A stretch of DNA of 64,000 nt. Source: Candidatus Nomurabacteria bacterium (GTDB lineage Bacteria > Patescibacteriota > Minisyncoccia > Phycocordibacterales > UBA918). The DNA lies in assembly GCA_023898585.1 (NCBI GenBank), contig CP060229.1, forward strand, positions 526,763 through 590,762. Direction: 5' to 3'. The stretch's first letter is position 1. Each line of letters begins with the position of its first letter. A program made the translations under genes and the position numbers. This document shows, piece by piece, positions 1 to 64,000 of this stretch. The notes beneath the pieces are model-generated. The model did not search any database, was not told where the DNA came from, and worked only from the letters and a program-made list of their open reading frames with translations.

Positions 1-1000
1 ACAATTGACAGGCGAGAAGGTTTTACTCGGTGGAAATATTCGCGGAGTTTCAAATTTGTGCCTTCTTGATGAAGTAAAAGAAGATTCTTTATGTGTAATG
101 GAACTGGACTCTTGGCAACTGCAAGGTTGGGGCTGGTCTCAAGCATCTCCCCAAATTGCCGTTTTTACCAACTTCATGGAAGACCATCTGAATTATTATC
201 AAACAGGTGGCCGATCAAAAGAAGAAGCGATGGAATTGTACTTTGCGGATAAGGCTAATATTTTCAAATATCAGGAAGAAAGCGGGACTCTGGTCACCAC
301 ACCCGAGGTGTTCGAGAGGGCGAAAAAACTTTCCGGAATATCTTTAGGCCAAGAGATAAGGTTGGTTGATGGTTCTGTAATTCCGGAGGACATACTACTG
401 TCCATGCCGGGGGCGCATAACCGCATTAACGCAGCTATGGCTTTTGAGGCGCTGAAAGCGGTCGGCTTGAACGACGAAGAGATTTTTGAAGGATTGGCCA
501 GTTTTCCCGGCGTGCCCGGACGACTTGAATATTTGGGAGAAAAGCAAGGTGTAAAAATTTATAATGATAACAACGCAACTACACCCAATGCAACTATCGC
601 CGGCCTTAAGGCGGTTGGAAATAAAGACGATAAAAACATAATTTTAATTGCTGGTGGAGCTTACAAGAACATCGACCCGACACTGCTTATTGATGAAATT
701 GATAAATACTGCAAACAGTTGATTTTATTACCGGGAACCGGCACTGATCGACTAACAGAAAGTCTCCAAAACCTTTCGATTAATCGAAAGGTTTTGGAAG
801 GTGATATAGGAGGGGTGGTTATGCAAGAGGCGGTGAAGGCCGGGCTGGCCGCAGGCCAGCCCGGCGACGTCCTTCTTTTCAGTCCCGGCTTCGCTTCTTT
901 TGGAATGTTTAAAAACGAATATGAACGCAACGATGAATTTGTAAGGTGTGTGGATGAGACGTTGCATGAAGACCAACCATCTTTTACAGAAAAAGTTTGA
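1..1000 (+). CDS. murD: UDP-N-acetylmuramoylalanine--D-glutamate ligase MurD, C-terminal part. The ORF is open to the window edge, so the 5' end is truncated.
   Basis: ORF 5..1000 translation carries Mur-ligase C-terminal motifs (SMPGAHNRINAAMAFEALKAVGL, PGVPGRLEYLGEKQGVKIYNDNNATTPNAT, DVLLFSPGFASFGMF). These are typical of MurD. Confidence 0.85.
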   Translation, partial: QLTGEKVLLGGNIRGVSNLCLLDEVKEDSLCVMELDSWQLQGWGWSQASPQIAVFTNFMEDHLNYYQTGGRSKEEAMELYFADKANIFKYQEESGTLVTTPEVFERAKKLSGISLGQEIRLVDGSVIPEDILLSMPGAHNRINAAMAFEALKAVGLNDEEIFEGLASFPGVPGRLEYLGEKQGVKIYNDNNATTPNATIAGLKAVGNKDDKNIILIAGGAYKNIDPTLLIDEIDKYCKQLILLPGTGTDRLTESLQNLSINRKVLEGDIGGVVMQEAVKAGLAAGQPGDVLLFSPGFASFGMFKNEYERNDEFVRCVDETLHEDQPSFTEKV

Positions 1001-1079
1001 CGCTCACTTTTGCGCATAGTCACGGTTTTTTGTCAGTGTACAGACTGTGCAAGGCCTTGTATTATGCTACGCTTAATCC

Positions 1080-2384
1080 ATGTTTAATCTCAACATAGAT
1101 AAAATCAAAAGGATACATTTTATCGGTGTTGGCGGCATTGGTATGTCGGCACTAGCCAGGCATTTTCTGACCGAGAAAAAGAAAGTAAGTGGGTCGGATC
1201 GGGAGCTTTCAGATCTGACAAAAGATCTAAATAGTGAAGGTATTCAAATTTTTGCTGAGCATGCCAAGAGCAATATTACTAAAGAGATTGAGTTGGTAGT
1301 CTATACCGAAGCGGTCAATGAAAAGTCTGAAGGGTACATTGAACTCCAAGAAGCAAAGAAACTTAAAATTCCCACCCTTAACTACTTCGAAGCGCTTGGT
1401 TTGGCGATGAATCCGTACTACCTCATCGCAGTGGCAGGTACACACGGCAAGACTACCACCACCGCCATGTTAACTGATATTTTTGAATTTGCCGACAAGG
1501 ACCCCACCGCCGTTATCGGTTCGCTTCGAGCTAAAACAAAGAAGAATTATCGGGCTGGTAAGAGCAAGTATGCAATAGTTGAAGCATGCGAATACAAACG
1601 TGATTTTCTGCATTTAAAACCTGATGTTTTGGTGATAACCAACATCGAATATGACCACGTTGACTATTACAGCGACCTGAAAGACGTACAGTCAGCATTC
1701 AGGTCCTTAGCTGAGCAGGTCCACGAGACGGGAGTAGTGATAGCCAACTCAACCGAGCCCAACGTTGCACCGGTCGTGGAGGGTCTGAGTGTACCGGTGG
1801 TCAATTACGTGAGTCAGATCGATCTTAACCTAGACCTCAAACAACCCGGTCTTCACAATCGACTTAACGCGGCTGCTTCTACCGCAGTAGCCAAACATGA
1901 AAAACTTAATATGGAGAAGGTGAGCGAAGCTCTTTCTGGCTTTGCCGGTACTTGGCGTCGTTTCGAGTACAAAGGAGAAATGAACGGAGCTAAGGTTTTT
2001 AATGATTACGCTCATCACCCGACGGAGATCAGAGCGACGATTGATGCTGCGAGAGAGCTTTATCCTGATAAAAAATTAACGATTGTTTTTCAACCACATA
2101 TGTACACTCGTACCAAAGCTCTGTTTAACGAATTTGCCAAAGCTGTCGGTCTCGCTGATTCTGTTATCTTTCTACCGATCTACGCGGCGAGAGAGGATAA
2201 CGAAAGTGGGGTGACCAGTCGCGAGTTGTCGGTAAAATCACTTGAGTTCACTCCCAATTCACAGTATGCGGACTCTTTTGAAATGGCTGAAAACATATTG
2301 CGACAAAGCATGAACGAAGAAGATGTTATTTTGGTTATGGGAGCCGGTGATGTAACCAAACTGGCAGACGCACTAGTCGGGTAA
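1080..2384 (+). CDS. murC: UDP-N-acetylmuramate--L-alanine ligase MurC
   Basis: N-terminal IHFIGVGGIGMSALARHFL Rossmann motif of MurC. Mur-ligase central signature AVAGTHGKTTTTAMLT and a C-terminal domain are present. 434 aa. Confidence 0.9.
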   Translation: MFNLNIDKIKRIHFIGVGGIGMSALARHFLTEKKKVSGSDRELSDLTKDLNSEGIQIFAEHAKSNITKEIELVVYTEAVNEKSEGYIELQEAKKLKIPTLNYFEALGLAMNPYYLIAVAGTHGKTTTTAMLTDIFEFADKDPTAVIGSLRAKTKKNYRAGKSKYAIVEACEYKRDFLHLKPDVLVITNIEYDHVDYYSDLKDVQSAFRSLAEQVHETGVVIANSTEPNVAPVVEGLSVPVVNYVSQIDLNLDLKQPGLHNRLNAAASTAVAKHEKLNMEKVSEALSGFAGTWRRFEYKGEMNGAKVFNDYAHHPTEIRATIDAARELYPDKKLTIVFQPHMYTRTKALFNEFAKAVGLADSVIFLPIYAAREDNESGVTSRELSVKSLEFTPNSQYADSFEMAENILRQSMNEEDVILVMGAGDVTKLADALVG

Positions 2385-2476
2385 CTTTTTCGACGGAGGT
2401 TTGTTATACCAAAAGTACGCAATTATAGTTTAAGCTCTTGTGAGCGTTTTTAAATTTTAATCAGTAATACAAATTT

Positions 2477-3424
2477 ATGTTAAAAACAGCCGAATGTGTT
2501 TCTCCACGACACCCAGACAAATTATGTGACCGGATCTCAGACGCGATACTCGATGCATATCTCGAACAAGATCCAAAGAGCCGAGTAGCGGTAGAGACCG
2601 TCGGCTCGCACGGCAGAATTTTTGTTACGGGAGAAGTAACTACTTTAGCAAAGGATGTAGACGTCGTGAAAATAGTAGAAGAAATTGCCGGATCGGGCTA
2701 TTTGATAGATGTGCATATTGTTAAACAAAGTCCGGAAATAGCGCAGGGAGTGGATGTCGGAGGAGCGGGTGATCAGGGAATTATGACCGGTTATGCGACC
2801 AGGGAGACTGATACTTATATGCCAAAAGAATACGAGCTGGCTAGAAACTTGTGTCAAAAAGTTTATGAGAAATATCCTTACGACGGTAAAACCCAAGTCA
2901 CTATCAATAGTGAAGGAGAGGTCACTTCTGTAGTTTGTAGTTTTCAAAATGCACCCGGGGAAGAGCTGTCAAAGTTGGTTAAGTCGATTATTCCGGATGT
3001 TAAAGAGTATCATATTAACCCGGCAGGGGATTGGAACCAAGGCGGTTTTGATGCTGACGCAGGATTGACGGGCCGAAAAATTATCGTCGATAATTACGGC
3101 CCGGAAGTAGCAGTCGGAGGGGGAGCGTTTTCTGGCAAAGATCCTAGCAAAGTTGATCGTTCTGGAGCTTACATGGCGCGTCGGATCGCGGTTGATTATC
3201 TTGAAAAATATCCTGAAGCCGAGACGGTGCTTGTGAAGCTGGCGTATGCTATCGGTCATCCGGAAGCTTTGATGGCGGTGGCGATTGTAGATGGGGTTCC
3301 GGAAGAGGTAGAGGGGTATGACCTGACCCCCAACGGTATCAGGACACTGCTCGGACTCGATGCACCGATTTATACAGACACTGCAGCTTGGGGACATTTC
3401 GGTCGCGGTTTCAATTGGAAATAA
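2477..3424 (+). CDS. metK: S-adenosylmethionine synthetase (methionine adenosyltransferase), compact 315-aa form
   Basis: N-terminal GHPDKLCDRISDAILDAYLEQDP matches the MetK signature GHPDK(I/L)(C/A)DQISDA. The glycine-rich GGGAFSGKDPSKVDRSGAYMAR matches the MetK P-loop. It is shorter than the typical ~385 aa. Confidence 0.8.
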   Translation: MLKTAECVSPRHPDKLCDRISDAILDAYLEQDPKSRVAVETVGSHGRIFVTGEVTTLAKDVDVVKIVEEIAGSGYLIDVHIVKQSPEIAQGVDVGGAGDQGIMTGYATRETDTYMPKEYELARNLCQKVYEKYPYDGKTQVTINSEGEVTSVVCSFQNAPGEELSKLVKSIIPDVKEYHINPAGDWNQGGFDADAGLTGRKIIVDNYGPEVAVGGGAFSGKDPSKVDRSGAYMARRIAVDYLEKYPEAETVLVKLAYAIGHPEALMAVAIVDGVPEEVEGYDLTPNGIRTLLGLDAPIYTDTAAWGHFGRGFNWK

Positions 3425-3478
3425 AACAGATCTCGTCCAAAACTAAATTTTTGGTGAGATTGGTTCTTGGTTTTTAAA

Positions 3479-3506
3479 GGTGACGAGGCGAAGCCTCGTC
3501 ACCTTT
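3479..3506 (+). terminator. Rho-independent terminator after metK
   Basis: Perfect hairpin ggtgacgagg-cgaagc-cctcgtcacc followed by TTT. Confidence 0.6.
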
Positions 3507-3522
3507 ACTACAAGACTTATCG

Positions 3523-4233
3523 GTGGTAAAGTCTCAATACTTTGAGATATCAAAGTATGTTCCTAATTTGTTTTTTAAAAGGAGATCGAAAGTGGATATA
3601 TCCGACTTGGATGATCATACTGTTGCGAATTATATTGTGCGAGGATGTCCGGTATCTCATAAACACGTGTCACCTCAAGCGTGGCTACTCGTACTGGAAG
3701 AAATCTACACAGCTAGACCAATAGCTGAGAAAATGGGTTGCCTATTTACTAGGATAAGAGATTTGCATGGAAGACAATATGTCGGGTTTCCGGTACCAAA
3801 GGCAAGGACTAAATATGTCGGGGAGGTAAGAGCTAGTACAAAGGCAAGGATGGCCCAATTAGGCAATATCAGGGGTGATCTACCTTCTTCTCCCGGCGAG
3901 GTAAAGCAACGAAGTGGTGGATTTTTGTTGCTACTACAACCTGAAAAAATTGGTGGCAGACTTACGTTTGCTTACTGGAGTTTGGTATACGAACTGACAC
4001 TATTGTCTGACATTAAGGGATTTCGCCACGATACTATTATCAGTTCACAGGTAAATACTTTGGGTGAATCTGAAGTAATTGGTATCTTAAAGGATTATCC
4101 AAATGTGGTTTTTAGTTTTCTTGACCTAGCAGACTGGGTTGGTCAAGAAGCTAAACAAGCGATGGATAAAGCTGTCAGTTTGCTTGCTTTTGCGCAAAAG
4201 GTTCGCGATATGGAGCAGAGACTACGCTCCTGA
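3523..4233 (+). CDS. Hypothetical protein. The likely true start is GTG at 3592, which sits 6 nt after an AAAGGAGA ribosome-binding site and gives 214 aa.
   Basis: 236-codon ORF with no recognisable motifs. Flanked by strong terminators at 3479-3506 and 4254-4284. Confidence 0.45.
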   Translation: MVKSQYFEISKYVPNLFFKRRSKVDISDLDDHTVANYIVRGCPVSHKHVSPQAWLLVLEEIYTARPIAEKMGCLFTRIRDLHGRQYVGFPVPKARTKYVGEVRASTKARMAQLGNIRGDLPSSPGEVKQRSGGFLLLLQPEKIGGRLTFAYWSLVYELTLLSDIKGFRHDTIISSQVNTLGESEVIGILKDYPNVVFSFLDLADWVGQEAKQAMDKAVSLLAFAQKVRDMEQRLRS

Positions 4234-4253
4234 GTTTATAGCAAGGATAGTAA

Positions 4254-4284
4254 AAGCCAGGCGGTGGCACCGTCTGGCTTTTTG
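4254..4284 (+). terminator. Rho-independent terminator
   Basis: Hairpin agccaggcgg-tggca-ccgtctggct (one G:U pair) followed by TTTTT. Confidence 0.5.
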
Positions 4285-4313
4285 TACAGCTAATGTGATA
4301 GGGTATTTACATT

Positions 4314-4988
4314 ATGAAAGGCAAGTTATCATTGGTTGCAACACCAATAGGAAATCTTGAGGATATTACCTTGAGAGCAATTCGGGTGTTGAAGGAGGCG
4401 GATTATGTTTTGTGTGAAGACACCAGGGTCACTGGCGTTTTGTTGAAGAAATATGAAATTGAAGCCAAGCTAAAGCGTTATGATGCGCATGCTAGTGAAC
4501 AAACACATCTTAATGTCATTGATGATATAAAAAGCGGTAAGCAGATAGCGCTGGTTTCTGATGCAGGAACGCCTGGAGTGAGTGACCCTGGGGTGTTGTT
4601 GGTGAGGCAAGCCCGCGAAGCGGGTGTGTCGATTGAAGTGATTCCTGGTCCATCAGCGGTAACCTCTGCTTTTTCACTAGCTGGCATATCCGGTAACCAA
4701 TTTACTTTTCTTGGTTTCGTGCCTCAAAAAAAAGGTAGAGAAACTTTTTTTAAAGGTCTCTCGTCATACAAAGAACCGGTGATATTTTTTGAATCAACAC
4801 ATCGTATCCTTAAAACTCTGGTTTCACTCAATGATCATTTGTCGAACTCTAAGTTGTATATAGCCCGTGAACTGACAAAAATACATGAAGAAATGTTAAT
4901 CGGTACAGCAGGAGAGATATTGGCCGATCTGGAGGCGGAGCCAATTCGGCAAAAGGGAGAGTTCGTTGTTATAGTAGACAACCCATAG
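4314..4988 (+). CDS. rsmI: 16S rRNA (cytidine1402-2'-O)-methyltransferase RsmI
   Basis: N-terminal LSLVATPIGNLEDITLRAIRVLKEADYVLCEDTRVTGVLLKKY is diagnostic of the RsmI / tetrapyrrole-methylase fold. 224 aa. Confidence 0.85.
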   Translation: MKGKLSLVATPIGNLEDITLRAIRVLKEADYVLCEDTRVTGVLLKKYEIEAKLKRYDAHASEQTHLNVIDDIKSGKQIALVSDAGTPGVSDPGVLLVRQAREAGVSIEVIPGPSAVTSAFSLAGISGNQFTFLGFVPQKKGRETFFKGLSSYKEPVIFFESTHRILKTLVSLNDHLSNSKLYIARELTKIHEEMLIGTAGEILADLEAEPIRQKGEFVVIVDNP

Positions 4989-5142
4989 AGTTTATTGGTG
5001 AAAACAACCTTTATTTGTAGGTTTCGAGGGGTCTGATGTAGAATACGGACAATTAGCGCAGTCTTATCTTTGAATTCATCTTAAGAAGATGGACAGGTTC
5101 GTAGCTGAGCTTTTGTATCACGACTAATTTTCACTTCATTTA

Positions 5143-5370
5143 ATGTCAAAAGAAACACTAGTATTCATCTTCGGAATAATTCTGACCATCATACCGTTTC
5201 TTGGAATACCGGAATCGTGGCGCCAGTACAGCATCTTGGGCATAGGTGTTTTTCTGATTTTGATTGGCTATGCCCTGCGCCGGAAGGTTTACTTGGAGAG
5301 TATCGATAAGGGAAATGGTGAAAGAGGGGTGGATTCTTTCGTTGAAACCACCGAGAATCTTTTTGATTAA
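5143..5370 (+). CDS. Small two-helix membrane protein (75 aa), hypothetical
   Basis: ORF with two hydrophobic segments, lying in the intergenic gap before 5390. No ribosome-binding site is evident. Confidence 0.3.
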   Translation: MSKETLVFIFGIILTIIPFLGIPESWRQYSILGIGVFLILIGYALRRKVYLESIDKGNGERGVDSFVETTENLFD

Positions 5371-5389
5371 TGTGCGGTAGAATAGAATT

Positions 5390-6727
5390 ATGAATAAGAT
5401 CGGTACGCCACTTATTGTAGTCACTTCGGCTTTTGCTGTTTTAAGTTTTGTTCCTTTATCTCACTTTGATGTCGTGACGGAAAAGGCCACGTATGCAAGA
5501 GATCAAGAAGAATCAATTGAATCCAATGAAATCAGTTCTTTGGAAGAACCAACCCCAGATATGTCGGTTGATTTAAGGGAAGTTGTCAAACATGTGCCTT
5601 TACCGGAACAAGTCAAGGCCATTTATATGACCTCGTGTGTCGCCGGCACACCAACTTTCCGAACACGTTTGGTGGAGTTGATACGTGAAACTGAAATCAA
5701 TTCTGCCGTCATTGATATCAAAGATTATTCCGGGACAATATCATTTCCCGCCCAGAGTTCCGCTTGGCAATCAGCTTGGTATGAGGCACGGTGCGGAACC
5801 AAAGACATGCCTCAATTAGTAGAGATGCTTCACGATAACGGTATTTACGTGATCGGTCGCATTACCGTTTTTCAAGATCCTTTTTACGCACCGAAACACC
5901 CCGAACTGGCAGTGCTGAGGGGTGATAAGAAAACTGTTTGGACTGATCACAAAGGATTGTCTTTTATCGACGTCGCAGCCAAACCGTACTGGGATCATAT
6001 TATAGAATTGTCAGTCGATTCATATAATATCGGCTTTGATGAGTTGAATTATGATTATGTTCGATATCCTTCGGATGGAAATATGGCTGACACTTATTAT
6101 CCCCAAAGCGTAGCTGGTAAATACGGTATGGATCGACAGGCCAATCTGGAAGAATTCTTTCGGTACTTAAATCAAGAGTTGGATAAGGAAGATAAATTTT
6201 CCACAGTCCGTCACGAGAACACCGGGCGATCCTCAAGCACCCCATGGACATCAGTCGATTTATTCGGAATGACAACAACCAACTTCGACGATCTGTCTAT
6301 CGGTCAAGTGCAAGATCGGGCAGCTCCGTATTTTGATTTTGTCGCCCCGATGGTTTACCCTTCTCACTATCCAAACAGTTTCTTAGGTCTTGGAAATCCC
6401 AACAATCATCCATACAAGGTGGTTAATTATGCGATGCAGAGTGGAGTAGACCGAATGAGGTCGAGCACCACACCTATGCAAGGTTTCTTACATACCAGAA
6501 TAGGAACCAGTACCCCGGCCATTTATTCCAAACCCGTTTACGGACCGGATAAACTTCGCACGTGGATTCAAGACTTTGACTATGGGGGAGACTATGACGC
6601 AACGGATGTGCGAGCTCAAATTCAAGCTAGTTATGATGCCGGAGTTAAGAGCTGGATGGTCTGGGCACCGTCAAATATTTATACTAGAGAGGCTCTGGAA
6701 CTTTCTAGCACAACGACAAGTTACTAG
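5390..6727 (+). CDS. Secreted/membrane-anchored protein, putative TIM-barrel glycoside-hydrolase-like (DUF4015/GHL-type)
   Basis: N-terminal hydrophobic segment. The central region (IYVIGRITVFQD...FIDVAAKPYWDHIIELSVDSYNIGFDELNYDYVRYP) resembles bacterial glycoside-hydrolase-like TIM-barrel families. The family assignment is from memory only. Confidence 0.45.
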   Translation: MNKIGTPLIVVTSAFAVLSFVPLSHFDVVTEKATYARDQEESIESNEISSLEEPTPDMSVDLREVVKHVPLPEQVKAIYMTSCVAGTPTFRTRLVELIRETEINSAVIDIKDYSGTISFPAQSSAWQSAWYEARCGTKDMPQLVEMLHDNGIYVIGRITVFQDPFYAPKHPELAVLRGDKKTVWTDHKGLSFIDVAAKPYWDHIIELSVDSYNIGFDELNYDYVRYPSDGNMADTYYPQSVAGKYGMDRQANLEEFFRYLNQELDKEDKFSTVRHENTGRSSSTPWTSVDLFGMTTTNFDDLSIGQVQDRAAPYFDFVAPMVYPSHYPNSFLGLGNPNNHPYKVVNYAMQSGVDRMRSSTTPMQGFLHTRIGTSTPAIYSKPVYGPDKLRTWIQDFDYGGDYDATDVRAQIQASYDAGVKSWMVWAPSNIYTREALELSSTTTSY

Positions 6728-6731
6728 AATT

Positions 6732-7676
6732 ATGAAAATATTAGTCACAGGAGGAGCCGGTTTTATAGGCAGTGCGGTAGCGAGATCGTTGATTGATTCC
6801 GGTCATGATGTAACGGTGGTGGATAATTTCAATGATTATTATGAAGTTTCGCTCAAACATGACCGAGTTAAAGAATTTCTGAACGGGGCGAAAGTGATTG
6901 AGGCAGACATAAGAGACAGGGACAAAATCGGAGAACTTTTTGAACAGAATAGATTTGATGTTGTTTGTAACTTGGCAGCGATGGCCGGCGTGCGGTATTC
7001 GGTCGAACATCCGGACATTTACGTGGATGTGAATATTAATGGTCTTGTCAATATACTGGAAGCGATGCGGGAACACGGTTGTTTGAGGATGGTGTCCGCT
7101 TCTAGCTCTTCTGTCTACGGTAACAGTTCAGACTCACCCTATAAGGAAAACATGGTCGCCGATCGCCCGGAGTCCGTATATGGTGCTACCAAGAGGGCTG
7201 GTGAACTTCTTCTTTACAGCTACTTTACGCTTTACGGTATCCAGGCGACGAGCTTTCGGTTTTTTACAGTCTATGGACCGTGGAGCAGACCAGACATGGC
7301 AATGCTAAAATTTGCCAAGAGGATATCTAAAGGTGAGACCATTGATGTCTACAATAACGGCAAACTAAGAAGAGACTTCACATACATAGACGATATTGTG
7401 TCAGGCTTTGTTTTAGCGGTTGAAAAACCGGTTGGTTATGAAGTGGTTAACTTGGGAAGGGGCGAACCGGTTGAACTCATGGATTACATAAAAAAACTGG
7501 AAGAAAACCTTGGCTTAAAAGCCAAAATGAATCTATTGCCGATGCAACCGGGCGATGTTTACGAGACCTTTGCCGACACAACCAAAGCTAAAGAGTTGTT
7601 TGGGTACGAACCAACGGTAAGGGTTGATGAGGGGATAGAAAGATTTGTCGAGTGGTACCGGTATTACTACTCTTGA
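6732..7676 (+). CDS. NAD-dependent sugar-nucleotide epimerase/dehydratase (UDP-glucuronate/UDP-GlcNAc 4-epimerase-like, SDR family)
   Basis: ATG at 6732 gives MKILVTGGAGFIGSAVARSLIDSGHDVTVVDNFNDYY with the Rossmann motif GxxGxxG. The SDR catalytic motif YGATKRAGE (YxxxK) is present. The track ORF 6576.. overlaps the upstream gene, so the start was trimmed. Confidence 0.8.
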   Translation: MKILVTGGAGFIGSAVARSLIDSGHDVTVVDNFNDYYEVSLKHDRVKEFLNGAKVIEADIRDRDKIGELFEQNRFDVVCNLAAMAGVRYSVEHPDIYVDVNINGLVNILEAMREHGCLRMVSASSSSVYGNSSDSPYKENMVADRPESVYGATKRAGELLLYSYFTLYGIQATSFRFFTVYGPWSRPDMAMLKFAKRISKGETIDVYNNGKLRRDFTYIDDIVSGFVLAVEKPVGYEVVNLGRGEPVELMDYIKKLEENLGLKAKMNLLPMQPGDVYETFADTTKAKELFGYEPTVRVDEGIERFVEWYRYYYS

Positions 7677-7760
7677 ATTTTTGTGCGATTGAAACAAGTT
7701 GTTGTATAATCTGAATCAGAATAGAAACCAAGAATCAGCTTACAGTTCAGGAGGATAGAA

Positions 7761-7943
7761 ATGACCGTAAGTATATGTGGTGTTTTAGTTTACGAAGAAG
7801 CGAGTGATAGTGACCTTAGATCTTTACTTAAAGAAATAGGTCGCAATGGAGAAATGGAGAGGGGAGAAGATATACGAAAGATTATAGAGTCGATACTGGA
7901 CCGGAGAAGTGAGTCCAAAATAAGTAACGATATTGTCTCGTAA
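7761..7943 (+). CDS. Small acidic hypothetical protein (60 aa)
   Basis: AGGAGGA ribosome-binding site 6 nt upstream of the ATG. Lies in a 400-nt intergenic region. A hairpin accccga-ttattt-tcggggt at ~7978-7998 follows it. Confidence 0.3.
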   Translation: MTVSICGVLVYEEASDSDLRSLLKEIGRNGEMERGEDIRKIIESILDRRSESKISNDIVS

Positions 7944-8085
7944 TCGGATTATGATAGTATAATTTTTTCCTCCCAATACCCCGATTATTTCGGGGTATTT
8001 TCATCATCAGCTAGTCTATTCTTAACCCGTTACGTGAAACATCAACGAGAGGCTGTGAGCTAATCGGTTTTGAGCGGATTGTGTA

Positions 8086-8976
8086 TTGTATTATGTAGTT
8101 ATGTCTCAAAAAACAGACTCTTCTTTTAAGTTGTATTCATATTCTGACGACCAACCGCGTAATGGAAAAGGAACTCTGATACCGACAAAGGGTCAGAGGT
8201 GTGAGTTCACGCCCATTAGCGCCAGGTCCATCGAAAAAGAATCAAAGATCAAAGCCAAAGTGGTTGTCGCCGTACTTGGTTTGTTTGTGTTGTCTGTTTT
8301 AGGGGCTACTAGTTACGGTTTGGTAGCAAAGGCAAATTTGGCCTCAGCCCCGAGTGTAACCATTGTCGACTCACATACACAAAGCGCAACCGCTCTTGAT
8401 TACGGTCCGCAAGTTGCTCTCTCTGAAACCGGTTTGTTCACTAAGACAAGAGATTCTTTTATCGATGAAAGTATGACCTTTATCGAGATAGATATAACCG
8501 AGCGTCAATTGCGTTTTTTTAAGAAGGGTATTCTGTTGCAAAGTGCAGAGATATTTAGTGTCGGAGACAAAGGTTCTTGGTGGGAGACACCCTCCGGTCT
8601 TTATAAAATTGAGAAAAAAGAAGAGAAATCTTTCACCAATATCGGTCAAGTGTACCTGCCCTGGATTCTGACTTTCCAAAGTAATTACGTCATACATGGT
8701 TTGCCGGTTTATCCAGATGGTACCGAGGTCACGGATGATTTTTCCGGCGGAGGAATACGCCTGAGTGACGAATCGGCACAAATACTGTTTAAAAATGTGA
8801 AGATCGACACCCCCGTATTGGTGTATTCGGTAAAAAAAGAAGATAGGGATACTTTCGTCTATGAACCGAAGGTGCCCGAACTCGATATACCGCATTATTT
8901 CGTGGCCGATATAGACAATGACACAATTCTTGCCACAAGTGATTTGGATGAGCAGGCCCCATTGCTTCACTTGTAA
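8086..8976 (+). CDS. Membrane-anchored YkuD/L,D-transpeptidase-like domain protein. It is the N-terminal part of a frameshift-interrupted fusion with a D,D-carboxypeptidase.
   Basis: TM helix (VVVAVLGLFVLSVLGA). YkuD-like motif IHGLPVYPDGTEVTDDFSGGGIRLSDESAQILFKNV, in which the catalytic Cys of the canonical SHGCIRL is replaced by Gly. The C-terminus (ADIDNDTILATSDLDEQ) resembles the N-terminus of PBP5-type D,D-carboxypeptidases. Confidence 0.6.
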   Translation: MYYVVMSQKTDSSFKLYSYSDDQPRNGKGTLIPTKGQRCEFTPISARSIEKESKIKAKVVVAVLGLFVLSVLGATSYGLVAKANLASAPSVTIVDSHTQSATALDYGPQVALSETGLFTKTRDSFIDESMTFIEIDITERQLRFFKKGILLQSAEIFSVGDKGSWWETPSGLYKIEKKEEKSFTNIGQVYLPWILTFQSNYVIHGLPVYPDGTEVTDDFSGGGIRLSDESAQILFKNVKIDTPVLVYSVKKEDRDTFVYEPKVPELDIPHYFVADIDNDTILATSDLDEQAPLLHL

Positions 8977-8978
8977 AG

Positions 8979-9569
8979 TTGATGACAGCGGTGGTGGCGG
9001 CCGAAAACATTGATCTTGATGGTCGCGTGCGGGTAACATCGCCAACTTTTGTCACTTCTCTCATTCCGCGTTTGTCCGAAAGAAGTAGTGTCTCGATGTA
9101 CAGCTTGCTACAGTTGTTATTAGTGGAATCGTCGAACGAAGCAGCCGAAACAATAGCGGGTGAAGTGGGCCGAGATAAATTTATCGAGGCCATGAACGCG
9201 AAAGCGAGACAACTGGGAATGATGAATACGAAATTCACCGATCCTTCGGGCTTAAGCGCCGAAAACGTTTCAACCATTGGAGATTTACATCGTTTAATAA
9301 AATACATTTACAATGATAGAAATTTCATCATTGACATCACCGCCGACAAGAAATTACCAAATGCTCATATCGGTGGTGAATTCGACGGTTTAATCAATTT
9401 CAACGAAGTCAAAGACATGGACAACTTTGTGGGAGGAAAGGTGGGTGAGACGTTGGCCGCCGGACAGACATCCATTTCACTCCATACCTTGCAAATCCAG
9501 GGAGAAGAAAGGACTGTTGTGGTAATTTTACTTGGTTCCAAGAGTCGGGCTGAAGATACAAAAAAATAA
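8979..9569 (+). CDS. D-alanyl-D-alanine carboxypeptidase (peptidase S11/PBP5-like) domain. It continues the upstream ORF after a 1-nt frame change.
   Basis: SxN motif LVESSNEAA and a KTG-like GGKVGET motif. The SxxK active-site motif (PIASLVKLMTAVV) is encoded in this same frame immediately upstream (8958-8990), but that stretch is cut off by an in-frame TGA at 8949-8951. Confidence 0.6.
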   Translation: MMTAVVAAENIDLDGRVRVTSPTFVTSLIPRLSERSSVSMYSLLQLLLVESSNEAAETIAGEVGRDKFIEAMNAKARQLGMMNTKFTDPSGLSAENVSTIGDLHRLIKYIYNDRNFIIDITADKKLPNAHIGGEFDGLINFNEVKDMDNFVGGKVGETLAAGQTSISLHTLQIQGEERTVVVILLGSKSRAEDTKK

Positions 9570-9618
9570 TTTCCCACGTCCAAAATCAGTTTGTCCACTA
9601 GTGTTATACTAAAACAAT

Positions 9619-11844
9619 ATGACAGTCTTTGAGCCGGAGAAGATTACTTTTTTTGCCAAGACCGATGCGCGCGGTAAGGAGGTGGCTTTCGGTATTAAGG
9701 CAAAAGACCGACAACGACACATGTACGTGGTTGGTAAAACCGGTATGGGTAAATCTACGTTGCTCGAAAACATGGCGGCGCAAGATATTCAAAATGGCGA
9801 AGGGATGGCCTTTATTGATCCGCACGGTTCGGCGGCGGAGACACTGTTGGAGTACGTTCCGGAGCACCGGGTCGAGGATGTGATCTACTTTGCTCCATTT
9901 GATTTAGACAATCCTATTTCCTTCAATGTGATGGAAGATGTCGGCCCGGACAAGAGGCATTTGGTGGTGTCCGGTTTAATGTCCACTTTTAAAAAGATTT
10001 GGGTGGATCAGTGGAGTTCCAGAATGGAATATATTTTAACGAACGCGCTTTTAGTTTTGATTGAATATCCCGACACCACTTTATTGTCTGTTAATCGACT
10101 TTTTTCAGATAAAGCTTATCGTAAAAAAGTCGTGGATTATTGCAAAGATCCGGCGGTGAAATCGTTTTGGGTGGATGAGTTTGCAAACTACACGGATCGT
10201 TTCGCTGCCGAGGCTTTACCTGCGATTCAGAACAAGATCGGACAATTCACCGGCAATCCTTTGATCAGAAATATTGTCGGGCAACCACACTCCAGTTTCG
10301 ATATCAGAAAAATAATGGATGAAAAAAAGATTCTCATTATGAATCTCTCCAAGGGTTTGATTGGGGAGACAAACGCCAATTTGCTCGGCTCTATGTTGAC
10401 CACGCGTATTTATCTGGCGGCCATGAGTCGGGCGAATCTACATGTGTCGGAAATGAAAAAGATGCCGAATTTTTATTTTTACGTGGATGAATTTCAGTCT
10501 TTTGCCAACGCCACCTTCGCTGACATTCTTTCAGAAGCCAGAAAATATCATTTGAATCTAATTATTGCCCATCAATACATTGAACAAATGGAGGAGAGTG
10601 TGAGAAATGCAGTTTTTGGCAACGTTGGCACCACTATCGCTTTCCGAGTCGGTCCGTTTGACGCCGAGGTATTGGAGACTGTTTTCGCTCCTCGGTTTGA
10701 GGCGACGGATTTGGTCAATCTCGGTTTCGCTCAAATTTACCTTACGCTGATGATTGACGGTATCGGCTCGCAACCTTTTTCCGCTTCTACTTTACCTCCG
10801 GTTGCACTTCCGCGTGTATCGTGTCGGGAGATGGTGATCAACTCAAGCAGAAAAGTATATGCTAAAGACAGAGTCTCAGTAGAGAAGTTGGTTGATGAAC
10901 TGCATACTCCGGAACGACCGGAACCCGCCCCCAAAAAGAATTTTAATGAAAAACCAACCGGTAATTATCAAGGTAAGAACTCTTTACCTGCGAACAAGAA
11001 TAATACAAACGCACAATCCAGCCCGGTAATCAGACAAAACCGAAATGACATATCTCATGTCGCCAAAACAAACCCTGATTCAAGGATTGATAAAGAATCT
11101 CCCAGAAATTCACTCAAGGTGAATTCGGAAAGACGCCCGCCGGTTGTCGAGAAAACACCCGAAGACTTACGGAATATTCTTTTAAAAATGACTCAAAAGA
11201 CCACACCGGAAAAGAAAAATAATTCCGTGTCAGTCAGTGTTAACAGTAGTGAAGGATCAAAGGAGGAAGATGTCCCCGACAAAACATTCGCCGATAAGCC
11301 GGAAAAAAAGCTGGAGGTGAATCGAGATCAATCCACTTTTAAATCGAGAGCCGATCAACCAAAAGACAATGGTTCACCAAAACCCGACCTCAAGAGCGCG
11401 TTAGCAGATGTTTTAAAAAAAGCCGGAGCAACAGCAGATCTACAATCGAAAAGTCAGCAAACCACCACTTCTTCTCAGCCACAACAGTTGTCGGAAGCTA
11501 AAAAGCATCAATCAAGGCAACAGACTGTTGAACCGCTCGAACCCAGACCAGCCCCACCGTTGATTAGTCACAGAGAGCACAAACCGATATTGACGAACCC
11601 TGTTACGCTCAATAATCTGTCGGCTGAGAAATCGCAGATCAGAAAAGTCGTCGTCGAACATCGAAAACGAAGACAAATTGAAGACAATGAGACAGGGGGA
11701 TTTGGCTCCACCATAAGATTTTCTCCCAGATTTGACAGAAGTGCCGACCAAACTGAAGCGTCGTCTAACAAGTCAGTCCTTGATGTAGCTGAGATCAAAA
11801 GAATGCTACGTCACAACGATAATGAAAGGTCCCCGTTTAATTGA
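9619..11844 (+). CDS. P-loop ATPase of the TraG/TraD/VirD4 coupling-protein (AAA_10/DUF87-like) family with a ~300-aa low-complexity K/P/S/E-rich C-terminal tail
   Basis: Walker A VVGKTGMGKST. The motif AFIDPHGS matches the DPKG motif of type IV coupling proteins. Walker B FYFYVDEFQSF. No N-terminal TM helices. Residues ~430-741 are compositionally biased and probably disordered. Confidence 0.6.
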   Translation: MTVFEPEKITFFAKTDARGKEVAFGIKAKDRQRHMYVVGKTGMGKSTLLENMAAQDIQNGEGMAFIDPHGSAAETLLEYVPEHRVEDVIYFAPFDLDNPISFNVMEDVGPDKRHLVVSGLMSTFKKIWVDQWSSRMEYILTNALLVLIEYPDTTLLSVNRLFSDKAYRKKVVDYCKDPAVKSFWVDEFANYTDRFAAEALPAIQNKIGQFTGNPLIRNIVGQPHSSFDIRKIMDEKKILIMNLSKGLIGETNANLLGSMLTTRIYLAAMSRANLHVSEMKKMPNFYFYVDEFQSFANATFADILSEARKYHLNLIIAHQYIEQMEESVRNAVFGNVGTTIAFRVGPFDAEVLETVFAPRFEATDLVNLGFAQIYLTLMIDGIGSQPFSASTLPPVALPRVSCREMVINSSRKVYAKDRVSVEKLVDELHTPERPEPAPKKNFNEKPTGNYQGKNSLPANKNNTNAQSSPVIRQNRNDISHVAKTNPDSRIDKESPRNSLKVNSERRPPVVEKTPEDLRNILLKMTQKTTPEKKNNSVSVSVNSSEGSKEEDVPDKTFADKPEKKLEVNRDQSTFKSRADQPKDNGSPKPDLKSALADVLKKAGATADLQSKSQQTTTSSQPQQLSEAKKHQSRQQTVEPLEPRPAPPLISHREHKPILTNPVTLNNLSAEKSQIRKVVVEHRKRRQIEDNETGGFGSTIRFSPRFDRSADQTEASSNKSVLDVAEIKRMLRHNDNERSPFN

Positions 11845-11847
11845 TCT

Positions 11848-13263
11848 ATGAGAGTGGCCCGGTTTTGCCTTCTTTTCATAATGCTACCATTAGTCACTGA
11901 AGGTGCGGTTTCAATCAGTGAAGTGGCGTGGATGGGTTCCTCTGAATCTGCCAATCATGAATGGATTGAATTACATAATGATGGCGAAGCGATTGATGTG
12001 ACAGGATGGGTTATAAATGATGGGATGAATTTGAACATTGAATTGACTGGAGTCATACCGGCCGGTTCATACGTAGTTCTTGAAAGAACTAGTGACGCGT
12101 CGGCAAAGGGAGAAGCTTTTTTAATCTACACCGGGGCACTCGTTAACACCGGCGCCACGCTTAGAATGGAAAGAAGCGACGGCACTTTGGTCGATCAAGT
12201 CGCCGGTGGTGAGAATTGGATAAATATAGGAGGTGATAATCTGACAAAAGAGACTGCCCAATACACAACAAGTGGCTGGAAGACAGCCATCGCCACTCCA
12301 GGGAGTGGTTTGGTCTGGAACGGGGAAGAAGAAAGAGAAAGTAAAGAAGTAACAGAATCTCGTCAATCGGCTGTCAAGCAAGTCTCCAAGAGTAGCTCTG
12401 ACAGCAAAGAAACAGTGAAATTGGTGATACCTGATGTGACGTTACAATTGCATATTGATGCGCAAAAAGTGGGATATGTCCATCAGCCTATTTCTTTCAA
12501 CGTTAAACCGAGCGGTATAGGCAAACATCTGATTGATTCGTTGGAGTACAAGTGGAATTTTGGAGACGGACTAACCGGTTCACAAAAAGATACACAACAC
12601 GTATTTGATTATCCGGGCACATACGTTGTGACCGTACATGGTCTATACAAGAGACAAGAACAAGTTTCGAGACACGAGATAACCATCCTACCGGTCAAAG
12701 TTTCCTTAACGACTAATGTTGAAGGGGATATACAAATTAATAATGACTCACCTTACGAGTTGGATTTATCCGGGTATCGTCTTAAAGGAGAAGCCGAATT
12801 TATTTTTCCTTCGTACACAATTGTTTTACCGAATCAAACAGTCACTATACCAAAAAAGAAGCTGGGTAAAACCAAGTCAAGATTAGTCGCCTTATACGAC
12901 ACAGAAAATGCATTGTTGTCGTCTTCTGTTCCCGAGGTGTTGAATGATGTGATTTCTGACAATGACTTTCAAGCTTCGGAATTCTACACTCATATCAACA
13001 GCAATTTGCTTTATGAGGAAGAGTTTTCAGCCGAGAGGTTTTCTGATAATTTCAGCTTCAGCACTAAGGAAGAAGAGACCGAGACGAGAGATCCGGAAAT
13101 TTCTGAATCCACGCTAGAATTACCGTCACTGAGCCAGACTGCCAACGTTACAGAAGCGTTTGGTGATACGAAACCACATTGGAGCAATCTCGCTCTCGTT
13201 GGAGTATTGAGTCTCGGTATTCTAGGTATTTACGCCACGCCGAGGCGTAACGAAAAGAAATAA
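11848..13263 (+). CDS. Secreted surface protein with lamin-tail-domain (LTD), PKD domain, a second LTD-like domain and a C-terminal TM anchor
   Basis: Signal peptide MRVARFCLLFIMLPLVTEGA. LTD signature ISEVAWMGS...EWIELHNDGEAIDVTGWVINDG...RMERSDGTLVDQV. PKD motif YKWNFGDGLTGSQKDTQHVFDYPGTYVVTV. C-terminal hydrophobic anchor LALVGVLSLGILGIY. Confidence 0.7.
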   Translation: MRVARFCLLFIMLPLVTEGAVSISEVAWMGSSESANHEWIELHNDGEAIDVTGWVINDGMNLNIELTGVIPAGSYVVLERTSDASAKGEAFLIYTGALVNTGATLRMERSDGTLVDQVAGGENWINIGGDNLTKETAQYTTSGWKTAIATPGSGLVWNGEEERESKEVTESRQSAVKQVSKSSSDSKETVKLVIPDVTLQLHIDAQKVGYVHQPISFNVKPSGIGKHLIDSLEYKWNFGDGLTGSQKDTQHVFDYPGTYVVTVHGLYKRQEQVSRHEITILPVKVSLTTNVEGDIQINNDSPYELDLSGYRLKGEAEFIFPSYTIVLPNQTVTIPKKKLGKTKSRLVALYDTENALLSSSVPEVLNDVISDNDFQASEFYTHINSNLLYEEEFSAERFSDNFSFSTKEEETETRDPEISESTLELPSLSQTANVTEAFGDTKPHWSNLALVGVLSLGILGIYATPRRNEKK

Positions 13264-13299
13264 AATTTGGTAATATTCAATTTACAATTAACACGAAAC

Positions 13300-14253
13300 A
13301 TGAATTCTAATAAGGGAACATTTATCATCAGTATTGATTTTGAGTATGCTATTGGTTATGCGGATGAAAAACTCAGTCAAGAGAGACAAGAGCTGATAAA
13401 AAAAGAAGCGGAGATTTCACGAAAGCTCATAACTCTGTTTGAAAGATACAAAACACCGGCCACTTGGGCGATTGTTGGACACTTACTCGAAACCGATTGT
13501 CGGGTGGAAGAAGGCAGGGTGCACAGCAACTTCCCGAAGCAGGTGTATGTTGATGGAAATTCGGATTGGTTTGCACATCATCCTCCGGCTGGTGATTACG
13601 CTGACCCACTTTGGTTTGATAGCATCGGGATAATCAGACAAGTTAAAAATTCTCCCGTTGGTCACGAGATTGCTAGTCATTCATATTCTCATGTCCTCTA
13701 CGGCGAGCCGAGAATCAGGACCGAAGCGGTGTTGGTTGATATCGGTGAAGCTATGAGGATTCATAAAGAAAATGACTTACCCTTCAATTCTTTTATCTTC
13801 CCACGCAACAGCGAAGGTTACCACGAAGAGCTTAAGCAAGCCGGTATCAAGTGTTACCGAGGTAAAAGCAGATTTTGGTACCACAGGTTGCCTGGATCAA
13901 TAGGTCGCTTGGCTCGCCTGTTTGATTACTTGATTCCATATACGCGTACGGTGGTAGCTACCTACCATGAGTCTGGTCTCGTAAATATTCCGGATTGTCT
14001 ATTGCTTCTTGGTAGAAACGGTTTGAGAAAATTAGTTACTCCCTCTGTGATGAAAAGGAAAATTAAAGCCGGGCTTAGACAAGCTGTCAAACGAAAAGGG
14101 ATTTTCCACCTCTGGTTTCACCCGTCGAATTTCTCCTACGACACGGCAATACAGTTTGAGATCATGGAAGAAGTTTTGATTTTTGCCGACGAATTAAGGA
14201 GTAAAGGAAAACTGGAGATAGCCACCATGCAGGTTGTGGCAGACAAAATCTAA
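13300..14253 (+). CDS. Polysaccharide deacetylase (NodB/CE4-like) family protein
   Basis: The motif HEIASHSYSHV sits in a CE4-like context. The ATG at 13300 is preferred over the track start at 13267. Confidence 0.65.
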   Translation: MNSNKGTFIISIDFEYAIGYADEKLSQERQELIKKEAEISRKLITLFERYKTPATWAIVGHLLETDCRVEEGRVHSNFPKQVYVDGNSDWFAHHPPAGDYADPLWFDSIGIIRQVKNSPVGHEIASHSYSHVLYGEPRIRTEAVLVDIGEAMRIHKENDLPFNSFIFPRNSEGYHEELKQAGIKCYRGKSRFWYHRLPGSIGRLARLFDYLIPYTRTVVATYHESGLVNIPDCLLLLGRNGLRKLVTPSVMKRKIKAGLRQAVKRKGIFHLWFHPSNFSYDTAIQFEIMEEVLIFADELRSKGKLEIATMQVVADKI

Positions 14254-15083
14254 TGTATTATTGTGAAACTATGAATGACAACACCAATTCGAAAACTTTA
14301 AAATTTAGAGAAAAGGCCGTTAATTCCCACGACTTCAATTCACCCGTCTTTTTTGACCGTTATGTGATTATGGATAAGAATCCTTACGCCAGTGCTTTTG
14401 CTTACGGCCGTAAGAAGATGTTTGAGAAAATGAATCGTATAGTAAATGAGCGACTAAACGGCAAAGGCAAAATTCTCGAAGCTGCTTGCGGGACTGGTTA
14501 TTACATTTCCGTTCTTAAAAAAAATGGTTATGAAGTAACCGGGGTTGAGCCGGCAGAAGGAATGAGGAGAAAAGCGTTGGAAAAAAATCAAAGTGTCGAA
14601 ATAAAAGAGGGAATTATTACAGCCTTACCTTTCCCCGATAATCATTTCGATGCGGTCACTGCGATTGAATTATTTCGTTATTTGGAGAAGGACGATATTA
14701 AAAAAGGGTATGAAGAGATTTTGCGTGTTCTAAAGCCCGGTGGTTTTATGGTGGTGACACTAGTTAATAAGTACGCGCTCGATGGTTTTATATTTTCTTA
14801 CTACATAAAGCTGATGATGGAGAAAGTGTTTGGTAAAGAGATAATCAATTACTGCGATGCTGTTACGCCCTCCGGGATGAAAAAATATTTCGCAAAGAAT
14901 TTTGAGTGTGAAATCGAGACTGAGTCTGCTCTGTTTGCGCCACTACGAATAGTGTACAAAATATCGCCGAAGCTCGGAGAAAAATGTGCTCGCAAGTTTG
15001 AGTCTTTTGACGAAAAAATAAACACCAAAAAATGCCACGAAAAATTTGCCGGACATTTAATAATGGTGGTAGAAAAAAAGTAA
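14253..15083 (+). CDS. Class I SAM-dependent methyltransferase
   Basis: Motif I ILEAACGTGYYISVL. Post-motif acidic loop VTGVEPAEGM. Motif LKPGGFMVV. Confidence 0.75.
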   Translation: MYYCETMNDNTNSKTLKFREKAVNSHDFNSPVFFDRYVIMDKNPYASAFAYGRKKMFEKMNRIVNERLNGKGKILEAACGTGYYISVLKKNGYEVTGVEPAEGMRRKALEKNQSVEIKEGIITALPFPDNHFDAVTAIELFRYLEKDDIKKGYEEILRVLKPGGFMVVTLVNKYALDGFIFSYYIKLMMEKVFGKEIINYCDAVTPSGMKKYFAKNFECEIETESALFAPLRIVYKISPKLGEKCARKFESFDEKINTKKCHEKFAGHLIMVVEKK

Positions 15084-15089
15084 ATCATT

Positions 15090-15956
15090 ATGTCTGACAA
15101 AAAACGAGCGTTGGTTACGGGTGGTGCCGGTTTTGTTGGTTCGCACCTTTGTGAACGCTTGGTTAGCGAAGGTTTTGCAGTTATTTCACTTGATAATTAT
15201 TTCACCGGTTCAAAAGACAATCATGTCGCAGGCGTTGAATATAGAGAAGGACATACGAAAAACATATCCGACTTGGTGCCGGAAAATGTTGATGTGGCAT
15301 TTCACTTGGGAGAGTACTCACGAACTGCGGTTGCTATGGAAGAACCGGCCGTTGTTTTCGACTTGAATATCTTGGGCACAATAGCGGTCGTTGAATGGTG
15401 GAGGAAGCACAAGTGTAAATTGGTTTACGCCGGGTCTTCAACCAAGGGAGCGCCCGATCGTGAAGATGGGATATCTGGTCGAGACCTCTCACCATATACC
15501 TGGAGCAAGGCGGTAAATACTGAGCTGGTGGCAAATTACGCGCTTTGGTACGATCTGCCCTATGCCGTTTCTTATTTCTATAATGTTTACGGACCGAGAG
15601 AGTTGAGCGGGCGCTACGGAACCGTGGTGGAGATTTTCGCCGAGCGCAAGAATAGAGGGGAAAAATGTAAGGTTAATGCGCCGGGCACCCAAACTCGAGC
15701 ATATACCCATGTCCTTGATACTGTTGAAGCTCTAATGCTGATCGCACAAAAAGGCGAGGGAGATAATTTCGGTATTGCTTCCGGTGACGTATTCTCACCG
15801 ATTGAGTTGGCGACTATGTACGGACTGGAGGTCGATTTACAACCCGCCCGCAAGACCAGTCGACCTTCTTCAAATGTGGTAGTGGAAAAGACGGTTGCTC
15901 TTGGTTGGCAACCAACCCATTCACTGAAAGACTACATTAACGAAAGAATTCAATAA
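15090..15956 (+). CDS. NAD-dependent epimerase/dehydratase, UDP-glucuronate decarboxylase (UXS)-like
   Basis: RALVTGGAGFVGSHLCERLVSEGFAVISLDNYFTGSKDNH, where the DNYFTG(S/R)K motif is typical of UXS-type enzymes. YxxxK motif PYTWSK. Confidence 0.7.
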   Translation: MSDKKRALVTGGAGFVGSHLCERLVSEGFAVISLDNYFTGSKDNHVAGVEYREGHTKNISDLVPENVDVAFHLGEYSRTAVAMEEPAVVFDLNILGTIAVVEWWRKHKCKLVYAGSSTKGAPDREDGISGRDLSPYTWSKAVNTELVANYALWYDLPYAVSYFYNVYGPRELSGRYGTVVEIFAERKNRGEKCKVNAPGTQTRAYTHVLDTVEALMLIAQKGEGDNFGIASGDVFSPIELATMYGLEVDLQPARKTSRPSSNVVVEKTVALGWQPTHSLKDYINERIQ

Positions 15957-15968
15957 TTAAATGAATTT

Positions 15969-17180
15969 ATGAAAAAGAAAATTCTTATTTTTGATCTGAA
16001 TTATTATCCCGATCATGTCGGAGGAGCCGAGGTGGCGGTGAAAGAAATTACTGACAGAATTTCACCGGAAGATTATGAATTTCACATGGTGTGTCTTGGG
16101 TATGACAGTAAACTACCGAAGGAAAGTCGAGAGGGTAATGTCTATGTGCACCGAATCGGTTTTACCCGACCCAATGTCAAATTGGAAGATTTGAGTAGAT
16201 TTCCGCTCCACTACAATAAGTACCTCTATCTCTTTTTGTCGCCACTAAAAGGAATGATGCTTCATCGAAAGGAAAAGTTTGATGCGACTTGGTCAATGAT
16301 GGCGCATCCGAGCGGAATCCCCCAGGCGATTTTCGGTCTATTTTACCCTCGGGTGAAGCGCATTCTTACCCTACAAGAGGGTGACCCTCCCGAGCAAATG
16401 GAAAGACTTTATAAACCACTTTGGCCTTTGTTTAAAAGAGTTTTCACCAAAGCTGATGTGATTCAGGTAATTTCGCATTTTTTGGAGAAGTGGGCGCGTG
16501 ATATGGGTTATAAAGGAGAGATTGAATTCATCCCCAATGGTGCCAGTACGGAGTCGGCGGGGGCTAGAGCCGATGAAGAAACTCTGGAAAAACTCGGAAG
16601 ATTGGTGGGTAAAAAAGACGGGGAAGTAATGCTGATTTCGGTTTCCCGTCTGGTCCATAAAAACGCGGTCGATGATGTGATAAAAGCTTTGGCTTTATTA
16701 CCGCCCAATTTCAAATTGTTGATTGTTGGTGGCGGGGAAGACGAAGATAAACTCAAAGAGTTGGCGAAAGAAAAAGGAGTAGGAGAAAGAGTGATATTTA
16801 CCGGACACGTTGATCGCACCATGACAGCGCAGTATAGACAAATATCTGACATTTTCATAAGACCGAGTCGCTCTGAAGGATTCGGCAATTCATTCGCTTC
16901 TTCAATGGCGTTGCGTTTGCCGGTTATTGCCACTCAAGAAGGAGGTATTGCTGATTTTCTTTTTGATGAAAAAAGAAATCCTGACAAAGACACGACCGGC
17001 TGGGCGGTCGATAAAGACTCCCCCGAACAGATAGCCGAACAAGTAAAAAATATTCTCGCCAATCCGGAATTCGTGAAAAAGGTGACAGACAACGCTTACG
17101 AAATGGTGATGACTACCTACAACTGGAAATTCATATCTAAAAACATGAAAGAAAAAGTTTTTGACAAAATGTTGAAATAA
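15969..17180 (+). CDS. Glycosyltransferase family 4 (GT-B)
   Basis: C-terminal GT4 signature RPSRSEGFGNSFASSMALRLPVIATQEGGIADFL, matching the E-x7-E region. Confidence 0.85.
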   Translation: MKKKILIFDLNYYPDHVGGAEVAVKEITDRISPEDYEFHMVCLGYDSKLPKESREGNVYVHRIGFTRPNVKLEDLSRFPLHYNKYLYLFLSPLKGMMLHRKEKFDATWSMMAHPSGIPQAIFGLFYPRVKRILTLQEGDPPEQMERLYKPLWPLFKRVFTKADVIQVISHFLEKWARDMGYKGEIEFIPNGASTESAGARADEETLEKLGRLVGKKDGEVMLISVSRLVHKNAVDDVIKALALLPPNFKLLIVGGGEDEDKLKELAKEKGVGERVIFTGHVDRTMTAQYRQISDIFIRPSRSEGFGNSFASSMALRLPVIATQEGGIADFLFDEKRNPDKDTTGWAVDKDSPEQIAEQVKNILANPEFVKKVTDNAYEMVMTTYNWKFISKNMKEKVFDKMLK

Positions 17181-17252
17181 TAGCGTATTTATGCTCTAAT
17201 ACTAATTAGAAGTTAAACTAAACCAGGCTAAAATAGTCCTAAGGAGAACGAA

Positions 17253-17921
17253 GTGAAGAAAACAAATTTGGTTGATGTTTCGGTAGCAAATCTCATTACC
17301 GGGATGAAGTCTCCAGATGGAGAGATAATTTCGTTTGCGGTCAGACACCCTTCTGATCCAGTGAAACCCTGGCAGGCATTGAGCGCTGGGCCGAAATTCC
17401 CGGAGAAAGCGAGAGATTTCCTGATTACTGAGTTTGGTGCTGACCTTGAAGGGTTTATGAACGACGACGCCCGGTGTCGTATTCCAGAATCCATGGTCGC
17501 TGGTTTTCATCACTGGCTCAATGATCAATTTTACATTCTCGAACGACTGGCTGTAATGGAGTGGGAACCCCGGCCGGAATTGCGCGAAAGAATGACCGGA
17601 AAATACTGGGGTGATTTACCGTCGATCATTACCGACGCGGACTTTGAATCGGTAGTCCTTCATAATTCCGACTTGGTTCGTCAACCACCACCCGAAGAAG
17701 GAAGTTCGCCCGGAGGAAGAGGGGCCAAAGTTCGTCTTTTCAGGAGGTGGTACATGACCATCTTGGATGAGAAGGTAGCTTCCAAGATAATCAATCATCC
17801 TGCTGTACTTACTTTGACCGAAGCAGAACTCGCGACGACTAAAGGTGGTCGTTGTATCGGTTGGGCGAAGAACGGAGTACGGCTCGCCAACAATCTCGGT
17901 GTGGTTGGTTGGCTTGAATAA
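17253..17921 (+). CDS. Hypothetical protein (222 aa)
   Basis: AAGGAGA ribosome-binding site 5 nt before a GTG start. No recognisable motifs. Followed by a strong terminator. Confidence 0.5.
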   Translation: MKKTNLVDVSVANLITGMKSPDGEIISFAVRHPSDPVKPWQALSAGPKFPEKARDFLITEFGADLEGFMNDDARCRIPESMVAGFHHWLNDQFYILERLAVMEWEPRPELRERMTGKYWGDLPSIITDADFESVVLHNSDLVRQPPPEEGSSPGGRGAKVRLFRRWYMTILDEKVASKIINHPAVLTLTEAELATTKGGRCIGWAKNGVRLANNLGVVGWLE

Positions 17922-17939
17922 AAGCAGTTTGACCATGAT

Positions 17940-17975
17940 CCGGTGTCGTGTATGCGACACCGGGTTGTTTTTTTG
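17940..17975 (+). terminator. Rho-independent terminator
   Basis: Hairpin ccggtgtcg-tgtatg-cgacaccgg followed by gttgttttttt. Confidence 0.65.
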
Positions 17976-17995
17976 TCTCAATTGAGCCACTATTG

Positions 17996-18778
17996 ATGGA
18001 TATGGAAATGTATGATTTCACCATCGCTCTGATTCGGGAAGCCGGTCATTTATTAGAAAAGGAAAAGAAAGAAAACTTCTCGGTCGCGATCAAAAACGAT
18101 AATCCCAAAAATATTGTCACCAGTTTGGATATCAAGATTGGAGAATTTATCTCCAATCGAATTCACGAAACATATCCGGAGCACGGTATACACAACGAGG
18201 AAGCGAAAGATACGACCGGCAATGAATATCTGTGGACCATCGATCCAATAGACGGTACTTCCTCCTTTGCACGAGGAATTCCGCAATACTCCATAGCGAT
18301 TGGTTTGTTGAGAAATAATGTGCCGGTTTTGGGGGCAGTTTTGGATCCGGTTGCTGACGAACTTTTTTCTTTTCGAAAAGGAGAGGGGGTTTGGTTAAAT
18401 GGAGAAATAATCGCTCCTTCCAGAGAGACAGAGTTGGAGAAAAGTTTCATATTGCTGGCATCTGGTCGGAAAGGTGATCAATTCGAGTGGGCTGGGGAAT
18501 CCTTAAAGAAGCTTTTGGCGAATGCGAATAAGGTTAAGAATTTCGGCTCATCCGCTCTCTGGCTCTGCTACATCGCGTCCGGTCGGATTGAGGGTGTTGT
18601 GGCCGGCACCGCTTCAACGATGGATATCGCTTCGGCGGTTGGTATTCTTAACGAAGCGGGCGGAGTCATGGCTGACAAAGAGGGTAACTCGGCACCACTA
18701 TCTACAACCGGTACTCGATTGTACGCCAGCAACAATCAAGAAATTTCATCCAAGTTACGAAAACTTCTAGAGCATTAG
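17996..18778 (+). CDS. Inositol monophosphatase family protein (SuhB/IMPase-like)
   Basis: IMPase motifs WTIDPIDGTSSFARGIPQYSIAIGL and a C-terminal WDxAAG-like MDIASAVGILNEAGG. The start was moved to the ATG at 17996, downstream of the terminator. The track's GTG at 17948 lies inside the hairpin. Confidence 0.8.
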   Translation: MDMEMYDFTIALIREAGHLLEKEKKENFSVAIKNDNPKNIVTSLDIKIGEFISNRIHETYPEHGIHNEEAKDTTGNEYLWTIDPIDGTSSFARGIPQYSIAIGLLRNNVPVLGAVLDPVADELFSFRKGEGVWLNGEIIAPSRETELEKSFILLASGRKGDQFEWAGESLKKLLANANKVKNFGSSALWLCYIASGRIEGVVAGTASTMDIASAVGILNEAGGVMADKEGNSAPLSTTGTRLYASNNQEISSKLRKLLEH

Positions 18779-19854
18779 ACCAGTTGTTGTAGTTCGCGTT
18801 GTCGTGCCACCTCTTCTTCACTGCGTAGTCGATCACGGTCTTTTTGATAGCTTGTTATGGCGGACTCCTCTATTGCTTTTCCGGTAAGGAGTTGTATTAG
18901 TACGTAATGCCAAAAGACAATCCGGCGTTTACTTAAAGCCAGGACATCACCTCCGGATTGGTTGGTGGCTTTGCTGTAATAATTGAGTAGTTCCATTACC
19001 TTGTAGATACGCAACAGACGAAGAGAGGCGAGTTCTTCCTCCGCTACATTATCTTTTAAGTACTGAAGCAAGGCTTGCCCCAATTCTCTGTTGTAAAGTA
19101 GCATGTAGTTAAGAAAGCGCGCCCAACTTTCGTGTTTATTGCCGAAAATGAGTGAAGACTGGTCGATAAGATAAATCACCTTGTCTCGAAAACGAAAATT
19201 ATGAAGAGCGAAATCGTCGTGTGTTAAAAAACCGCAATACCGCTCAATATCTTCGTGCCGATTTGAAAGTTCAGCGAGACAATCTTGCAAGGTTTTTACC
19301 ACCTCGTCACTTTTTACTTCCTGTGCAAAAAGTATTGCCTGTTTTTGGTAACTTTCAGCACTCCAAATACTAAATATATTTTTGATTATTTTTTTATGAC
19401 CGGCTGTGGTAACATGCGCACTTTCTAGCATCCTAAAAGCTTGAATGGCCAGATCAAACTGTTCGATAAGCGGTAGGGAAAGATAGGGTTTAGGTTGATC
19501 AATGAATTCCGTAACGACGATAATTCGATTGTCATTTTTATCAAACCAACGCTCTTTTGGTGCAAGGAGGGGGCTGTAAGCAAAAGGTAATTTTTCCAGA
19601 GTTTGTCTCACCAATCTCTCTTTTTCGATTTCACCAATTCCACTTACATCCGCGCTCGACTTAATAATCAACCTCTCTCCGGAGTCAATGCTCTTTCCAA
19701 TTAGTACGACTTTTTTACCACTCATTAAGAAACGCTCACCGCTGATATGAGGCTGATTGTAATCCAGCTCAATACCTTGCTTAGCCAACAGTGGTCCGAG
19801 TATAGACAGCTCGGTCTTGGTATATATTTCCCATTGTTTTTTTGCATCAGTCAT
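18775..19854 (-). CDS. Kinase-like (aminoglycoside-phosphotransferase/choline-kinase fold) protein
   Basis: LTHDDFALHNFRFRD resembles the catalytic H-G-D-x-H-x-x-N loop. A downstream LIDQSS resembles the metal-binding D(F/W)E region. The match is weak. Confidence 0.45.
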   Translation of the reverse strand: MTDAKKQWEIYTKTELSILGPLLAKQGIELDYNQPHISGERFLMSGKKVVLIGKSIDSGERLIIKSSADVSGIGEIEKERLVRQTLEKLPFAYSPLLAPKERWFDKNDNRIIVVTEFIDQPKPYLSLPLIEQFDLAIQAFRMLESAHVTTAGHKKIIKNIFSIWSAESYQKQAILFAQEVKSDEVVKTLQDCLAELSNRHEDIERYCGFLTHDDFALHNFRFRDKVIYLIDQSSLIFGNKHESWARFLNYMLLYNRELGQALLQYLKDNVAEEELASLRLLRIYKVMELLNYYSKATNQSGGDVLALSKRRIVFWHYVLIQLLTGKAIEESAITSYQKDRDRLRSEEEVARQRELQQLV

Positions 19855-20398
19855 GTTTGTTTTTTGTAAGTAGTTCGTTAAGGTGTCTCTGCCATGACAT
19901 TTCCCAGATGCTCAAGGCAATCTGAGGAGACTCTTTGAGGGGGTGAATAACCGGCTTTTCCGTAGGCCAAGGGTCTTTTTCGGCGAATACGTAAACCGTT
20001 TTTTTTTCTAAAATACCATGTATAAATCTTTGAAATAAATTTGACCGTGTCCTTTTTAAAGCCGGTTTGTCACTTTTCATTAAGATAATAGGAATTTTTC
20101 TGAAAAAGAATTTGATCAGGGCGGGTAACTCTACGGACGGACCGTTTTGTATCAGGATTAATTCTTGTTTTGGTGGAATTTTTTGCAAAGCTCGTAAGAA
20201 ACCAATCGCTCTAGCAATGGGAGAGAGTCGCTTATCGACACACTCCATATGAACAGAGTTAATTTTCTCCGGTAAATGACCATATAAAACGATAGTAACA
20301 TCGTGCTTACTTGACAGTCGAGAAGCCAGTTCTTTGGTGTATTCGGCAGAATAAGTAGTGTCCGGCGGAAACAAAGGAGTCAAGATTGTGATTCTCAT
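19847..20398 (-). CDS. Hypothetical protein with GT4 N-terminal-domain-like start (MRITILTPLFPP). Possibly an accessory or split glycosyltransferase subunit.
   Basis: 183-aa ORF that overlaps the downstream minus-strand gene by 8 nt, giving an operon on the - strand. Confidence 0.4.
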   Translation of the reverse strand: MRITILTPLFPPDTTYSAEYTKELASRLSSKHDVTIVLYGHLPEKINSVHMECVDKRLSPIARAIGFLRALQKIPPKQELILIQNGPSVELPALIKFFFRKIPIILMKSDKPALKRTRSNLFQRFIHGILEKKTVYVFAEKDPWPTEKPVIHPLKESPQIALSIWEMSWQRHLNELLTKNKHD

Positions 20399-20466
20399 AG
20401 GGAGATTATATCGTAAAATACCGACATTGTGATAACCATTATTATTTACAATTCGTTATACTCTTT

Positions 20467-21474
20467 ATGAAAAAGAAAAATGTGGTGGTCATTGGTGGAG
20501 GAACCGGAACTCACACTGTTTTACAAGGCCTGAAACAGCACCACGATAGAATAAACATTTCGGCCGTCGTGACCATGGCCGATTCCGGCGGTTCTACCGG
20601 TCGCCTGCGTGATGAATTCGGGTATCTGCCGGTTGGCGACGTGCGGATGGCGCTCGTAGCCTTAGCCAGTGAAGTGGATGAGCACGAAGAATTGTTGCGA
20701 AAACTTTTCATGCATCGGTTTGAAAGAGGTGGCGATTTGTCGGGACACAATTTCGGCAACTTGTTTCTGGTAGCGTTAACCGACATTCTCGGTTCAGAGG
20801 AAGAAGCGATAAAAGTGGCGGGGAAGTTGTTGCGAGTCATGGGGACGGTCGTTCCTGTGACAACAGAAAAAATCAATCTCGTTGCTACTTACGACGATGG
20901 AGTGGTGGTGGTCGGTGAACATGACATAGATGAGCCGGTTAAAAACAGAGTAAATAATTCTATCGTCAACATCTCAGTCACTCCCCGGGCGACTATTAGC
21001 GACTCCGCCAAGAAAGTGATAACAGAAGCGGATTTGCTGGTTTTGGGTCCAGGTGATTTGTACACGAGCGTGTTGGCTAATTGTGTAGTAGCTGGAGTCA
21101 GAGAGGCGATTGGTAAATCGTCAGCCAAAGTAGTCTATGTCAGTAACTTGATGACTAAAAATGGCCAAACATCCGGCATGGGGGTTAAGGAGCATGTGTC
21201 TGAAATAGTTAAATATACCAGTAGAGAGATAGATTATTTAGTGGTGAACAACACCTTTCTACCAGAGAATCTTTTAAAGAATTATGCCAGAAGTCAGGAG
21301 TTTCCGGTTTTGATGAACGTTGACCCCCAACGAGTGTCTTTTAAAGTGATCGCGACCGATCTCTTGTCATCTGCTAAGGTTGAGAAAGTTAACGGGGACG
21401 TTTTGCGAAGAAGTTTGATTCGTCATGATCCGAAAAAATTAGCCAGTGTCTTGTTGGACATAGTTTGTCATTAA
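20467..21474 (+). CDS. YvcK/CofD-family (UPF0052, gluconeogenesis-factor/2-phospho-L-lactate-transferase-like) protein
   Basis: VVVIGGGTGTHTVLQGLK...AVVTMADSGGSTGRLRDEFGYLPVGDVRMALVAL is the family signature. Confidence 0.8.
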   Translation: MKKKNVVVIGGGTGTHTVLQGLKQHHDRINISAVVTMADSGGSTGRLRDEFGYLPVGDVRMALVALASEVDEHEELLRKLFMHRFERGGDLSGHNFGNLFLVALTDILGSEEEAIKVAGKLLRVMGTVVPVTTEKINLVATYDDGVVVVGEHDIDEPVKNRVNNSIVNISVTPRATISDSAKKVITEADLLVLGPGDLYTSVLANCVVAGVREAIGKSSAKVVYVSNLMTKNGQTSGMGVKEHVSEIVKYTSREIDYLVVNNTFLPENLLKNYARSQEFPVLMNVDPQRVSFKVIATDLLSSAKVEKVNGDVLRRSLIRHDPKKLASVLLDIVCH

Positions 21475-21524
21475 AAATCTTTAATGTACAGAATTTTTCA
21501 GGCCGATTATATTATAATGTGAAT

Positions 21525-22637
21525 ATGAAAATAACGATCGCCACCGGATTGTATCCGCCGGAGATAGGAGGGCCGGCCACCTACGCAACCATGCTGGAAA
21601 AAGAGTTACCCGCGCGCGGTTTTGTGGTAAAGGTCGTCCCTTTTGGTCTAGTCCGTCATTATCCGAAGGTCATCAGACATATCGTTTACACTTGGAGGTT
21701 GTGGCGGGAGAGTAAAAAAACTGATGTTATCTACGCCCTAGATCCGACCAGTGTCGGGTTGCCCGCGCTCGTTGTGTCGTGGCTCACGGGTAGAGTTTTT
21801 GTACTACGTGTTCCTGGGGATTATGCTTGGGAACAGGCCCAGTTTCGTTTTGGTGTAACAGATCGATTGCATGATTTTATAAAGAATAGATATGGATATG
21901 GTTTGCGAACCAGTCTACTTTGTTGGATGGAAGGATTTGTGGCGAAGAATGCAAAGCGTGTGATAGTGCCGAGTTATTATGTTAAGTATGTAGTAGAACA
22001 GTGGGGAGTAGACAAAAATAATATACAAGTGATATATAGCGCATTATCTCCTTTGGAGACTATCGGTTCATACAAACAAATTAGAGAACAACTCAATTAT
22101 AATGGTTTTACGATTGTAAGTGCTAGTCGGTTGGTTCCCAACAAGGGCTTCTCTGTTCTTCTGGAAGTTTTTTCAGAATTGCTCACTATGACTGATGTTA
22201 CCCTAATTATTATAGGTGATGGTCCAGAACAGGATAAACTCAAAAATCTTGTCATGAAATTTAACATGTCAGATAAAGTAAAGTTTACAGGTAAATTATC
22301 AAAATTAAATTTAGGCACTGCTATAAAAGGAGCTGATTTGTTTGTATTGAATACTGCACATGAGGGCTTGTCACACCAATTGATTGAAGTGATGGACATC
22401 GGCACTCCTATAGTTACAACTCGAGTTGGTGGCAATCCGGAACTCATAACAGACGGTGTGCACGGATATCTTGTTCCTTTTAATGATCATAATGCGTTGA
22501 AACTGGCAATTATACATGCAATCGAACATCCTGAGTTGCTGAGACGCATCGTACAATCCGCTCGTGGACGCTCCAAGCAGTTTTCTAAAGATATAGTCAT
22601 AAAACAAATCGATCAGATGTTGAGAGAAATTAGCTAG
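21525..22637 (+). CDS. Glycosyltransferase family 4
   Basis: Start taken at ATG 21525 (MKITIATGLYPPEIGGPATYA). C-terminal EGLSHQLIEVMDIGTPIVTTRVGGNPELI is the GT4 motif. Confidence 0.8.
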   Translation: MKITIATGLYPPEIGGPATYATMLEKELPARGFVVKVVPFGLVRHYPKVIRHIVYTWRLWRESKKTDVIYALDPTSVGLPALVVSWLTGRVFVLRVPGDYAWEQAQFRFGVTDRLHDFIKNRYGYGLRTSLLCWMEGFVAKNAKRVIVPSYYVKYVVEQWGVDKNNIQVIYSALSPLETIGSYKQIREQLNYNGFTIVSASRLVPNKGFSVLLEVFSELLTMTDVTLIIIGDGPEQDKLKNLVMKFNMSDKVKFTGKLSKLNLGTAIKGADLFVLNTAHEGLSHQLIEVMDIGTPIVTTRVGGNPELITDGVHGYLVPFNDHNALKLAIIHAIEHPELLRRIVQSARGRSKQFSKDIVIKQIDQMLREIS

Positions 22638-22727
22638 TCCAAGGGCAGCCCTCGGGAACCCCGGGCAGAAGAGAAGCGTCACAATTTCTTTATTGAATAA
22701 GAGAAAGACTGATATACTAATAAAACA

Positions 22728-24074
22728 ATGGCAAGACGAGATCTTTCTAAATTCGATGCTTCCACACACGCAGCTTCCGAACTGGAGTATATAATTCGCA
22801 GTGAAAAAAAGGCCTCGGAACCGCAGGTGCCAACCGTCACCCCAGAACAGGCAATGAAAGACGAGCGGATGTTCAAAGTGTCATCAAATCGTGATGTAAC
22901 CCGCGTACTTTTTATCTCCAGAAACACCGAACTTCTAAACCCCACACAACAATCCCTTGATGGCTACATAGACATCTCCGATCTTTTTGATGAAGTACAC
23001 ATCATGATTTTGCGACAGGGTATACCGTCGAAGAATCCGGCTTTGCGAGTGGCACACAATGTTTGGATATACACCGTATCTTCAAAATTTTGGTGGCTGA
23101 CCCCGAAAAATGGAGTTGAAATGGCTTCCGAACAACTTGAATTTGCGTCCGGTTTCCGACCAGATTTGATTGTCGCCAGAGATCCGTTTGAGTCGGCTAT
23201 TTTGGCTTATAAATTGGGTAAAAAATATGGACGACCAACTCAACTGCATGTTCTAGAAGACTACAGCACAAGCGATTTTACCCAAAAAAGTGAAAACAAT
23301 TTCTGGAGACTGTTTTTGCCGATTTTTACCATTCCGCTTTTCCAAAGTGTGCGGACAATGACCGCCACCGTTCAAAATATGTTGCAGAGAAAATTTGTTA
23401 TCTCGGATGTCAATGTTCTTCCCAAATACCAGAATTACGAATCTCTCATCGACTCGGAAAAACAAATTGCTCTAAAAGACAAATATAAACCACTCATTTT
23501 TTTTATTCTCTTTATCGGTAAACTCACACATCAAAGCAACCTGCACCACGCCATAGATGCGACCCGTTTTGTTTTGCGTAATCCTCGAGTGGGGATGTTG
23601 ATTTTGGGAGACGGCCCGGAAAGGGAAGGATTTAAGAGAAGAGCTAGGCTTTTGGGTATAGAAAAGCAAGTTATATTTGAAACCAAGGTGTCAGACATAG
23701 AACCGTTTTTGAAGTCTGCCAATTTACTGATTGTAACCGACACCGATGCGGATAGTGAAGAGTTGGTTTTGAAAGGAGCGGCGTCCGGAATTCCGATGGT
23801 GATGGCAAGGACCGAAAAAAGAGAAGACACTTTTACTCATGGTAATTCAGCTTTTCTCTGTAATGTGACCGACGTCCAAGCTTTAACAGACAGAATAAAT
23901 GATTTGTTAAACGACGTCAGCCTAAGGAGCAGATTTAAAATTAACAGCCAGTCGATTATCCGGCAACAATTTCACACTGATCCGGGTGAATACTTGGAAG
24001 CCTATCGAACCAGCATAGAACAGGCTTTTTTCGTCGGTTCTGAGGTGGAAGGTGAGGACGGTCAAATTGTTTAG
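22728..24074 (+). CDS. GT4-like glycosyltransferase with divergent N-terminal domain
   Basis: C-terminal half (LIFFILFIGKLTHQSN...MLILGDGPEREGFKRRARLLGIEKQVIFETK) has GT-B/GT4 organisation. Confidence 0.6.
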   Translation: MARRDLSKFDASTHAASELEYIIRSEKKASEPQVPTVTPEQAMKDERMFKVSSNRDVTRVLFISRNTELLNPTQQSLDGYIDISDLFDEVHIMILRQGIPSKNPALRVAHNVWIYTVSSKFWWLTPKNGVEMASEQLEFASGFRPDLIVARDPFESAILAYKLGKKYGRPTQLHVLEDYSTSDFTQKSENNFWRLFLPIFTIPLFQSVRTMTATVQNMLQRKFVISDVNVLPKYQNYESLIDSEKQIALKDKYKPLIFFILFIGKLTHQSNLHHAIDATRFVLRNPRVGMLILGDGPEREGFKRRARLLGIEKQVIFETKVSDIEPFLKSANLLIVTDTDADSEELVLKGAASGIPMVMARTEKREDTFTHGNSAFLCNVTDVQALTDRINDLLNDVSLRSRFKINSQSIIRQQFHTDPGEYLEAYRTSIEQAFFVGSEVEGEDGQIV

Positions 24075-24098
24075 AATGGTACGAGTGATGTGCTATGA

Positions 24099-24983
24099 TT
24101 GCCATCGAGTATGAATATGGAAAATCTTACCGCGTTAATTAAACCTCACTCAACCATCGACAAAGACGATATTCATGTGTCAAAAGAAATTGTCGATAGA
24201 ACGGTTTGGGACAAGCTCGCTATAGAGAATCCCACCCATGCCGTTATTTCAGCTAAAGACGAGGAATCCGAAGCTGAAAAATCGGTTGAGCAAATTGCCG
24301 ATATCATGGGTCATCTTAATGAGAATGATGTGCTGTTGGATTTGGGAGCTGGATACGGCCGGGTGGCCAAACATCTTTTGCCAAAAAAGAAGCTCGGTGG
24401 CTACGTTGGAGTGGATAGTTCTTACGAAATGCTGTCGCTTTTCAAAAGACGTTATGACCAAAGTTCCGATGAACAAAAAACCCCGGTGTTTTTTCTAAAT
24501 GCCGACATCCACACTTTACCACTCAAAGACAACTCAATAGACGTGGTGATTGTCTGCGCAGTCTTTTTACACAACCACAAAAGCGTCGTTGCGAACGCTA
24601 TGGCCGAAATAAGACGGGTGGTTAAACCGGGTGGTCGAGTATTGGTTTATTCTTCTTTTCCGCGTTTCGCCACATTCATGGGTTTGCAGGGGCAAGTCTA
24701 TCAGGCTTTACTCAACTTACTGGGTCGACCCTTTAAAAACGGACCGGTGAGATATTATAGTCGCCGTGAAGTCAATCGTCTGTTTCAAGACTTCGCGGAG
24801 GTGGAATTAAAACCGGTCGGTTTTACCATTTTACCGAAAACTCTCATTTTTCTACCTGGTTTTCTTGAGGTTATTTATCGAGTCGGTTTAGCTAATCCGC
24901 TTAACAAGATTCTGGAAATAATCACTCCCGCTTTCGTTAAACCTTACTTTGCGGTCCATTATGATGTAGTCGCTAAACTTTGA
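24099..24983 (+). CDS. Class I SAM-dependent methyltransferase
   Basis: Motif I VLLDLGAGYGRVAKHL. Motif VKPGGRVLVYS. Confidence 0.7.
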   Translation: MPSSMNMENLTALIKPHSTIDKDDIHVSKEIVDRTVWDKLAIENPTHAVISAKDEESEAEKSVEQIADIMGHLNENDVLLDLGAGYGRVAKHLLPKKKLGGYVGVDSSYEMLSLFKRRYDQSSDEQKTPVFFLNADIHTLPLKDNSIDVVIVCAVFLHNHKSVVANAMAEIRRVVKPGGRVLVYSSFPRFATFMGLQGQVYQALLNLLGRPFKNGPVRYYSRREVNRLFQDFAEVELKPVGFTILPKTLIFLPGFLEVIYRVGLANPLNKILEIITPAFVKPYFAVHYDVVAKL

Positions 24984-24994
24984 GTATATATACT

Positions 24995-26101
24995 ATGGCG
25001 GAAAGAAAAAACATTTTATCAATCGGTAGGGACAGTACGATATGTGAGATAGGCTCGCAACTTCATACTCGTGCAACGGAATACGATAAATACCATACTT
25101 TTACAACCCTGGTTATGAACCCCGGGAAAGAAAAAAGCGTTCAAGTTGGCAACAGTAGGGCGGTATTGGTGGGTGGAAGTAACATCATCACGGCATTCTT
25201 GAAGACCTTTTTTTCGGCCTTTCGGGAAGCCAAGAAAAATCAGTTTGACTTAGTTACGACTCAAGATGTTTTGTACGCCGGTTTGGTCGGTCTCTTTATT
25301 GCCAAAGTTTTTAAAATTCCGTTGTATGTTCAGGTACACGGAGATCATCTCGATAATGAGCGATGGTTTAAAAGCAAAGTAGGTAAGTTTAACCGGCTCA
25401 TGAATGTGGTCGGAAAATATATCTTGAAGCGGGGAGATCAGGTAAGGGCGGTAAGTGAACGTCTGAGAAAGCAACTCATTTCAAACTACAATCTGGATCC
25501 AGAAAAAATAATTTCTATTCCGATCGGGACTGATCTTGCAAAATTTGCTCCCAACGAGAACGTTAAAAGACAAAAAACGATAGCCTTTGCGCAACGCTTG
25601 ATTTTGGAGAAATGCCCTTTTTTGCTTGTTGCTGTAACTAGTAGGATTCTCAAAAAGTATCCGGACGTAAATATCTCGATTGCTGGAGATGGAGTACTGA
25701 GAGGAGAAATGGAAGAAATGTATAGGAAATCAGGACTTTTATCGCGGGTGAATTTCCTCGGGATGGTCGATCATCGATCTTTAGTCTCGCTGTATCAATC
25801 ATCATTTTGTTATCTGCACACTGCCGACTGGGAAGGTTGGGGTATGCCGATGATCGAGGCGATGGCGACCGGTTGTCCGGTTGTTACCACCGATACCGGT
25901 TGTGCCGGCGAAGCGATCAGACACAATGAAACAGGTCTTGTTACTTCTATCAATGATGAAGACGCTCTGGTTGCAGAAGTAGAGCGATTACTTGACGACG
26001 ACCGACTCTGGAAAAATCTGTCAAAGCAGGGTATTATCGAAGCACAGCAGTGGTCCTTTAGTGTGCTTGCTCGAAAAAACATGGAGTGGTATGGAAGGTG
26101 A
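24995..26101 (+). CDS. Glycosyltransferase family 4
   Basis: EGWGMPMIEAMATGCPVVTTDTGCAGEAIRHNETGLV. Start taken at ATG 24995, since the track start is TTG. Confidence 0.85.
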   Translation: MAERKNILSIGRDSTICEIGSQLHTRATEYDKYHTFTTLVMNPGKEKSVQVGNSRAVLVGGSNIITAFLKTFFSAFREAKKNQFDLVTTQDVLYAGLVGLFIAKVFKIPLYVQVHGDHLDNERWFKSKVGKFNRLMNVVGKYILKRGDQVRAVSERLRKQLISNYNLDPEKIISIPIGTDLAKFAPNENVKRQKTIAFAQRLILEKCPFLLVAVTSRILKKYPDVNISIAGDGVLRGEMEEMYRKSGLLSRVNFLGMVDHRSLVSLYQSSFCYLHTADWEGWGMPMIEAMATGCPVVTTDTGCAGEAIRHNETGLVTSINDEDALVAEVERLLDDDRLWKNLSKQGIIEAQQWSFSVLARKNMEWYGR

Positions 26102-27050
26102 AACCAAAAGAAAAAAAATTCTGATAACCGGCGTTGGAGGCCCGGCCGGTATTAATATTTCCAGATTATTCAAAGACAGAGAGGATGTCGAGGTGCTAGG
26201 GTGCGACTCCGACGATACCGCCTCCGGTCAGATTTTCACGGATCGTTTTCTTGTTTGTCCACTGGCAACCGATGGTTCCTACAAGAATTGGACTAAGGAC
26301 ATAGTGCGGAGCGAAAAAATCGATCTATTAATTCCGACGGTAGGGGAGGAACTTCTGATTCTCGCTCGTTTTATTGATGAGCTTCCAACCAGCGTCATGG
26401 TTTCCTCTGTAGAGACACTGCAAACTCTCGACGACAAACTGATGGCGTATAATTTCGTCGCCGACAACCTACCACAATATTGTCCCGAGTTCGTCTCTTT
26501 ATCTCAGTGGACTGAGAGTTGGACTGAGAGTGAGTCATTTTTTATAAAACCTCGCCGAGGTCGTGGTAGTCGTGGTTGTCGCATCGTTAGTTTCGGTGAG
26601 TTGGCTTGGATTAAAGAAAACATCAGTAATCCCGAAGATTATATTGTCATGGAGAACCTTATCGGTACCGAGTGGACAGTTGACGCTTACGTTGCGAATA
26701 ATGGGAGTATCGCCTATCTTGTTCCCCGTGAACGCCTTGCTTTATCGGGAGGAATTTCGGTTAAAGGCAGGACGATAAAAAATGAGGAGGTAATAGACGC
26801 AACCAAACTATTACTGAGCAAGTTACCATCTAAAGGACCGGTTTGCGTGCAGTGGAAAGCCGACTCGACCGGAAAACCTAAGTTTATTGAGATGAATCCG
26901 CGTCTCTCCGGAGGACTGATGATCAGTGTCGGGGCCGGTATCGACCCAGTGGGGGCCATCTTGTCGGATTTAAATAAAGAAGCAGTTGTCTATCAAGACT
27001 GGAAAGAGGTAACAGTGGTCGGCCACACGGATTATAATTTTTTAAGATAA
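26091..27050 (+). CDS. ATP-grasp domain enzyme (carbamoyl-phosphate-synthase-L-like ATP-grasp; probable carboxylate-amine ligase acting on a sugar/amino-acid substrate)
   Basis: N-terminal KKILITGVGGPAGINISRLF. C-terminal ATP-grasp motif KFIEMNPRLSGG. The ATG at 26091 overlaps the upstream stop by 11 nt. Confidence 0.7.
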   Translation: MEGETKRKKILITGVGGPAGINISRLFKDREDVEVLGCDSDDTASGQIFTDRFLVCPLATDGSYKNWTKDIVRSEKIDLLIPTVGEELLILARFIDELPTSVMVSSVETLQTLDDKLMAYNFVADNLPQYCPEFVSLSQWTESWTESESFFIKPRRGRGSRGCRIVSFGELAWIKENISNPEDYIVMENLIGTEWTVDAYVANNGSIAYLVPRERLALSGGISVKGRTIKNEEVIDATKLLLSKLPSKGPVCVQWKADSTGKPKFIEMNPRLSGGLMISVGAGIDPVGAILSDLNKEAVVYQDWKEVTVVGHTDYNFLR

Positions 27051-27060
27051 CGAAATTAAT

Positions 27061-27678
27061 ATGAAAATACTTGCCATTGGTTCACATCCAGATGACGTTG
27101 AAATCGGTTGCGGTGGTTCTTTGATTAAGCACAGAGCTCTTAAGCACAGTGTCAAGGTGTTGGTTTTGACCGGTGGCGGTCGAGGGGGAGACGGTGATGA
27201 TGAGGATGACCTAGTATTGACTCGTTTTCAGGAAGCCAAAAATGCCGCCGATCTCATGGACGTGGACATCGATTTTTTTGACTATGCCGATACGGAGATT
27301 CCTGGTACGCATGACGTTATCGCACGGATCGAAGAGCTGGTGGCCGAATTTAAACCAGACCGAGTTTACATACCGTTTGAACAAGATTCACACCAGGACC
27401 ATCGTAATACCTCGCGCGTTGCGAAGGCTGCTTGCAGAAAGGTAAAACAGATATTAGAGTACGAGGAGCCGTCAAGTTACAGTACATTTAATGCCAATTT
27501 TTGGATTGACATAACACCGCACATCGAGAAAAAACTGGAAGCTATCAAACTCCATGTCAGTCAAGGACATAAAGAGATTTTGAAAGCAAAATCAATAGAA
27601 GGCTTAAATCTCTACCGAGGCTATCAATCTCACGTGCAATACGCGGAAGGTTTTTCCACCTTTAGGTACTTGGAGTAG
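27061..27678 (+). CDS. PIG-L/LmbE-family N-acetylglucosaminyl deacetylase
   Basis: MKILAIGSHPDDVEIGCGGSLIKH (the HPDD-E-GxGG motif of PIG-L), with a His-rich zinc site HQDH downstream. Confidence 0.8.
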   Translation: MKILAIGSHPDDVEIGCGGSLIKHRALKHSVKVLVLTGGGRGGDGDDEDDLVLTRFQEAKNAADLMDVDIDFFDYADTEIPGTHDVIARIEELVAEFKPDRVYIPFEQDSHQDHRNTSRVAKAACRKVKQILEYEEPSSYSTFNANFWIDITPHIEKKLEAIKLHVSQGHKEILKAKSIEGLNLYRGYQSHVQYAEGFSTFRYLE

Positions 27679-27686
27679 TTATAATC

Positions 27687-28400
27687 ATGAAATGCGTAAT
27701 TTTTGATATTGACGGTACGCTGATAGACGAAGCGCACCGTCTTGAAATGCAAACTGATTCCGTTGCAAAATGGTTTGGTGACAGCTCAGAAGAGAAACAA
27801 TCGGTCATTGATGAATTTTTTGCCGTTAATGACCGGGCGCAAGTTCTTAAAAATCAAGGACAGCCACAGTTCAAGAACAACATCCCGTGGTACATGCAAG
27901 AAATCGGGCATAAACTGGGTGTGAACGTTAGTGAAGAAGAAGCGAAAATCATGGCCGAGAAATGGAGCTCGGCCTACGATGATTCACACGAAAATCCTCA
28001 ACTGTTTCCCGACGTGGTGGATGTTTTGCAGGCTCTCAGGGAGAAGGGTGTGGAGATGTTGGTGGCGAGTGGAAATACAGAGAAGACGAGAAAAATCATT
28101 CTCAGTCAAACGGGGATAGAAGATTACTTCGAAGCGATTTACACAGCCATTGATATCGGTTTCCAAAAGCAAGACGTGCGTTTTTGGCAGGTAGTTTTGA
28201 GAGAAATAAATTACGCGCCAGGGGAAATTGTGGTAGTAGGTAATCAGATAAACGACGATGTCGTCCATCCGCAATCTCTCGGTCTCACTACTGTCCTCGT
28301 GAACCGTCCCGGCGTGCTACGTAAAAATCTCGGCTCCAAGGATGTAGCACCGGACTACACCATAAATGACCTTCAACGGTTAGTTGAAATTGTCGGTTAA
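27687..28400 (+). CDS. HAD-superfamily hydrolase (phosphatase)
   Basis: Motif I VIFDIDGTLID. Motif III/IV VVGNQINDDV. Confidence 0.8.
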   Translation: MKCVIFDIDGTLIDEAHRLEMQTDSVAKWFGDSSEEKQSVIDEFFAVNDRAQVLKNQGQPQFKNNIPWYMQEIGHKLGVNVSEEEAKIMAEKWSSAYDDSHENPQLFPDVVDVLQALREKGVEMLVASGNTEKTRKIILSQTGIEDYFEAIYTAIDIGFQKQDVRFWQVVLREINYAPGEIVVVGNQINDDVVHPQSLGLTTVLVNRPGVLRKNLGSKDVAPDYTINDLQRLVEIVG

Positions 28401-28490
28401 GCAGAATCGCTGATCAAACCCGAACGGACGGTCAGCGATTGTTTTTTAAATATCTGGGGTTTATAAGGTAGGCGAACACAATGTATACTC

Positions 28491-29588
28491 ATGACTATGA
28501 AGAAAATATGTTTTGTGATGCAGTCAGCTACGCCGGGAACCCACATGGATTACGTGTATGAGATGGCGCGTGTCCTTCATGATGAGGAAAAATTGCCACT
28601 GACGTTGATTCTTGAAAAAGGCTCAATTTCAGTACAGCCGAAGTGGGTGATCCCACAAAAGTTTCACCTGACCCCACTCAGGATAATTGAGAATTTCCTT
28701 TTGATTTGTTCACTTAGGTTCACCGGACACAAAACTTTTTACATTCACTATTCTTTTCTCAGCGCCATTTCAGCCGGAATAATAACCAAATTATTTGGTG
28801 GCACGGTCTATTATTGGAACGCTGGTATGCCTTGGCAGTATAAAAGACCGTGGGTGGAGAATTTGTATCAAAAGTTGGCTTTCAAGATGATTGATTATCT
28901 GGTCACGGGAGCTGGAGCTTTGATTCCGGGCTACTGTGATTACTACAAGATATTACCGGACAGAGTAAAAGTGATACCGAACTGGATTGATCTTTCTAAA
29001 ATCAATATTGACTTATCTGTCAGAGGTGATTTTCGTGCAGAATTAGGCATTCCTGAGTCCGCCCCGGTATTACTTTTTGTGCAGAAGTTGGCCAAACGCA
29101 AAGGTGCTCATTTACTGCCGGAGATATTTGATAAAGTAAAAAAGGATTGTGTTCATTTGATTATCGCCGGGGACGGCCCGGAAGAAGGTTTTTTGAAAAA
29201 ATGGAAGGGGCAATCTGAGAATAAGGACCGAATTCATATGACGGGGAGGTTGCCAAGAAACCGCATGCAGGAGCTGTATCAAACAGCCGATGTCTTTCTT
29301 TTGCCGTCCGAAGAAGAGGGTTCACCACATTCATTGATAGAAGCCATGGCTTACGGACTGCCTTTTGTCGGTTTTTCTGTTGGTGGTGTGGCCGAAACAT
29401 CTCCACCCGAATTAAAACGTCATTTGCATGAGTTTGGTAATATTGAAGGGATGGTAGAGAGTATAAACTTGTTTCTTTCCGATCCAGCTGAGATAAAGTC
29501 TGTCAAAGAATGTATAAAAAAATGGGTACCGCGTTTTGACAAAGGCAAGGCAGTGGAAAGTTTTAAAGAGTTGTTGCTTGATAGTTAA
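28491..29588 (+). CDS. Glycosyltransferase family 4
   Basis: LPSEEEGSPHSLIEAMAYGLPFVGFSVGGVAE. Confidence 0.8.
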   Translation: MTMKKICFVMQSATPGTHMDYVYEMARVLHDEEKLPLTLILEKGSISVQPKWVIPQKFHLTPLRIIENFLLICSLRFTGHKTFYIHYSFLSAISAGIITKLFGGTVYYWNAGMPWQYKRPWVENLYQKLAFKMIDYLVTGAGALIPGYCDYYKILPDRVKVIPNWIDLSKINIDLSVRGDFRAELGIPESAPVLLFVQKLAKRKGAHLLPEIFDKVKKDCVHLIIAGDGPEEGFLKKWKGQSENKDRIHMTGRLPRNRMQELYQTADVFLLPSEEEGSPHSLIEAMAYGLPFVGFSVGGVAETSPPELKRHLHEFGNIEGMVESINLFLSDPAEIKSVKECIKKWVPRFDKGKAVESFKELLLDS

Positions 29589-29678
29589 AATGGTTATGTG
29601 GATGTTAATCTGGTATATTATCTAACATTATTCCTCTTGCGTCATTAAATTGAGATATCAGAATTAGTAATTGTAAAA

Positions 29679-30473
29679 ATGAAGATTTTTTTCATCATTA
29701 TCCCCCAATTGTCTCTCATTTTTTCTGGTAAATCACTTAGTAGTTTGTTTGCTCTACTAATAAAATTTTATAAATTTTATCTTTATAAAAGAATCCTAAA
29801 AATCGATGTCGAGGTTACTCTAGATATAGAATATCGGGGATGTAAAACTAATTTTACATTGGTTAATTATCTAGATTTCTCGGTCCTTACCGAGGTCTTT
29901 ATCAATGAAGAATACAACTATTTTATATCGGAAGAATTAGTTTCGATACTCGATTTAGGAGCTCATGTAGGAGATTCGGCAATTTTTTACGCCGGTGGTT
30001 GTCCCAATTCGACTGTGTATGCAGTCGAACCATTTCCTGACAGTTATGCCAGATTGGTTGATAATACAAAGACGATTCCAAATATAAAGACATTTAAGTG
30101 CGCGATAGGAGCTACTGGTGGAAAAACTATGTTGAATCTTCACAACGGGGGTACACTAGGCAACTCTACTCTTGATCGAGAAGGAGACACTGGTCATATC
30201 GAGGTCAAAAAAATGTCAATCAAGGAACTAATGAACCAGGAAGGAATTATTAAATTTAGCTTGATTAAGTTCGATATTGAAGGCTCCGAATTTGAATTAT
30301 TTGAAGATCCTGATTTTTTCAACTATGCTGACATCTATGTTGGTGAAGTGCATACTGATTTGAATCCGAATTTCAATTTTGAACGATTCAAATCAAAGCT
30401 TAAGAATTTTAATTTTGAGTATGTATCCATGAAGAGAAGAGGCAGGTTTTTGTTAAAGGCGGTTAGAATATGA
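29679..30473 (+). CDS. FkbM-family methyltransferase
   Basis: ILDLGAHVGDSAIFYAG, then a KCAIGATGG...G segment and a FDIEGSEFE motif, as in FkbM-domain methyltransferases. AT-rich gene. Confidence 0.6.
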   Translation: MKIFFIIIPQLSLIFSGKSLSSLFALLIKFYKFYLYKRILKIDVEVTLDIEYRGCKTNFTLVNYLDFSVLTEVFINEEYNYFISEELVSILDLGAHVGDSAIFYAGGCPNSTVYAVEPFPDSYARLVDNTKTIPNIKTFKCAIGATGGKTMLNLHNGGTLGNSTLDREGDTGHIEVKKMSIKELMNQEGIIKFSLIKFDIEGSEFELFEDPDFFNYADIYVGEVHTDLNPNFNFERFKSKLKNFNFEYVSMKRRGRFLLKAVRI

Positions 30474-30527
30474 GATTGGAGGAGAGCGTGACTTTTTACT
30501 TTGTCAGAAAGTTAAATATGTGTAATA

Positions 30528-31391
30528 TTGGTTGAACATATGAAAATAGGATGCATAGGCCAGGGTTTTGTAGGGAAAAACACCGCCGACAATTTTGAAC
30601 ACAGAGGTTTTGAGGTGGTGCGTTATGCTCTCGAGCCGGAATACAAAGGAAACGCAAAGAAGATCGTTGAGTGTGACGTGGTTTTTATCGGAGTACCGAC
30701 CCCTACCACGCCAAAGGGATTTGACTACAGTATTGTTGAATCGGTGCTAAAGCTGGTGCCGGATGGAGGAGTTGCTGTAATAAAGTCCACCCTTTTGCCG
30801 GGCACAACCGCGAAACTGCAGGATCTTTATCCAAACAAAATCGTGCTTTTTTCGCCGGAATTTTTATGTGAAAAAACTGCAGCCTATGATGTTGCTAATC
30901 CGATGATGAATGTGATAGGACTATCGTATGACAGTGCCGGACACAGAAAGGCAGCCGAAGCTATCATGAAGATATTGCCAAAGTCTGATCATAATTTCAT
31001 TGTCTCTGCTCAAGCCGCGGAACTGTTCAAATATGCGCATAATCTCAACGGTTATTTCAGAGTCATACTGGCCAATTTGCTTCTGGAGGTAGGAGAAAAA
31101 ACCGATGTTAATTGGGCTGATGTAAAGACAATGATGGACAGTGATATCATGATGTCTCCATACTACAATACCCCTGTCCATAAGGGCGGTCGCGGAGCGG
31201 GAGGAAGCTGTTTTATTAAAGACATGGCCGCCTTCAGACACCTGTACGAAGAAAAGATAAAAGATGACCCGCTTGGTCTTGAGGTTCTCAAGATGTTGGA
31301 AAAGAAGAATTTGGAACTGCTCAGCAAAACAAACAAAGATCAAGCGTTGGTTAGTGGTGTTTACGGTGAATTAAAGAATAAGGACAAGTAA
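30528..31391 (+). CDS. UDP-glucose/GDP-mannose dehydrogenase family protein, short (287 aa) form
   Basis: N-terminal MKIGCIGQGFVGKN and VFIGVPTPT, catalytic-region SPEFLCEKTA, and the GAGGSCFIKD motif all match the nucleotide-sugar dehydrogenase family. The C-terminal UDP-binding domain is short or absent. Confidence 0.65.
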   Translation: MVEHMKIGCIGQGFVGKNTADNFEHRGFEVVRYALEPEYKGNAKKIVECDVVFIGVPTPTTPKGFDYSIVESVLKLVPDGGVAVIKSTLLPGTTAKLQDLYPNKIVLFSPEFLCEKTAAYDVANPMMNVIGLSYDSAGHRKAAEAIMKILPKSDHNFIVSAQAAELFKYAHNLNGYFRVILANLLLEVGEKTDVNWADVKTMMDSDIMMSPYYNTPVHKGGRGAGGSCFIKDMAAFRHLYEEKIKDDPLGLEVLKMLEKKNLELLSKTNKDQALVSGVYGELKNKDK

Positions 31392-31398
31392 TTTTATT

Positions 31399-32337
31399 AT
31401 GCATTATTTGGTAACAGGTGGAGCCGGTTTCATTGGTACTAATTTGTGTGAAGAATTGGTGCGTAAAGAGAATAAGGTATCTGTTATCGATAATTTGTGT
31501 ATCAGCAATACCAATGTGCCTTTTTTGACAGACATAGGAGTTATTTTGTATAAAAAAGACATAATCAATTTTGAAGATATAAAAACCTGCTTCAAAGGAG
31601 TGGATGTAGTGGTGCATTTAGCAGCGATGAACCGTGCTCAAAGAAGTATCGAAATGCCACTTGAAGCAAATGAGGTGAACATTAAAGGAACCCTAAATTG
31701 TCTCGAATCAGCAAGACAACACGGGGTAAAGCGGTTTGTTAATATCTCCTCCTCCTCCGTGTACGCAAACCAGAGGGATGTTTTATTGCAGGAGGATATG
31801 CCTCTTGCTCCACCACATCCCTATGGAGTTGGTAAATTGGCCGGAGAGCACTACGCCAGGATATATAACGAACTGTATGGTCTTAAAACCGTTTCTTTGC
31901 GCTTTTTCAGTGTTTACGGCCCAAGGCAATTAGGGTCGATTGATAAAGCCGGAGTGGTGGCTAAGTTTATTCATCACGCGATGAAAGATCTGCCGTTGGA
32001 GATTTATGGTGATGGTACTCAGTTGAGGAATTTTAGTTATGTCTCGGATGTGGTTCGGTGTGTATTGAAAGCCTGTGAAAAAGACGAGGCGGTAGGAGAA
32101 ATTATAAATGTAGCCAATGAGAGGGAAGTAGATGTAAACTATTTGGCGTCGGTGGTAAAGAAAGTGGTCGGAAAAGAAGTGGAAATTAAACACACAACTG
32201 CATTGAAAGGCGACCCTTCCCGCAACCCGGCCGATACTAAAAAATGCGAAAAATTACTAAGCTTCACTCCCGGACTTTCGTTTGAAGAGGGTGTAGAAAA
32301 GACTTATGAATGGTACAAACAAACAACCCTCTCTTAA
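31399..32337 (+). CDS. NAD-dependent sugar-nucleotide 4-epimerase/dehydratase (SDR)
   Basis: MHYLVTGGAGFIGTNLCEELV. YxxxK motif YGVGKLAGE. Confidence 0.8.
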   Translation: MHYLVTGGAGFIGTNLCEELVRKENKVSVIDNLCISNTNVPFLTDIGVILYKKDIINFEDIKTCFKGVDVVVHLAAMNRAQRSIEMPLEANEVNIKGTLNCLESARQHGVKRFVNISSSSVYANQRDVLLQEDMPLAPPHPYGVGKLAGEHYARIYNELYGLKTVSLRFFSVYGPRQLGSIDKAGVVAKFIHHAMKDLPLEIYGDGTQLRNFSYVSDVVRCVLKACEKDEAVGEIINVANEREVDVNYLASVVKKVVGKEVEIKHTTALKGDPSRNPADTKKCEKLLSFTPGLSFEEGVEKTYEWYKQTTLS

Positions 32338-32338
32338 A

Positions 32339-33475
32339 ATGAATATTTTATATTTATCCAGTGTACGCATTCCTTCCGAACAAGCATCAGGATTGGCGAT
32401 CGTGAGACAATGTCAAGCATTTGTTGATAATGGAAACAGTTTGGATTTACTAATTCCCGTTCGTCTCTCGTCGATTCAGTCATCAATCGAAAAAGTCTAT
32501 GGCATAACACCTAATTTCTCGGTGGTGGAAATAAAATCTTTTTTCTTATATTCGCTTGGAAAGGTCGGTTTCTACTTTATGTTGCTGATAGAATCGCTAA
32601 AGATGCTTTGGTATTATTTCAAGAGGGGTGGTCAATTCGATATTGTCTATTCCAGAGATCAGCGTTTGTTGTTTCCGTTTGTACTTTTTGGCTTGTCCAA
32701 AAAGTGCTTTCTTGAACTACATACCAAGCAATCGGATTTTATTACTAAACTCGTCGCAAAACGTGCCAAGAAGTTAATCGTAATTTCGGAAGGACTTAAA
32801 GAGTATTACGCCCATTTAACGAAAAGAGATAGCATTTTAATGCTACCAAGTGGAGTTGATTTGGAGCAGTTCAAAGATTTACCCGAACAAAGTGTTTTGA
32901 AGCGCAAATTTGGACTGCCACATGATAAAATTGTTTACGCCTATATAGGTAAATACAAAACAATGGGAGAGAGTAAGGGGGTGGAAGAAATAATTCAGGC
33001 TTTTGCTCTCGCCCGCAAAGAACTAAAAAATATCCATTTACTGATAGTCGGACTCGAGGAATCGGAAAAAAAAGAAGTGTTGGGAATAATGGAAGAATGT
33101 TCTTTGTCTCGTGATTCTTACTCCTTAATGCCTCTTGACCAAAGAATCTTTGCCGAGTATCTAATGGCGAGCGACGTCTTATTGATGAATTATCCCAACA
33201 CCGAGCATTACGCGAAATATATGTCACCGACTAAATTATTCGCGTACCTTGCCTCAGGGAAGCCTATAATATCGAGTGACTTGCCGTCTTTGCGTTTAAT
33301 TGTCACAAACAAAGAAGTCGTCTTTGTTTCGACAGATGAAGTTTCAGTATTCGTGAAAGAAATAGTAGATATGGCAAAATATATTGATGTAGCTGAGTCG
33401 TTATCAAGCGAAAGAACCAGGTCAGTTTCTAGGTATAATTGGCAGGCCAGAGCAGAGAGAATACTCACCTTTTAA
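32339..33475 (+). CDS. GT4-like glycosyltransferase
   Basis: ATG at 32339 overlaps the upstream stop (TAAAATG). GT-B layout (MNILYLSSVRIPSEQASGLAIV ... LIVGLEESEKKEVLG...). Confidence 0.65.
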   Translation: MNILYLSSVRIPSEQASGLAIVRQCQAFVDNGNSLDLLIPVRLSSIQSSIEKVYGITPNFSVVEIKSFFLYSLGKVGFYFMLLIESLKMLWYYFKRGGQFDIVYSRDQRLLFPFVLFGLSKKCFLELHTKQSDFITKLVAKRAKKLIVISEGLKEYYAHLTKRDSILMLPSGVDLEQFKDLPEQSVLKRKFGLPHDKIVYAYIGKYKTMGESKGVEEIIQAFALARKELKNIHLLIVGLEESEKKEVLGIMEECSLSRDSYSLMPLDQRIFAEYLMASDVLLMNYPNTEHYAKYMSPTKLFAYLASGKPIISSDLPSLRLIVTNKEVVFVSTDEVSVFVKEIVDMAKYIDVAESLSSERTRSVSRYNWQARAERILTF

Positions 33476-33496
33476 TCAACTGAAAATTTTGTTTTT

Positions 33497-34306
33497 ATGA
33501 ATATGCAACAACACCCAAATACCATACCTGACTTAATTCCGTCTCGATTCTACAAGTTTGTTTTTTATTTGCTAAAAATTTATTTTGGACTAATGCGTCG
33601 CATCGGTCTTTCAAATGAGATACCATTTTTTATAAAGTTTCCACTCAGTTACCAGAATAAAAACTTTGAATTCCATATAAAATATCAACTCGATTTTGAC
33701 TTAATAAAAGACACTTTCATTAAACAAGAATACATAGTTCATGATAGTGATACTTGTGGCACTCGTACTATTTTTGATTTGGGTAGCAATATAGGTGCTA
33801 CTGTTGTTTTTTTTAAACTTCTGTGGCCGGAAGCAACTGTGTACGCTTTTGAGCCAGATCCACGTAATATTGAATCTTTAGAGAGGAATGTTGCACAATT
33901 TGGTGAGTCAGTTATTGTCGTGAGAAAAGCAGTCGTGCCAAATCGTACAAATAGAATTACTTTTTATCAGGCAAGAAGAAACCACTGGTCTTCTAGTACA
34001 ATTAAGCGTGATTGTGCCACTACAGAACTTACCGTACCAGCAATCACACTATGTGATGCAATGAAGACATATAACATCAGTACAATTGATGTATGTAAAT
34101 TCGACATCGAAGGTGGAGAGTTCGAGGTTTTTAGTAATTTTAACGACAAAGACAAGATAAGTGTGTTGATTGGTGAATTACATTATGAATTAATGAGACA
34201 TACAAAAAAAGAGTTCATTGATCTTTTTCCAAAGCATGAATTTGTAGAAACAAGACCCGGTGAAGTAGTGGTTCTGAATAAAAAAACAGTTACTAAAGAA
34301 ATATGA
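33497..34306 (+). CDS. FkbM-family methyltransferase (second copy)
   Basis: IFDLGSNIGATVVFF, then a KAVV segment and CKFDIEGGEFEVF. Confidence 0.6.
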   Translation: MNMQQHPNTIPDLIPSRFYKFVFYLLKIYFGLMRRIGLSNEIPFFIKFPLSYQNKNFEFHIKYQLDFDLIKDTFIKQEYIVHDSDTCGTRTIFDLGSNIGATVVFFKLLWPEATVYAFEPDPRNIESLERNVAQFGESVIVVRKAVVPNRTNRITFYQARRNHWSSSTIKRDCATTELTVPAITLCDAMKTYNISTIDVCKFDIEGGEFEVFSNFNDKDKISVLIGELHYELMRHTKKEFIDLFPKHEFVETRPGEVVVLNKKTVTKEI

Positions 34307-35010
34307 TACTCAACCTCTGTTATCATTCGGTTAGCTACACCGATTACATGTATTCAATATCACCTGAATTGTTCGAGAGACAGTTGAAAATGCTTTCCAA
34401 AAAATTTAAAATAATAAGTGTTCAAGAGCTAGTGGAGAGGATTCGTTCTAATAATCTTGGTAAAGAAGATTATGCCACTGTTACTTTCGATGATGGACTG
34501 GAAGACAACTATACAAATGCTTTCCCTATACTACAAAAATTAAGCATCCCAGCGACCATATTTATAATAACTGATCTGATAGGTAAGGTGCACACCAATC
34601 CTTCTGGTTTTGAGTCACGATTCATTTCTTGGGAACATGCGCGTTCATTATGTGACAGTGGTTTGGTATCAATTGAGTCCCACACACATACTCACCCCTA
34701 CTTGACAACAATACCGAATCAGGCCATTCAAAGAGAAGTATCAAACTCTAAGAGTTTGATCAAGAAAGAACTTGGTCATGTTTCTAAAATACTGGCCTAC
34801 CCAAAAGGCGATTTTGATGAAAGGGTAATCAAAAACATCTGCCCCACAATAGACGCAGCCTTTGGGCCGAGTGGTGTTTTATTGAAAGGTGAACAATGTG
34901 ATGTCTATGCAATTCCTAGGGTTATTCTTTCAAAGAAAATAGGATTGGTGAAATATTATGCTTTACTACATCCAATATCCTGGCGAATTAAGAGGTTATG
35001 TTGCAAATAA
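34303..35010 (+). CDS. Polysaccharide deacetylase (NodB/CE4) family
   Basis: VTFDDGLEDNYTNAFPILQKLSIPATIFII (TFDDG motif) and a His-rich ESHTHTHPYL. Confidence 0.7.
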   Translation: MILNLCYHSVSYTDYMYSISPELFERQLKMLSKKFKIISVQELVERIRSNNLGKEDYATVTFDDGLEDNYTNAFPILQKLSIPATIFIITDLIGKVHTNPSGFESRFISWEHARSLCDSGLVSIESHTHTHPYLTTIPNQAIQREVSNSKSLIKKELGHVSKILAYPKGDFDERVIKNICPTIDAAFGPSGVLLKGEQCDVYAIPRVILSKKIGLVKYYALLHPISWRIKRLCCK

Positions 35011-35957
35011 CAACCATGAAGATATCAATTATCATACCAACTTATAACAGGAAAAAAGAACTGACTCGATCTATAGACAGTGTCTTGTCACAAACATACA
35101 AAAATATTGAACTACTAGTTGTAGATGATGCTTCCTCAGATTTCACCAATGAATATTTTTTGGGTGATGGTAAGTATGCAAACAATCCCAAAATTATATA
35201 CATTCGCATGCTCAAAAATGGAGGTGTACACAACGCACGCAACCGGGGGATACAATCAGCGACTGGAGAATTCATTGCCTTTCTCGATAGTGACGACGAA
35301 TTATTGCCGAACACTCTCTCTATTGTTGCGGGGGTGACAGAAAGAGATAAAGAAATTGATTTCATATTGGGACCGTTCTGGACAGATAAGGGAGAGGTCA
35401 CGGGTATTGACCTTTCAAATAGTCAGTACTTAAACCCATCGCGATATGTGTGCAGTATTACACATCACCATCACAAGACATGTTTTGTGATGGTGAGGTC
35501 AACCATAGCCCGGGAAAATGAGTTCAAAGTGCAGAATCTGGACTTCATGTTTTACCGTTACGTCGCTCGGAAGTGTAGGAAGATCTACTATCTTTCTACT
35601 TGTTTAGGTATTTATCACACAGAACAAAGCGATATGACTAAAGCAAGGCGTGCTCCTAACATAAACCTCTCAATTTGCCGAGCCAAGGCGTTGGTACGGT
35701 TTGTAAGAGACTTTGAAAATGAGATGAACGAATATTGTCCAGCCAAACTAGCCCCATATGCGTACGGTGCTGCCGTGGGTCTCATGCTTGATAATCAACA
35801 TATGGAGGCTGTGAAAATGGCACGGAAGGCGGCTCTTAATGGTCGTCAGAGTCGATATGTTTGTTTTTTACTTTTAACGCTTTTACCGTTTTCTCCCTTA
35901 ATACTCCGACTCTTATTTAATATAAAAAAATATATCTACGAACGGAACATATATTAA
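34998..35957 (+). CDS. Glycosyltransferase family 2
   Basis: ISIIIPTYNRKKELTRSIDSVLSQTYKNIELLVVDDASSD and a DSDD (DxD) motif. Confidence 0.8.
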   Translation: MLQITTMKISIIIPTYNRKKELTRSIDSVLSQTYKNIELLVVDDASSDFTNEYFLGDGKYANNPKIIYIRMLKNGGVHNARNRGIQSATGEFIAFLDSDDELLPNTLSIVAGVTERDKEIDFILGPFWTDKGEVTGIDLSNSQYLNPSRYVCSITHHHHKTCFVMVRSTIARENEFKVQNLDFMFYRYVARKCRKIYYLSTCLGIYHTEQSDMTKARRAPNINLSICRAKALVRFVRDFENEMNEYCPAKLAPYAYGAAVGLMLDNQHMEAVKMARKAALNGRQSRYVCFLLLTLLPFSPLILRLLFNIKKYIYERNIY

Positions 35958-35997
35958 AAAAATGAGGCGGTACTCATCCGAATGTCAAATTATACTT

Positions 35998-37245
35998 TCA
36001 GTATGTGTTTGGAGGACTCATTCTGAAAAATATGTAGAAAGAAATCGAGACCGTAATAACCTTTTGTATTATTATCGCAAAAACAAGTCCATATATGCCG
36101 AAAAAATAAGTGGCAGGAATGAGCAGAATTAAGTCCATGGTTATGTTCAGTACATTTAAAACATACATGGCCTTAATTTTTTTCTTAGCTTTAAGAATTG
36201 TATGTGTGACCACGGTAATGGCTGTGAGAATAAGACTTACGGAAAGTATTTGGGTATAAATTATTGATTCTGTATAAGTTGGGAACAGAATTTTAAAAAC
36301 GTGAGGTATTGTTAAAATGTAAATTATCACTCCGAGTGAAATGGTTAAAATGAAAGGGAAGAGTTTTTTCAAGAAACCCTTTAGGTTTGGCATGTCCCAA
36401 GAATCCTTTGCTATTTTTGGCATAAATAGCGTTTCAATGAATTTAAGAAAAGGTCTTATTTGTTCGATCGGGGCCAGCGCAAATGAGTACACAGCCAATC
36501 CGACCGGGCCGAGAAAGTGCCAAAGCGCAATTCCTTGTAGCGACCCTGTTATCACGCCTAAACCACCCATTACACTCAAATGCATACCATCCGACAAATC
36601 GGTGTCTTTGTCGCTATCAACAGGTGGATACTTTTTGAGATTGACGTACATGTAAATACCGTTCAATAGCGTTGAAGTTGCGATAAAAGTGGCTACTAGC
36701 ATCCAAGTCTGGTCGGTATAAAATATTGCCAATAGTAACAACAATGAAGAAATTATTCTGATTTGGATGATATTATTTGCCACCACTTTAAATAGCTTCT
36801 TGCCGGACAAATACGCTTGGTAGGCGGTAAAACTGTCGTTGAAGGGAATGAATAAGGAGACAATAAGGAGAGTAACGGAAAATTCTGTATTGCCTTGTAG
36901 TAAGTAGTAGGCGCTTGTCATTAAACAAAAGACAGAGCCTATGAAACCCCATTTGATTTTCTTCTTTATTCCTGTATATACATTGCTTTCTGCCCCACGA
37001 CCGGCACTCCGACTGATTGCTGTATTCATTCCGGTTAGAGTGAACACGGAAAAAATGCTTATTAAAGTTAAAAAATACTTATAGGTACCGTAGCTCTCTT
37101 GGGAGACAAAATGAGCAAAGGCGGAGGCAAGTAAAATCGTGGTTACAAAACTGATAATCTGCGACACTACAAGCCAACCACCGTTTTTAGCTAAATAAGA
37201 CAGGTCAGTATTGAAAAATTTTTGTATTTTTTGTGGGAGAGACAT
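35998..37245 (-). CDS. Polysaccharide/oligosaccharide flippase (Wzx/MOP superfamily) multi-pass membrane protein
   Basis: About 12 predicted TM segments, on the - strand. Start taken at ATG 37245 (MSLPQKIQKFF...), with the upstream in-frame codons discarded. Confidence 0.65.
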   Translation of the reverse strand: MSLPQKIQKFFNTDLSYLAKNGGWLVVSQIISFVTTILLASAFAHFVSQESYGTYKYFLTLISIFSVFTLTGMNTAISRSAGRGAESNVYTGIKKKIKWGFIGSVFCLMTSAYYLLQGNTEFSVTLLIVSLFIPFNDSFTAYQAYLSGKKLFKVVANNIIQIRIISSLLLLLAIFYTDQTWMLVATFIATSTLLNGIYMYVNLKKYPPVDSDKDTDLSDGMHLSVMGGLGVITGSLQGIALWHFLGPVGLAVYSFALAPIEQIRPFLKFIETLFMPKIAKDSWDMPNLKGFLKKLFPFILTISLGVIIYILTIPHVFKILFPTYTESIIYTQILSVSLILTAITVVTHTILKAKKKIKAMYVLNVLNITMDLILLIPATYFFGIYGLVFAIIIQKVITVSISFYIFFRMSPPNTY

Positions 37246-37374
37246 CTTGTTTGTTTTGTTATAGTAACTTACTATAACAGGTGTTGAAAGGGTTAGGTTG
37301 TTTAGTCTTGGTTTTATCAGTAATTGTACGGAAAGAGTAACGCAAGATTCTGACAATAAAGTACAATAGTATTT

Positions 37375-37845
37375 ATGTATACGAGAATTTTTCTTTATTT
37401 AGATATAATGATGAGCAGGGTTAGAACTAAACATTACAGCAGAATGTTTGGTTCTCTCGGTAAGGATTCTAAAATCTTGGGAAAAATTGAGGTTATTGTG
37501 CCGGAAAATGTACATTTAGGTGATGGTAGTAGCTTAAATGTAGGTGTCTTTTTGAATGCTCGAACCAAAATATTAATAGGCAATAACGTCCATGTATCAC
37601 CATACGTTATAATAAATACAGGCTTTCTAGATTATCATAAAAAGGGTGAAAATAGACATCACTTGTCCAGTCCTGTTTCGATTTGTGACGGCGTTTGGAT
37701 TGGGTCGGGAGCAATTATTAATCCTGGTGTCACAGTGGGATTGAATTCAGTGGTTGGTGCTGGAGCAGTGGTCACGAAAGACATTCCTCCTAATTGTGTT
37801 GCTGTTGGCGTTCCTGCTAAGGTAATAAAGGAAATTAGTTTATGA
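37375..37845 (+). CDS. Hexapeptide-repeat (left-handed beta-helix) sugar O-acetyltransferase
   Basis: VWIGSGAIINPGVTVGLNSVVGAGAVVTKDIPPNCVAVGVPAKVIKE. Confidence 0.75.
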   Translation: MYTRIFLYLDIMMSRVRTKHYSRMFGSLGKDSKILGKIEVIVPENVHLGDGSSLNVGVFLNARTKILIGNNVHVSPYVIINTGFLDYHKKGENRHHLSSPVSICDGVWIGSGAIINPGVTVGLNSVVGAGAVVTKDIPPNCVAVGVPAKVIKEISL

Positions 37846-39761
37846 AAATAGATGATAAATCATGTTCTGATTTAGGTAAAAAATATAAAGAAAAATATTT
37901 TGAATCAATAAAAAACCCGGAAAAATTTTGGAAAGAAATCGCCTTATCAAGACTTGATTGGGAAAAAGTTCCCACCGAGTTTTATTCTGGTAATTTGGTT
38001 AATGGGGACGCCAAATGGTTTGCGGACGGTAGACTGAATGTTAGCTATAATTGCATAGACCGACATGTGCTAGCTGGCCTCGGAGGTAGAGTAGCATACT
38101 ATTACGAATCTGACAGTGGTTTAAGACAAGTCATCACTTATAATGATTTGCTGGAAAATGTTTCCAGACTTGCAAATGTGCTTAAATCCCAAAATATTAA
38201 AAAGGGTGACACAGTGTGTATTTATATGCCTTCTATTCCTGAAGCAATTTACTCTATGTTGGCATGTACTAGAATCGGGGCTATACACTCAGTAGTGTTT
38301 GCTGGGTTTTCATTGGAATCTTTAAAAAAAAGGATTGATGATGCTGAGTGCAATGCAATTATCACAGTCGATTCTTTTTTTCGTGGGGGGAAAGAAATCA
38401 TTCTGTTTGAACGAATAAAATCTGTACTTGATGAATGTCAGTCTCTGAAAAAAATTTTAATTTCGCCAAGATCAACAGATTTTATGTCTGTTGATGAAAG
38501 AGTAATTAATCTTGCCAAGGCGATGGTCGAAGTTTCTAATGTTTGCGCGCCAGAATGGATGTTTGGTGAGGATCCATTATTTATACTTTACACTTCAGGT
38601 TCCACTGGAAGTCCGAAAGGGGTACTACACACCACAGCAGGATACTTGTTGTATGTCACCTATACACATGAACAAAGTTTTGATTTGAGAAGTAACGATA
38701 TATATTGGTCTGCTTCAGATATAGGCTGGATAACGGGACACTCATATTTAGTGTATGGCCCTTTATCTAATGGCACCACGTCTATATTATTCGATGGAGT
38801 TCCTAGTCATCCGAGTCCTTCTCGAGTTTGGGATATGATTGATCGTTACAAAGTAAGTATATATTATAGTACACCTACTATAATTCGTTCCTTACAAAGA
38901 GCGGGTGATGAGTTTTTAAAATCATCAAAAAGGGAAAGTTTACGTATCTTAGGTTCAGTTGGTGAGCCAATTAATCCGGAAGCATGGCGGTGGCTGGACG
39001 ATAGAATTGGTAATAATAAATGTATTATTGTCGACACATGGTGGCAGACTGAGACTGGAGGACACGCCTTGTTACCACTGCCTGGTGTGGTGAAGACTAA
39101 ACCTGGTGCCGCTATGCTCCCATTTTATGGCGTTGAACCAGTAATTGTAAATTTAAAAGGGAAAGTTATATCATCTCCTTATGTACCAGGATCCCTTTTG
39201 TTGAAAGGTGCTTGGCCTGGTCACTTACGTGGTCTATACAAGGATCGTGATAGGTTTATAAATAATTATTTAATTCCATATCCAGGATATTTTTATACTG
39301 GAGATTCTGCTTATATAGATGAAGATGGACATATCTGGGTAAATGGCAGAATTGACGATGTCCTTAATATAGCAGGTCGCCTAATCGGCACCGCCGAATT
39401 GGAAAGCTCAATAGTTTCTCATCCATGTGCGACTGAGGCCGCTGCTGTAGCAGGTCCAGATGAGGTAAAAGGCTCTTGTATTCATGTCTTTGTTCTTTTG
39501 CGAAATGGAACTTTGTCTAGTTCAAGATTGACTGACGAATTAAAGTCATGTGTTGCAGGGTGTATTGGATCATTTGCTAAACCAGATTACATTCATATCG
39601 TTGAGTCACTACCAAAAACCCGTTCAGGTAAAATCATGCGTAGAATTTTACGTAAGATAGTCCATGATGAAGTTGATGATTTTGGAGATATTTCTACTTT
39701 ATCTAATTCGGAGTCTGTTTCGCAACTGACAGAATATTGGGATGTCTTTAGGAATGGATGA
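37842..39761 (+). CDS. acs: Acetyl-coenzyme A synthetase (AMP-forming)
   Basis: Acs-specific N-terminal domain (FWKEIA...WEKVPTEFYSGN...KWFADGRLNVSYNCIDRH). AMP-binding motif YTSGSTGSPKGV. Hinge/A10 region PKTRSGKIMRR. Confidence 0.85.
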   Translation: MKIDDKSCSDLGKKYKEKYFESIKNPEKFWKEIALSRLDWEKVPTEFYSGNLVNGDAKWFADGRLNVSYNCIDRHVLAGLGGRVAYYYESDSGLRQVITYNDLLENVSRLANVLKSQNIKKGDTVCIYMPSIPEAIYSMLACTRIGAIHSVVFAGFSLESLKKRIDDAECNAIITVDSFFRGGKEIILFERIKSVLDECQSLKKILISPRSTDFMSVDERVINLAKAMVEVSNVCAPEWMFGEDPLFILYTSGSTGSPKGVLHTTAGYLLYVTYTHEQSFDLRSNDIYWSASDIGWITGHSYLVYGPLSNGTTSILFDGVPSHPSPSRVWDMIDRYKVSIYYSTPTIIRSLQRAGDEFLKSSKRESLRILGSVGEPINPEAWRWLDDRIGNNKCIIVDTWWQTETGGHALLPLPGVVKTKPGAAMLPFYGVEPVIVNLKGKVISSPYVPGSLLLKGAWPGHLRGLYKDRDRFINNYLIPYPGYFYTGDSAYIDEDGHIWVNGRIDDVLNIAGRLIGTAELESSIVSHPCATEAAAVAGPDEVKGSCIHVFVLLRNGTLSSSRLTDELKSCVAGCIGSFAKPDYIHIVESLPKTRSGKIMRRILRKIVHDEVDDFGDISTLSNSESVSQLTEYWDVFRNG

Positions 39762-39849
39762 TAATCAAAACCTTATTAACATCCTTATATTACCGTAAAA
39801 AATTAAAGTGATAGACTAATTTTCATTAGACACTAATTTTAGTCAAATA

Positions 39850-41835
39850 ATGAATAAAAATTTTAAGTTTTTGATCGTAGCAGTTTTACTACTTCTTATC
39901 ACACCCAAGTTTAGTGAAGCTTCCACACAGACAATCATTGTTTATGCTGGATCAGGTGATGGACAAGTCGGGATAGGGGAAACTGAGAATCAGACTACTT
40001 GGTCGGATGCTCGTTCTTATGAAGGGATAGTGACTTATACCCTCCAAGATACGGAAAATACCAATTCTGCTCGTTCGGATGTTGTTTCAGGTTCCTATCG
40101 TTTGTATAGGGGAAGTATTCCTTTTGACACGAGTGTTATCCCTGATGATGCTGAAATTGAAAACGTCACCTTAAATCTTTATGGCCAGGGAAACAATGGT
40201 AGTCAGGGAGGTGCCAAAGCTTGTATAACCTCTCATGTGAGGCAGGATATCGCAGATATAGTAGGTAGTGATTATCACATTGATAATTTTGGCACGATAG
40301 AATTTTCTGTACCATCAATACTAACCTCCAATCAATACACTACTTTTCATTTGAATAATGCTGGAATAAGTAACATAAATCTATCAGGCAATTCAGTATT
40401 TGGTGTACGTACTAATTATGATTGTGATGATACAGATCCAGGATCTGGAGTGAAAGCGGTTAATTGGTACTCTTCCGAATATGAAGGCAATGACTTCGAC
40501 CCCTATCTGGAAATTGAATATACGATCCCAGACACTGAGGATGAATACCCTCTCTACACCCAAATCGAATCACCATATCCGTCTCTCGCCGAGACTGCCG
40601 GGTGGGCTGACGATACATACGCGAGCGGAGACGCGTACTGCGGTGGTACTATCGCCAAATGTGGTTGCGCTATTACTTCTTTGGTCATGATGGCTCGCGC
40701 CAATGGAATCACGAAGGGAGTGGACGATTCCGATGTTAATCCCGGTAATTTCAACAGTTGGTTGATTGATAATAAGGGGTACACTCATGGCGCGGTTAAC
40801 TGGACTACGGCGCTTCAATATTTTGGTACCGAGAATGAAGACGAAACCATAAATGTTCCCATTAAACTAAGTAAGCACAACCAGTCGAGCACGACACTAA
40901 TCAAAGCATCAGCCTCTTCCGAGGGTGAGTATGTGGTTGGATTTTCAACAAAAGTACCGGGTGGGCATTATTTTGTAATTTCCGATTACATAGAAGATGA
41001 TTACATAGTGCGCGATCCTTGGTACTACAACACCAAGACGTTAGATGATGTTGTAAGTAGTACGAGTGTTAAAGTTAAGGATTATGACAACGTTATCAAT
41101 AAAGCCAATATCTTTTCATTGAATGACCCTAAGGTTTTAACCGGAGTTATCGAAATCGCTTTGGCTTCTCCTGCTGAATTGAGACTCGAAGATAAGGATG
41201 AGAAAATTACCGGGTACGACTCGGGTGGTGTTGTGGCTAATATCCCCTCAAGTAGCTACGATCAAAATGAATCAATTGGAGACCCAGACGATCCAGAGGC
41301 TGGTTTGAACACTCATTACGTGAAGCGGTTGATGGTTCTTGAGGCTTCAGAAAAATACGGGTTGGAAGTTGTTGGGTTAGACACAGGACCTTACACACTG
41401 GGTATAACGGTATTTGATGTTGCGGGCCACCATCATTACTTTGAGTATAAAGGAGTTACTTATGAGGGTAAGGTCGATCGCTTTGTGATCGATGTTGAGA
41501 CCGGCGAGATAAGACCAAAAGGGGATGATGAAGATGATGAAAATGACGATGATGATGATGAAGAAGATGACGACGGTGATCGGGATCGTGGTGATAAAGA
41601 TAAAAGACACCACAAGTTGCTAAAGAAGTGGCTGGGTAAAATTGAAAGGGAACTGCAGAAAGGAAAGTATCGACAAGCAAAGGCTCATGTGAGAACTTTT
41701 CATAAGTTGTTGAAAGCAAAGAAAGTCGATGGTGATTATTGGCATTCTGCCTTGCATGAGATACTGTCTGATTATGAAATAGAAAAGAAAGGGGAGAGAT
41801 ATGACGAAAGGGGTAAGTCCAGGAGGGATGATTAG
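39850..41835 (+). CDS. Secreted protein with a C39-like (Peptidase_C39_2 / papain-fold) cysteine peptidase domain and a poly-acidic/basic C-terminal tail
   Basis: Signal peptide MNKNFKFLIVAVLLLLITPKFSEAS. Cys motif AKCGCAITSLVMMARANGI resembles the DCGxAxLxM motif of C39 peptidases. The downstream His-box GGHYFVISDY...VRDPWY fits the catalytic His-Asp. Tail is DDEDDENDDDDDEEDDDGDRDRGDKDKRHHK. Confidence 0.5.
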   Translation: MNKNFKFLIVAVLLLLITPKFSEASTQTIIVYAGSGDGQVGIGETENQTTWSDARSYEGIVTYTLQDTENTNSARSDVVSGSYRLYRGSIPFDTSVIPDDAEIENVTLNLYGQGNNGSQGGAKACITSHVRQDIADIVGSDYHIDNFGTIEFSVPSILTSNQYTTFHLNNAGISNINLSGNSVFGVRTNYDCDDTDPGSGVKAVNWYSSEYEGNDFDPYLEIEYTIPDTEDEYPLYTQIESPYPSLAETAGWADDTYASGDAYCGGTIAKCGCAITSLVMMARANGITKGVDDSDVNPGNFNSWLIDNKGYTHGAVNWTTALQYFGTENEDETINVPIKLSKHNQSSTTLIKASASSEGEYVVGFSTKVPGGHYFVISDYIEDDYIVRDPWYYNTKTLDDVVSSTSVKVKDYDNVINKANIFSLNDPKVLTGVIEIALASPAELRLEDKDEKITGYDSGGVVANIPSSSYDQNESIGDPDDPEAGLNTHYVKRLMVLEASEKYGLEVVGLDTGPYTLGITVFDVAGHHHYFEYKGVTYEGKVDRFVIDVETGEIRPKGDDEDDENDDDDDEEDDDGDRDRGDKDKRHHKLLKKWLGKIERELQKGKYRQAKAHVRTFHKLLKAKKVDGDYWHSALHEILSDYEIEKKGERYDERGKSRRDD

Positions 41836-41867
41836 AAGGTTGGGTTGAGAGGTGGGTTATTGAACAA

Positions 41868-41902
41868 AAGACACCGGCGCGCGAAGCGCGCCGGTGTCTT
41901 TT
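41868..41902 (+). terminator. Rho-independent terminator
   Basis: Perfect GC-rich hairpin aagacaccggcgcgc-gaa-gcgcgccggtgtctt followed by TT. Confidence 0.65.
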
Positions 41903-41981
41903 ATGTAGAATTAAGATTTTCAACATCAATCCCACACTTAATCGAGATTATCTTTGGCTCAGAAATTTAAAAATCTACCCT

Positions 41982-42734
41982 TTGAATGATACAATGCACA
42001 GCATGAAAACATTAAAAGAACATTTTATCGGGTACGTGGTTCGGGAGGCTGTAAAAAAAGCGTCCAAGGGTCATGTTCCTCGGATTATGGATTTGGGTTG
42101 TGGCACAGCTGTTTATGTGCCGTCTTTGAAGGCCAAGTTTCCTGATTTTGAGTACGTAGGTGTTGAACCGATAGCTGAATCTTTCAGGGAAGCGGAAAAA
42201 AATTTGGCCGACATCCCAAAGGCGAAAGTCCATTTTCAACTCGGATACGATGAAATCCCCGATGAAATTGAAGGCTCGTTCGACTTGGTTTTTTCGCTCA
42301 GTGTACTCGAGCATATAAAGCATCTCGATCGTTTCATAGCGCTCAGTGCCAAGTATGTGAAATCGGGCGGAATAGTCGTCCATCGTTACGACTTGGGTCA
42401 TGCACTTCACCCACACTCGCTGAAAGAAAAATTACACGTAATGCTAGGCAATAAGCTACCGAGCGTATTGCCTGAGAGGCAGTTCGTTCGTTATGTAGGG
42501 GAACCGGAGGTGCGAAGTCTGTATGAGAGATACGGCTTGAAGCCGGTAAATACCACTTACCACCAGATGCCGAACCATAAGCACTTGGAAAAATTCTTTA
42601 GAACCACCAACTCTGCGATAATTGACGATCTTTTTGATTGGGAAATCAAGCACCAGTCTGAATTCAAGAAAATCGAAACAAAGGAGAGAGAACGACTTTT
42701 TCCGGCTGTCGCGGTTTGGGGAGAAAAAAACTAG
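41982..42734 (+). CDS. Class I SAM-dependent methyltransferase
   Basis: Motif I IMDLGCGTAVYVPSL. Post-I VGVEP. Motif VKSGGIVV. Confidence 0.7.
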   Translation: MNDTMHSMKTLKEHFIGYVVREAVKKASKGHVPRIMDLGCGTAVYVPSLKAKFPDFEYVGVEPIAESFREAEKNLADIPKAKVHFQLGYDEIPDEIEGSFDLVFSLSVLEHIKHLDRFIALSAKYVKSGGIVVHRYDLGHALHPHSLKEKLHVMLGNKLPSVLPERQFVRYVGEPEVRSLYERYGLKPVNTTYHQMPNHKHLEKFFRTTNSAIIDDLFDWEIKHQSEFKKIETKERERLFPAVAVWGEKN

Positions 42735-42804
42735 AGCATGTCCAAAAACCCTCCGAGCTCCAAAGGTTTGCAAAATATTAGAGAAGAATTTACTCTTTTG
42801 TGTA

Positions 42805-42842
42805 GGGTTTTGGGACATGCTCTAGAGCATGTCCCAAAACCC
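42805..42842. repeat. 38-nt perfect palindrome (gggttttgggacatgctctagagcatgtcccaaaaccc) with an extra half-site copy at 42731-42752
   Basis: Read directly. The sequence equals its own reverse complement, centred on TCTAGA. The half-site ctagagcatgtccaaaaaccct recurs about 75 nt upstream. Confidence 0.8.
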
Positions 42843-43197
42843 CCAATTTCTGCGTTGTCTACATCTCGGCAGGCTCATCGTATGTCCATATACACCTCAC
42901 CTGCCTCGATTTGACGTCTTGAAATTGTGAGTTTTGAAGACATGCTCTTTATCTACTGCGATGTTAAACAATTATACCGCTGGGCTGTACAGGGTTTTCA
43001 GGCACCCTCTAGAAACAACTTTCTATACCTAAATTATTTCTGCCCGTCTAGAGATTGACGTGGCTTCCCGCGTGGTATAGTGACGCTTATGTGAATTGTA
43101 TCGCTCTCCGGCTGGATTCTCTCGGTAATTGGGAAGGGATATAATGAAGCGTACGTATGAAAGAATCACAGGGTTTAGCAGTTAATTTTTTAATAGA

Positions 43198-45426
43198 ATG
43201 AAAGATATTTCAAAAGCGATAGTGTACGCGGGTTTGTTTCTAGTGCCCATGCTCACTCTTTATGTGGAAAATAATTATTTTTTCCCCTTTATTACCGGTA
43301 AGAATTTTTGGTTTAGAATAATCGTAGATATAGTTTTTGCTTCTTGGGTAATCTTGGCTCTTTATGAAGTCAAATACCGTCCGAAAATATCTGGCATAGT
43401 CTGGAGTTTTGGGGCGCTTCTCGTGATCATGTTTTTTGCTAACTTGTTCGGCTTACACCCCAGTTCAAGTTTTTGGAGCAACTTCGAACGCATGGATGGT
43501 TACGTCTCACTCTTGCACACCTTCATGTACATGCTCGTTCTTGGGAGTATGCTTTCTGTCGAAAAACACTGGAAATATTTCCTCAACACCTCTCTCGTAA
43601 TCGCGTTCATGGTCGCTTTCTACGGTCTCGCTCAGTACGGCGGTTTTATAGACGGGAGCAGTCGTATCGACAGTCGTCTTGGTAACGCCGCTTACATGGC
43701 TATTTACATGCTCTTTCATATCTTCATCGCATTTTGGCTTTTTGTGGAATCGCGTAATGTCATGCACAAGGTAATTTATGGTCTCCTTTCCGCGATGTTC
43801 ACTTTTGTCTTGATTGAAACAGGTACCAGAGGTACGACAATCGGTCTTATCGTCGGCATTATGGTGATGTCAGCCTACATTGGATTTTTCGGAACGCAGT
43901 TCAAAGAATATCGCAAATACGCCATCGGCGGTTTTGTTGTCTTGTTTATCGCCATCGGTGCGTTTATCGTCGCTCGTGATTCTGCTTTTATTCAAAACAG
44001 CCCCAACCTGGCTCGTATCGCCAATATCTCAGTCGATGATCTCAAAATCAGAAGTATTATCTGGGGTATGGCTTGGGAAGGAGTAAAGGAAAGACCTCTG
44101 TTGGGATATGGTCAAAGTAACTTCAATTACGTCTTTAACGAAAAATACGACCCGCGTCTCTATGGTCAAGAACAGTGGTTCGACCGCTCACACAATATCT
44201 TTATGGACTGGCTAGTGACCGGCGGTTTCTTAGGTCTCATCGTCTACCTCAGCATTTTCGGCTGGTGTGTCTATTATCTCTTGATCCGTCCCATATTAGA
44301 TAAGGACGACAATTCATTTACAGTGATGGAAAGAGGTGTTTTGCTCGGTATTTTAGCCGGGTATTTCACTCACAACCTCGTGGTCTTCGATAACATAATC
44401 AGTTACATATTCTTTGCGATAATTCTTGGTCTCATCAACTCTCGGGTGGGTATCATTCCTTTGAAACTCACAAATTTAAAAGTCGATAAATTGATCATTA
44501 ACCAATTCGCCACGCCGGTTATGGTTGTCGCTTTAATTGCCAGTATTTACACTTTTCATGTCCCGGGCATGCAGGCGGCCGGTGACATAATAGACGCCTT
44601 TCGTGCGGAAGATCCAGGGGCGAGATTGGAAGCTTTCCAGCGTGCTATCGCCAGAGATTCATTCGCGCACCAAGAAATAACTGAGCAATTGTCTCAGCAA
44701 TCCATGAGCATGGTTCGCAATCCACAGGCTAGTGAAGAAGTGAAAAAAGCTTTCACCAATGAAGCCGAAACACAGCTAATGCGTTTAGTCGAAGAAAAAC
44801 CCGGTGACGCTCGCATTCATGTTTTCATTGGCAGTTACTATCGCTCCGTCGGACAGTTGGATAAGGCTGAAGAGCAAATGGCGTTGGCGAGAAGTTATTC
44901 TCCAAACAAACAAGCCATCATCTCCCAACAAGGTTTCGTTGCTTTATCGAAGGGTGAAAATGAAGTGGCGAGAGATTATTTCAAAACAGCATTTGAATTA
45001 GATAAAAGAAACCTCGAAGCTCGTGAATACTACGCAGCGTCGCTCTTTTATGTAAATGACTCCGCCGGAGCAAGAGCCTTGATGGAATCTGAGGAAGGAG
45101 TTGATATTAGCAGTGATGATATTAAAAAAAGATTTGCCAAGAGCGATTTTCTTATCAGCTCAGCCAACCAGTTTGAGCAATTCTCCTTCGCCTCGGAACT
45201 GTTTGAGTATAGGGTCGGCGCAAAACCGGACCAGAGTCAAGACTGGGTCCATCAGCCACAGAACTGGGCCACTCTCGCTTACTTATATTACAAACAAGGC
45301 GAGAACGACATGGCTGTCTCCACCTTAAAGAGAGCCATTGAAGCGATTCCTGAATTCTCAGAAACCGCAAACTGCTTTGCTGACAACATTGAAAACGGAA
45401 GAGAACCACAAGAAAATTGTGAGTAA
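43198..45426 (+). CDS. O-antigen-ligase/polymerase (Wzy_C) domain membrane protein with C-terminal TPR repeats
   Basis: About 10-12 TM helices. Wzy_C-like periplasmic loop (IWGMAWEGVKERPLLGYGQSNFNYVF...HNIFMDWLVTGG). The C-terminal ~300 aa carry TPR-like repeats (e.g. RDYFKTAFELDKRNLEAREYYAASLFY). Confidence 0.7.
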   Translation: MKDISKAIVYAGLFLVPMLTLYVENNYFFPFITGKNFWFRIIVDIVFASWVILALYEVKYRPKISGIVWSFGALLVIMFFANLFGLHPSSSFWSNFERMDGYVSLLHTFMYMLVLGSMLSVEKHWKYFLNTSLVIAFMVAFYGLAQYGGFIDGSSRIDSRLGNAAYMAIYMLFHIFIAFWLFVESRNVMHKVIYGLLSAMFTFVLIETGTRGTTIGLIVGIMVMSAYIGFFGTQFKEYRKYAIGGFVVLFIAIGAFIVARDSAFIQNSPNLARIANISVDDLKIRSIIWGMAWEGVKERPLLGYGQSNFNYVFNEKYDPRLYGQEQWFDRSHNIFMDWLVTGGFLGLIVYLSIFGWCVYYLLIRPILDKDDNSFTVMERGVLLGILAGYFTHNLVVFDNIISYIFFAIILGLINSRVGIIPLKLTNLKVDKLIINQFATPVMVVALIASIYTFHVPGMQAAGDIIDAFRAEDPGARLEAFQRAIARDSFAHQEITEQLSQQSMSMVRNPQASEEVKKAFTNEAETQLMRLVEEKPGDARIHVFIGSYYRSVGQLDKAEEQMALARSYSPNKQAIISQQGFVALSKGENEVARDYFKTAFELDKRNLEAREYYAASLFYVNDSAGARALMESEEGVDISSDDIKKRFAKSDFLISSANQFEQFSFASELFEYRVGAKPDQSQDWVHQPQNWATLAYLYYKQGENDMAVSTLKRAIEAIPEFSETANCFADNIENGREPQENCE

Positions 45427-45428
45427 TC

Positions 45429-46517
45429 ATGTCACTGGAAGTGCAGAAAAAAATTTCTCTAGCAGACTACACCACCTTGAAAGTAGGTGGTGTTGCTCGT
45501 TATTTTGCGGTCGTGAAAAATGTCGATGAACTGTTGGAGGCTGTCAAATTTTCCGATTCTCAAAAAATCCCCATTCGAGTCCTGGGTTCCGGCTCCAATG
45601 TGCTCATTGCCGACGGAGAATTACCCTACTTATTTCTGAAGAATGAACTCAAAGGTGTTACTTACAAGGTTGTGAGTGAAGACAAAATACTGGTAAAGGC
45701 TTCAGCCGGCGAACCGTGGGATTCGTTCGTTGCTGACACGGTGGAAAAAAATTTGTCCGGACTCGAAAATCTTTCCGGTGTACCCGGTACGGTGGGGGCT
45801 AGTCCGATTCAGAATATCAATTGTTACGGTGCATCGGTGTCTGAGACAATCAAGACAGTCGAGGTTTTGAACACGGAAAACAAAAAGTTTTTTGAGCTCA
45901 GTGGTGAAGAGTGTAAATTCGGCTACCGCGATAGTATTTTCAAACATGAGGCTGGTGCCAATTTGATAGTTACCGCTGTAACCTTTGGCCTATCTACCAA
46001 CCGCAATAAAAATCTTTCTTACCAAAGCTCCTCGCAAAGCATTGAAAAATATCTTGCCAATCAAGGTATAGTTGAGCCGGCCGTGGCAGACATCAGACAG
46101 GCGGTACTGCAGGTGCGCAAAAACATTGGAATGCTGGAAGGGCAATTTCGTTCGGCCGGTTCTTTTTTTAAGAACACCATTGTGGAAAAAGAAGTTTTTT
46201 CTCGGATTGAAAAGATCGTTAACGACAGATATGAAGACTTGGATAAAAAATTCACCCCCTGGCATTGGTCATTACCGGATGGAAGAGAAAAAATTTCCAC
46301 AGCTTTCTTGCTTGAATGTTCTCCTTTTAATAAAACGACCTATGGAGTAAAAAGATGGAGAGATGTGGCCGGACTGTCACCACTCCATTCTTTGTCTATC
46401 GTGACTGAAGTAGACGCTAAGGCTGAAGACGTGAGGGATTTTGCTAAATTAATAACCGATTCGATCATGGAAATATTCGGCATAAGTCTGGAATCCGAAG
46501 TTAATTACATCAACTGA
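45429..46517 (+). CDS. murB: UDP-N-acetylenolpyruvoylglucosamine reductase MurB
   Basis: FAD-binding N-terminus LADYTTLKVGGVARYFAVVKNVDELLEAVKF...IPIRVLGSGSNVLI. Catalytic region GVPGTVGASPIQNINCYGASVSE. Confidence 0.85.
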   Translation: MSLEVQKKISLADYTTLKVGGVARYFAVVKNVDELLEAVKFSDSQKIPIRVLGSGSNVLIADGELPYLFLKNELKGVTYKVVSEDKILVKASAGEPWDSFVADTVEKNLSGLENLSGVPGTVGASPIQNINCYGASVSETIKTVEVLNTENKKFFELSGEECKFGYRDSIFKHEAGANLIVTAVTFGLSTNRNKNLSYQSSSQSIEKYLANQGIVEPAVADIRQAVLQVRKNIGMLEGQFRSAGSFFKNTIVEKEVFSRIEKIVNDRYEDLDKKFTPWHWSLPDGREKISTAFLLECSPFNKTTYGVKRWRDVAGLSPLHSLSIVTEVDAKAEDVRDFAKLITDSIMEIFGISLESEVNYIN

Positions 46518-46767
46518 AATCAGTTCCTTAGACAAATAATAAAAAATTTTTCGCATCAATAATTATCATTGTTTACATAAAATTTTTTAAATCATCACAC
46601 TAAAATTTTTTTATTATTCTTATCCACAATTTTTTTTTCATAAATGAATTGTGCTTCTATCAATAACACGTCATAATATGAGTAAGCAAAAATCTTCTCC
46701 CTTACTGTTCTTTGAAAAATGAGAAGGTGTTGCGGTCGATATTTATTCATCTATCTCATATTGTAAT

Positions 46768-46941
46768 ATGCCAGCAGCAAAAAAATCTGTTAAGAAGAAG
46801 GTTGCAAAAAAGGTTGTGAAAAAAGTGGCAAAGAAGACCACTAAAAAGCCAGCCAAAAAAGTTGCAAAGAAAGTTGCAAAAAAGGTTGCAAAGAAAGTAG
46901 TAAAGAAGACTGCAAAAAAGACCACAAAGAAAAAAAAGTAG
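46768..46941 (+). CDS. Lysine-rich histone-H1-like/nucleoid-associated basic protein (57 aa). It is below the 60-aa ORF-track cutoff and so not in the supplied track.
   Basis: Translation MPAAKKSVKKKVAKKVVKKVAKKTTKKPAKKVAKKVAKKVAKKVVKKTAKKTTKKKK. The DNA is a 12-nt tandem repeat (gttgcaaaRaaR). The ORF is followed by the palindrome gtctccgcggagac and a second hairpin. The only ORFs on the opposite strand are low-complexity antisense artefacts. Confidence 0.5.
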   Translation: MPAAKKSVKKKVAKKVVKKVAKKTTKKPAKKVAKKVAKKVAKKVVKKTAKKTTKKKK

Positions 46942-47051
46942 TCTCCGCGGAGACGGTTCGCCATCTCCGAGTTAAATTTGTCGCATGATCGCCCAAGATA
47001 GGGCGATTTTGCTTTGTGTTTACACGCAAATCCGTATATACTACGGCCACT

Positions 47052-47210
47052 ATGTCATTTTTGGATAGATTTTTAAGTGAACAAAGGAGCGGTAGCGACT
47101 ATTGTGAACTTACACAGGAAAATCGAGGTGAATTAGAGAACCAAAGGAGAATTCACCCGATTTTGTCGGGGGAGCGAAGGATTAGCAATTACGAATATGC
47201 TTTGACTTAA
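47052..47210 (+). other. Upstream ORF (52 codons). Its first 23 nt and 8 aa (MSFLDRFL) are an exact duplicate of the secA start.
   Basis: atgtcatttttggatagattttt occurs at 47052-47074 and again at 47222-47244. The uORF ends at TAA 47208-47210, 11 nt before the secA ATG. It contains the hairpin ggtgaatt-agagaaccaaaggag-aattcacc. Confidence 0.35.
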
Positions 47211-47221
47211 CCAACATCAGT

Positions 47222-49744
47222 ATGTCATTTTTGGATAGATTTTTCGGCCCAACTTACGAAAAGGAAATTAAAGAAATAAGACCGTTGGTTGACGAAATCA
47301 ACGCGATGGAAGAAACGATCTGCGTATTATCTGACGATTCGCTCAAGGATAAGCTTGCTAGATGTAGAGAGCGAGTTGCAATCGGAGCTTCATTGGACGA
47401 CGTCTTGCCGGAAGTTTTCGCTTTGGTAAGAGAGGCTTCAAAGAGGGTACTCAAGCTTCGTCATTATGATGTGCAAATGATCGGTGGTGTAATTCTTCAT
47501 CGTGGCAAGATTACCGAGATGCGGACCGGAGAAGGTAAAACCTTGGTAGCGACTTTACCTGCGACCTTAAATGCTCTCACCGGTAAAGGAGTTCATATCG
47601 TAACTGTCAACGATTATCTTGCTCGACGTGACGCTGTTTGGATGGGACAGATCTACGCGCAGCTTGGTTTGACAGTTGGTGTTATCAATCACGAATCGTC
47701 ATATCTTTATGACCCAGGTCACACCGAAAAAGATCAGGAAAGGGACGAACATGGTTCGTTTAAAGTGGTTTACGATTTCCTTCGACCGTGTGAAAGACAA
47801 GAAGCTTATAAAGCTGATATAACGTACGGCACCAACAGTGAGTTTGGCTTTGATTATTTACGCGATAATATCGAGTATGAAATAAGTCGCTTGAGACAAC
47901 CCAATCATTCATATGCGATTGTCGATGAGATAGACTCAATTCTTATTGACGAGGCTCGTACACCGCTCATTATTTCTGCTCCGGCAACTGACGTTGAAAA
48001 TCTTTACCCGACTTTTGCTTCCATTGCTGAGAAATTGAATATCGAAGAACACTTTACAGTTGATGAAAAATTAAAAAGCGTGGCGTTGAATGATGCCGGT
48101 ATCGAAATGGCTGAGAAGTTGCTTGGGATTGATAACATCTACACCGACAAAGGCATAAAATACGTTCATCATCTTGAGACAGCCGTCAGAGCCAAGGCGT
48201 TGTTTGTTAAAAATAAAGAGTACGTGGTACGGGACGGGGAAGTGGTTATTGTCGATGAGTTTACCGGCAGGTTACAACCCGGACGACGTTGGTCGGAGGG
48301 TCTACATCAAGCGGTGGAAGCCAAAGAAGGTGTCCCGGTGCAAAAAGAATCAAAAACTTTCGCTTCCATAACTTACCAAAATTACTTCCGCATGTATGAT
48401 AAGTTATCCGGCATGACCGGTACGGCCTTGACCTCCCAAGAGGAATTTTTCACTGTCTACAACTTAGAGGTGATTCCCGTACCGACAAACAAAACAACAC
48501 AGAGAAATGACCCTAACGATCTTATTTACCAAAACGAATCGGGTAAATTTAAAGCCATTATCAATAAAGTAAAATCGGTACACGAAACCGGTCAACCGAT
48601 TTTAATCGGTACTGCTTCGATTGAGTCAAACGAAAGACTATCGGAAGCCTTGAAGAAAGCCGGGGTGGCTCACGAAATGTTGAATGCGAAAAATCACGAA
48701 CGGGAAGGAGAGATTATCGCTGCCGCCGGAATTAAAGGAGCGGTGACCCTCGCCACCAACATGGCCGGACGTGGAGTCGATATTAAACTCGGCGGGCCGG
48801 ATGCTACCAAGGAAGAGGCCGAGGAAATCAAGAAACTCGGTGGTCTGTTTGTGTTGGGTACAGAACGTCATGAAGCGAGACGTATCGACGATCAGTTGAG
48901 AGGTCGTTCAGGGCGCCAGGGCGACCCGGGAGAAACACAATTTTACGTTTCCATGGAAGATTCACTGATGCGTATTTTTGGTGGAGCTAAGGTTCAAGGA
49001 ATGATGGGTAAATTTAAAATCCCTGAAGACCAGCCTATCACCATGAGTCTCATTTCCAGCACTCTTGACGGAGCTCAGACGAAAATTGAAGGTTTTCACT
49101 TTGATTCACGTAAGCAAATTCTCGCTTACGACGATGTGCTTAACAAACAGCGTCAGTCGATATATGCCAGAAGAAGAAAATTATTAATGGCGGATGAAAG
49201 TGAGCTTGAGAAAGTGACTTCTGAACTGTTTGAAGCAGTACCGGAAACCGAAATAATTTTCCAGGAGAAAAAAGCTGAGTTTGGCGAAGAGTTGTTTATG
49301 GACATATTTCGTCGTCTGACATTACAGATGATTGACATGTTGTGGGTAGAACATCTTGAAGTGATGGGTTACACACGGTCTAGTGTGAGCCTAAGAGCGT
49401 ATGGTCAAAGAGACCCCTTGATTGAGTACCGCAAGGAAGGAAATCGTCTCTTTAAGGAAATGAACAAGTTCTTCTACTTGCGTATAGCGGAAGTGCTTCC
49501 GAAAATACAACCACAAGCTGTAGTTAAAGAGGAAGAGGAAAGAAAACATGAAGCCGAAGTTGCTCAAGCAAATGCCGGTAATGTAGAAGAAAATACTCCC
49601 AAGAAACAGTCTCCTTTAGTCAAGGAAAAAAAATACTCAAGAAATGAAATAGTTACCATAACAAACGGCACTGAGACAAAAGAGATGAAGTTTAAGAAAG
49701 CTGAGTCAATGCTGAACTCAGGGTGGAGTATTGTGTCTAAATAA
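47222..49744 (+). CDS. secA: Preprotein translocase ATPase SecA
   Basis: 840 aa. N-terminus MSFLDRFFG. Walker A MRTGEGKTLVATLPA. DEAD-like Walker B VDEIDSILIDEARTPLIIS. Full set of SecA helicase motifs. Confidence 0.95.
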   Translation: MSFLDRFFGPTYEKEIKEIRPLVDEINAMEETICVLSDDSLKDKLARCRERVAIGASLDDVLPEVFALVREASKRVLKLRHYDVQMIGGVILHRGKITEMRTGEGKTLVATLPATLNALTGKGVHIVTVNDYLARRDAVWMGQIYAQLGLTVGVINHESSYLYDPGHTEKDQERDEHGSFKVVYDFLRPCERQEAYKADITYGTNSEFGFDYLRDNIEYEISRLRQPNHSYAIVDEIDSILIDEARTPLIISAPATDVENLYPTFASIAEKLNIEEHFTVDEKLKSVALNDAGIEMAEKLLGIDNIYTDKGIKYVHHLETAVRAKALFVKNKEYVVRDGEVVIVDEFTGRLQPGRRWSEGLHQAVEAKEGVPVQKESKTFASITYQNYFRMYDKLSGMTGTALTSQEEFFTVYNLEVIPVPTNKTTQRNDPNDLIYQNESGKFKAIINKVKSVHETGQPILIGTASIESNERLSEALKKAGVAHEMLNAKNHEREGEIIAAAGIKGAVTLATNMAGRGVDIKLGGPDATKEEAEEIKKLGGLFVLGTERHEARRIDDQLRGRSGRQGDPGETQFYVSMEDSLMRIFGGAKVQGMMGKFKIPEDQPITMSLISSTLDGAQTKIEGFHFDSRKQILAYDDVLNKQRQSIYARRRKLLMADESELEKVTSELFEAVPETEIIFQEKKAEFGEELFMDIFRRLTLQMIDMLWVEHLEVMGYTRSSVSLRAYGQRDPLIEYRKEGNRLFKEMNKFFYLRIAEVLPKIQPQAVVKEEEERKHEAEVAQANAGNVEENTPKKQSPLVKEKKYSRNEIVTITNGTETKEMKFKKAESMLNSGWSIVSK

Positions 49745-49915
49745 GAGTTTTTTACTTGAGAGACGTAGCCCTTACGTATCGTCTCGTCAGAGTGGCTTTT
49801 CTCAGCCCCCTCGGCTCTTTGTTGTCAGCGAACGAAAACGTCCTTATCCCGTACTAACTGGAAGAAATGACTGCAAATTATTGTTTTTATACCTTATCGA
49901 GTTTACAATGCTAGC

Positions 49916-50260
49916 ATGACAATAATAACAAGAATTTTATTTAACTCACTGGGGTTGATTTTGATATCAAAACTCATCGATGGAATTACCGTCGATGGTC
50001 TTTATCCAGCCATTATTGCTTCAGTGGTTTTGGTTTTGTTTAATGTGATAATCAGGCCGATATTGCTAATACTGACTCTGCCGATCACTATTCTCACGCT
50101 CGGTCTGTTTGCTTTTGTGGTAAATGGTGCACTATTCCTTTTCGCCGCCTCTTTTATCGAAGGTTTTGAAGTGGCCAATTTTTGGTATGCTTTGCTAGGT
50201 TCGATTTTGATGAGTATTGTCAGTACGGTGGGAAACAGGTGGATCAGCAAAGAAAGTTGA
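49916..50260 (+). CDS. Four-TM membrane protein of the DUF360/YvlD ('phage holin 4') superfamily
   Basis: 114 aa. Hydrophobic segments SLGLILISKLI, IIASVVLVLFNVIIRPILLILTLPITILTLGLFAFVVNGALFLFAA, WYALLGSILMSIV. Confidence 0.5.
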   Translation: MTIITRILFNSLGLILISKLIDGITVDGLYPAIIASVVLVLFNVIIRPILLILTLPITILTLGLFAFVVNGALFLFAASFIEGFEVANFWYALLGSILMSIVSTVGNRWISKES

Positions 50261-50296
50261 TATTCTTCCGCCTAAGTACGGGAAAAGTTAAAAATA

Positions 50297-50331
50297 TGCA
50301 GTCGACAAGACCGGTCGATTGCATATTTTTT
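50297..50331 (+). terminator. Rho-independent terminator
   Basis: Hairpin tgcagtcgac-aagaccg-gtcgattgca (one mismatch) followed by TATTTTTT. Confidence 0.5.
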
Positions 50332-50359
50332 GTTATTGCGGTACTGTTCCAGTCAAAAT

Positions 50360-51334
50360 ATGTTTGTCGACGAGCTTACAATTCAAGCTAGTGCAGGTAA
50401 CGGCGGAAACGGTGTTGTTCGTTGGAGCCACGAAAAATACAAACCATTAAATGGACCGTCTGGAGGAAATGGAGGTAGGGGAGGCGATGTTTATGTTCGC
50501 GCTGTCAAAGATCTCAATCGCTTATCTAAGTATAAAGGCAACAATACTTTTGTCGCCGAGTCAGGCAATGCCGGAACCGACAAGAGTAAAGCCGGAAAAA
50601 ACGGGATCGACCTCTATATCGATGTACCTGTCGGATCAACCGTTACCGATGTTGAACGAAATAGAATATTCGAACTCACCGCAGTCGGACAAACAGAGCG
50701 AATTCTGAAAGGTGGAAACGGAGGTTTGGGTAATGAATATTTCAAATCTTCCACCAATCGATCTCCCGAACAATCAACTAAAGGCAAGACGGGAGAAAAG
50801 GGTAGTTTTCTAATCGAAGTTTCTCTGGTAGCGGACGTTGGCTTGGTGGGTCTTCCGAACGCCGGAAAATCAACTTTTATCAACAGTCTCACTAACGCGA
50901 ATTCACGAGTCGGAGCTTATCCTTTCACTACCCTGGAGCTCCACCTTGGAGACTTATACGGATTTGTAATTGTTGATATCCCGGGGTTGATTTCAGGTGC
51001 TGCTGAAGGAAAAGGACTCGGTCACAAGTTTTTACGTCATGTTTCGAAGACGAAAATGATTCTCCATTTGATTTCCTTGGAAGACGAAAATCCCATAAAT
51101 CAGTATTATACAATAAGGGAAGAGCTATCTAAGCACGGTCAAGGTTTGTCAGACAAGGAAGAATGGATTGTTCTTACTAAAAAAGACCTTGTAAATAAAG
51201 AGTATATTGACGACACTATCAAAAAGCTTGAAAAAATTGAGAAACGTGTGCTTGTTGTTGGTAAAAATGACCCTAAATCGTACAAGGAGGTTAGTGACGA
51301 GCTGATAAATCACCTAAGAAAGGGAATTGGCTAA
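50360..51334 (+). CDS. obg: GTPase Obg/CgtA
   Basis: Obg fold with Gly-rich N-terminus ASAGNGGNGVVRWSHEKYKPLNGPSGGNGGRGGDVYV. G1 motif GLPNAGKST, G3 DIPG, G4 TKKD. Start at ATG 50360, inside the track ORF 50330... Confidence 0.9.
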   Translation: MFVDELTIQASAGNGGNGVVRWSHEKYKPLNGPSGGNGGRGGDVYVRAVKDLNRLSKYKGNNTFVAESGNAGTDKSKAGKNGIDLYIDVPVGSTVTDVERNRIFELTAVGQTERILKGGNGGLGNEYFKSSTNRSPEQSTKGKTGEKGSFLIEVSLVADVGLVGLPNAGKSTFINSLTNANSRVGAYPFTTLELHLGDLYGFVIVDIPGLISGAAEGKGLGHKFLRHVSKTKMILHLISLEDENPINQYYTIREELSKHGQGLSDKEEWIVLTKKDLVNKEYIDDTIKKLEKIEKRVLVVGKNDPKSYKEVSDELINHLRKGIG

Positions 51335-51572
51335 AGTTTAATTGACCTAATTAGATCGACGTAATTAATAAATCTTTGAAAATATTAATTAGTTATAAAA
51401 AACAACCTCTACATTTTAAGGATTATTAAAGAATTAAAAAAGCACTTTACGCAAATTCAGTGGCCTACATTTGAGTTAACCTTAAAACATAATTTTGAAA
51501 TTCAAACTTGTATCTCGCTTAACGGGAAAGTACAATGTCAAACATAAAATATTAGTTTAATTCTTTTTAATC

Positions 51573-52988
51573 ATGTCTTATACCCCAACAATCGGTTTAG
51601 AGATTCACGCGGAGCTAAAAACAAAAAGTAAAATGTTTTGCGGTTGCAAAAATGATCCTCACGAAGGAGCGCCGAATTCACACATTTGCCCGGTGTGTAT
51701 GGCGCACCCTGGAACCCTACCCGTACCGAATGAGCAGGCGATTGAAATGGTGCTCATGTTCGGACAGGCGGTCGGCGCGACAATAGCTGAATACTCAGAG
51801 TTCGACAGAAAAAATTACTTTTATCCGGATATTCCGAAAGCCTATCAAATTAGCCAGTACGCTTTTCCGTTTCTGACCGGAGGTCAATTATGTGGAGTAG
51901 ATCTAACCAGAGTGCACCTGGAGGAAGACACCGCTCGCAGTCAACATGACAAAGGAGACGAGAGTCTCGTTGACTTTAATCGCGCCGGGGTTCCCTTAAT
52001 GGAATTGGTTACCGAACCTGTCATACACGACGCAAAAACTGCTGGACAATTTGCCAAAGAATTACAACTACTACTAAGAACGCTGGGGATCTCGGACGCC
52101 AATATGGAAAGGGGAGAGATGAGAGTTGAGGCAAACATCTCTGTCAGCAAAAGTGTCACTGAGTTTGGCACAAAAGTAGAGGTAAAGAACCTTAACTCTT
52201 TTAAGTCGGTGGAAGGTGCTATTGAATACGAAATCAACAGACAAATAGAGTTGTTAGAGAATGGTGACAAAATAGTACAAGAGACAAGAGGGTGGGACGA
52301 GAACAAATCGAAGACTTTCACGCAACGCCAGAAGGAGACAGCTAAAGACTACAGATATTTTCCCGATCCGGACATACCCAAGATTAGTGTAGGTGAGTAC
52401 ATGCCTTTCTCAAAAACTATTCTGGCCGAGAAAATGCCTGATTTACCAAATAATAAAAGGGTAAATTATAAAAATCTCGGATTGACGAGCGACACCATAG
52501 AGACGGTAATTGCAGATCGAGAGCTAGACACCTTTATGTCAAAAGTTGTATCTAGCGGGGACGTAAATCAATCTGTGGTTAGACTTGCCGGCAATTACCT
52601 AACAACCGATGTGTCGGCTCTGGTAAGTACAAAAGAAAGAGTCTTGTCAGAGCTCAAGCCGGATCATTTTGTAGAACTGATGCAAATGTTGTCGGAGAAT
52701 AAGATCAGTTCTCGTGTCGCTAAGGATTTACTGCCTGATATGTTTGGTAGTGGCAAAATGCCTTCAGAGTTGGCTAAAGAAAGGAATCTATTGCAGTTAT
52801 CCGACGCCGGTTCCTTAGAACCACTTATAAAAGAAATTATCGCCGAGAATCAGACGGTTGTCGAGGAGTACAAGTCAGGTAAGGACGTTGCGATAAAGTT
52901 CTTGATTGGGCAGGCGATGAAGAAAACCAAAGGAGCAGCCAATCCGATCTTGCTTGAAGAACTGCTTGTAAAATCAATAATAGAATAA
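51573..52988 (+). CDS. gatB: Asp-tRNA(Asn)/Glu-tRNA(Gln) amidotransferase subunit B
   Basis: MSYTPTIGLEIHAELKTKSKMFCGC...CPVCMAHPGTLP (GatB zinc/cradle motifs). 471 aa with a C-terminal YqeY-like domain. Confidence 0.9.
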   Translation: MSYTPTIGLEIHAELKTKSKMFCGCKNDPHEGAPNSHICPVCMAHPGTLPVPNEQAIEMVLMFGQAVGATIAEYSEFDRKNYFYPDIPKAYQISQYAFPFLTGGQLCGVDLTRVHLEEDTARSQHDKGDESLVDFNRAGVPLMELVTEPVIHDAKTAGQFAKELQLLLRTLGISDANMERGEMRVEANISVSKSVTEFGTKVEVKNLNSFKSVEGAIEYEINRQIELLENGDKIVQETRGWDENKSKTFTQRQKETAKDYRYFPDPDIPKISVGEYMPFSKTILAEKMPDLPNNKRVNYKNLGLTSDTIETVIADRELDTFMSKVVSSGDVNQSVVRLAGNYLTTDVSALVSTKERVLSELKPDHFVELMQMLSENKISSRVAKDLLPDMFGSGKMPSELAKERNLLQLSDAGSLEPLIKEIIAENQTVVEEYKSGKDVAIKFLIGQAMKKTKGAANPILLEELLVKSIIE

Positions 52989-53071
52989 GCATTTCTCGTC
53001 TAACCCAGAAGTAATACACTTCCCACAGAAGTGTATTTTTCTTTAGTCTGATACAATAGAGGATAAGTATT

Positions 53072-54058
53072 ATGGACAAAGTGACATTTGACAAAGTTGA
53101 GTATGTAAAAGCCACTGTCGCTGCGAAGAGCTTTCGTTATTCATCAGACTATATTGGTCAGCTTTGCAGAGCAAAAAAAGTTGACGCCAGGCTAGTAGGA
53201 AGGACATGGTTTGTTAACGTAGATTCCATAAAAAGTTATCGCCACACAAAGAAAAACAAAAAGTCCACGAAAGGTTCTGCAAAAGATAGCAAACTGGATA
53301 CGGCTAGAGAAACCAGACCATTACGCTTAGACGTACCATCAGTCTTAAGTAATAAAACGGTAAAGATCATCTCAGCCAACAACTACAGGCCAAGTACAAC
53401 TCGTCTGTTGCGTGTGGCGTACGATAGAGACGAAGAAGCTCTCATCCCATCGCTTACTAAGAAGCAAGCAATGGCACCTAAAACAATCGTTATAAATCAG
53501 GCCGACGCCAAAAAGGTGACGATTTCTGGTAAAGATACGAAATCTCTTTCTTTTGCACCGACAAGTCTCCCCGACATTGCTCTATCCGGCAAGTTGAAAA
53601 TCACGGATTTAGTTGACGATGAAATACCAACTAGTGATACAAATTCTAGCCATAAAAACAAAGTCAAGTCGGCTGGCAAGATTTTAACCAGTAACAAGGG
53701 CAGAGAATACATCGCTAAGAAAATGGGAGAATCAAAAGCCAATAACAAGCATCCCTCAGAGGTTTCGAAGGAAGAAGCGTTTTTCAATAAAATTCTTGAC
53801 GATAAAAACATTGTTTCTAAAAATAGTCAGATTGGCACAATTATGCCTTCACAGTTTACGCCATTATCTATTAAAGAAGGTCGTGCGCACAAAAAACTCT
53901 CGATTATCGTCCTTGCCTCGCCTTTATTGGCGGTTGTGGTCGCTACACTTTGTTCGGCCATCTTGTTCTCTGCTGATTCTAGAGTCGTCGCCTCGGAATC
54001 TTTTTTCGAATCTAATATAGTTTTTCAAGTTGCGAATTTGCTAGAAGTTTTTGAGTAA
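53072..54058 (+). CDS. Membrane protein with N-terminal excisionase/MerR-type HTH (HTH_17-like) domain. Paralogue A.
   Basis: N-terminus VEYVKATVAAKSFRYSSDYIGQLCRAKKVDARLVGRTWFVNVDSIKSY matches the excisionase-family HTH pattern (...EAA..L.VS...I.rl.r.g.l.a.kvGR.W.i..e.l..y). C-terminal TM helix LSIIVLASPLLAVVVATLCSAILF. Confidence 0.5.
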   Translation: MDKVTFDKVEYVKATVAAKSFRYSSDYIGQLCRAKKVDARLVGRTWFVNVDSIKSYRHTKKNKKSTKGSAKDSKLDTARETRPLRLDVPSVLSNKTVKIISANNYRPSTTRLLRVAYDRDEEALIPSLTKKQAMAPKTIVINQADAKKVTISGKDTKSLSFAPTSLPDIALSGKLKITDLVDDEIPTSDTNSSHKNKVKSAGKILTSNKGREYIAKKMGESKANNKHPSEVSKEEAFFNKILDDKNIVSKNSQIGTIMPSQFTPLSIKEGRAHKKLSIIVLASPLLAVVVATLCSAILFSADSRVVASESFFESNIVFQVANLLEVFE

Positions 54059-54136
54059 CATTTCTCGCTTTTTGATCTTATACACAGGTGGGGATTTTAT
54101 TTAGACGAATTGACTTTATAATCAAAGTTAATTCGT

Positions 54137-54862
54137 ATGTCGCGCACATTAGATATTAATGGGAGGTTGTTGCATCCGGTCAAGGAGGCGGCCGCTAGTG
54201 TTTCTTATTCAAGAGATTACGTAACTCGATTGGCTCGTGAAAATAAAATCATCGCAACCAATGTCGGTCGACAGTGGTTCGTAGATTTGGAGTCTCTCAA
54301 AGGATACATCGAGAATGTTTCCATTGAACAGGAGATACGCAAAAAGCAACTAAGCTTCGATCGAATAAAAGAGCGAGAAATCAGAGAAGCAACAATAAAG
54401 CAACATACTTTACATTTAGGTAAAGTAAAAATGTTGAATGTAAAAGCTGTCTTAGTTGCTAGCTTTGTTTTGTCGCTCGGTCTTTTTTCCGGTTTTGTCG
54501 CCCACCTGCTTATCTCATCTTCCGATTCCCTCCAAGCGCAAGTGGTCGACACGAAAGGCAGGATAGCAGATTTGTCACAACCGAATAACAACTCAAACGT
54601 AGTCGCCGAGAAAGTTTCAGATGGGAGGAGTCAAGTCTATTCTCCGGAGAACGGACTAAGAATAATGGAGGATGTGCAAAATGGAGTATTACTGCTCCCG
54701 AATTATGGTTCAACTACCGTTGAAGATTTGTTTTCCGATGCAGTGGTGGTTCGTGATTTGTCCGACGGTTCCCAAGTCATACATATGATTAATGGAGAAG
54801 GTCGGGAAGTTGGTACGGAAATACCTTTCGTGGTTGTTCCGGTAAAACATTTAAATGAATGA
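54137..54862 (+). CDS. Membrane protein with N-terminal excisionase/MerR-type HTH (HTH_17-like) domain. Paralogue B.
   Basis: N-terminus LLHPVKEAAASVSYSRDYVTRLARENKIIATNVGRQWFVDLESLKGY aligns residue-for-residue with paralogue A. TM helix VKAVLVASFVLSLGLFSGFVAHLLI follows. Its stop overlaps the start of the giant gene. Confidence 0.5.
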   Translation: MSRTLDINGRLLHPVKEAAASVSYSRDYVTRLARENKIIATNVGRQWFVDLESLKGYIENVSIEQEIRKKQLSFDRIKEREIREATIKQHTLHLGKVKMLNVKAVLVASFVLSLGLFSGFVAHLLISSSDSLQAQVVDTKGRIADLSQPNNNSNVVAEKVSDGRSQVYSPENGLRIMEDVQNGVLLLPNYGSTTVEDLFSDAVVVRDLSDGSQVIHMINGEGREVGTEIPFVVVPVKHLNE

Positions 54863-57800
54863 GTATGATTTTTAGCAAGCAAAAAATTGGAGTTGTATTC
54901 GCACTGATACTTTCTTCAAGTTTCAGTTTGTTGGTTTTTCAATCTTCTACCGCCCACGCCGAACCCACCCCCACCATCAACTACCAAGGTAAGCTAACCG
55001 ACACCAATGGCCTCGCAGTCCCTGACGGCACATACAACATGCGCTTTTGGCTACTACAAAGCGAAGCGCAAGCGACCACGAGTGCTCTTTGGACAGAATC
55101 TCTCACCGGTAGCAATAAGGTGCAAGTTACCGATGGTCTATTCTCCATCATGCTTGGTTCCACGAGCGCTCTCACTTCCGTTGACTTCAATCAAACCCTC
55201 TACCTGGGAGTGGAGATAGGTGGTTCCACCACACCCGCTTGGGACGGTGAAATGTCACCTCGTAAACCACTCGGTACCGTCCCGGCTTCTTTCGAATCAT
55301 ACAAACTAGGAGGAGTAGCTTCTTCTTCTTTCCTACGCTCTGATCAAGCCGATACCATCTCCGCCAGCACTGCTTCCACGCTACTCACTATCATTCAAAA
55401 TGGAGTGGGAGATATCCTCAATATCTTCGACGGAGCTACTGAAGTCTTCACTATCCTCGATGGTGGCAATGTCGGTATCGGCTCATCATCTCCAAACAGC
55501 AAACTCACCATCGCCGGTAATACCAACATAGACAGCTACACCAACCTCCCCGGTTACTTCATCAACTCCATGCCGGCGGTTACTGGTTCGACTACTTTAA
55601 ACAACTTCTTCTTTGCTGGGGCGTCGAGTACGAGTTACTATTTCGGAGGTTATAACTATGCTATCGGAGATGGAGCGCTCACTAACTTAAACTGGGGAAG
55701 CAACAATATTGCAATTGGTCAAAACGCTATGAAGGCATCCGGTACCGCAGCAACCAATTTCTCCAATAACAACGCTCTGGGGAAGGATGCACTTTTCTCT
55801 ATAACTAGTGGTTCAAACAATAATGCTTTGGGAGAAGGTACATTGTCTACTAATACAACCGGTGGGGGCAATAATGCTTTTGGTTACCAAGCTCTCACCA
55901 GTAACGTCTCCGGCGGAGGTAACAATGCTCTTGGCGGGTGGGCTTTGCGTTTCAACACCACTGGTATGAATAACAACGCTATCGGCCCCAATGCAATGCA
56001 AGCCAATACCAGTGGTTCATACAATAATGTTTTGGGTACAGACGCTCTTTATACCAACACCACCGGTTCATACAATAATGCTTTTGGCTATAATGCTATG
56101 TACAGCAATACCGTGGGTTCTCATAATAACGCCATCGGTGAAGCTGCACTTGGCTACAACACTACCGGCTTACGCAATAATGCTTTCGGTTACAGTGCTC
56201 TCCTTAACAACAACGGCACCGGCACCATAGCGATCGGCTACCAAACCGCCGACAACGCCACCGGCGTCGACCGCGGTATCTTCATCGGCTACGACATCGA
56301 TGCTTTCTCTACTACTCAGGACGATGTGCTCAACATTGGTAACCTTATCTTCGGTAACAGTGTCAACGGTACCGGTCAAAATATCAGTACCGGTAACATC
56401 GGTATCGCGACCACTTCTTCGACTGCTCGCTTAACAGTCCAGTCTACCGGCACCTCCGATATCCTCAATCTCTTTGAAACGGGAGGCAGTGAAGTGTTCA
56501 CTGTACTGGAGAGTGGTAACGTTGGCATCGGCACCTCTTCACCCTACGCCAAACTCGGCGTAGCCGGTAACCTGGTAGCAACCGGTGTCATCAACACGCA
56601 GACTAACTCAGCCAACACTTTCGCCGGTCACCTTGACATCAACGGCACCGCCACCTCCACCTTCGCAAACGGCATCGAACTCGAAGGTGGTTGCTTCCGC
56701 GACCAAAGTGGTACCTGCATCAGCGCTCAAGGTGACACGCAGATAGTAGTCGCAGCAAACGACACCGACGTCAATCTCAAAGCCTACGCCGACTATGTTG
56801 CGGATGGTACGAACGACCAAGATGAAATCCAGTCTGCTATCGACTACGTCTACGCTAACGGTGGGGGAACCGTTCATCTTCTAGCCGGTACTTTCACCGT
56901 TGGTACCACTACCTACACCGACTCCGCTATCAGACTCGCTACTTCTACTCAACTCATTGGACAAGGAGATGCGACCGTCATCAAACTCCGTAACAGCTTC
57001 AACGCCAACATCTCCATCGTGCACGCGAAAAACGTCCAAGATGTTTACGTTGGACATTTGGCGGTGGATGGAAACAAGGCGAATCAGAGTGGGGGGACTG
57101 ATTATGGTGTTAATTTGCAAAACACTGGATCTAGTACTGTAGAAAATACATATGTACATAGTCTCTTTTATTACGGAATAAACGTGCAGGGTAATAATAA
57201 TAATGTTGTCTCTAACACGGTTCATAATAATCAATTGAGAGGTATCCAACTGACAGGTAGTTACAATACTGCTTCCCATAATATGATTAGTGATAATGGT
57301 AGTTGGGGTATATTTGTTGATGGTTCAATGAGTAACGTAACTAATAACATTATCAAGAACAATCCTACTGGTATACGTGTTAATGCGAGTTCAAACACAA
57401 TTTCTGGTAATCAGATTAGTCAAAGTACTACTTACGGAATAGATCTATCATCGAGTGCCTCCTACAACATAATAAATAGCAACGACATTATCGTGAATGC
57501 TGGGATAGGTATATATTTGAATTTGGTGACAGGTTATAACACAATTTCAGGTAACAATGTATATTTTAATGGGTATGGTATATACCTGAACACAAGTGCT
57601 AATAATACAGTCACTGCTAACAATTTTAGTGAAAACAGTTACGGTATTTACGGGACATGCTTTGCCTGTGTCTTGAATGCCAATACACTTACCGGTAATG
57701 ACACTGCCATTTATTTGGTTAACGGGGGATTGATATCTAGCAATTCTATCACTAACAATCAATTGATAGACAACGGTGGCACTGGCGCTACCAGTAGCAT

Positions 57801-60800
57801 AACATTGGTAAACGAAGACAATGCCCTCCTTTCCGGCAACCGCATCTACGACACCGCCGGTACCGGCTATGCCATCGATATCGACGCTGCTTCAGCTGGC
57901 GTGGTGCTCACCGACAACGTCTACTCCGGCACCGGGGCTACCGCCATCCGCGACTTAAGCTCCAACACTGAGTACACCCAGCACAACCGTATCACAGTCA
58001 ATGCCACCGACTCTGACTTTGCTTCTGGCGCATACACCGCGCTTAAAATAACCCAATCCGGTACTGGAGACATTGCCAACTTCTTTGATGGCTCCAATGA
58101 GGTGCTTACCATCCTTGATGGGGGTAACGTCGGTATCGGCACCACCACTCCAACCGCTCTCCTCACTGTCGGTAGTAGTACCGCGAGCTACCTCACCGCC
58201 GGTAACCTATACAACAGCGCTCTCGTCTCCGGTGCTCTTGAAGTCGGTGGACTCTCACACTTAGGTGGTGGTCTTATGAGCTATGCTTCGAGTACCTTCC
58301 TCTCTGGTCTTTCCATTGTCGGTAACGCCACTACCACCGGTACTCTCATTGTCCAAGGCACCGGCACCTCTACCTTCGGAGGAGGACTCCAAACCACCGG
58401 CAACCTCGACATCAACGGCACCGCCACCTCCACCTTCGCCAACGGCATCGAACTCGAAGGTGGTTGCTTCCGCGACCAAAGTGGCACTTGTATCACGAGC
58501 GGTACCTACGGTGACACACAGGTGGTAGTAGCAGCGAGCGACTCTGCATCTAACGAAAAAGCCCTAGCTGACTACACCGCTGACGGTACGAACGACCAAG
58601 ATGAAATCCAGTCTGCTATCGACTACGTCTACGCTAACGGTGGGGGAACCGTTCATCTTCTAGCCGGTACTTTCACCGTTGGTACCACTACGTACACTGA
58701 CAGTGCGATTAGACTCGCTACCTCCACCCAACTGATTGGACAGGGAAAGGCGACTGTCATCAAACTAAGAGATAACTTCAACAACAACATTAACATTGTC
58801 CACGCGTACAACGTCCAAGACGTCTACGTTGGACACTTGGCGGTGGATGGAAACAGGGACAATCAAGGATCAGGGTACAATGCTGGTGTATATCTAGAAG
58901 CAGGATCTTCCACTGTTCAGTATACGTATGAGCATGATTTACGAGGTGCCGGTATTGTTGTGCAAGGTTTTGGTGTTGCCGGAGGAGGTAATAACAACAG
59001 AATAATTTCGAACGTGGCTAATTCAAATGATACCGGCATCAGTATTAGTAATAGTGATAATAACATTATTTCTGGCAACACTGCCAGCAATAACGATACG
59101 TATACTACCAGTAGCGGTATTTATTTATCGGTTAGCAAGTACAACACCATATCCAACAATATTACCAATTACAACGGACAGCACGGTATCTATTTGAATG
59201 GAACTGTTTGGTATAACACCATTTCTAATAATGTGGCAGACGGAAATACTTATGATGGTATTAGGTTGAGTTCTATAAAAAATAGTACCATTATCTCAAA
59301 CTCACTCAGTAACAATGGATTAGCTGGAATTGGTTTGTCAGTCGGTGTTAGAAACACGATAACTGGTAATTCTATCTATAACAATGTATATGGCTTATGG
59401 CATAGTAATGGTAGTAATAATTCAATCAGTGCCAATTTTATAGAAGAAAACGATTATGGTATTTACATGAATCCAGGTAACTCTAATACTGTTACTGGTA
59501 ACTATTTATACAGCAACGGTGGCTCGTCAGCCACTAGTAGCATTACCCTCATTTCATCAGACAATAATATATTTGACGGTAACTACATATACGACACCGC
59601 CGGTACAGGTTATGCTATAGATATTGATGCTTCCTCAGATAACAACGTCCTCGCTAACAACGTCTACTCCGGCACCGGGGCAACCGCCATCCGCGACCTA
59701 AGCTCCAACACCAAGTACACGGAGCACAACCGTATCACCGTCAACGCCACCGACTCTGACTTTGCTTCGGGAGCATACACCGCGCTTACCATCACCCAGT
59801 CGGGAACAGGGAATATAGCTCAGTTCTTTGACGGCGGTACCGAAGCTTTTACTATAATGGACGGTGGAAATGTGGGAATCGGAGCTACCTCAACCAGCGA
59901 CAAACTAACCATCGCCGGCAACACCAACGTCTCCAGCTACACCAACCTCCCCGGTTACTTCATCAACTCCATGCCGGCTGTTACCGGTTCGACTACTTTA
60001 AACAACTTCTTCTTTGCGGGGGCGACTTCCAGTAGTTTCTACCTCGGAAGCCATAACTACGCGATGGGAAATGGCGCTCTTACCAACCTCGGTCAAGGAA
60101 GCTACAACTTCGCAGTTGGTGGAAACGCTCTTGCTGGTTCGAGTACGGCTGGTATGCACGGTTCCAGTAACATCGCCCTTGGCTATAGCACTCTTTTTAG
60201 TAACGTCTGGGGCGAACACAACAACGCTCTTGGTAACGAAGCATTGTATAGCAACACAAACGGTGGAGGTAATAATGCTCTCGGTTACCAAGCTCTTCGC
60301 TACAGTACAACCGGTGGAGCTAACAATGCTCTCGGTTATCAAGCACTCTTCAGTAACGTAACTGGTCACCGTAACAACGCTCTTGGTTACCAAACTCTCT
60401 TCTATAACACCACCGGAGCAGACAATAACGCCATTGGTGACAGCGCACTGTTTGTCAATAGTATAGGATCACGTAACAACGCCATTGGGTACAACACCAT
60501 CTTTAACAATACCGTTGGTTCAGACAATAACGCAATCGGACATAATGCTTTGTATAGCAATACTACCGGATCACGTAACAACGCCCTCGGTTACCACACT
60601 CTATACAGCAACAACGGCACCGGCACTATCGCCATCGGCTACCAAACCGCCGACAACGCCCTCTCCGTCGATCGCAGTATCTTCATCGGCTACAACATCG
60701 ACGCCTTCAGTACCACCGCCGACGATCAGCTCAACATCGGTAACTTAATCTTCGGTAACAACGTCAACGGTACTGGTCAAACCATCAGCTCCGGTAACAT

Positions 60801-62673
60801 CGGTATCGCCACTACTTCATCTACTGCTCGCTTAACAGTCCAGTCTACCGGCACCTCCGATATCCTCAATCTCTTTGAAACGGGAGGCAGTGAAGTGTTC
60901 ACGGTGTTGGAGAGTGGTAATGTTGGGATTGGTACTTCTTCGCCCTACGCCAAACTTTCCGTATTGGAGACAGGGGGTGGATCAAAATCGTTATTCGTAA
61001 TTGCTAGCTCAACCGGTGGTACGCCAAGTGGAGTCTTTGCGGTCGATGCTTACGGAAGGGTTGGTATTGGCAGTACCTCCCCCAAAGCCTCGCTTTTTAT
61101 CGCTGACACTGTCGGTAACAATGGCGTTTCAATTGCTGAAACTGAATACCCTGATTGGATGGGAGACGGAGGTATATTTATGAAAGGGGCAGTTTTTGCC
61201 AAAGGTGGTTATATTGCGGAGAACAGCGACACTTTCCGCTGGGGAGACTCTTCAACCAGGATAGGCGGTGTTGGAAGTTCCGGTACAGGATACTTTACGT
61301 TTGACACGGAGTCTACGGAGCGCATGCGCCTTACCGGCAGTGGCTACCTCGGCATCGGCACCACCACCCCCAACTCAAAACTCACCGTCAACGGTACCAC
61401 CACCATCGGAATGTATGGTGCAACCAGTACTCAAGCCGGGCTTCAAATTGGCTTCGGCGGAATCTGTGTCGACAATGACGGCTCCTGCGTTGCTTCCACT
61501 ACCGGCCGAATCTCAGCCGTTAACTTCCATACCGGCAACTCCGACCTAGCGGAAATGTACTTCAGTGATGTCGAATTACTGCCTGGAGAGCTGGTTTCTT
61601 TAATCAGCGGGTTCTCGGTAGATAGAGCAAGTAAGAAAGACTCTGCCCCTGTGCTTGGTGTAGTTTCCACCAAACCAGGATTGCTTCTTGGTCACGATGA
61701 TACTTCGCTAAACGAAGGGGAAACCGGTTACCCAATAGCACTATCCGGACGTGTGCCAGTTAAGATTTCTACCGAAAACGGAGTAATCAAACGAGGCGAC
61801 CAGCTCATGCTCTCGTCTCTCCCTGGAATTGCTATGAAAGCAACCGGCACCGGTATGGTAGTCGGTATAGCACTCGAAGACTTCAATGAAGGTAGAAAGT
61901 ATTCAGACGGCTACATCAATCAAGTTAATGATGATCTTGGCACTACCACTCCGGAAGAAGTGGAAGAGATTGCAAGAAAGATGATCAAAGAACGAACTGA
62001 TACTGAATACCTTGATAACGGCACTACAGTTAGAGTGGGACAAGTGGTAATGTTTGTTAACAGTTCTTATCGGTGGTTGGATGATCGGGAATTGGCCGGA
62101 CTGCAGACACTAATGAGCACGTCAAATATTACCGTCTTTGGTAAAAACGAAAACGAAACTCTATTTGATCGCTTAGTTATGCTGGCCAATCGGTTTGTCG
62201 ATGGGATACTTTCAGTCTTTGAACTCAGGGCCAACCGAGTAGAAGTAGCCGATGAACTTTGTGTTGATGATGTGTGTGTGACTGCCGATGATCTGCGAGC
62301 GTTACTACAAGACGACGAACGTCTGTCTGGTGGTAACAATAATACTGCTGTGCCAGATACTGACGATAACGGTGGTGCGACTCCGGATGTCGATACGGAT
62401 GGTGACTACACGTCTACAGTTAAGGACGAACAACAACCAGAAGAAGATAATATAGATGTGCCGATTGAATCAGTTTCTGATGATGCGGTAGCGGGGAATA
62501 GTACCGATGGAGATTTAGGTTCCGAATCAACCCTTTCAACTGAACAGACGACAGAGACAGAAGAGGAAAGTACCGTCTCTGAATCGGAGTCAGAATCTGA
62601 AACTGTGGCAAATGAAGAGACTTCTATCGAAGAAGCAGCGCCGGGAGTAACAACAGAAGAACCAACGACATGA
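54859..62673 (+). CDS. Giant (2,604 aa) secreted mosaic surface protein related to tail-fibre/tailspike proteins. It has a signal peptide, five or more GNVGIGTxxP tail-fibre motifs, two 17-residue NNAxG repeat tracts, two pectate-lyase-3-type right-handed beta-helix domains, a C-terminal tail-fibre-like domain and an acidic tail.
   Basis: Signal peptide MSMIFSKQKIGVVFALILSSSFSLLVFQSSTAHA. Two copies of DGTNDQDEIQSAIDYVYANGGGTVHLLAGTFTV, resembling the Pectate_lyase_3/tailspike N-cap. Each is followed by PbH1-type repeats (e.g. NNIISGNTASNNDTY...YNTISNNITNYNGQHGIYLNG). Repeat tracts (NNALGYQALxSNTTGxx)n of YadA-head/Hep_Hag style. Repeated motif FTVLESGNVGIGTSSPYAKL. The single ORF is uninterrupted over 7.8 kb. 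Confidence 0.8.
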   Translation: MSMIFSKQKIGVVFALILSSSFSLLVFQSSTAHAEPTPTINYQGKLTDTNGLAVPDGTYNMRFWLLQSEAQATTSALWTESLTGSNKVQVTDGLFSIMLGSTSALTSVDFNQTLYLGVEIGGSTTPAWDGEMSPRKPLGTVPASFESYKLGGVASSSFLRSDQADTISASTASTLLTIIQNGVGDILNIFDGATEVFTILDGGNVGIGSSSPNSKLTIAGNTNIDSYTNLPGYFINSMPAVTGSTTLNNFFFAGASSTSYYFGGYNYAIGDGALTNLNWGSNNIAIGQNAMKASGTAATNFSNNNALGKDALFSITSGSNNNALGEGTLSTNTTGGGNNAFGYQALTSNVSGGGNNALGGWALRFNTTGMNNNAIGPNAMQANTSGSYNNVLGTDALYTNTTGSYNNAFGYNAMYSNTVGSHNNAIGEAALGYNTTGLRNNAFGYSALLNNNGTGTIAIGYQTADNATGVDRGIFIGYDIDAFSTTQDDVLNIGNLIFGNSVNGTGQNISTGNIGIATTSSTARLTVQSTGTSDILNLFETGGSEVFTVLESGNVGIGTSSPYAKLGVAGNLVATGVINTQTNSANTFAGHLDINGTATSTFANGIELEGGCFRDQSGTCISAQGDTQIVVAANDTDVNLKAYADYVADGTNDQDEIQSAIDYVYANGGGTVHLLAGTFTVGTTTYTDSAIRLATSTQLIGQGDATVIKLRNSFNANISIVHAKNVQDVYVGHLAVDGNKANQSGGTDYGVNLQNTGSSTVENTYVHSLFYYGINVQGNNNNVVSNTVHNNQLRGIQLTGSYNTASHNMISDNGSWGIFVDGSMSNVTNNIIKNNPTGIRVNASSNTISGNQISQSTTYGIDLSSSASYNIINSNDIIVNAGIGIYLNLVTGYNTISGNNVYFNGYGIYLNTSANNTVTANNFSENSYGIYGTCFACVLNANTLTGNDTAIYLVNGGLISSNSITNNQLIDNGGTGATSSITLVNEDNALLSGNRIYDTAGTGYAIDIDAASAGVVLTDNVYSGTGATAIRDLSSNTEYTQHNRITVNATDSDFASGAYTALKITQSGTGDIANFFDGSNEVLTILDGGNVGIGTTTPTALLTVGSSTASYLTAGNLYNSALVSGALEVGGLSHLGGGLMSYASSTFLSGLSIVGNATTTGTLIVQGTGTSTFGGGLQTTGNLDINGTATSTFANGIELEGGCFRDQSGTCITSGTYGDTQVVVAASDSASNEKALADYTADGTNDQDEIQSAIDYVYANGGGTVHLLAGTFTVGTTTYTDSAIRLATSTQLIGQGKATVIKLRDNFNNNINIVHAYNVQDVYVGHLAVDGNRDNQGSGYNAGVYLEAGSSTVQYTYEHDLRGAGIVVQGFGVAGGGNNNRIISNVANSNDTGISISNSDNNIISGNTASNNDTYTTSSGIYLSVSKYNTISNNITNYNGQHGIYLNGTVWYNTISNNVADGNTYDGIRLSSIKNSTIISNSLSNNGLAGIGLSVGVRNTITGNSIYNNVYGLWHSNGSNNSISANFIEENDYGIYMNPGNSNTVTGNYLYSNGGSSATSSITLISSDNNIFDGNYIYDTAGTGYAIDIDASSDNNVLANNVYSGTGATAIRDLSSNTKYTEHNRITVNATDSDFASGAYTALTITQSGTGNIAQFFDGGTEAFTIMDGGNVGIGATSTSDKLTIAGNTNVSSYTNLPGYFINSMPAVTGSTTLNNFFFAGATSSSFYLGSHNYAMGNGALTNLGQGSYNFAVGGNALAGSSTAGMHGSSNIALGYSTLFSNVWGEHNNALGNEALYSNTNGGGNNALGYQALRYSTTGGANNALGYQALFSNVTGHRNNALGYQTLFYNTTGADNNAIGDSALFVNSIGSRNNAIGYNTIFNNTVGSDNNAIGHNALYSNTTGSRNNALGYHTLYSNNGTGTIAIGYQTADNALSVDRSIFIGYNIDAFSTTADDQLNIGNLIFGNNVNGTGQTISSGNIGIATTSSTARLTVQSTGTSDILNLFETGGSEVFTVLESGNVGIGTSSPYAKLSVLETGGGSKSLFVIASSTGGTPSGVFAVDAYGRVGIGSTSPKASLFIADTVGNNGVSIAETEYPDWMGDGGIFMKGAVFAKGGYIAENSDTFRWGDSSTRIGGVGSSGTGYFTFDTESTERMRLTGSGYLGIGTTTPNSKLTVNGTTTIGMYGATSTQAGLQIGFGGICVDNDGSCVASTTGRISAVNFHTGNSDLAEMYFSDVELLPGELVSLISGFSVDRASKKDSAPVLGVVSTKPGLLLGHDDTSLNEGETGYPIALSGRVPVKISTENGVIKRGDQLMLSSLPGIAMKATGTGMVVGIALEDFNEGRKYSDGYINQVNDDLGTTTPEEVEEIARKMIKERTDTEYLDNGTTVRVGQVVMFVNSSYRWLDDRELAGLQTLMSTSNITVFGKNENETLFDRLVMLANRFVDGILSVFELRANRVEVADELCVDDVCVTADDLRALLQDDERLSGGNNNTAVPDTDDNGGATPDVDTDGDYTSTVKDEQQPEEDNIDVPIESVSDDAVAGNSTDGDLGSESTLSTEQTTETEEESTVSESESESETVANEETSIEEAAPGVTTEEPTT
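56423..56555 (+). repeat. Intragenic near-identical DNA repeat, copy 1 of the ARLTVQSTGTSDILNLFETGGSEVFTVLESGNVGIGTSSPYAKL module. Copy 2 is at ~60824-60958.
   Basis: About 77 consecutive identical nucleotides (ctgctcgcttaacagtccagtctaccggcacctccgatatcctcaatctctttgaaacgggaggcagtgaagtgttcac) and about 130 nt at >90% identity, read directly. Confidence 0.8.
58585..58690 (+). repeat. Intragenic near-identical DNA repeat (beta-helix N-cap DGTNDQDEIQSAIDYVYANGGGTVHLLAGTFTVGTT), copy 2. Copy 1 is at ~56806-56912. The adjacent DINGTATSTFANGIELEGGCFRDQSGTC repeat is at ~56634-56712 and ~58409-58484.
   Basis: About 106 consecutive identical nucleotides between the two copies. Identity then decays to mostly synonymous differences. 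Confidence 0.8.
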
Positions 62674-63012
62674 CATAAAATATTATGAAACCGTCTCTAA
62701 CAAAACTTAATATTACAAACATGGTTTACCTTGGGTTGAGCCTGTTTGTTTTTGTTGCGTTTTTCTGTCCCTTTACCGTTCCGTCCAGGTTGCACCTTCC
62801 AACACGGTACAGGTAGATGCTCTTCAAGTGCGTGTCTATCATCAAGCTACCGGTGGTGGGCAGGGTGGAGGAGGAGCGATTTAAAATAATGACTGTATGG
62901 TATAAATGGTAATTCTCACTATCCACACCTGTTGGTAACGTATCGAATAAAATGTAGGCAAGTTGCTATACTTAGAGTGTTGTATTAACAAGACACAAAA
63001 ATTCAAATTATC

Positions 63013-63720
63013 ATGATCACAAATTTTGTACACGTAAGTCGCGCCTTTATCTACGCATTCGTAGCCAGCATCACCACTGTCTCGCTATTGCTTGCGGGTT
63101 TCTTCTTGACTGAGCCAGCAATTGGACACAGTCAGGATGACACTGCTGTCTTTACAGTAAGACAACAAATCACCGGAGAGACTTCATTCTTAGTTGATCC
63201 TTCTCCTGTTACAATGTCAGGTACCATCAGTGGTATCACTGGTGGACAAGCTACCGGCACGACAGATTTTGTCGTTATATCCAACAATGGTGCCGGATAT
63301 AGAGTGGATATCAGTTTCACCGATGAGAACGCGGACGGTGAGATGATGGAAGGAGAAACAACTGACGGTGGTGAGATCCGCGACTATGGGGCTGGTCTCA
63401 CTCAACCTTCATATGGCTACACCAGTAGCTCATCCGCCCAGTTTGCCTATACTGTGACCTCCTTAACTTCAACTGACACCGATCCTTCTTTCTTGAACAA
63501 TGGCTCCAACGCTTGTAATTCCGGTTCCACACAGACTGCTAACACCTGTTGGAAAGCACCGGACACAGCGGCCTTCACCATAGTTAATCGGTCGGGACCT
63601 GCTACTACTGGAGCTACCTCAACTCTTACTTTTAATGTGACTGTACCAAACGGTGCGATACCGGTACCAAAGGCGGAATATTATACCGCTACCGCCACCT
63701 TGTCACTTTACGTAAACTAA
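63013..63720 (+). CDS. Secreted/membrane-anchored Thr/Gly-rich hypothetical protein
   Basis: N-terminal hydrophobic segment AFIYAFVASITTVSLLLAGFFL. T/S/G-rich body with two Cys pairs. Lies immediately downstream of the giant gene. Confidence 0.5.
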   Translation: MITNFVHVSRAFIYAFVASITTVSLLLAGFFLTEPAIGHSQDDTAVFTVRQQITGETSFLVDPSPVTMSGTISGITGGQATGTTDFVVISNNGAGYRVDISFTDENADGEMMEGETTDGGEIRDYGAGLTQPSYGYTSSSSAQFAYTVTSLTSTDTDPSFLNNGSNACNSGSTQTANTCWKAPDTAAFTIVNRSGPATTGATSTLTFNVTVPNGAIPVPKAEYYTATATLSLYVN

Positions 63721-63742
63721 GGTAACCTATAGTCATTAAGTT

Positions 63743-64000
63743 ATGACTATCTTGGTTACAGTAAAGAAAGTTGTTGGTGCGTGTCTTGTTTTAATTCTTT
63801 TTACACCTCTCTTCGGAGAGGTGTTTGCGCAACAGCCAGAAGAAGAAGGAGATTTAAGTGATATTAACGCAACTTCATCGGAGGTTGACGCGGAATCGGG
63901 AGCTCCTCTTGCTCCAGCTCTCGATGATGAGTCTTGGTTTAAGACGGAGACAATTTTTGGAGATAAAATAGACGTCGGTGATTTTGTGGTTGGTCCGGGA
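63743..64000 (+). CDS. Secreted hypothetical protein, 5' part. The ORF runs off the window end.
   Basis: ATG at 63743. Signal-like VVGACLVLILFTPLFGEVFA followed by an acidic region. Open to position 64000. Confidence 0.4.
   Translation, partial: MTILVTVKKVVGACLVLILFTPLFGEVFAQQPEEEGDLSDINATSSEVDAESGAPLAPALDDESWFKTETIFGDKIDVGDFVVGPG

What the first reader, a model, noticed from the sequence alone, without database searches (positions are those of the whole stretch)
54859..62673. 2,604-aa mosaic surface protein assembled from phage tail-fibre/tailspike-like modules, including two polysaccharide-depolymerase-type beta-helices
This is a single uninterrupted 7.8-kb ORF with a signal peptide.
(a) It contains at least five copies of a ~40-aa motif (G.GDI.N.F.G..EVFT.LDGGNVGIGT..P..KL.VAG). 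I recall this motif as the signature of bacterial 'tail fiber domain-containing' proteins.
(b) It has two long tracts of a 17-residue Asn/Gly repeat (NNALGYQAL.SNTTG..), in the style of YadA-head left-handed beta-roll repeats.
(c) It has two copies of a Pectate_lyase_3-like N-cap (DGTNDQDEIQSAIDYVYANGGGTVHLLAGTFTV). Each is followed by many PbH1 parallel-beta-helix repeats. This is the architecture of phage tailspike/depolymerase enzymes that bind and cleave surface polysaccharides.
(d) It ends in a C-terminal domain and a 100-aa acidic tail.
The module order is X-[NNAxG]-R-D-[beta-helix] followed by R'-D'-[beta-helix']-X'-[NNAxG]'-R-Cterm. So the gene arose by mosaic duplication rather than simple tandem repetition.
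In a small-genome, possibly host-attached bacterium, a 2.6-kDa-per-residue-scale surface protein with two putative glycan-cleaving beta-helices is a strong candidate host-attachment or cell-wall-remodelling organelle. The combination of modules is not one I recognise as described.
Basis: partly seen in the sequence, partly recalled or inferred. Interest (0 to 1): 0.85.

Follow-up and report, generated by a model that had tools for sequence, protein, structure and literature searches.

The report
Self-processing tailspike-like fibre of Patescibacteria
This 2,604-residue gene of a tiny, probably host-dependent bacterium encodes a secreted fibre built like a phage tailspike, with sugar-binding beta-helices and a phage phi29-type C-terminal folding domain predicted to cut itself off; it belongs to a large, undescribed family that may be how these bacteria recognise hosts.

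Summary
ORF 54859-62673 is intact. It has a signal peptide, five full 'GNVGIGTxxP..KL' connector motifs, two 17-residue Asn/Gly solenoid tracts, two right-handed beta-helices and an acidic tail.

Three points change the interpretation.

2. By sequence, the beta-helices are closest to AlgE mannuronan epimerase A-modules. By fold, they also resemble the HK620 and Sf6 tailspikes. They lack the AlgE catalytic Asp152, His154 and Asp178, so glycan binding is supported and cleavage is not.

3. The gene is one member of a large Patescibacteria family (492 loci in species genomes). Family members share a conserved N-terminal domain and C-terminal chaperone around a shuffled middle. The gene sits at a conserved chromosomal locus behind two HTH-transmembrane genes, where orthologues range from 1,995 to 4,147 aa.

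The YadA analogy is unsupported. The exact protein is already in NCBI under a generic name. I read it as a cellular counterpart of phage tailspikes and Bdellovibrio MAT fibres: a new variant of a known kind.

The parts
54859..54960 (+). Signal peptide (aa 1-34; predicted cleavage AHA|EP)
   Evidence: Read directly from the translation: basic n-region, hydrophobic core, AxA site. No predictor was run.
54961..55353 (+). Conserved N-terminal domain (aa 35-165), the family-defining 'base' and candidate cell-surface anchor
   Evidence: 75-76% identical in the positional orthologues. It sits at the N-terminus of about 85 of the 120 top homologues. 492 loci in species genomes encode it. It has no Pfam or PDB match.
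55351..55524 (+). R1 connector motif (aa 165-222; ..GDI.N.F.G..EVFT.LDGGNVGIGSSSPNSKLTIAG)
   Evidence: Self-BLAST E 1e-14 to 1e-33 against the other R copies; GNVGIG core at aa 203.
55525..56406 (+). Module A (aa 223-516): lead-in plus 10 units of a 17-residue NNAxG solenoid repeat, with a capping region
   Evidence: NNAxG units are spaced at 17 aa, after one 21-aa first step. The AF2 model has strands every 17 residues, pLDDT 65-87. PHROG 23837, 6002 and 4636 hit the sister copy A'. No YadA or Hep_Hag hit.
56407..56571 (+). R2 connector motif (aa 517-571)
   Evidence: The A2 profile region spanning the end of A and R2 aligns to Bdellovibrio bd2133 (8ond) at E 1.3e-3.
56572..58008 (+). Module B (aa 572-1050): Cys-loop lead-in, Pect-lyase_3/AlgE-like N-cap and right-handed parallel beta-helix
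   Evidence: Pfam Beta_helix 7.6e-27 and NosD 9e-20; PF12708 below threshold. AlgE4 2pyg at E 1e-6 for the single sequence and 8e-26 for the profile. AF2 pLDDT 83-96. Foldseek finds AlgE4/6 and the HK620 and Sf6 tailspikes. The AlgE catalytic positions Y149/D152/H154/D178 read Y/N/Q/T here.
58009..58182 (+). R3 connector motif (aa 1051-1108)
58183..58431 (+). Ser/Thr/Gly/Ala-rich linker (aa 1109-1191) between the two beta-helix modules
   Evidence: No internal repeat partner, no Pfam hit. 41% identity to one stretch of P0001.
58432..59751 (+). Module B' (aa 1192-1631): second N-cap plus beta-helix
   Evidence: 79-85% identical to B in the cap, 77% at the C-terminal end and below 48% in the central turns. 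NosD best stretch at aa 1358-1527. The catalytic-equivalent positions read A/V/Q/S.
59752..59925 (+). R4 connector motif (aa 1632-1689)
59926..60807 (+). Module A' (aa 1690-1983): second NNAxG solenoid with 9 units
   Evidence: 62-93% identical to A. 17-aa spacing. PHROG hits at aa 1694-1950.
60808..60963 (+). R5 connector motif (aa 1984-2035)
   Evidence: 93% identical to R2.
60964..61542 (+). Distal shaft, the predicted mature C-terminus (aa 2036-2228): R-like repeats and a conserved GGICVDNDGSC loop, ending at Ser2228
   Evidence: Aligns to the Bdellovibrio MAT fibres 8oml and 8ojn at E 2e-3 and 6e-3. Only its last ~35-90 residues are shared with the orthologues.
61543..62358 (+). Peptidase_G2 / phi29 gp12-like intramolecular chaperone (aa 2229-2500), starting at the DLAEMYF motif; predicted autocleavage S2228|D2229
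62359..62673 (+). Acidic low-complexity tail (aa 2501-2604) plus stop codon; predicted to leave with the chaperone
   Evidence: D+E 32%, K+R 1%, S+T 30%. Comparable acidic or Pro-rich tails occur in the homologues.
53072..54058 (+). Upstream HTH-TM protein 1 (328 aa): N-terminal excisionase-like HTH and a C-terminal TM segment; co-conserved neighbour
   Evidence: Translation. 36-40% identical proteins sit at the same position in L001, L002 and L005. Its HTH is 50% identical to that of the next gene.
54137..54862 (+). Upstream HTH_17-TM protein 2 (241 aa); its stop overlaps the giant gene's start (ATGA); candidate partner or anchor
   Evidence: PF12728 at 2.5e-5, below threshold. TM segment seen in the translation. 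Homologues lie within 3 kb upstream in 48 of 76 N-domain loci and are 39-45% identical in L001, L002 and L005.

Best explanation
The gene encodes a Sec-exported subunit of about 265 kDa of a homotrimeric, phage-tailspike-like surface fibre. The organism is a Patescibacteria (Paceibacteria/Kaiserbacteria-type) bacterium.

Assembly, inferred from phi29 gp12: the C-terminal Peptidase_G2-type intramolecular chaperone (aa 2229-2500) brings three chains into register and nucleates folding of the intertwined shaft. It then cuts itself off between Ser2228 and Asp2229. This removes the chaperone and the acidic tail, 376 aa in all.

Mature fibre (about aa 35-2228): it alternates intertwined triple-beta connectors (the R 'capping-loop' motifs) with per-chain modules. 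These modules are two 17-residue-repeat solenoids and two AlgE/tailspike-like right-handed beta-helices, which present grooves for polysaccharide binding.

Anchoring and recognition: the conserved N-terminal domain holds the fibre on the cell, possibly through the two co-conserved upstream HTH-TM proteins. The variable middle provides recognition of host or prey surface glycans and evolves by module shuffling at the R junctions.

Shown: the sequence anatomy, the folds, homology of the C-domain to gp12, the family frame and the synteny.
Inferred: trimerisation, autocleavage, surface retention and a host-glycan target.
For: C-domain is a gp12-type chaperone:
- PF11962 in 12 of 19 members.
- The profile aligns DLAEMYFS onto residue 1 of the cleaved gp12 fragment.
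- Foldseek 3suc at 1.4e-5.
- The confident part of the model starts exactly at the SDLAE motif.
- Asp and Glu of D-x-A-E are at least 90% conserved in the alignment.
- gp12's C-domain is required for trimer folding and is cleaved afterwards, with Ser as the last mature residue (PMC3357383; PMC4690869).

Trimeric-fibre connectors: the R motif aligns to the capping loops of the Bdellovibrio MAT fibres 8oml, 8ojn and 8ond. This motif is described for S74-type trimeric beta-helices (PMC10769870). As expected for intertwined segments, these regions model poorly as a monomer.

Glycan-binding modules: Pfam Beta_helix and NosD, AlgE4 profile E 8e-26, and HK620, Sf6 and RbmB as structural neighbours.

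Cellular, not viral: there is a signal peptide. The chromosomal locus SecA-Obg-GatB-HTH-HTH-fibre is conserved in four genomes. The orthologues there are 1995, 2604, about 2900 and 4147 aa.

Frame with a variable middle: the N-domain is 76% identical between orthologues, the chaperone 50-55% and the beta-helix body 25-31%. About 80 of 120 homologues have both end domains but different middles.

Relatives with the same N-domain carry Peptidase_S74 at the C-terminus instead (P0063, P0070). The two chaperone types are therefore interchangeable, as in phage fibres.
Against: - The query's own C-domain does not reach any Pfam hit, and the sequence-only PDB hit is weak (E 0.38).
- No trimer was modelled, so trimerisation is by analogy.
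- The catalytic residues of the nearest beta-helix relatives are absent, and no ligand can be named.
- No anchor mechanism is visible: there is no LPXTG, lipobox, SLH or TM segment in the fibre, and the N-domain has no known relatives.
- phi29 gp12 matures in the cytoplasm, and from memory (not verified here) its cleavage was reported to depend on ATP. An exported protein would have to process without ATP.
- The host-recognition role rests on analogy with phages and Bdellovibrio, not on data from Patescibacteria.
Confidence: 0.6

Rival explanations
1. One reading: the two beta-helices are active depolymerases (lyase or hydrolase). The fibre would cleave host capsule or cell-wall polysaccharide, or remodel the bacterium's own wall, as phage tailspikes do.
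For: The structural neighbours include true enzymes: the HK620 and Sf6 endoglycosidase tailspikes, the alginate epimerase/lyase 8ja4, and the RbmB lyase. The N-cap and PbH1 architecture is that of the PF12708 family. The central turns of B and B' have diverged (<48% identity) while the caps are 79-85% identical, as expected if the groove determines specificity.
Against: The only relatives close enough to align residue by residue are the AlgE epimerases. Their catalytic residues are Tyr149, Asp152, His154 and Asp178 (PMC7385640). Module B reads Y/N/Q/T at these positions and B' reads A/V/Q/S. None of 10 homologous modules keeps Asp152 with His154. No alternative acidic pair could be identified with the tools used. 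Many beta-helix fibre modules only bind.
Confidence: 0.3
2. It is a structural envelope or S-layer-like protein, or one that handles the cell's own exopolysaccharide, with no role in recognising another cell.
For: The gene lies in a conserved housekeeping neighbourhood. A Wzy_C-type polymerase/ligase gene lies 10 kb upstream. The best sequence relatives, the AlgE enzymes, act on the producer's own secreted polymer. Third codon positions are unusually C-rich compared with neighbouring genes; codon selection for high expression is one possible cause, among others not tested.
Against: Structural envelope proteins are usually conserved in architecture. Here positional orthologues differ two-fold in length and swap whole modules (beta-helix, LVIVD propeller, Laminin_G). 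That is the pattern of receptor-binding proteins under diversifying pressure. The epimerase catalytic residues are absent.
Confidence: 0.15
3. It is a prophage or phage-derived tail fibre gene (a viral structural gene), not a cellular surface protein.
For: PHROG families for virion structural and tail spike proteins hit it. The chaperone domain is otherwise known from phage appendages. NCBI calls relatives 'tail fiber domain-containing protein'.
Against: The protein has a Sec signal peptide. It is flanked by SecA, Obg, GatB and MurB, with no other phage structural genes nearby. The same chromosomal position is occupied in four different genomes. The N-domain was found only in Patescibacteria genomes.
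Confidence: 0.03
4. The ORF is an assembly artefact: several paralogous fibre genes joined or collapsed through their shared repeats.
For: This gene type demonstrably breaks assemblies. 25 of 80 species-genome loci end within 500 aa of the start of the N-domain. All of the listed N-domain hits in the protein database, 76 and then 120, are fragments of 254 aa or fewer. Read-level data could not be inspected.
Against: Internal repeats are only 78-93% identical, and the longest exact repeat is 107 nt. There is one family N-domain at the start and one chaperone at the end, in frame over 7.8 kb. The module grammar (A-R-B-R) is the same as in independent orthologues. The identical protein comes from a 995-kb contig, and an independent MAG reproduces the compared part of the C-terminal region exactly.
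Confidence: 0.03

Closest known systems
Bacteriophage phi29 gp12 pre-neck appendage (tailspike) with its Peptidase_G2 auto-chaperone (PDB 3GQ7, 3GQH, 3SUC; Pfam PF11962)
   Different: The window protein is cellular and Sec-exported, not a virion protein. It is 2604 aa against 854 aa for gp12 (gp12 length from memory) and has two beta-helices and two solenoid modules. Its chaperone carries an extra helical region and an acidic tail. It has a different, Patescibacteria-specific N-terminal domain in place of a virion-binding domain. Its own sequence falls below Pfam detection.
Bdellovibrio bacteriovorus mosaic adhesive trimer (MAT) fibres (Caulton et al. 2024, PMC10769870; PDB 8OML, 8OJN, 8OND)
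   Same: Both are signal-peptide-bearing, phage-fibre-like proteins of a bacterium that lives on other cells. Both have a conserved ~130-aa domain right after the signal peptide and the same capping-loop motif in the shaft. Both are mosaic families. In this family some members end in Peptidase_S74, like 13 of the 21 MATs.
   Different: In MATs the C-terminal tip is the variable part and the proteins are about 1000 aa. Here both ends are conserved, the middle varies, and the proteins are 1500-4400 aa. This member uses a G2-type chaperone, not S74. N-domain homology to the MAT N-domain could not be tested, and no Bdellovibrio protein appeared in the N-domain searches.
AlgE-type mannuronan C-5 epimerase A-modules (AlgE4 2PYG, AlgE6 5LW3)
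   Same: These are the best sequence and structure match for the beta-helix modules, including the N-cap (profile E 8e-26, Foldseek 1.5e-10). Both are secreted modular proteins that can carry two beta-helix modules.
   Different: Catalytic Asp152, His154 and Asp178 are replaced. There are no RTX R-modules. No PDB or Pfam relative was found for the NNAxG repeat.
Phage tailspike depolymerases (HK620, Sf6, P22 type)
   Same: They share the right-handed parallel beta-helix fold, at Foldseek E 1e-9 to 1e-6. They are trimeric fibre proteins whose beta-helices bind surface polysaccharide.
   Different: There is no detectable sequence homology. The catalytic residues cannot be mapped. The context here is cellular, and two helices are arranged in series along one chain.

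Membership tests
Peptidase_G2 / phi29 gp12-type intramolecular chaperone (PF11962) | Sequence match to the PF11962 profile | tested here: inconclusive
   The window sequence itself gives no hit even at E<=10. However, 12 of 19 aligned homologues of the same domain hit PF11962 at E<=1, best 3.7e-7, and P0095 carries a precomputed PF11962 hit.
Peptidase_G2 / phi29 gp12-type intramolecular chaperone (PF11962) | Fold of the gp12 C-terminal fragment | tested here: met
   [not shown]
Peptidase_G2 / phi29 gp12-type intramolecular chaperone (PF11962) | Ser|Asp-x-Ala-Glu cleavage and catalytic motif at the start of the domain | tested here: met
   S2228-D-L-A-E-M-Y-F aligns to D-F-A-E-Y-F at residue 1 of the cleaved gp12 chain. 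Asp, Ala, Glu and Tyr are at least 90% conserved in the alignment. An [SAT]D[LIVYM]AE motif is present in 73 of 120 homologues, reading SDLAE in all 10 printed. Ser is the last residue of mature gp12 (PMC4690869).
Peptidase_G2 / phi29 gp12-type intramolecular chaperone (PF11962) | Autoproteolytic release after trimer folding | not testable with these tools
   This needs expression and SDS-PAGE or mass spectrometry of wild type against S2228A, D2229N and E2232Q mutants.
Bdellovibrio MAT superfamily | Signal peptide followed by a conserved ~130-aa N-terminal domain homologous to the MAT N-domain | tested here: inconclusive
   A signal peptide and a conserved 131-aa domain are present. No MAT N-domain sequence was available for comparison. 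N-domain searches returned only Patescibacteria and no PDB relative.
Bdellovibrio MAT superfamily | Trimeric beta-helical shaft with capping-loop motif (V-G-G/N-pi-x-x-P-x-x-x-L) | tested here: met
   Eight GNVGIGTxxPxxKL-type motifs are present. HMMER aligns them to 8oml (1.8e-3), 8ojn (5.5e-3) and 8ond (1.3e-3). The motif definition comes from PMC10769870. Trimerisation itself was not modelled.
Bdellovibrio MAT superfamily | Conserved base with a diversified C-terminal adhesive tip (S74 or non-S74) | tested here: not met
   Here the C-terminal domain is conserved across the family (50-55% identity) and the middle varies. The terminal domain is G2-type.
Peptidase_S74 (endosialidase-type intramolecular chaperone, PF13884) | PF13884 match with the SDxxxK Ser-Lys dyad | tested here: not met
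   There is no PF13884 hit for the whole protein or the C-terminal pieces. The motif reads SDLAEM, with no Lys at +5. Some relatives do carry PF13884.
AlgE-type mannuronan C-5 epimerase / alginate lyase A-module | Homologous right-handed beta-helix with N-cap | tested here: met
   2pyg at E 9.7e-7 (single sequence) and 7.8e-26 (profile); Foldseek 1.5e-10.
AlgE-type mannuronan C-5 epimerase / alginate lyase A-module | Catalytic Tyr149, Asp152, His154, Asp178 | tested here: not met
   Module B reads Y/N/Q/T and B' reads A/V/Q/S. None of 10 aligned modules keeps Asp152 with His154. The residue list comes from PMC7385640.
Pectate_lyase_3 / Pect-lyase_RHGA_epim (PF12708) | Score above the Pfam gathering threshold | tested here: not met
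   17.4 bits against a cut-off of 27, E 3.9e-3, on module B only. The resemblance of the N-cap is real but below threshold.
Trimeric autotransporter adhesin (YadA-like head, Hep_Hag) | YadA_head/Hep_Hag repeats and a C-terminal YadA beta-barrel anchor | tested here: not met
   No YadA_head, Hep_Hag or YadA_anchor hit for the protein or for 7 aligned A-modules at E<=10, and no PDB hit for the A-module profile. The repeat unit here is 17 residues; from memory, the YadA-head repeat is 14.
Phage tailspike depolymerase | Virion-attachment N-domain, phage genomic context, demonstrated or mappable catalytic site | tested here: not met
   The context is chromosomal housekeeping genes and the protein has a signal peptide. 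Only the beta-helix fold is shared. The catalytic site cannot be mapped.

The most novel reading that the evidence does not exclude
Patescibacteria possess a phylum-wide, previously unrecognised host-recognition organelle. It would be a Sec-exported, self-processing, tailspike-like trimeric fibre with conserved end domains bracketing a rapidly shuffled cassette of glycan-binding modules. The fibre would dock onto co-encoded membrane proteins that carry a cytoplasmic HTH DNA-binding domain. Contact with a host surface could then be coupled directly to transcription. The natural fusion P0116 (HTH_17 + TM + fibre + S74) would be the single-chain version of this arrangement.
Probability: 0.12. Interest if true: 0.85.

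Novelty: new variant of a known kind. Interest (0 to 1): 0.6.

Why it matters
How the non-Saccharibacteria Patescibacteria find and hold their hosts is an open question. Recent work calls for structural data on the attachment site, and a 2024 perspective names only type IV pili and unnamed predicted adhesins (PMC10936435, PMC11665869).

This gene provides a concrete, testable candidate. It belongs to a very large family: 492 loci in species-representative genomes, and 230 50%-identity clusters at E<=1e-30 for a query covering the distal shaft and chaperone. The family is built like phage receptor-binding proteins, sits at a conserved locus, and has a middle that differs even between positional orthologues.

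The work also shows that the phi29-type (G2) auto-chaperone, known from phage appendages, is widely used by cellular secreted proteins. This parallels the S74 domain in Bdellovibrio MAT fibres and eukaryotic MYRF.

There is a practical point as well. These genes systematically break short-read MAG assemblies just after the N-domain, so their diversity is under-counted and most database entries are stubs.

If the predicted S2228|D2229 cleavage is confirmed, annotation of the mature protein changes, because the acidic tail would be a pro-region rather than a surface feature.

Tried and rejected
- Peptidase_S74 at the C-terminus: no Pfam hit and no SDxxxK motif. Rejected.
- YadA-head/Hep_Hag nature of the NNAxG tract: no Pfam or PDB signal for the single sequence or for a 7-module profile. 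Rejected at sequence level.
- AlgE-type epimerase/lyase activity: homology is real but the catalytic residues are absent. Rejected as a family assignment.
- Prophage origin: the context is housekeeping genes and is syntenic in four genomes. Rejected.
- Collapsed-repeat mis-assembly: the repeats are diverged, and the identical protein is on a 995-kb contig. Judged unlikely, but read-level evidence was unavailable.
- Whole-protein self-BLAST returned only the identity hit. It was replaced by chunked BLAST.
- Whole-protein phmmer against PDB gave nothing. Module-wise and profile searches were needed.
- N-domain against PDB and Pfam: no relatives.
- Testing N-domain homology to Bdellovibrio MATs failed. 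No MAT N-terminal sequence was reachable, and the last homologue search returned only Patescibacteria stubs.
- BLAST of the upstream HTH-TM proteins against the N-terminus of the fusion protein P0116 was not significant (E 0.49). The 'Rosetta-stone' link therefore rests only on shared domain type (HTH_17 + TM).
- The look-up of encoding contigs for the window protein found no record.
- Literature searches for a prior description of this family in Patescibacteria/CPR found none. The library is limited to open-access papers.
Full report
**1. Observation**

The window holds one uninterrupted ORF at 54859-62673 (+), 2604 aa. Its N-terminus (MSMIFSKQKIGVVFALILSSSFSLLVFQSSTAHA|EPTP) reads as a Sec signal peptide by inspection.

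Chunked self-BLAST gives the layout:

| Element | Residues (aa) |
|---|---|
| Signal peptide | 1-34 |
| N-domain | 35-165 |
| R1 | 165-222 |
| A | 223-516 |
| R2 | 517-571 |
| B | 572-1050 |
| R3 | 1051-1108 |
| Linker | 1109-1191 |
| B' | 1192-1631 |
| R4 | 1632-1689 |
| A' | 1690-1983 |
| R5 | 1984-2035 |
| Distal shaft | 2036-2228 |
| C-domain | 2229-2500 |
| Acidic tail | 2501-2604 |

- A and A' are 62-93% identical.
- B and B' are 79-85% identical in the cap, 77% at the end, and below 48% in the central turns.
- The R copies match each other at E 1e-14 to 1e-18, and eight GNVGIG-type cores are present.
- A and A' carry 10 and 9 'NNAxG' units. The spacing is exactly 17 residues apart from one 21-residue first step in A.
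- The tail is 32% Asp+Glu and 1% Lys+Arg.

**2. Is the ORF real?**

- DNA repeats inside the gene are only 78-93% identical. The longest exact repeat is 107 nt.
- The identical protein (aa 3-2604) is NCBI USN91847.1, 'right-handed parallel beta-helix repeat-containing protein', on a 994,774-bp contig.
- An independent Candidatus Kaiserbacteria MAG holds a partial protein that is 100% identical over the 103 C-terminal residues compared.
- The ORF has exactly one family N-domain at its start and one family C-domain at its end.

A chimeric join is unlikely, although reads could not be inspected.

**3. The beta-helices**

Pfam gives Beta_helix 5e-38 and NosD 4e-34, and TIGR03804 gives eight repeats. 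PF12708 (Pectate_lyase_3 type) reaches only 17.4 bits against a cut-off of 27.

A profile of these modules finds, in PDB sequences:
- AlgE4 (7.8e-26), AlgE6 and two other mannuronan epimerases;
- then NosD (1.5e-10) and AlgG.

The AlphaFold model of aa 165-1110 has pLDDT 83-96 over aa ~624-1044. Its Foldseek neighbours are AlgE4/6, the HK620 and Sf6 tailspikes, an alginate epimerase/lyase and the RbmB lyase. The fold is thus that of carbohydrate-active beta-helices.

The AlgE catalytic residues are Tyr149, Asp152, His154 and Asp178 (PMC7385640). Module B reads Y/N/Q/T at these positions and B' reads A/V/Q/S. None of ten aligned modules from this and related proteins keeps Asp152 together with His154.

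Glycan binding is a reasonable inference. Glycan cleavage is not supported by anything I could test.

**4. The NNAxG tracts**

The model shows a regular solenoid with short strands every 17 residues, pLDDT 65-87. The protein, seven aligned A-modules and their profile give no YadA_head, Hep_Hag or other adhesin-head hit in Pfam, and no hit in PDB. The only annotated relatives are PHROG families of 'virion structural' and 'tail spike' proteins. The YadA analogy is unsupported. This is an uncharacterised solenoid repeat shared with phage fibre proteins.

**5. The R motif**

HMMER aligns R-type segments to PDB 8oml, 8ojn and 8ond at E about 1e-3 to 6e-3. These are the Bdellovibrio 'mosaic adhesive trimer' (MAT) fibres. 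The MAT paper defines the same 'capping-loop' motif on trimeric beta-helices and notes that it also occurs in S74-bearing proteins (PMC10769870). In my monomer model these segments are low-confidence, as expected for chain-intertwined regions. The motif marks trimeric fibre connectors.

**6. The C-terminal domain: the main new finding**

Pfam sees nothing in the window sequence. The large homologues, however, share an invariant 'SDLAE' followed by GVVSTKPG...GRVPVK...GIALE. Four lines of evidence identify the domain:

- In an alignment of 19 such domains, 12 members hit PF11962 (Peptidase_G2, IMC autoproteolytic cleavage domain), best E 3.7e-7.
- The alignment's profile aligns DLAEMYFS to residue 1 (DFAEYFES) of PDB 3gqh, the cleaved C-terminal fragment of phi29 gp12.
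- The AlphaFold model becomes confident (pLDDT 81-95) exactly from the SDLAE position.

In gp12 this domain is an intramolecular chaperone. Without it the chains aggregate, and after trimer folding it is cleaved off, with Ser as the last mature residue (PMC3357383; PMC4690869).

I therefore predict cleavage between Ser2228 and Asp2229. That would remove the chaperone and the acidic tail, 376 aa in all. The mature C-terminus would be the conserved GGICVDNDGSC...HTGNS segment.

**7. Family and locus**

Of the 120 best homologues, about 80 carry the same N-domain at the start and the same chaperone at the end. Between these ends lie very different middles of 1500-4400 aa. They include beta-helices in only about 10, NNAxG tracts, LVIVD propellers and others. 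A few relatives with this N-domain end in Peptidase_S74 instead (P0063, P0070).

An exhaustive search with aa 2036-2504 (distal shaft plus chaperone) finds 230 50%-identity clusters at E<=1e-30.

The N-domain profile finds 492 loci in species-representative genomes. The best 80 are all Patescibacteria: Nomura-, Kaiser-, Parcu-, Paceibacteria, and others.

The chromosomal neighbourhood is SecA - small holin-family ORF - Obg - GatB - HTH-TM - HTH_17-TM - fibre. The full order is seen in L001 and L002. In L005, all genes checked (SecA, Obg, GatB and both HTH-TM genes) are in the same order. Across the window and these three genomes, the positional orthologues are 1995, 2604, about 2900 and 4147 aa. 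Identity between orthologues is:
- N-domain: about 76%;
- chaperone: 47-55%;
- beta-helix body: 25-36%.

This is the signature of a conserved base and assembly device around a rapidly exchanged recognition cassette. The R motifs are the module boundaries. The 'A-R-B-R' supermodule recurs in P0001, P0002, P0010 and P0018.

**8. Mechanism proposed**

- *Shown:* the domain anatomy, the folds, homology of the C-domain to gp12, the family frame and the synteny.
- *Inferred:* export by Sec; C-terminal chaperone-driven trimerisation; autocleavage at S2228|D2229; a long trimeric fibre held on the cell by the N-domain; and side-on glycan binding by the beta-helices (and perhaps the solenoids) to a host or prey surface.

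The upstream HTH-TM genes are candidate partners. Homologues lie within 3 kb upstream in 48 of 76 loci. The second gene's stop overlaps the fibre's start. One relative, P0116, fuses HTH_17, a TM segment, a fibre and S74 in a single chain. However, direct sequence similarity between P0116's N-terminus and the window's HTH proteins is not significant.

Weak points:
- No trimer was modelled.
- No anchoring chemistry can be seen.
- No ligand can be named.
- From memory (not verified here), gp12 processing was reported to involve ATP, which is unavailable outside the cell.

**9. Comparison with known systems**

It works like a phage tailspike (phi29 gp12 above all) and like the Bdellovibrio MAT fibres.
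- *G2-chaperone class:* supported by fold and motif, but not by the Pfam score of this particular sequence.
- *MAT superfamily:* it shares the connector motif and overall logic. It fails the 'variable C-terminal tip' feature, and N-domain homology is untested.
- *Other families:* it is not an S74 protein, not a trimeric autotransporter, and not a catalytically competent AlgE epimerase.

**10. Novelty and verdict**

I found no paper describing this Patescibacteria family. Databases call its members 'hypothetical', 'tail fiber domain-containing' or 'parallel beta-helix repeat' proteins.

It is a new variant of a known kind: a cellular, secreted, giant tailspike-like fibre with a G2-type auto-chaperone and conserved ends.

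Interest is 0.6. It gives a specific, testable candidate for host recognition in a phylum where that mechanism is largely unknown, but the function still rests on analogy.

Noticed in passing
window 53072-54058 and 54137-54862 (+): Two paralogous genes lie directly upstream of the fibre gene. Each has an N-terminal excisionase-type HTH (50% identical over 40 aa) and one transmembrane segment. The second gene overlaps the fibre's start (ATGA). Homologues are found upstream of 48 of 76 N-domain loci and in all three syntenic genomes. A relative, P0116, fuses HTH_17, a TM segment, a fibre and Peptidase_S74 in one protein. It is odd to find a membrane-tethered DNA-binding domain next to, or fused to, an extracellular fibre.
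   Followed up: partly
window 54859-62673 compared with the rest of the window: The fibre gene has an unusual base composition. C at third codon positions is 37% and G is 11%, against about 20% and 22-25% in SecA and GatB. This produces a negative GC skew, the only such stretch in a window that otherwise has positive skew, and a GC content 3-6 points higher. It could reflect amino-acid and codon bias of a highly expressed gene, or foreign or recombinant origin.
   Followed up: partly
L005-L084 (genome-contig loci) and protein hits P0121-P0196, P0313-P0367: This gene family systematically breaks metagenome assemblies. 25 of 80 species-genome loci end within 500 aa of the start of the N-domain. 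Every listed N-domain hit in the 5.8-billion-protein database is a fragment of 254 aa or fewer, and the named ones are mostly flagged partial. The family's size and diversity are therefore under-represented in MAG-based catalogues.
   Followed up: yes
L001 18821-24444 and L003 11625-16615: In related genomes the fibre gene is followed immediately by a second giant gene. In L001 it is 4206 aa with no Pfam hit. In L003 it is at least 2501 aa with a Laminin_G_3 domain. This suggests tandem arrays of giant surface proteins. In this window the next ORF is only 235 aa.
   Followed up: no
window 63013-63720 (+): A 235-aa ORF lies downstream. It has an N-terminal hydrophobic segment and a Thr/Ser/Gly-rich body, and no Pfam hit. 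It is 48% identical to the ORF at the same position in L002, but is absent from L001 and L005.
   Followed up: partly
window aa 612/620, 934/937, 1203/1211, 2203/2210, 2468/2473 of the fibre protein: All ten cysteines occur as five closely spaced pairs. The pair just before the predicted cleavage site (GGICVDNDGSC) and the pair in the chaperone's C-terminal part (ELCVDDVC) are conserved across the family. They look like small disulfide loops in an exported protein.
   Followed up: no
window 49916-50260 (+): A 114-aa ORF between SecA and Obg sits at the position where L001 and L002 have a 117-126-aa Phage_holin_4_2 (PF04020) family gene. The window ORF itself was not scanned.
   Followed up: no
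window ~32000-40000: A stretch of lower GC (0.36-0.38 against about 0.43 elsewhere) spans several + strand ORFs and one - strand ORF (35998-37356). It may be an island, for example surface-polysaccharide genes. A Wzy_C/O-antigen-ligase-TPR protein lies at 43198-45426.
   Followed up: no
[not shown]
   Followed up: no
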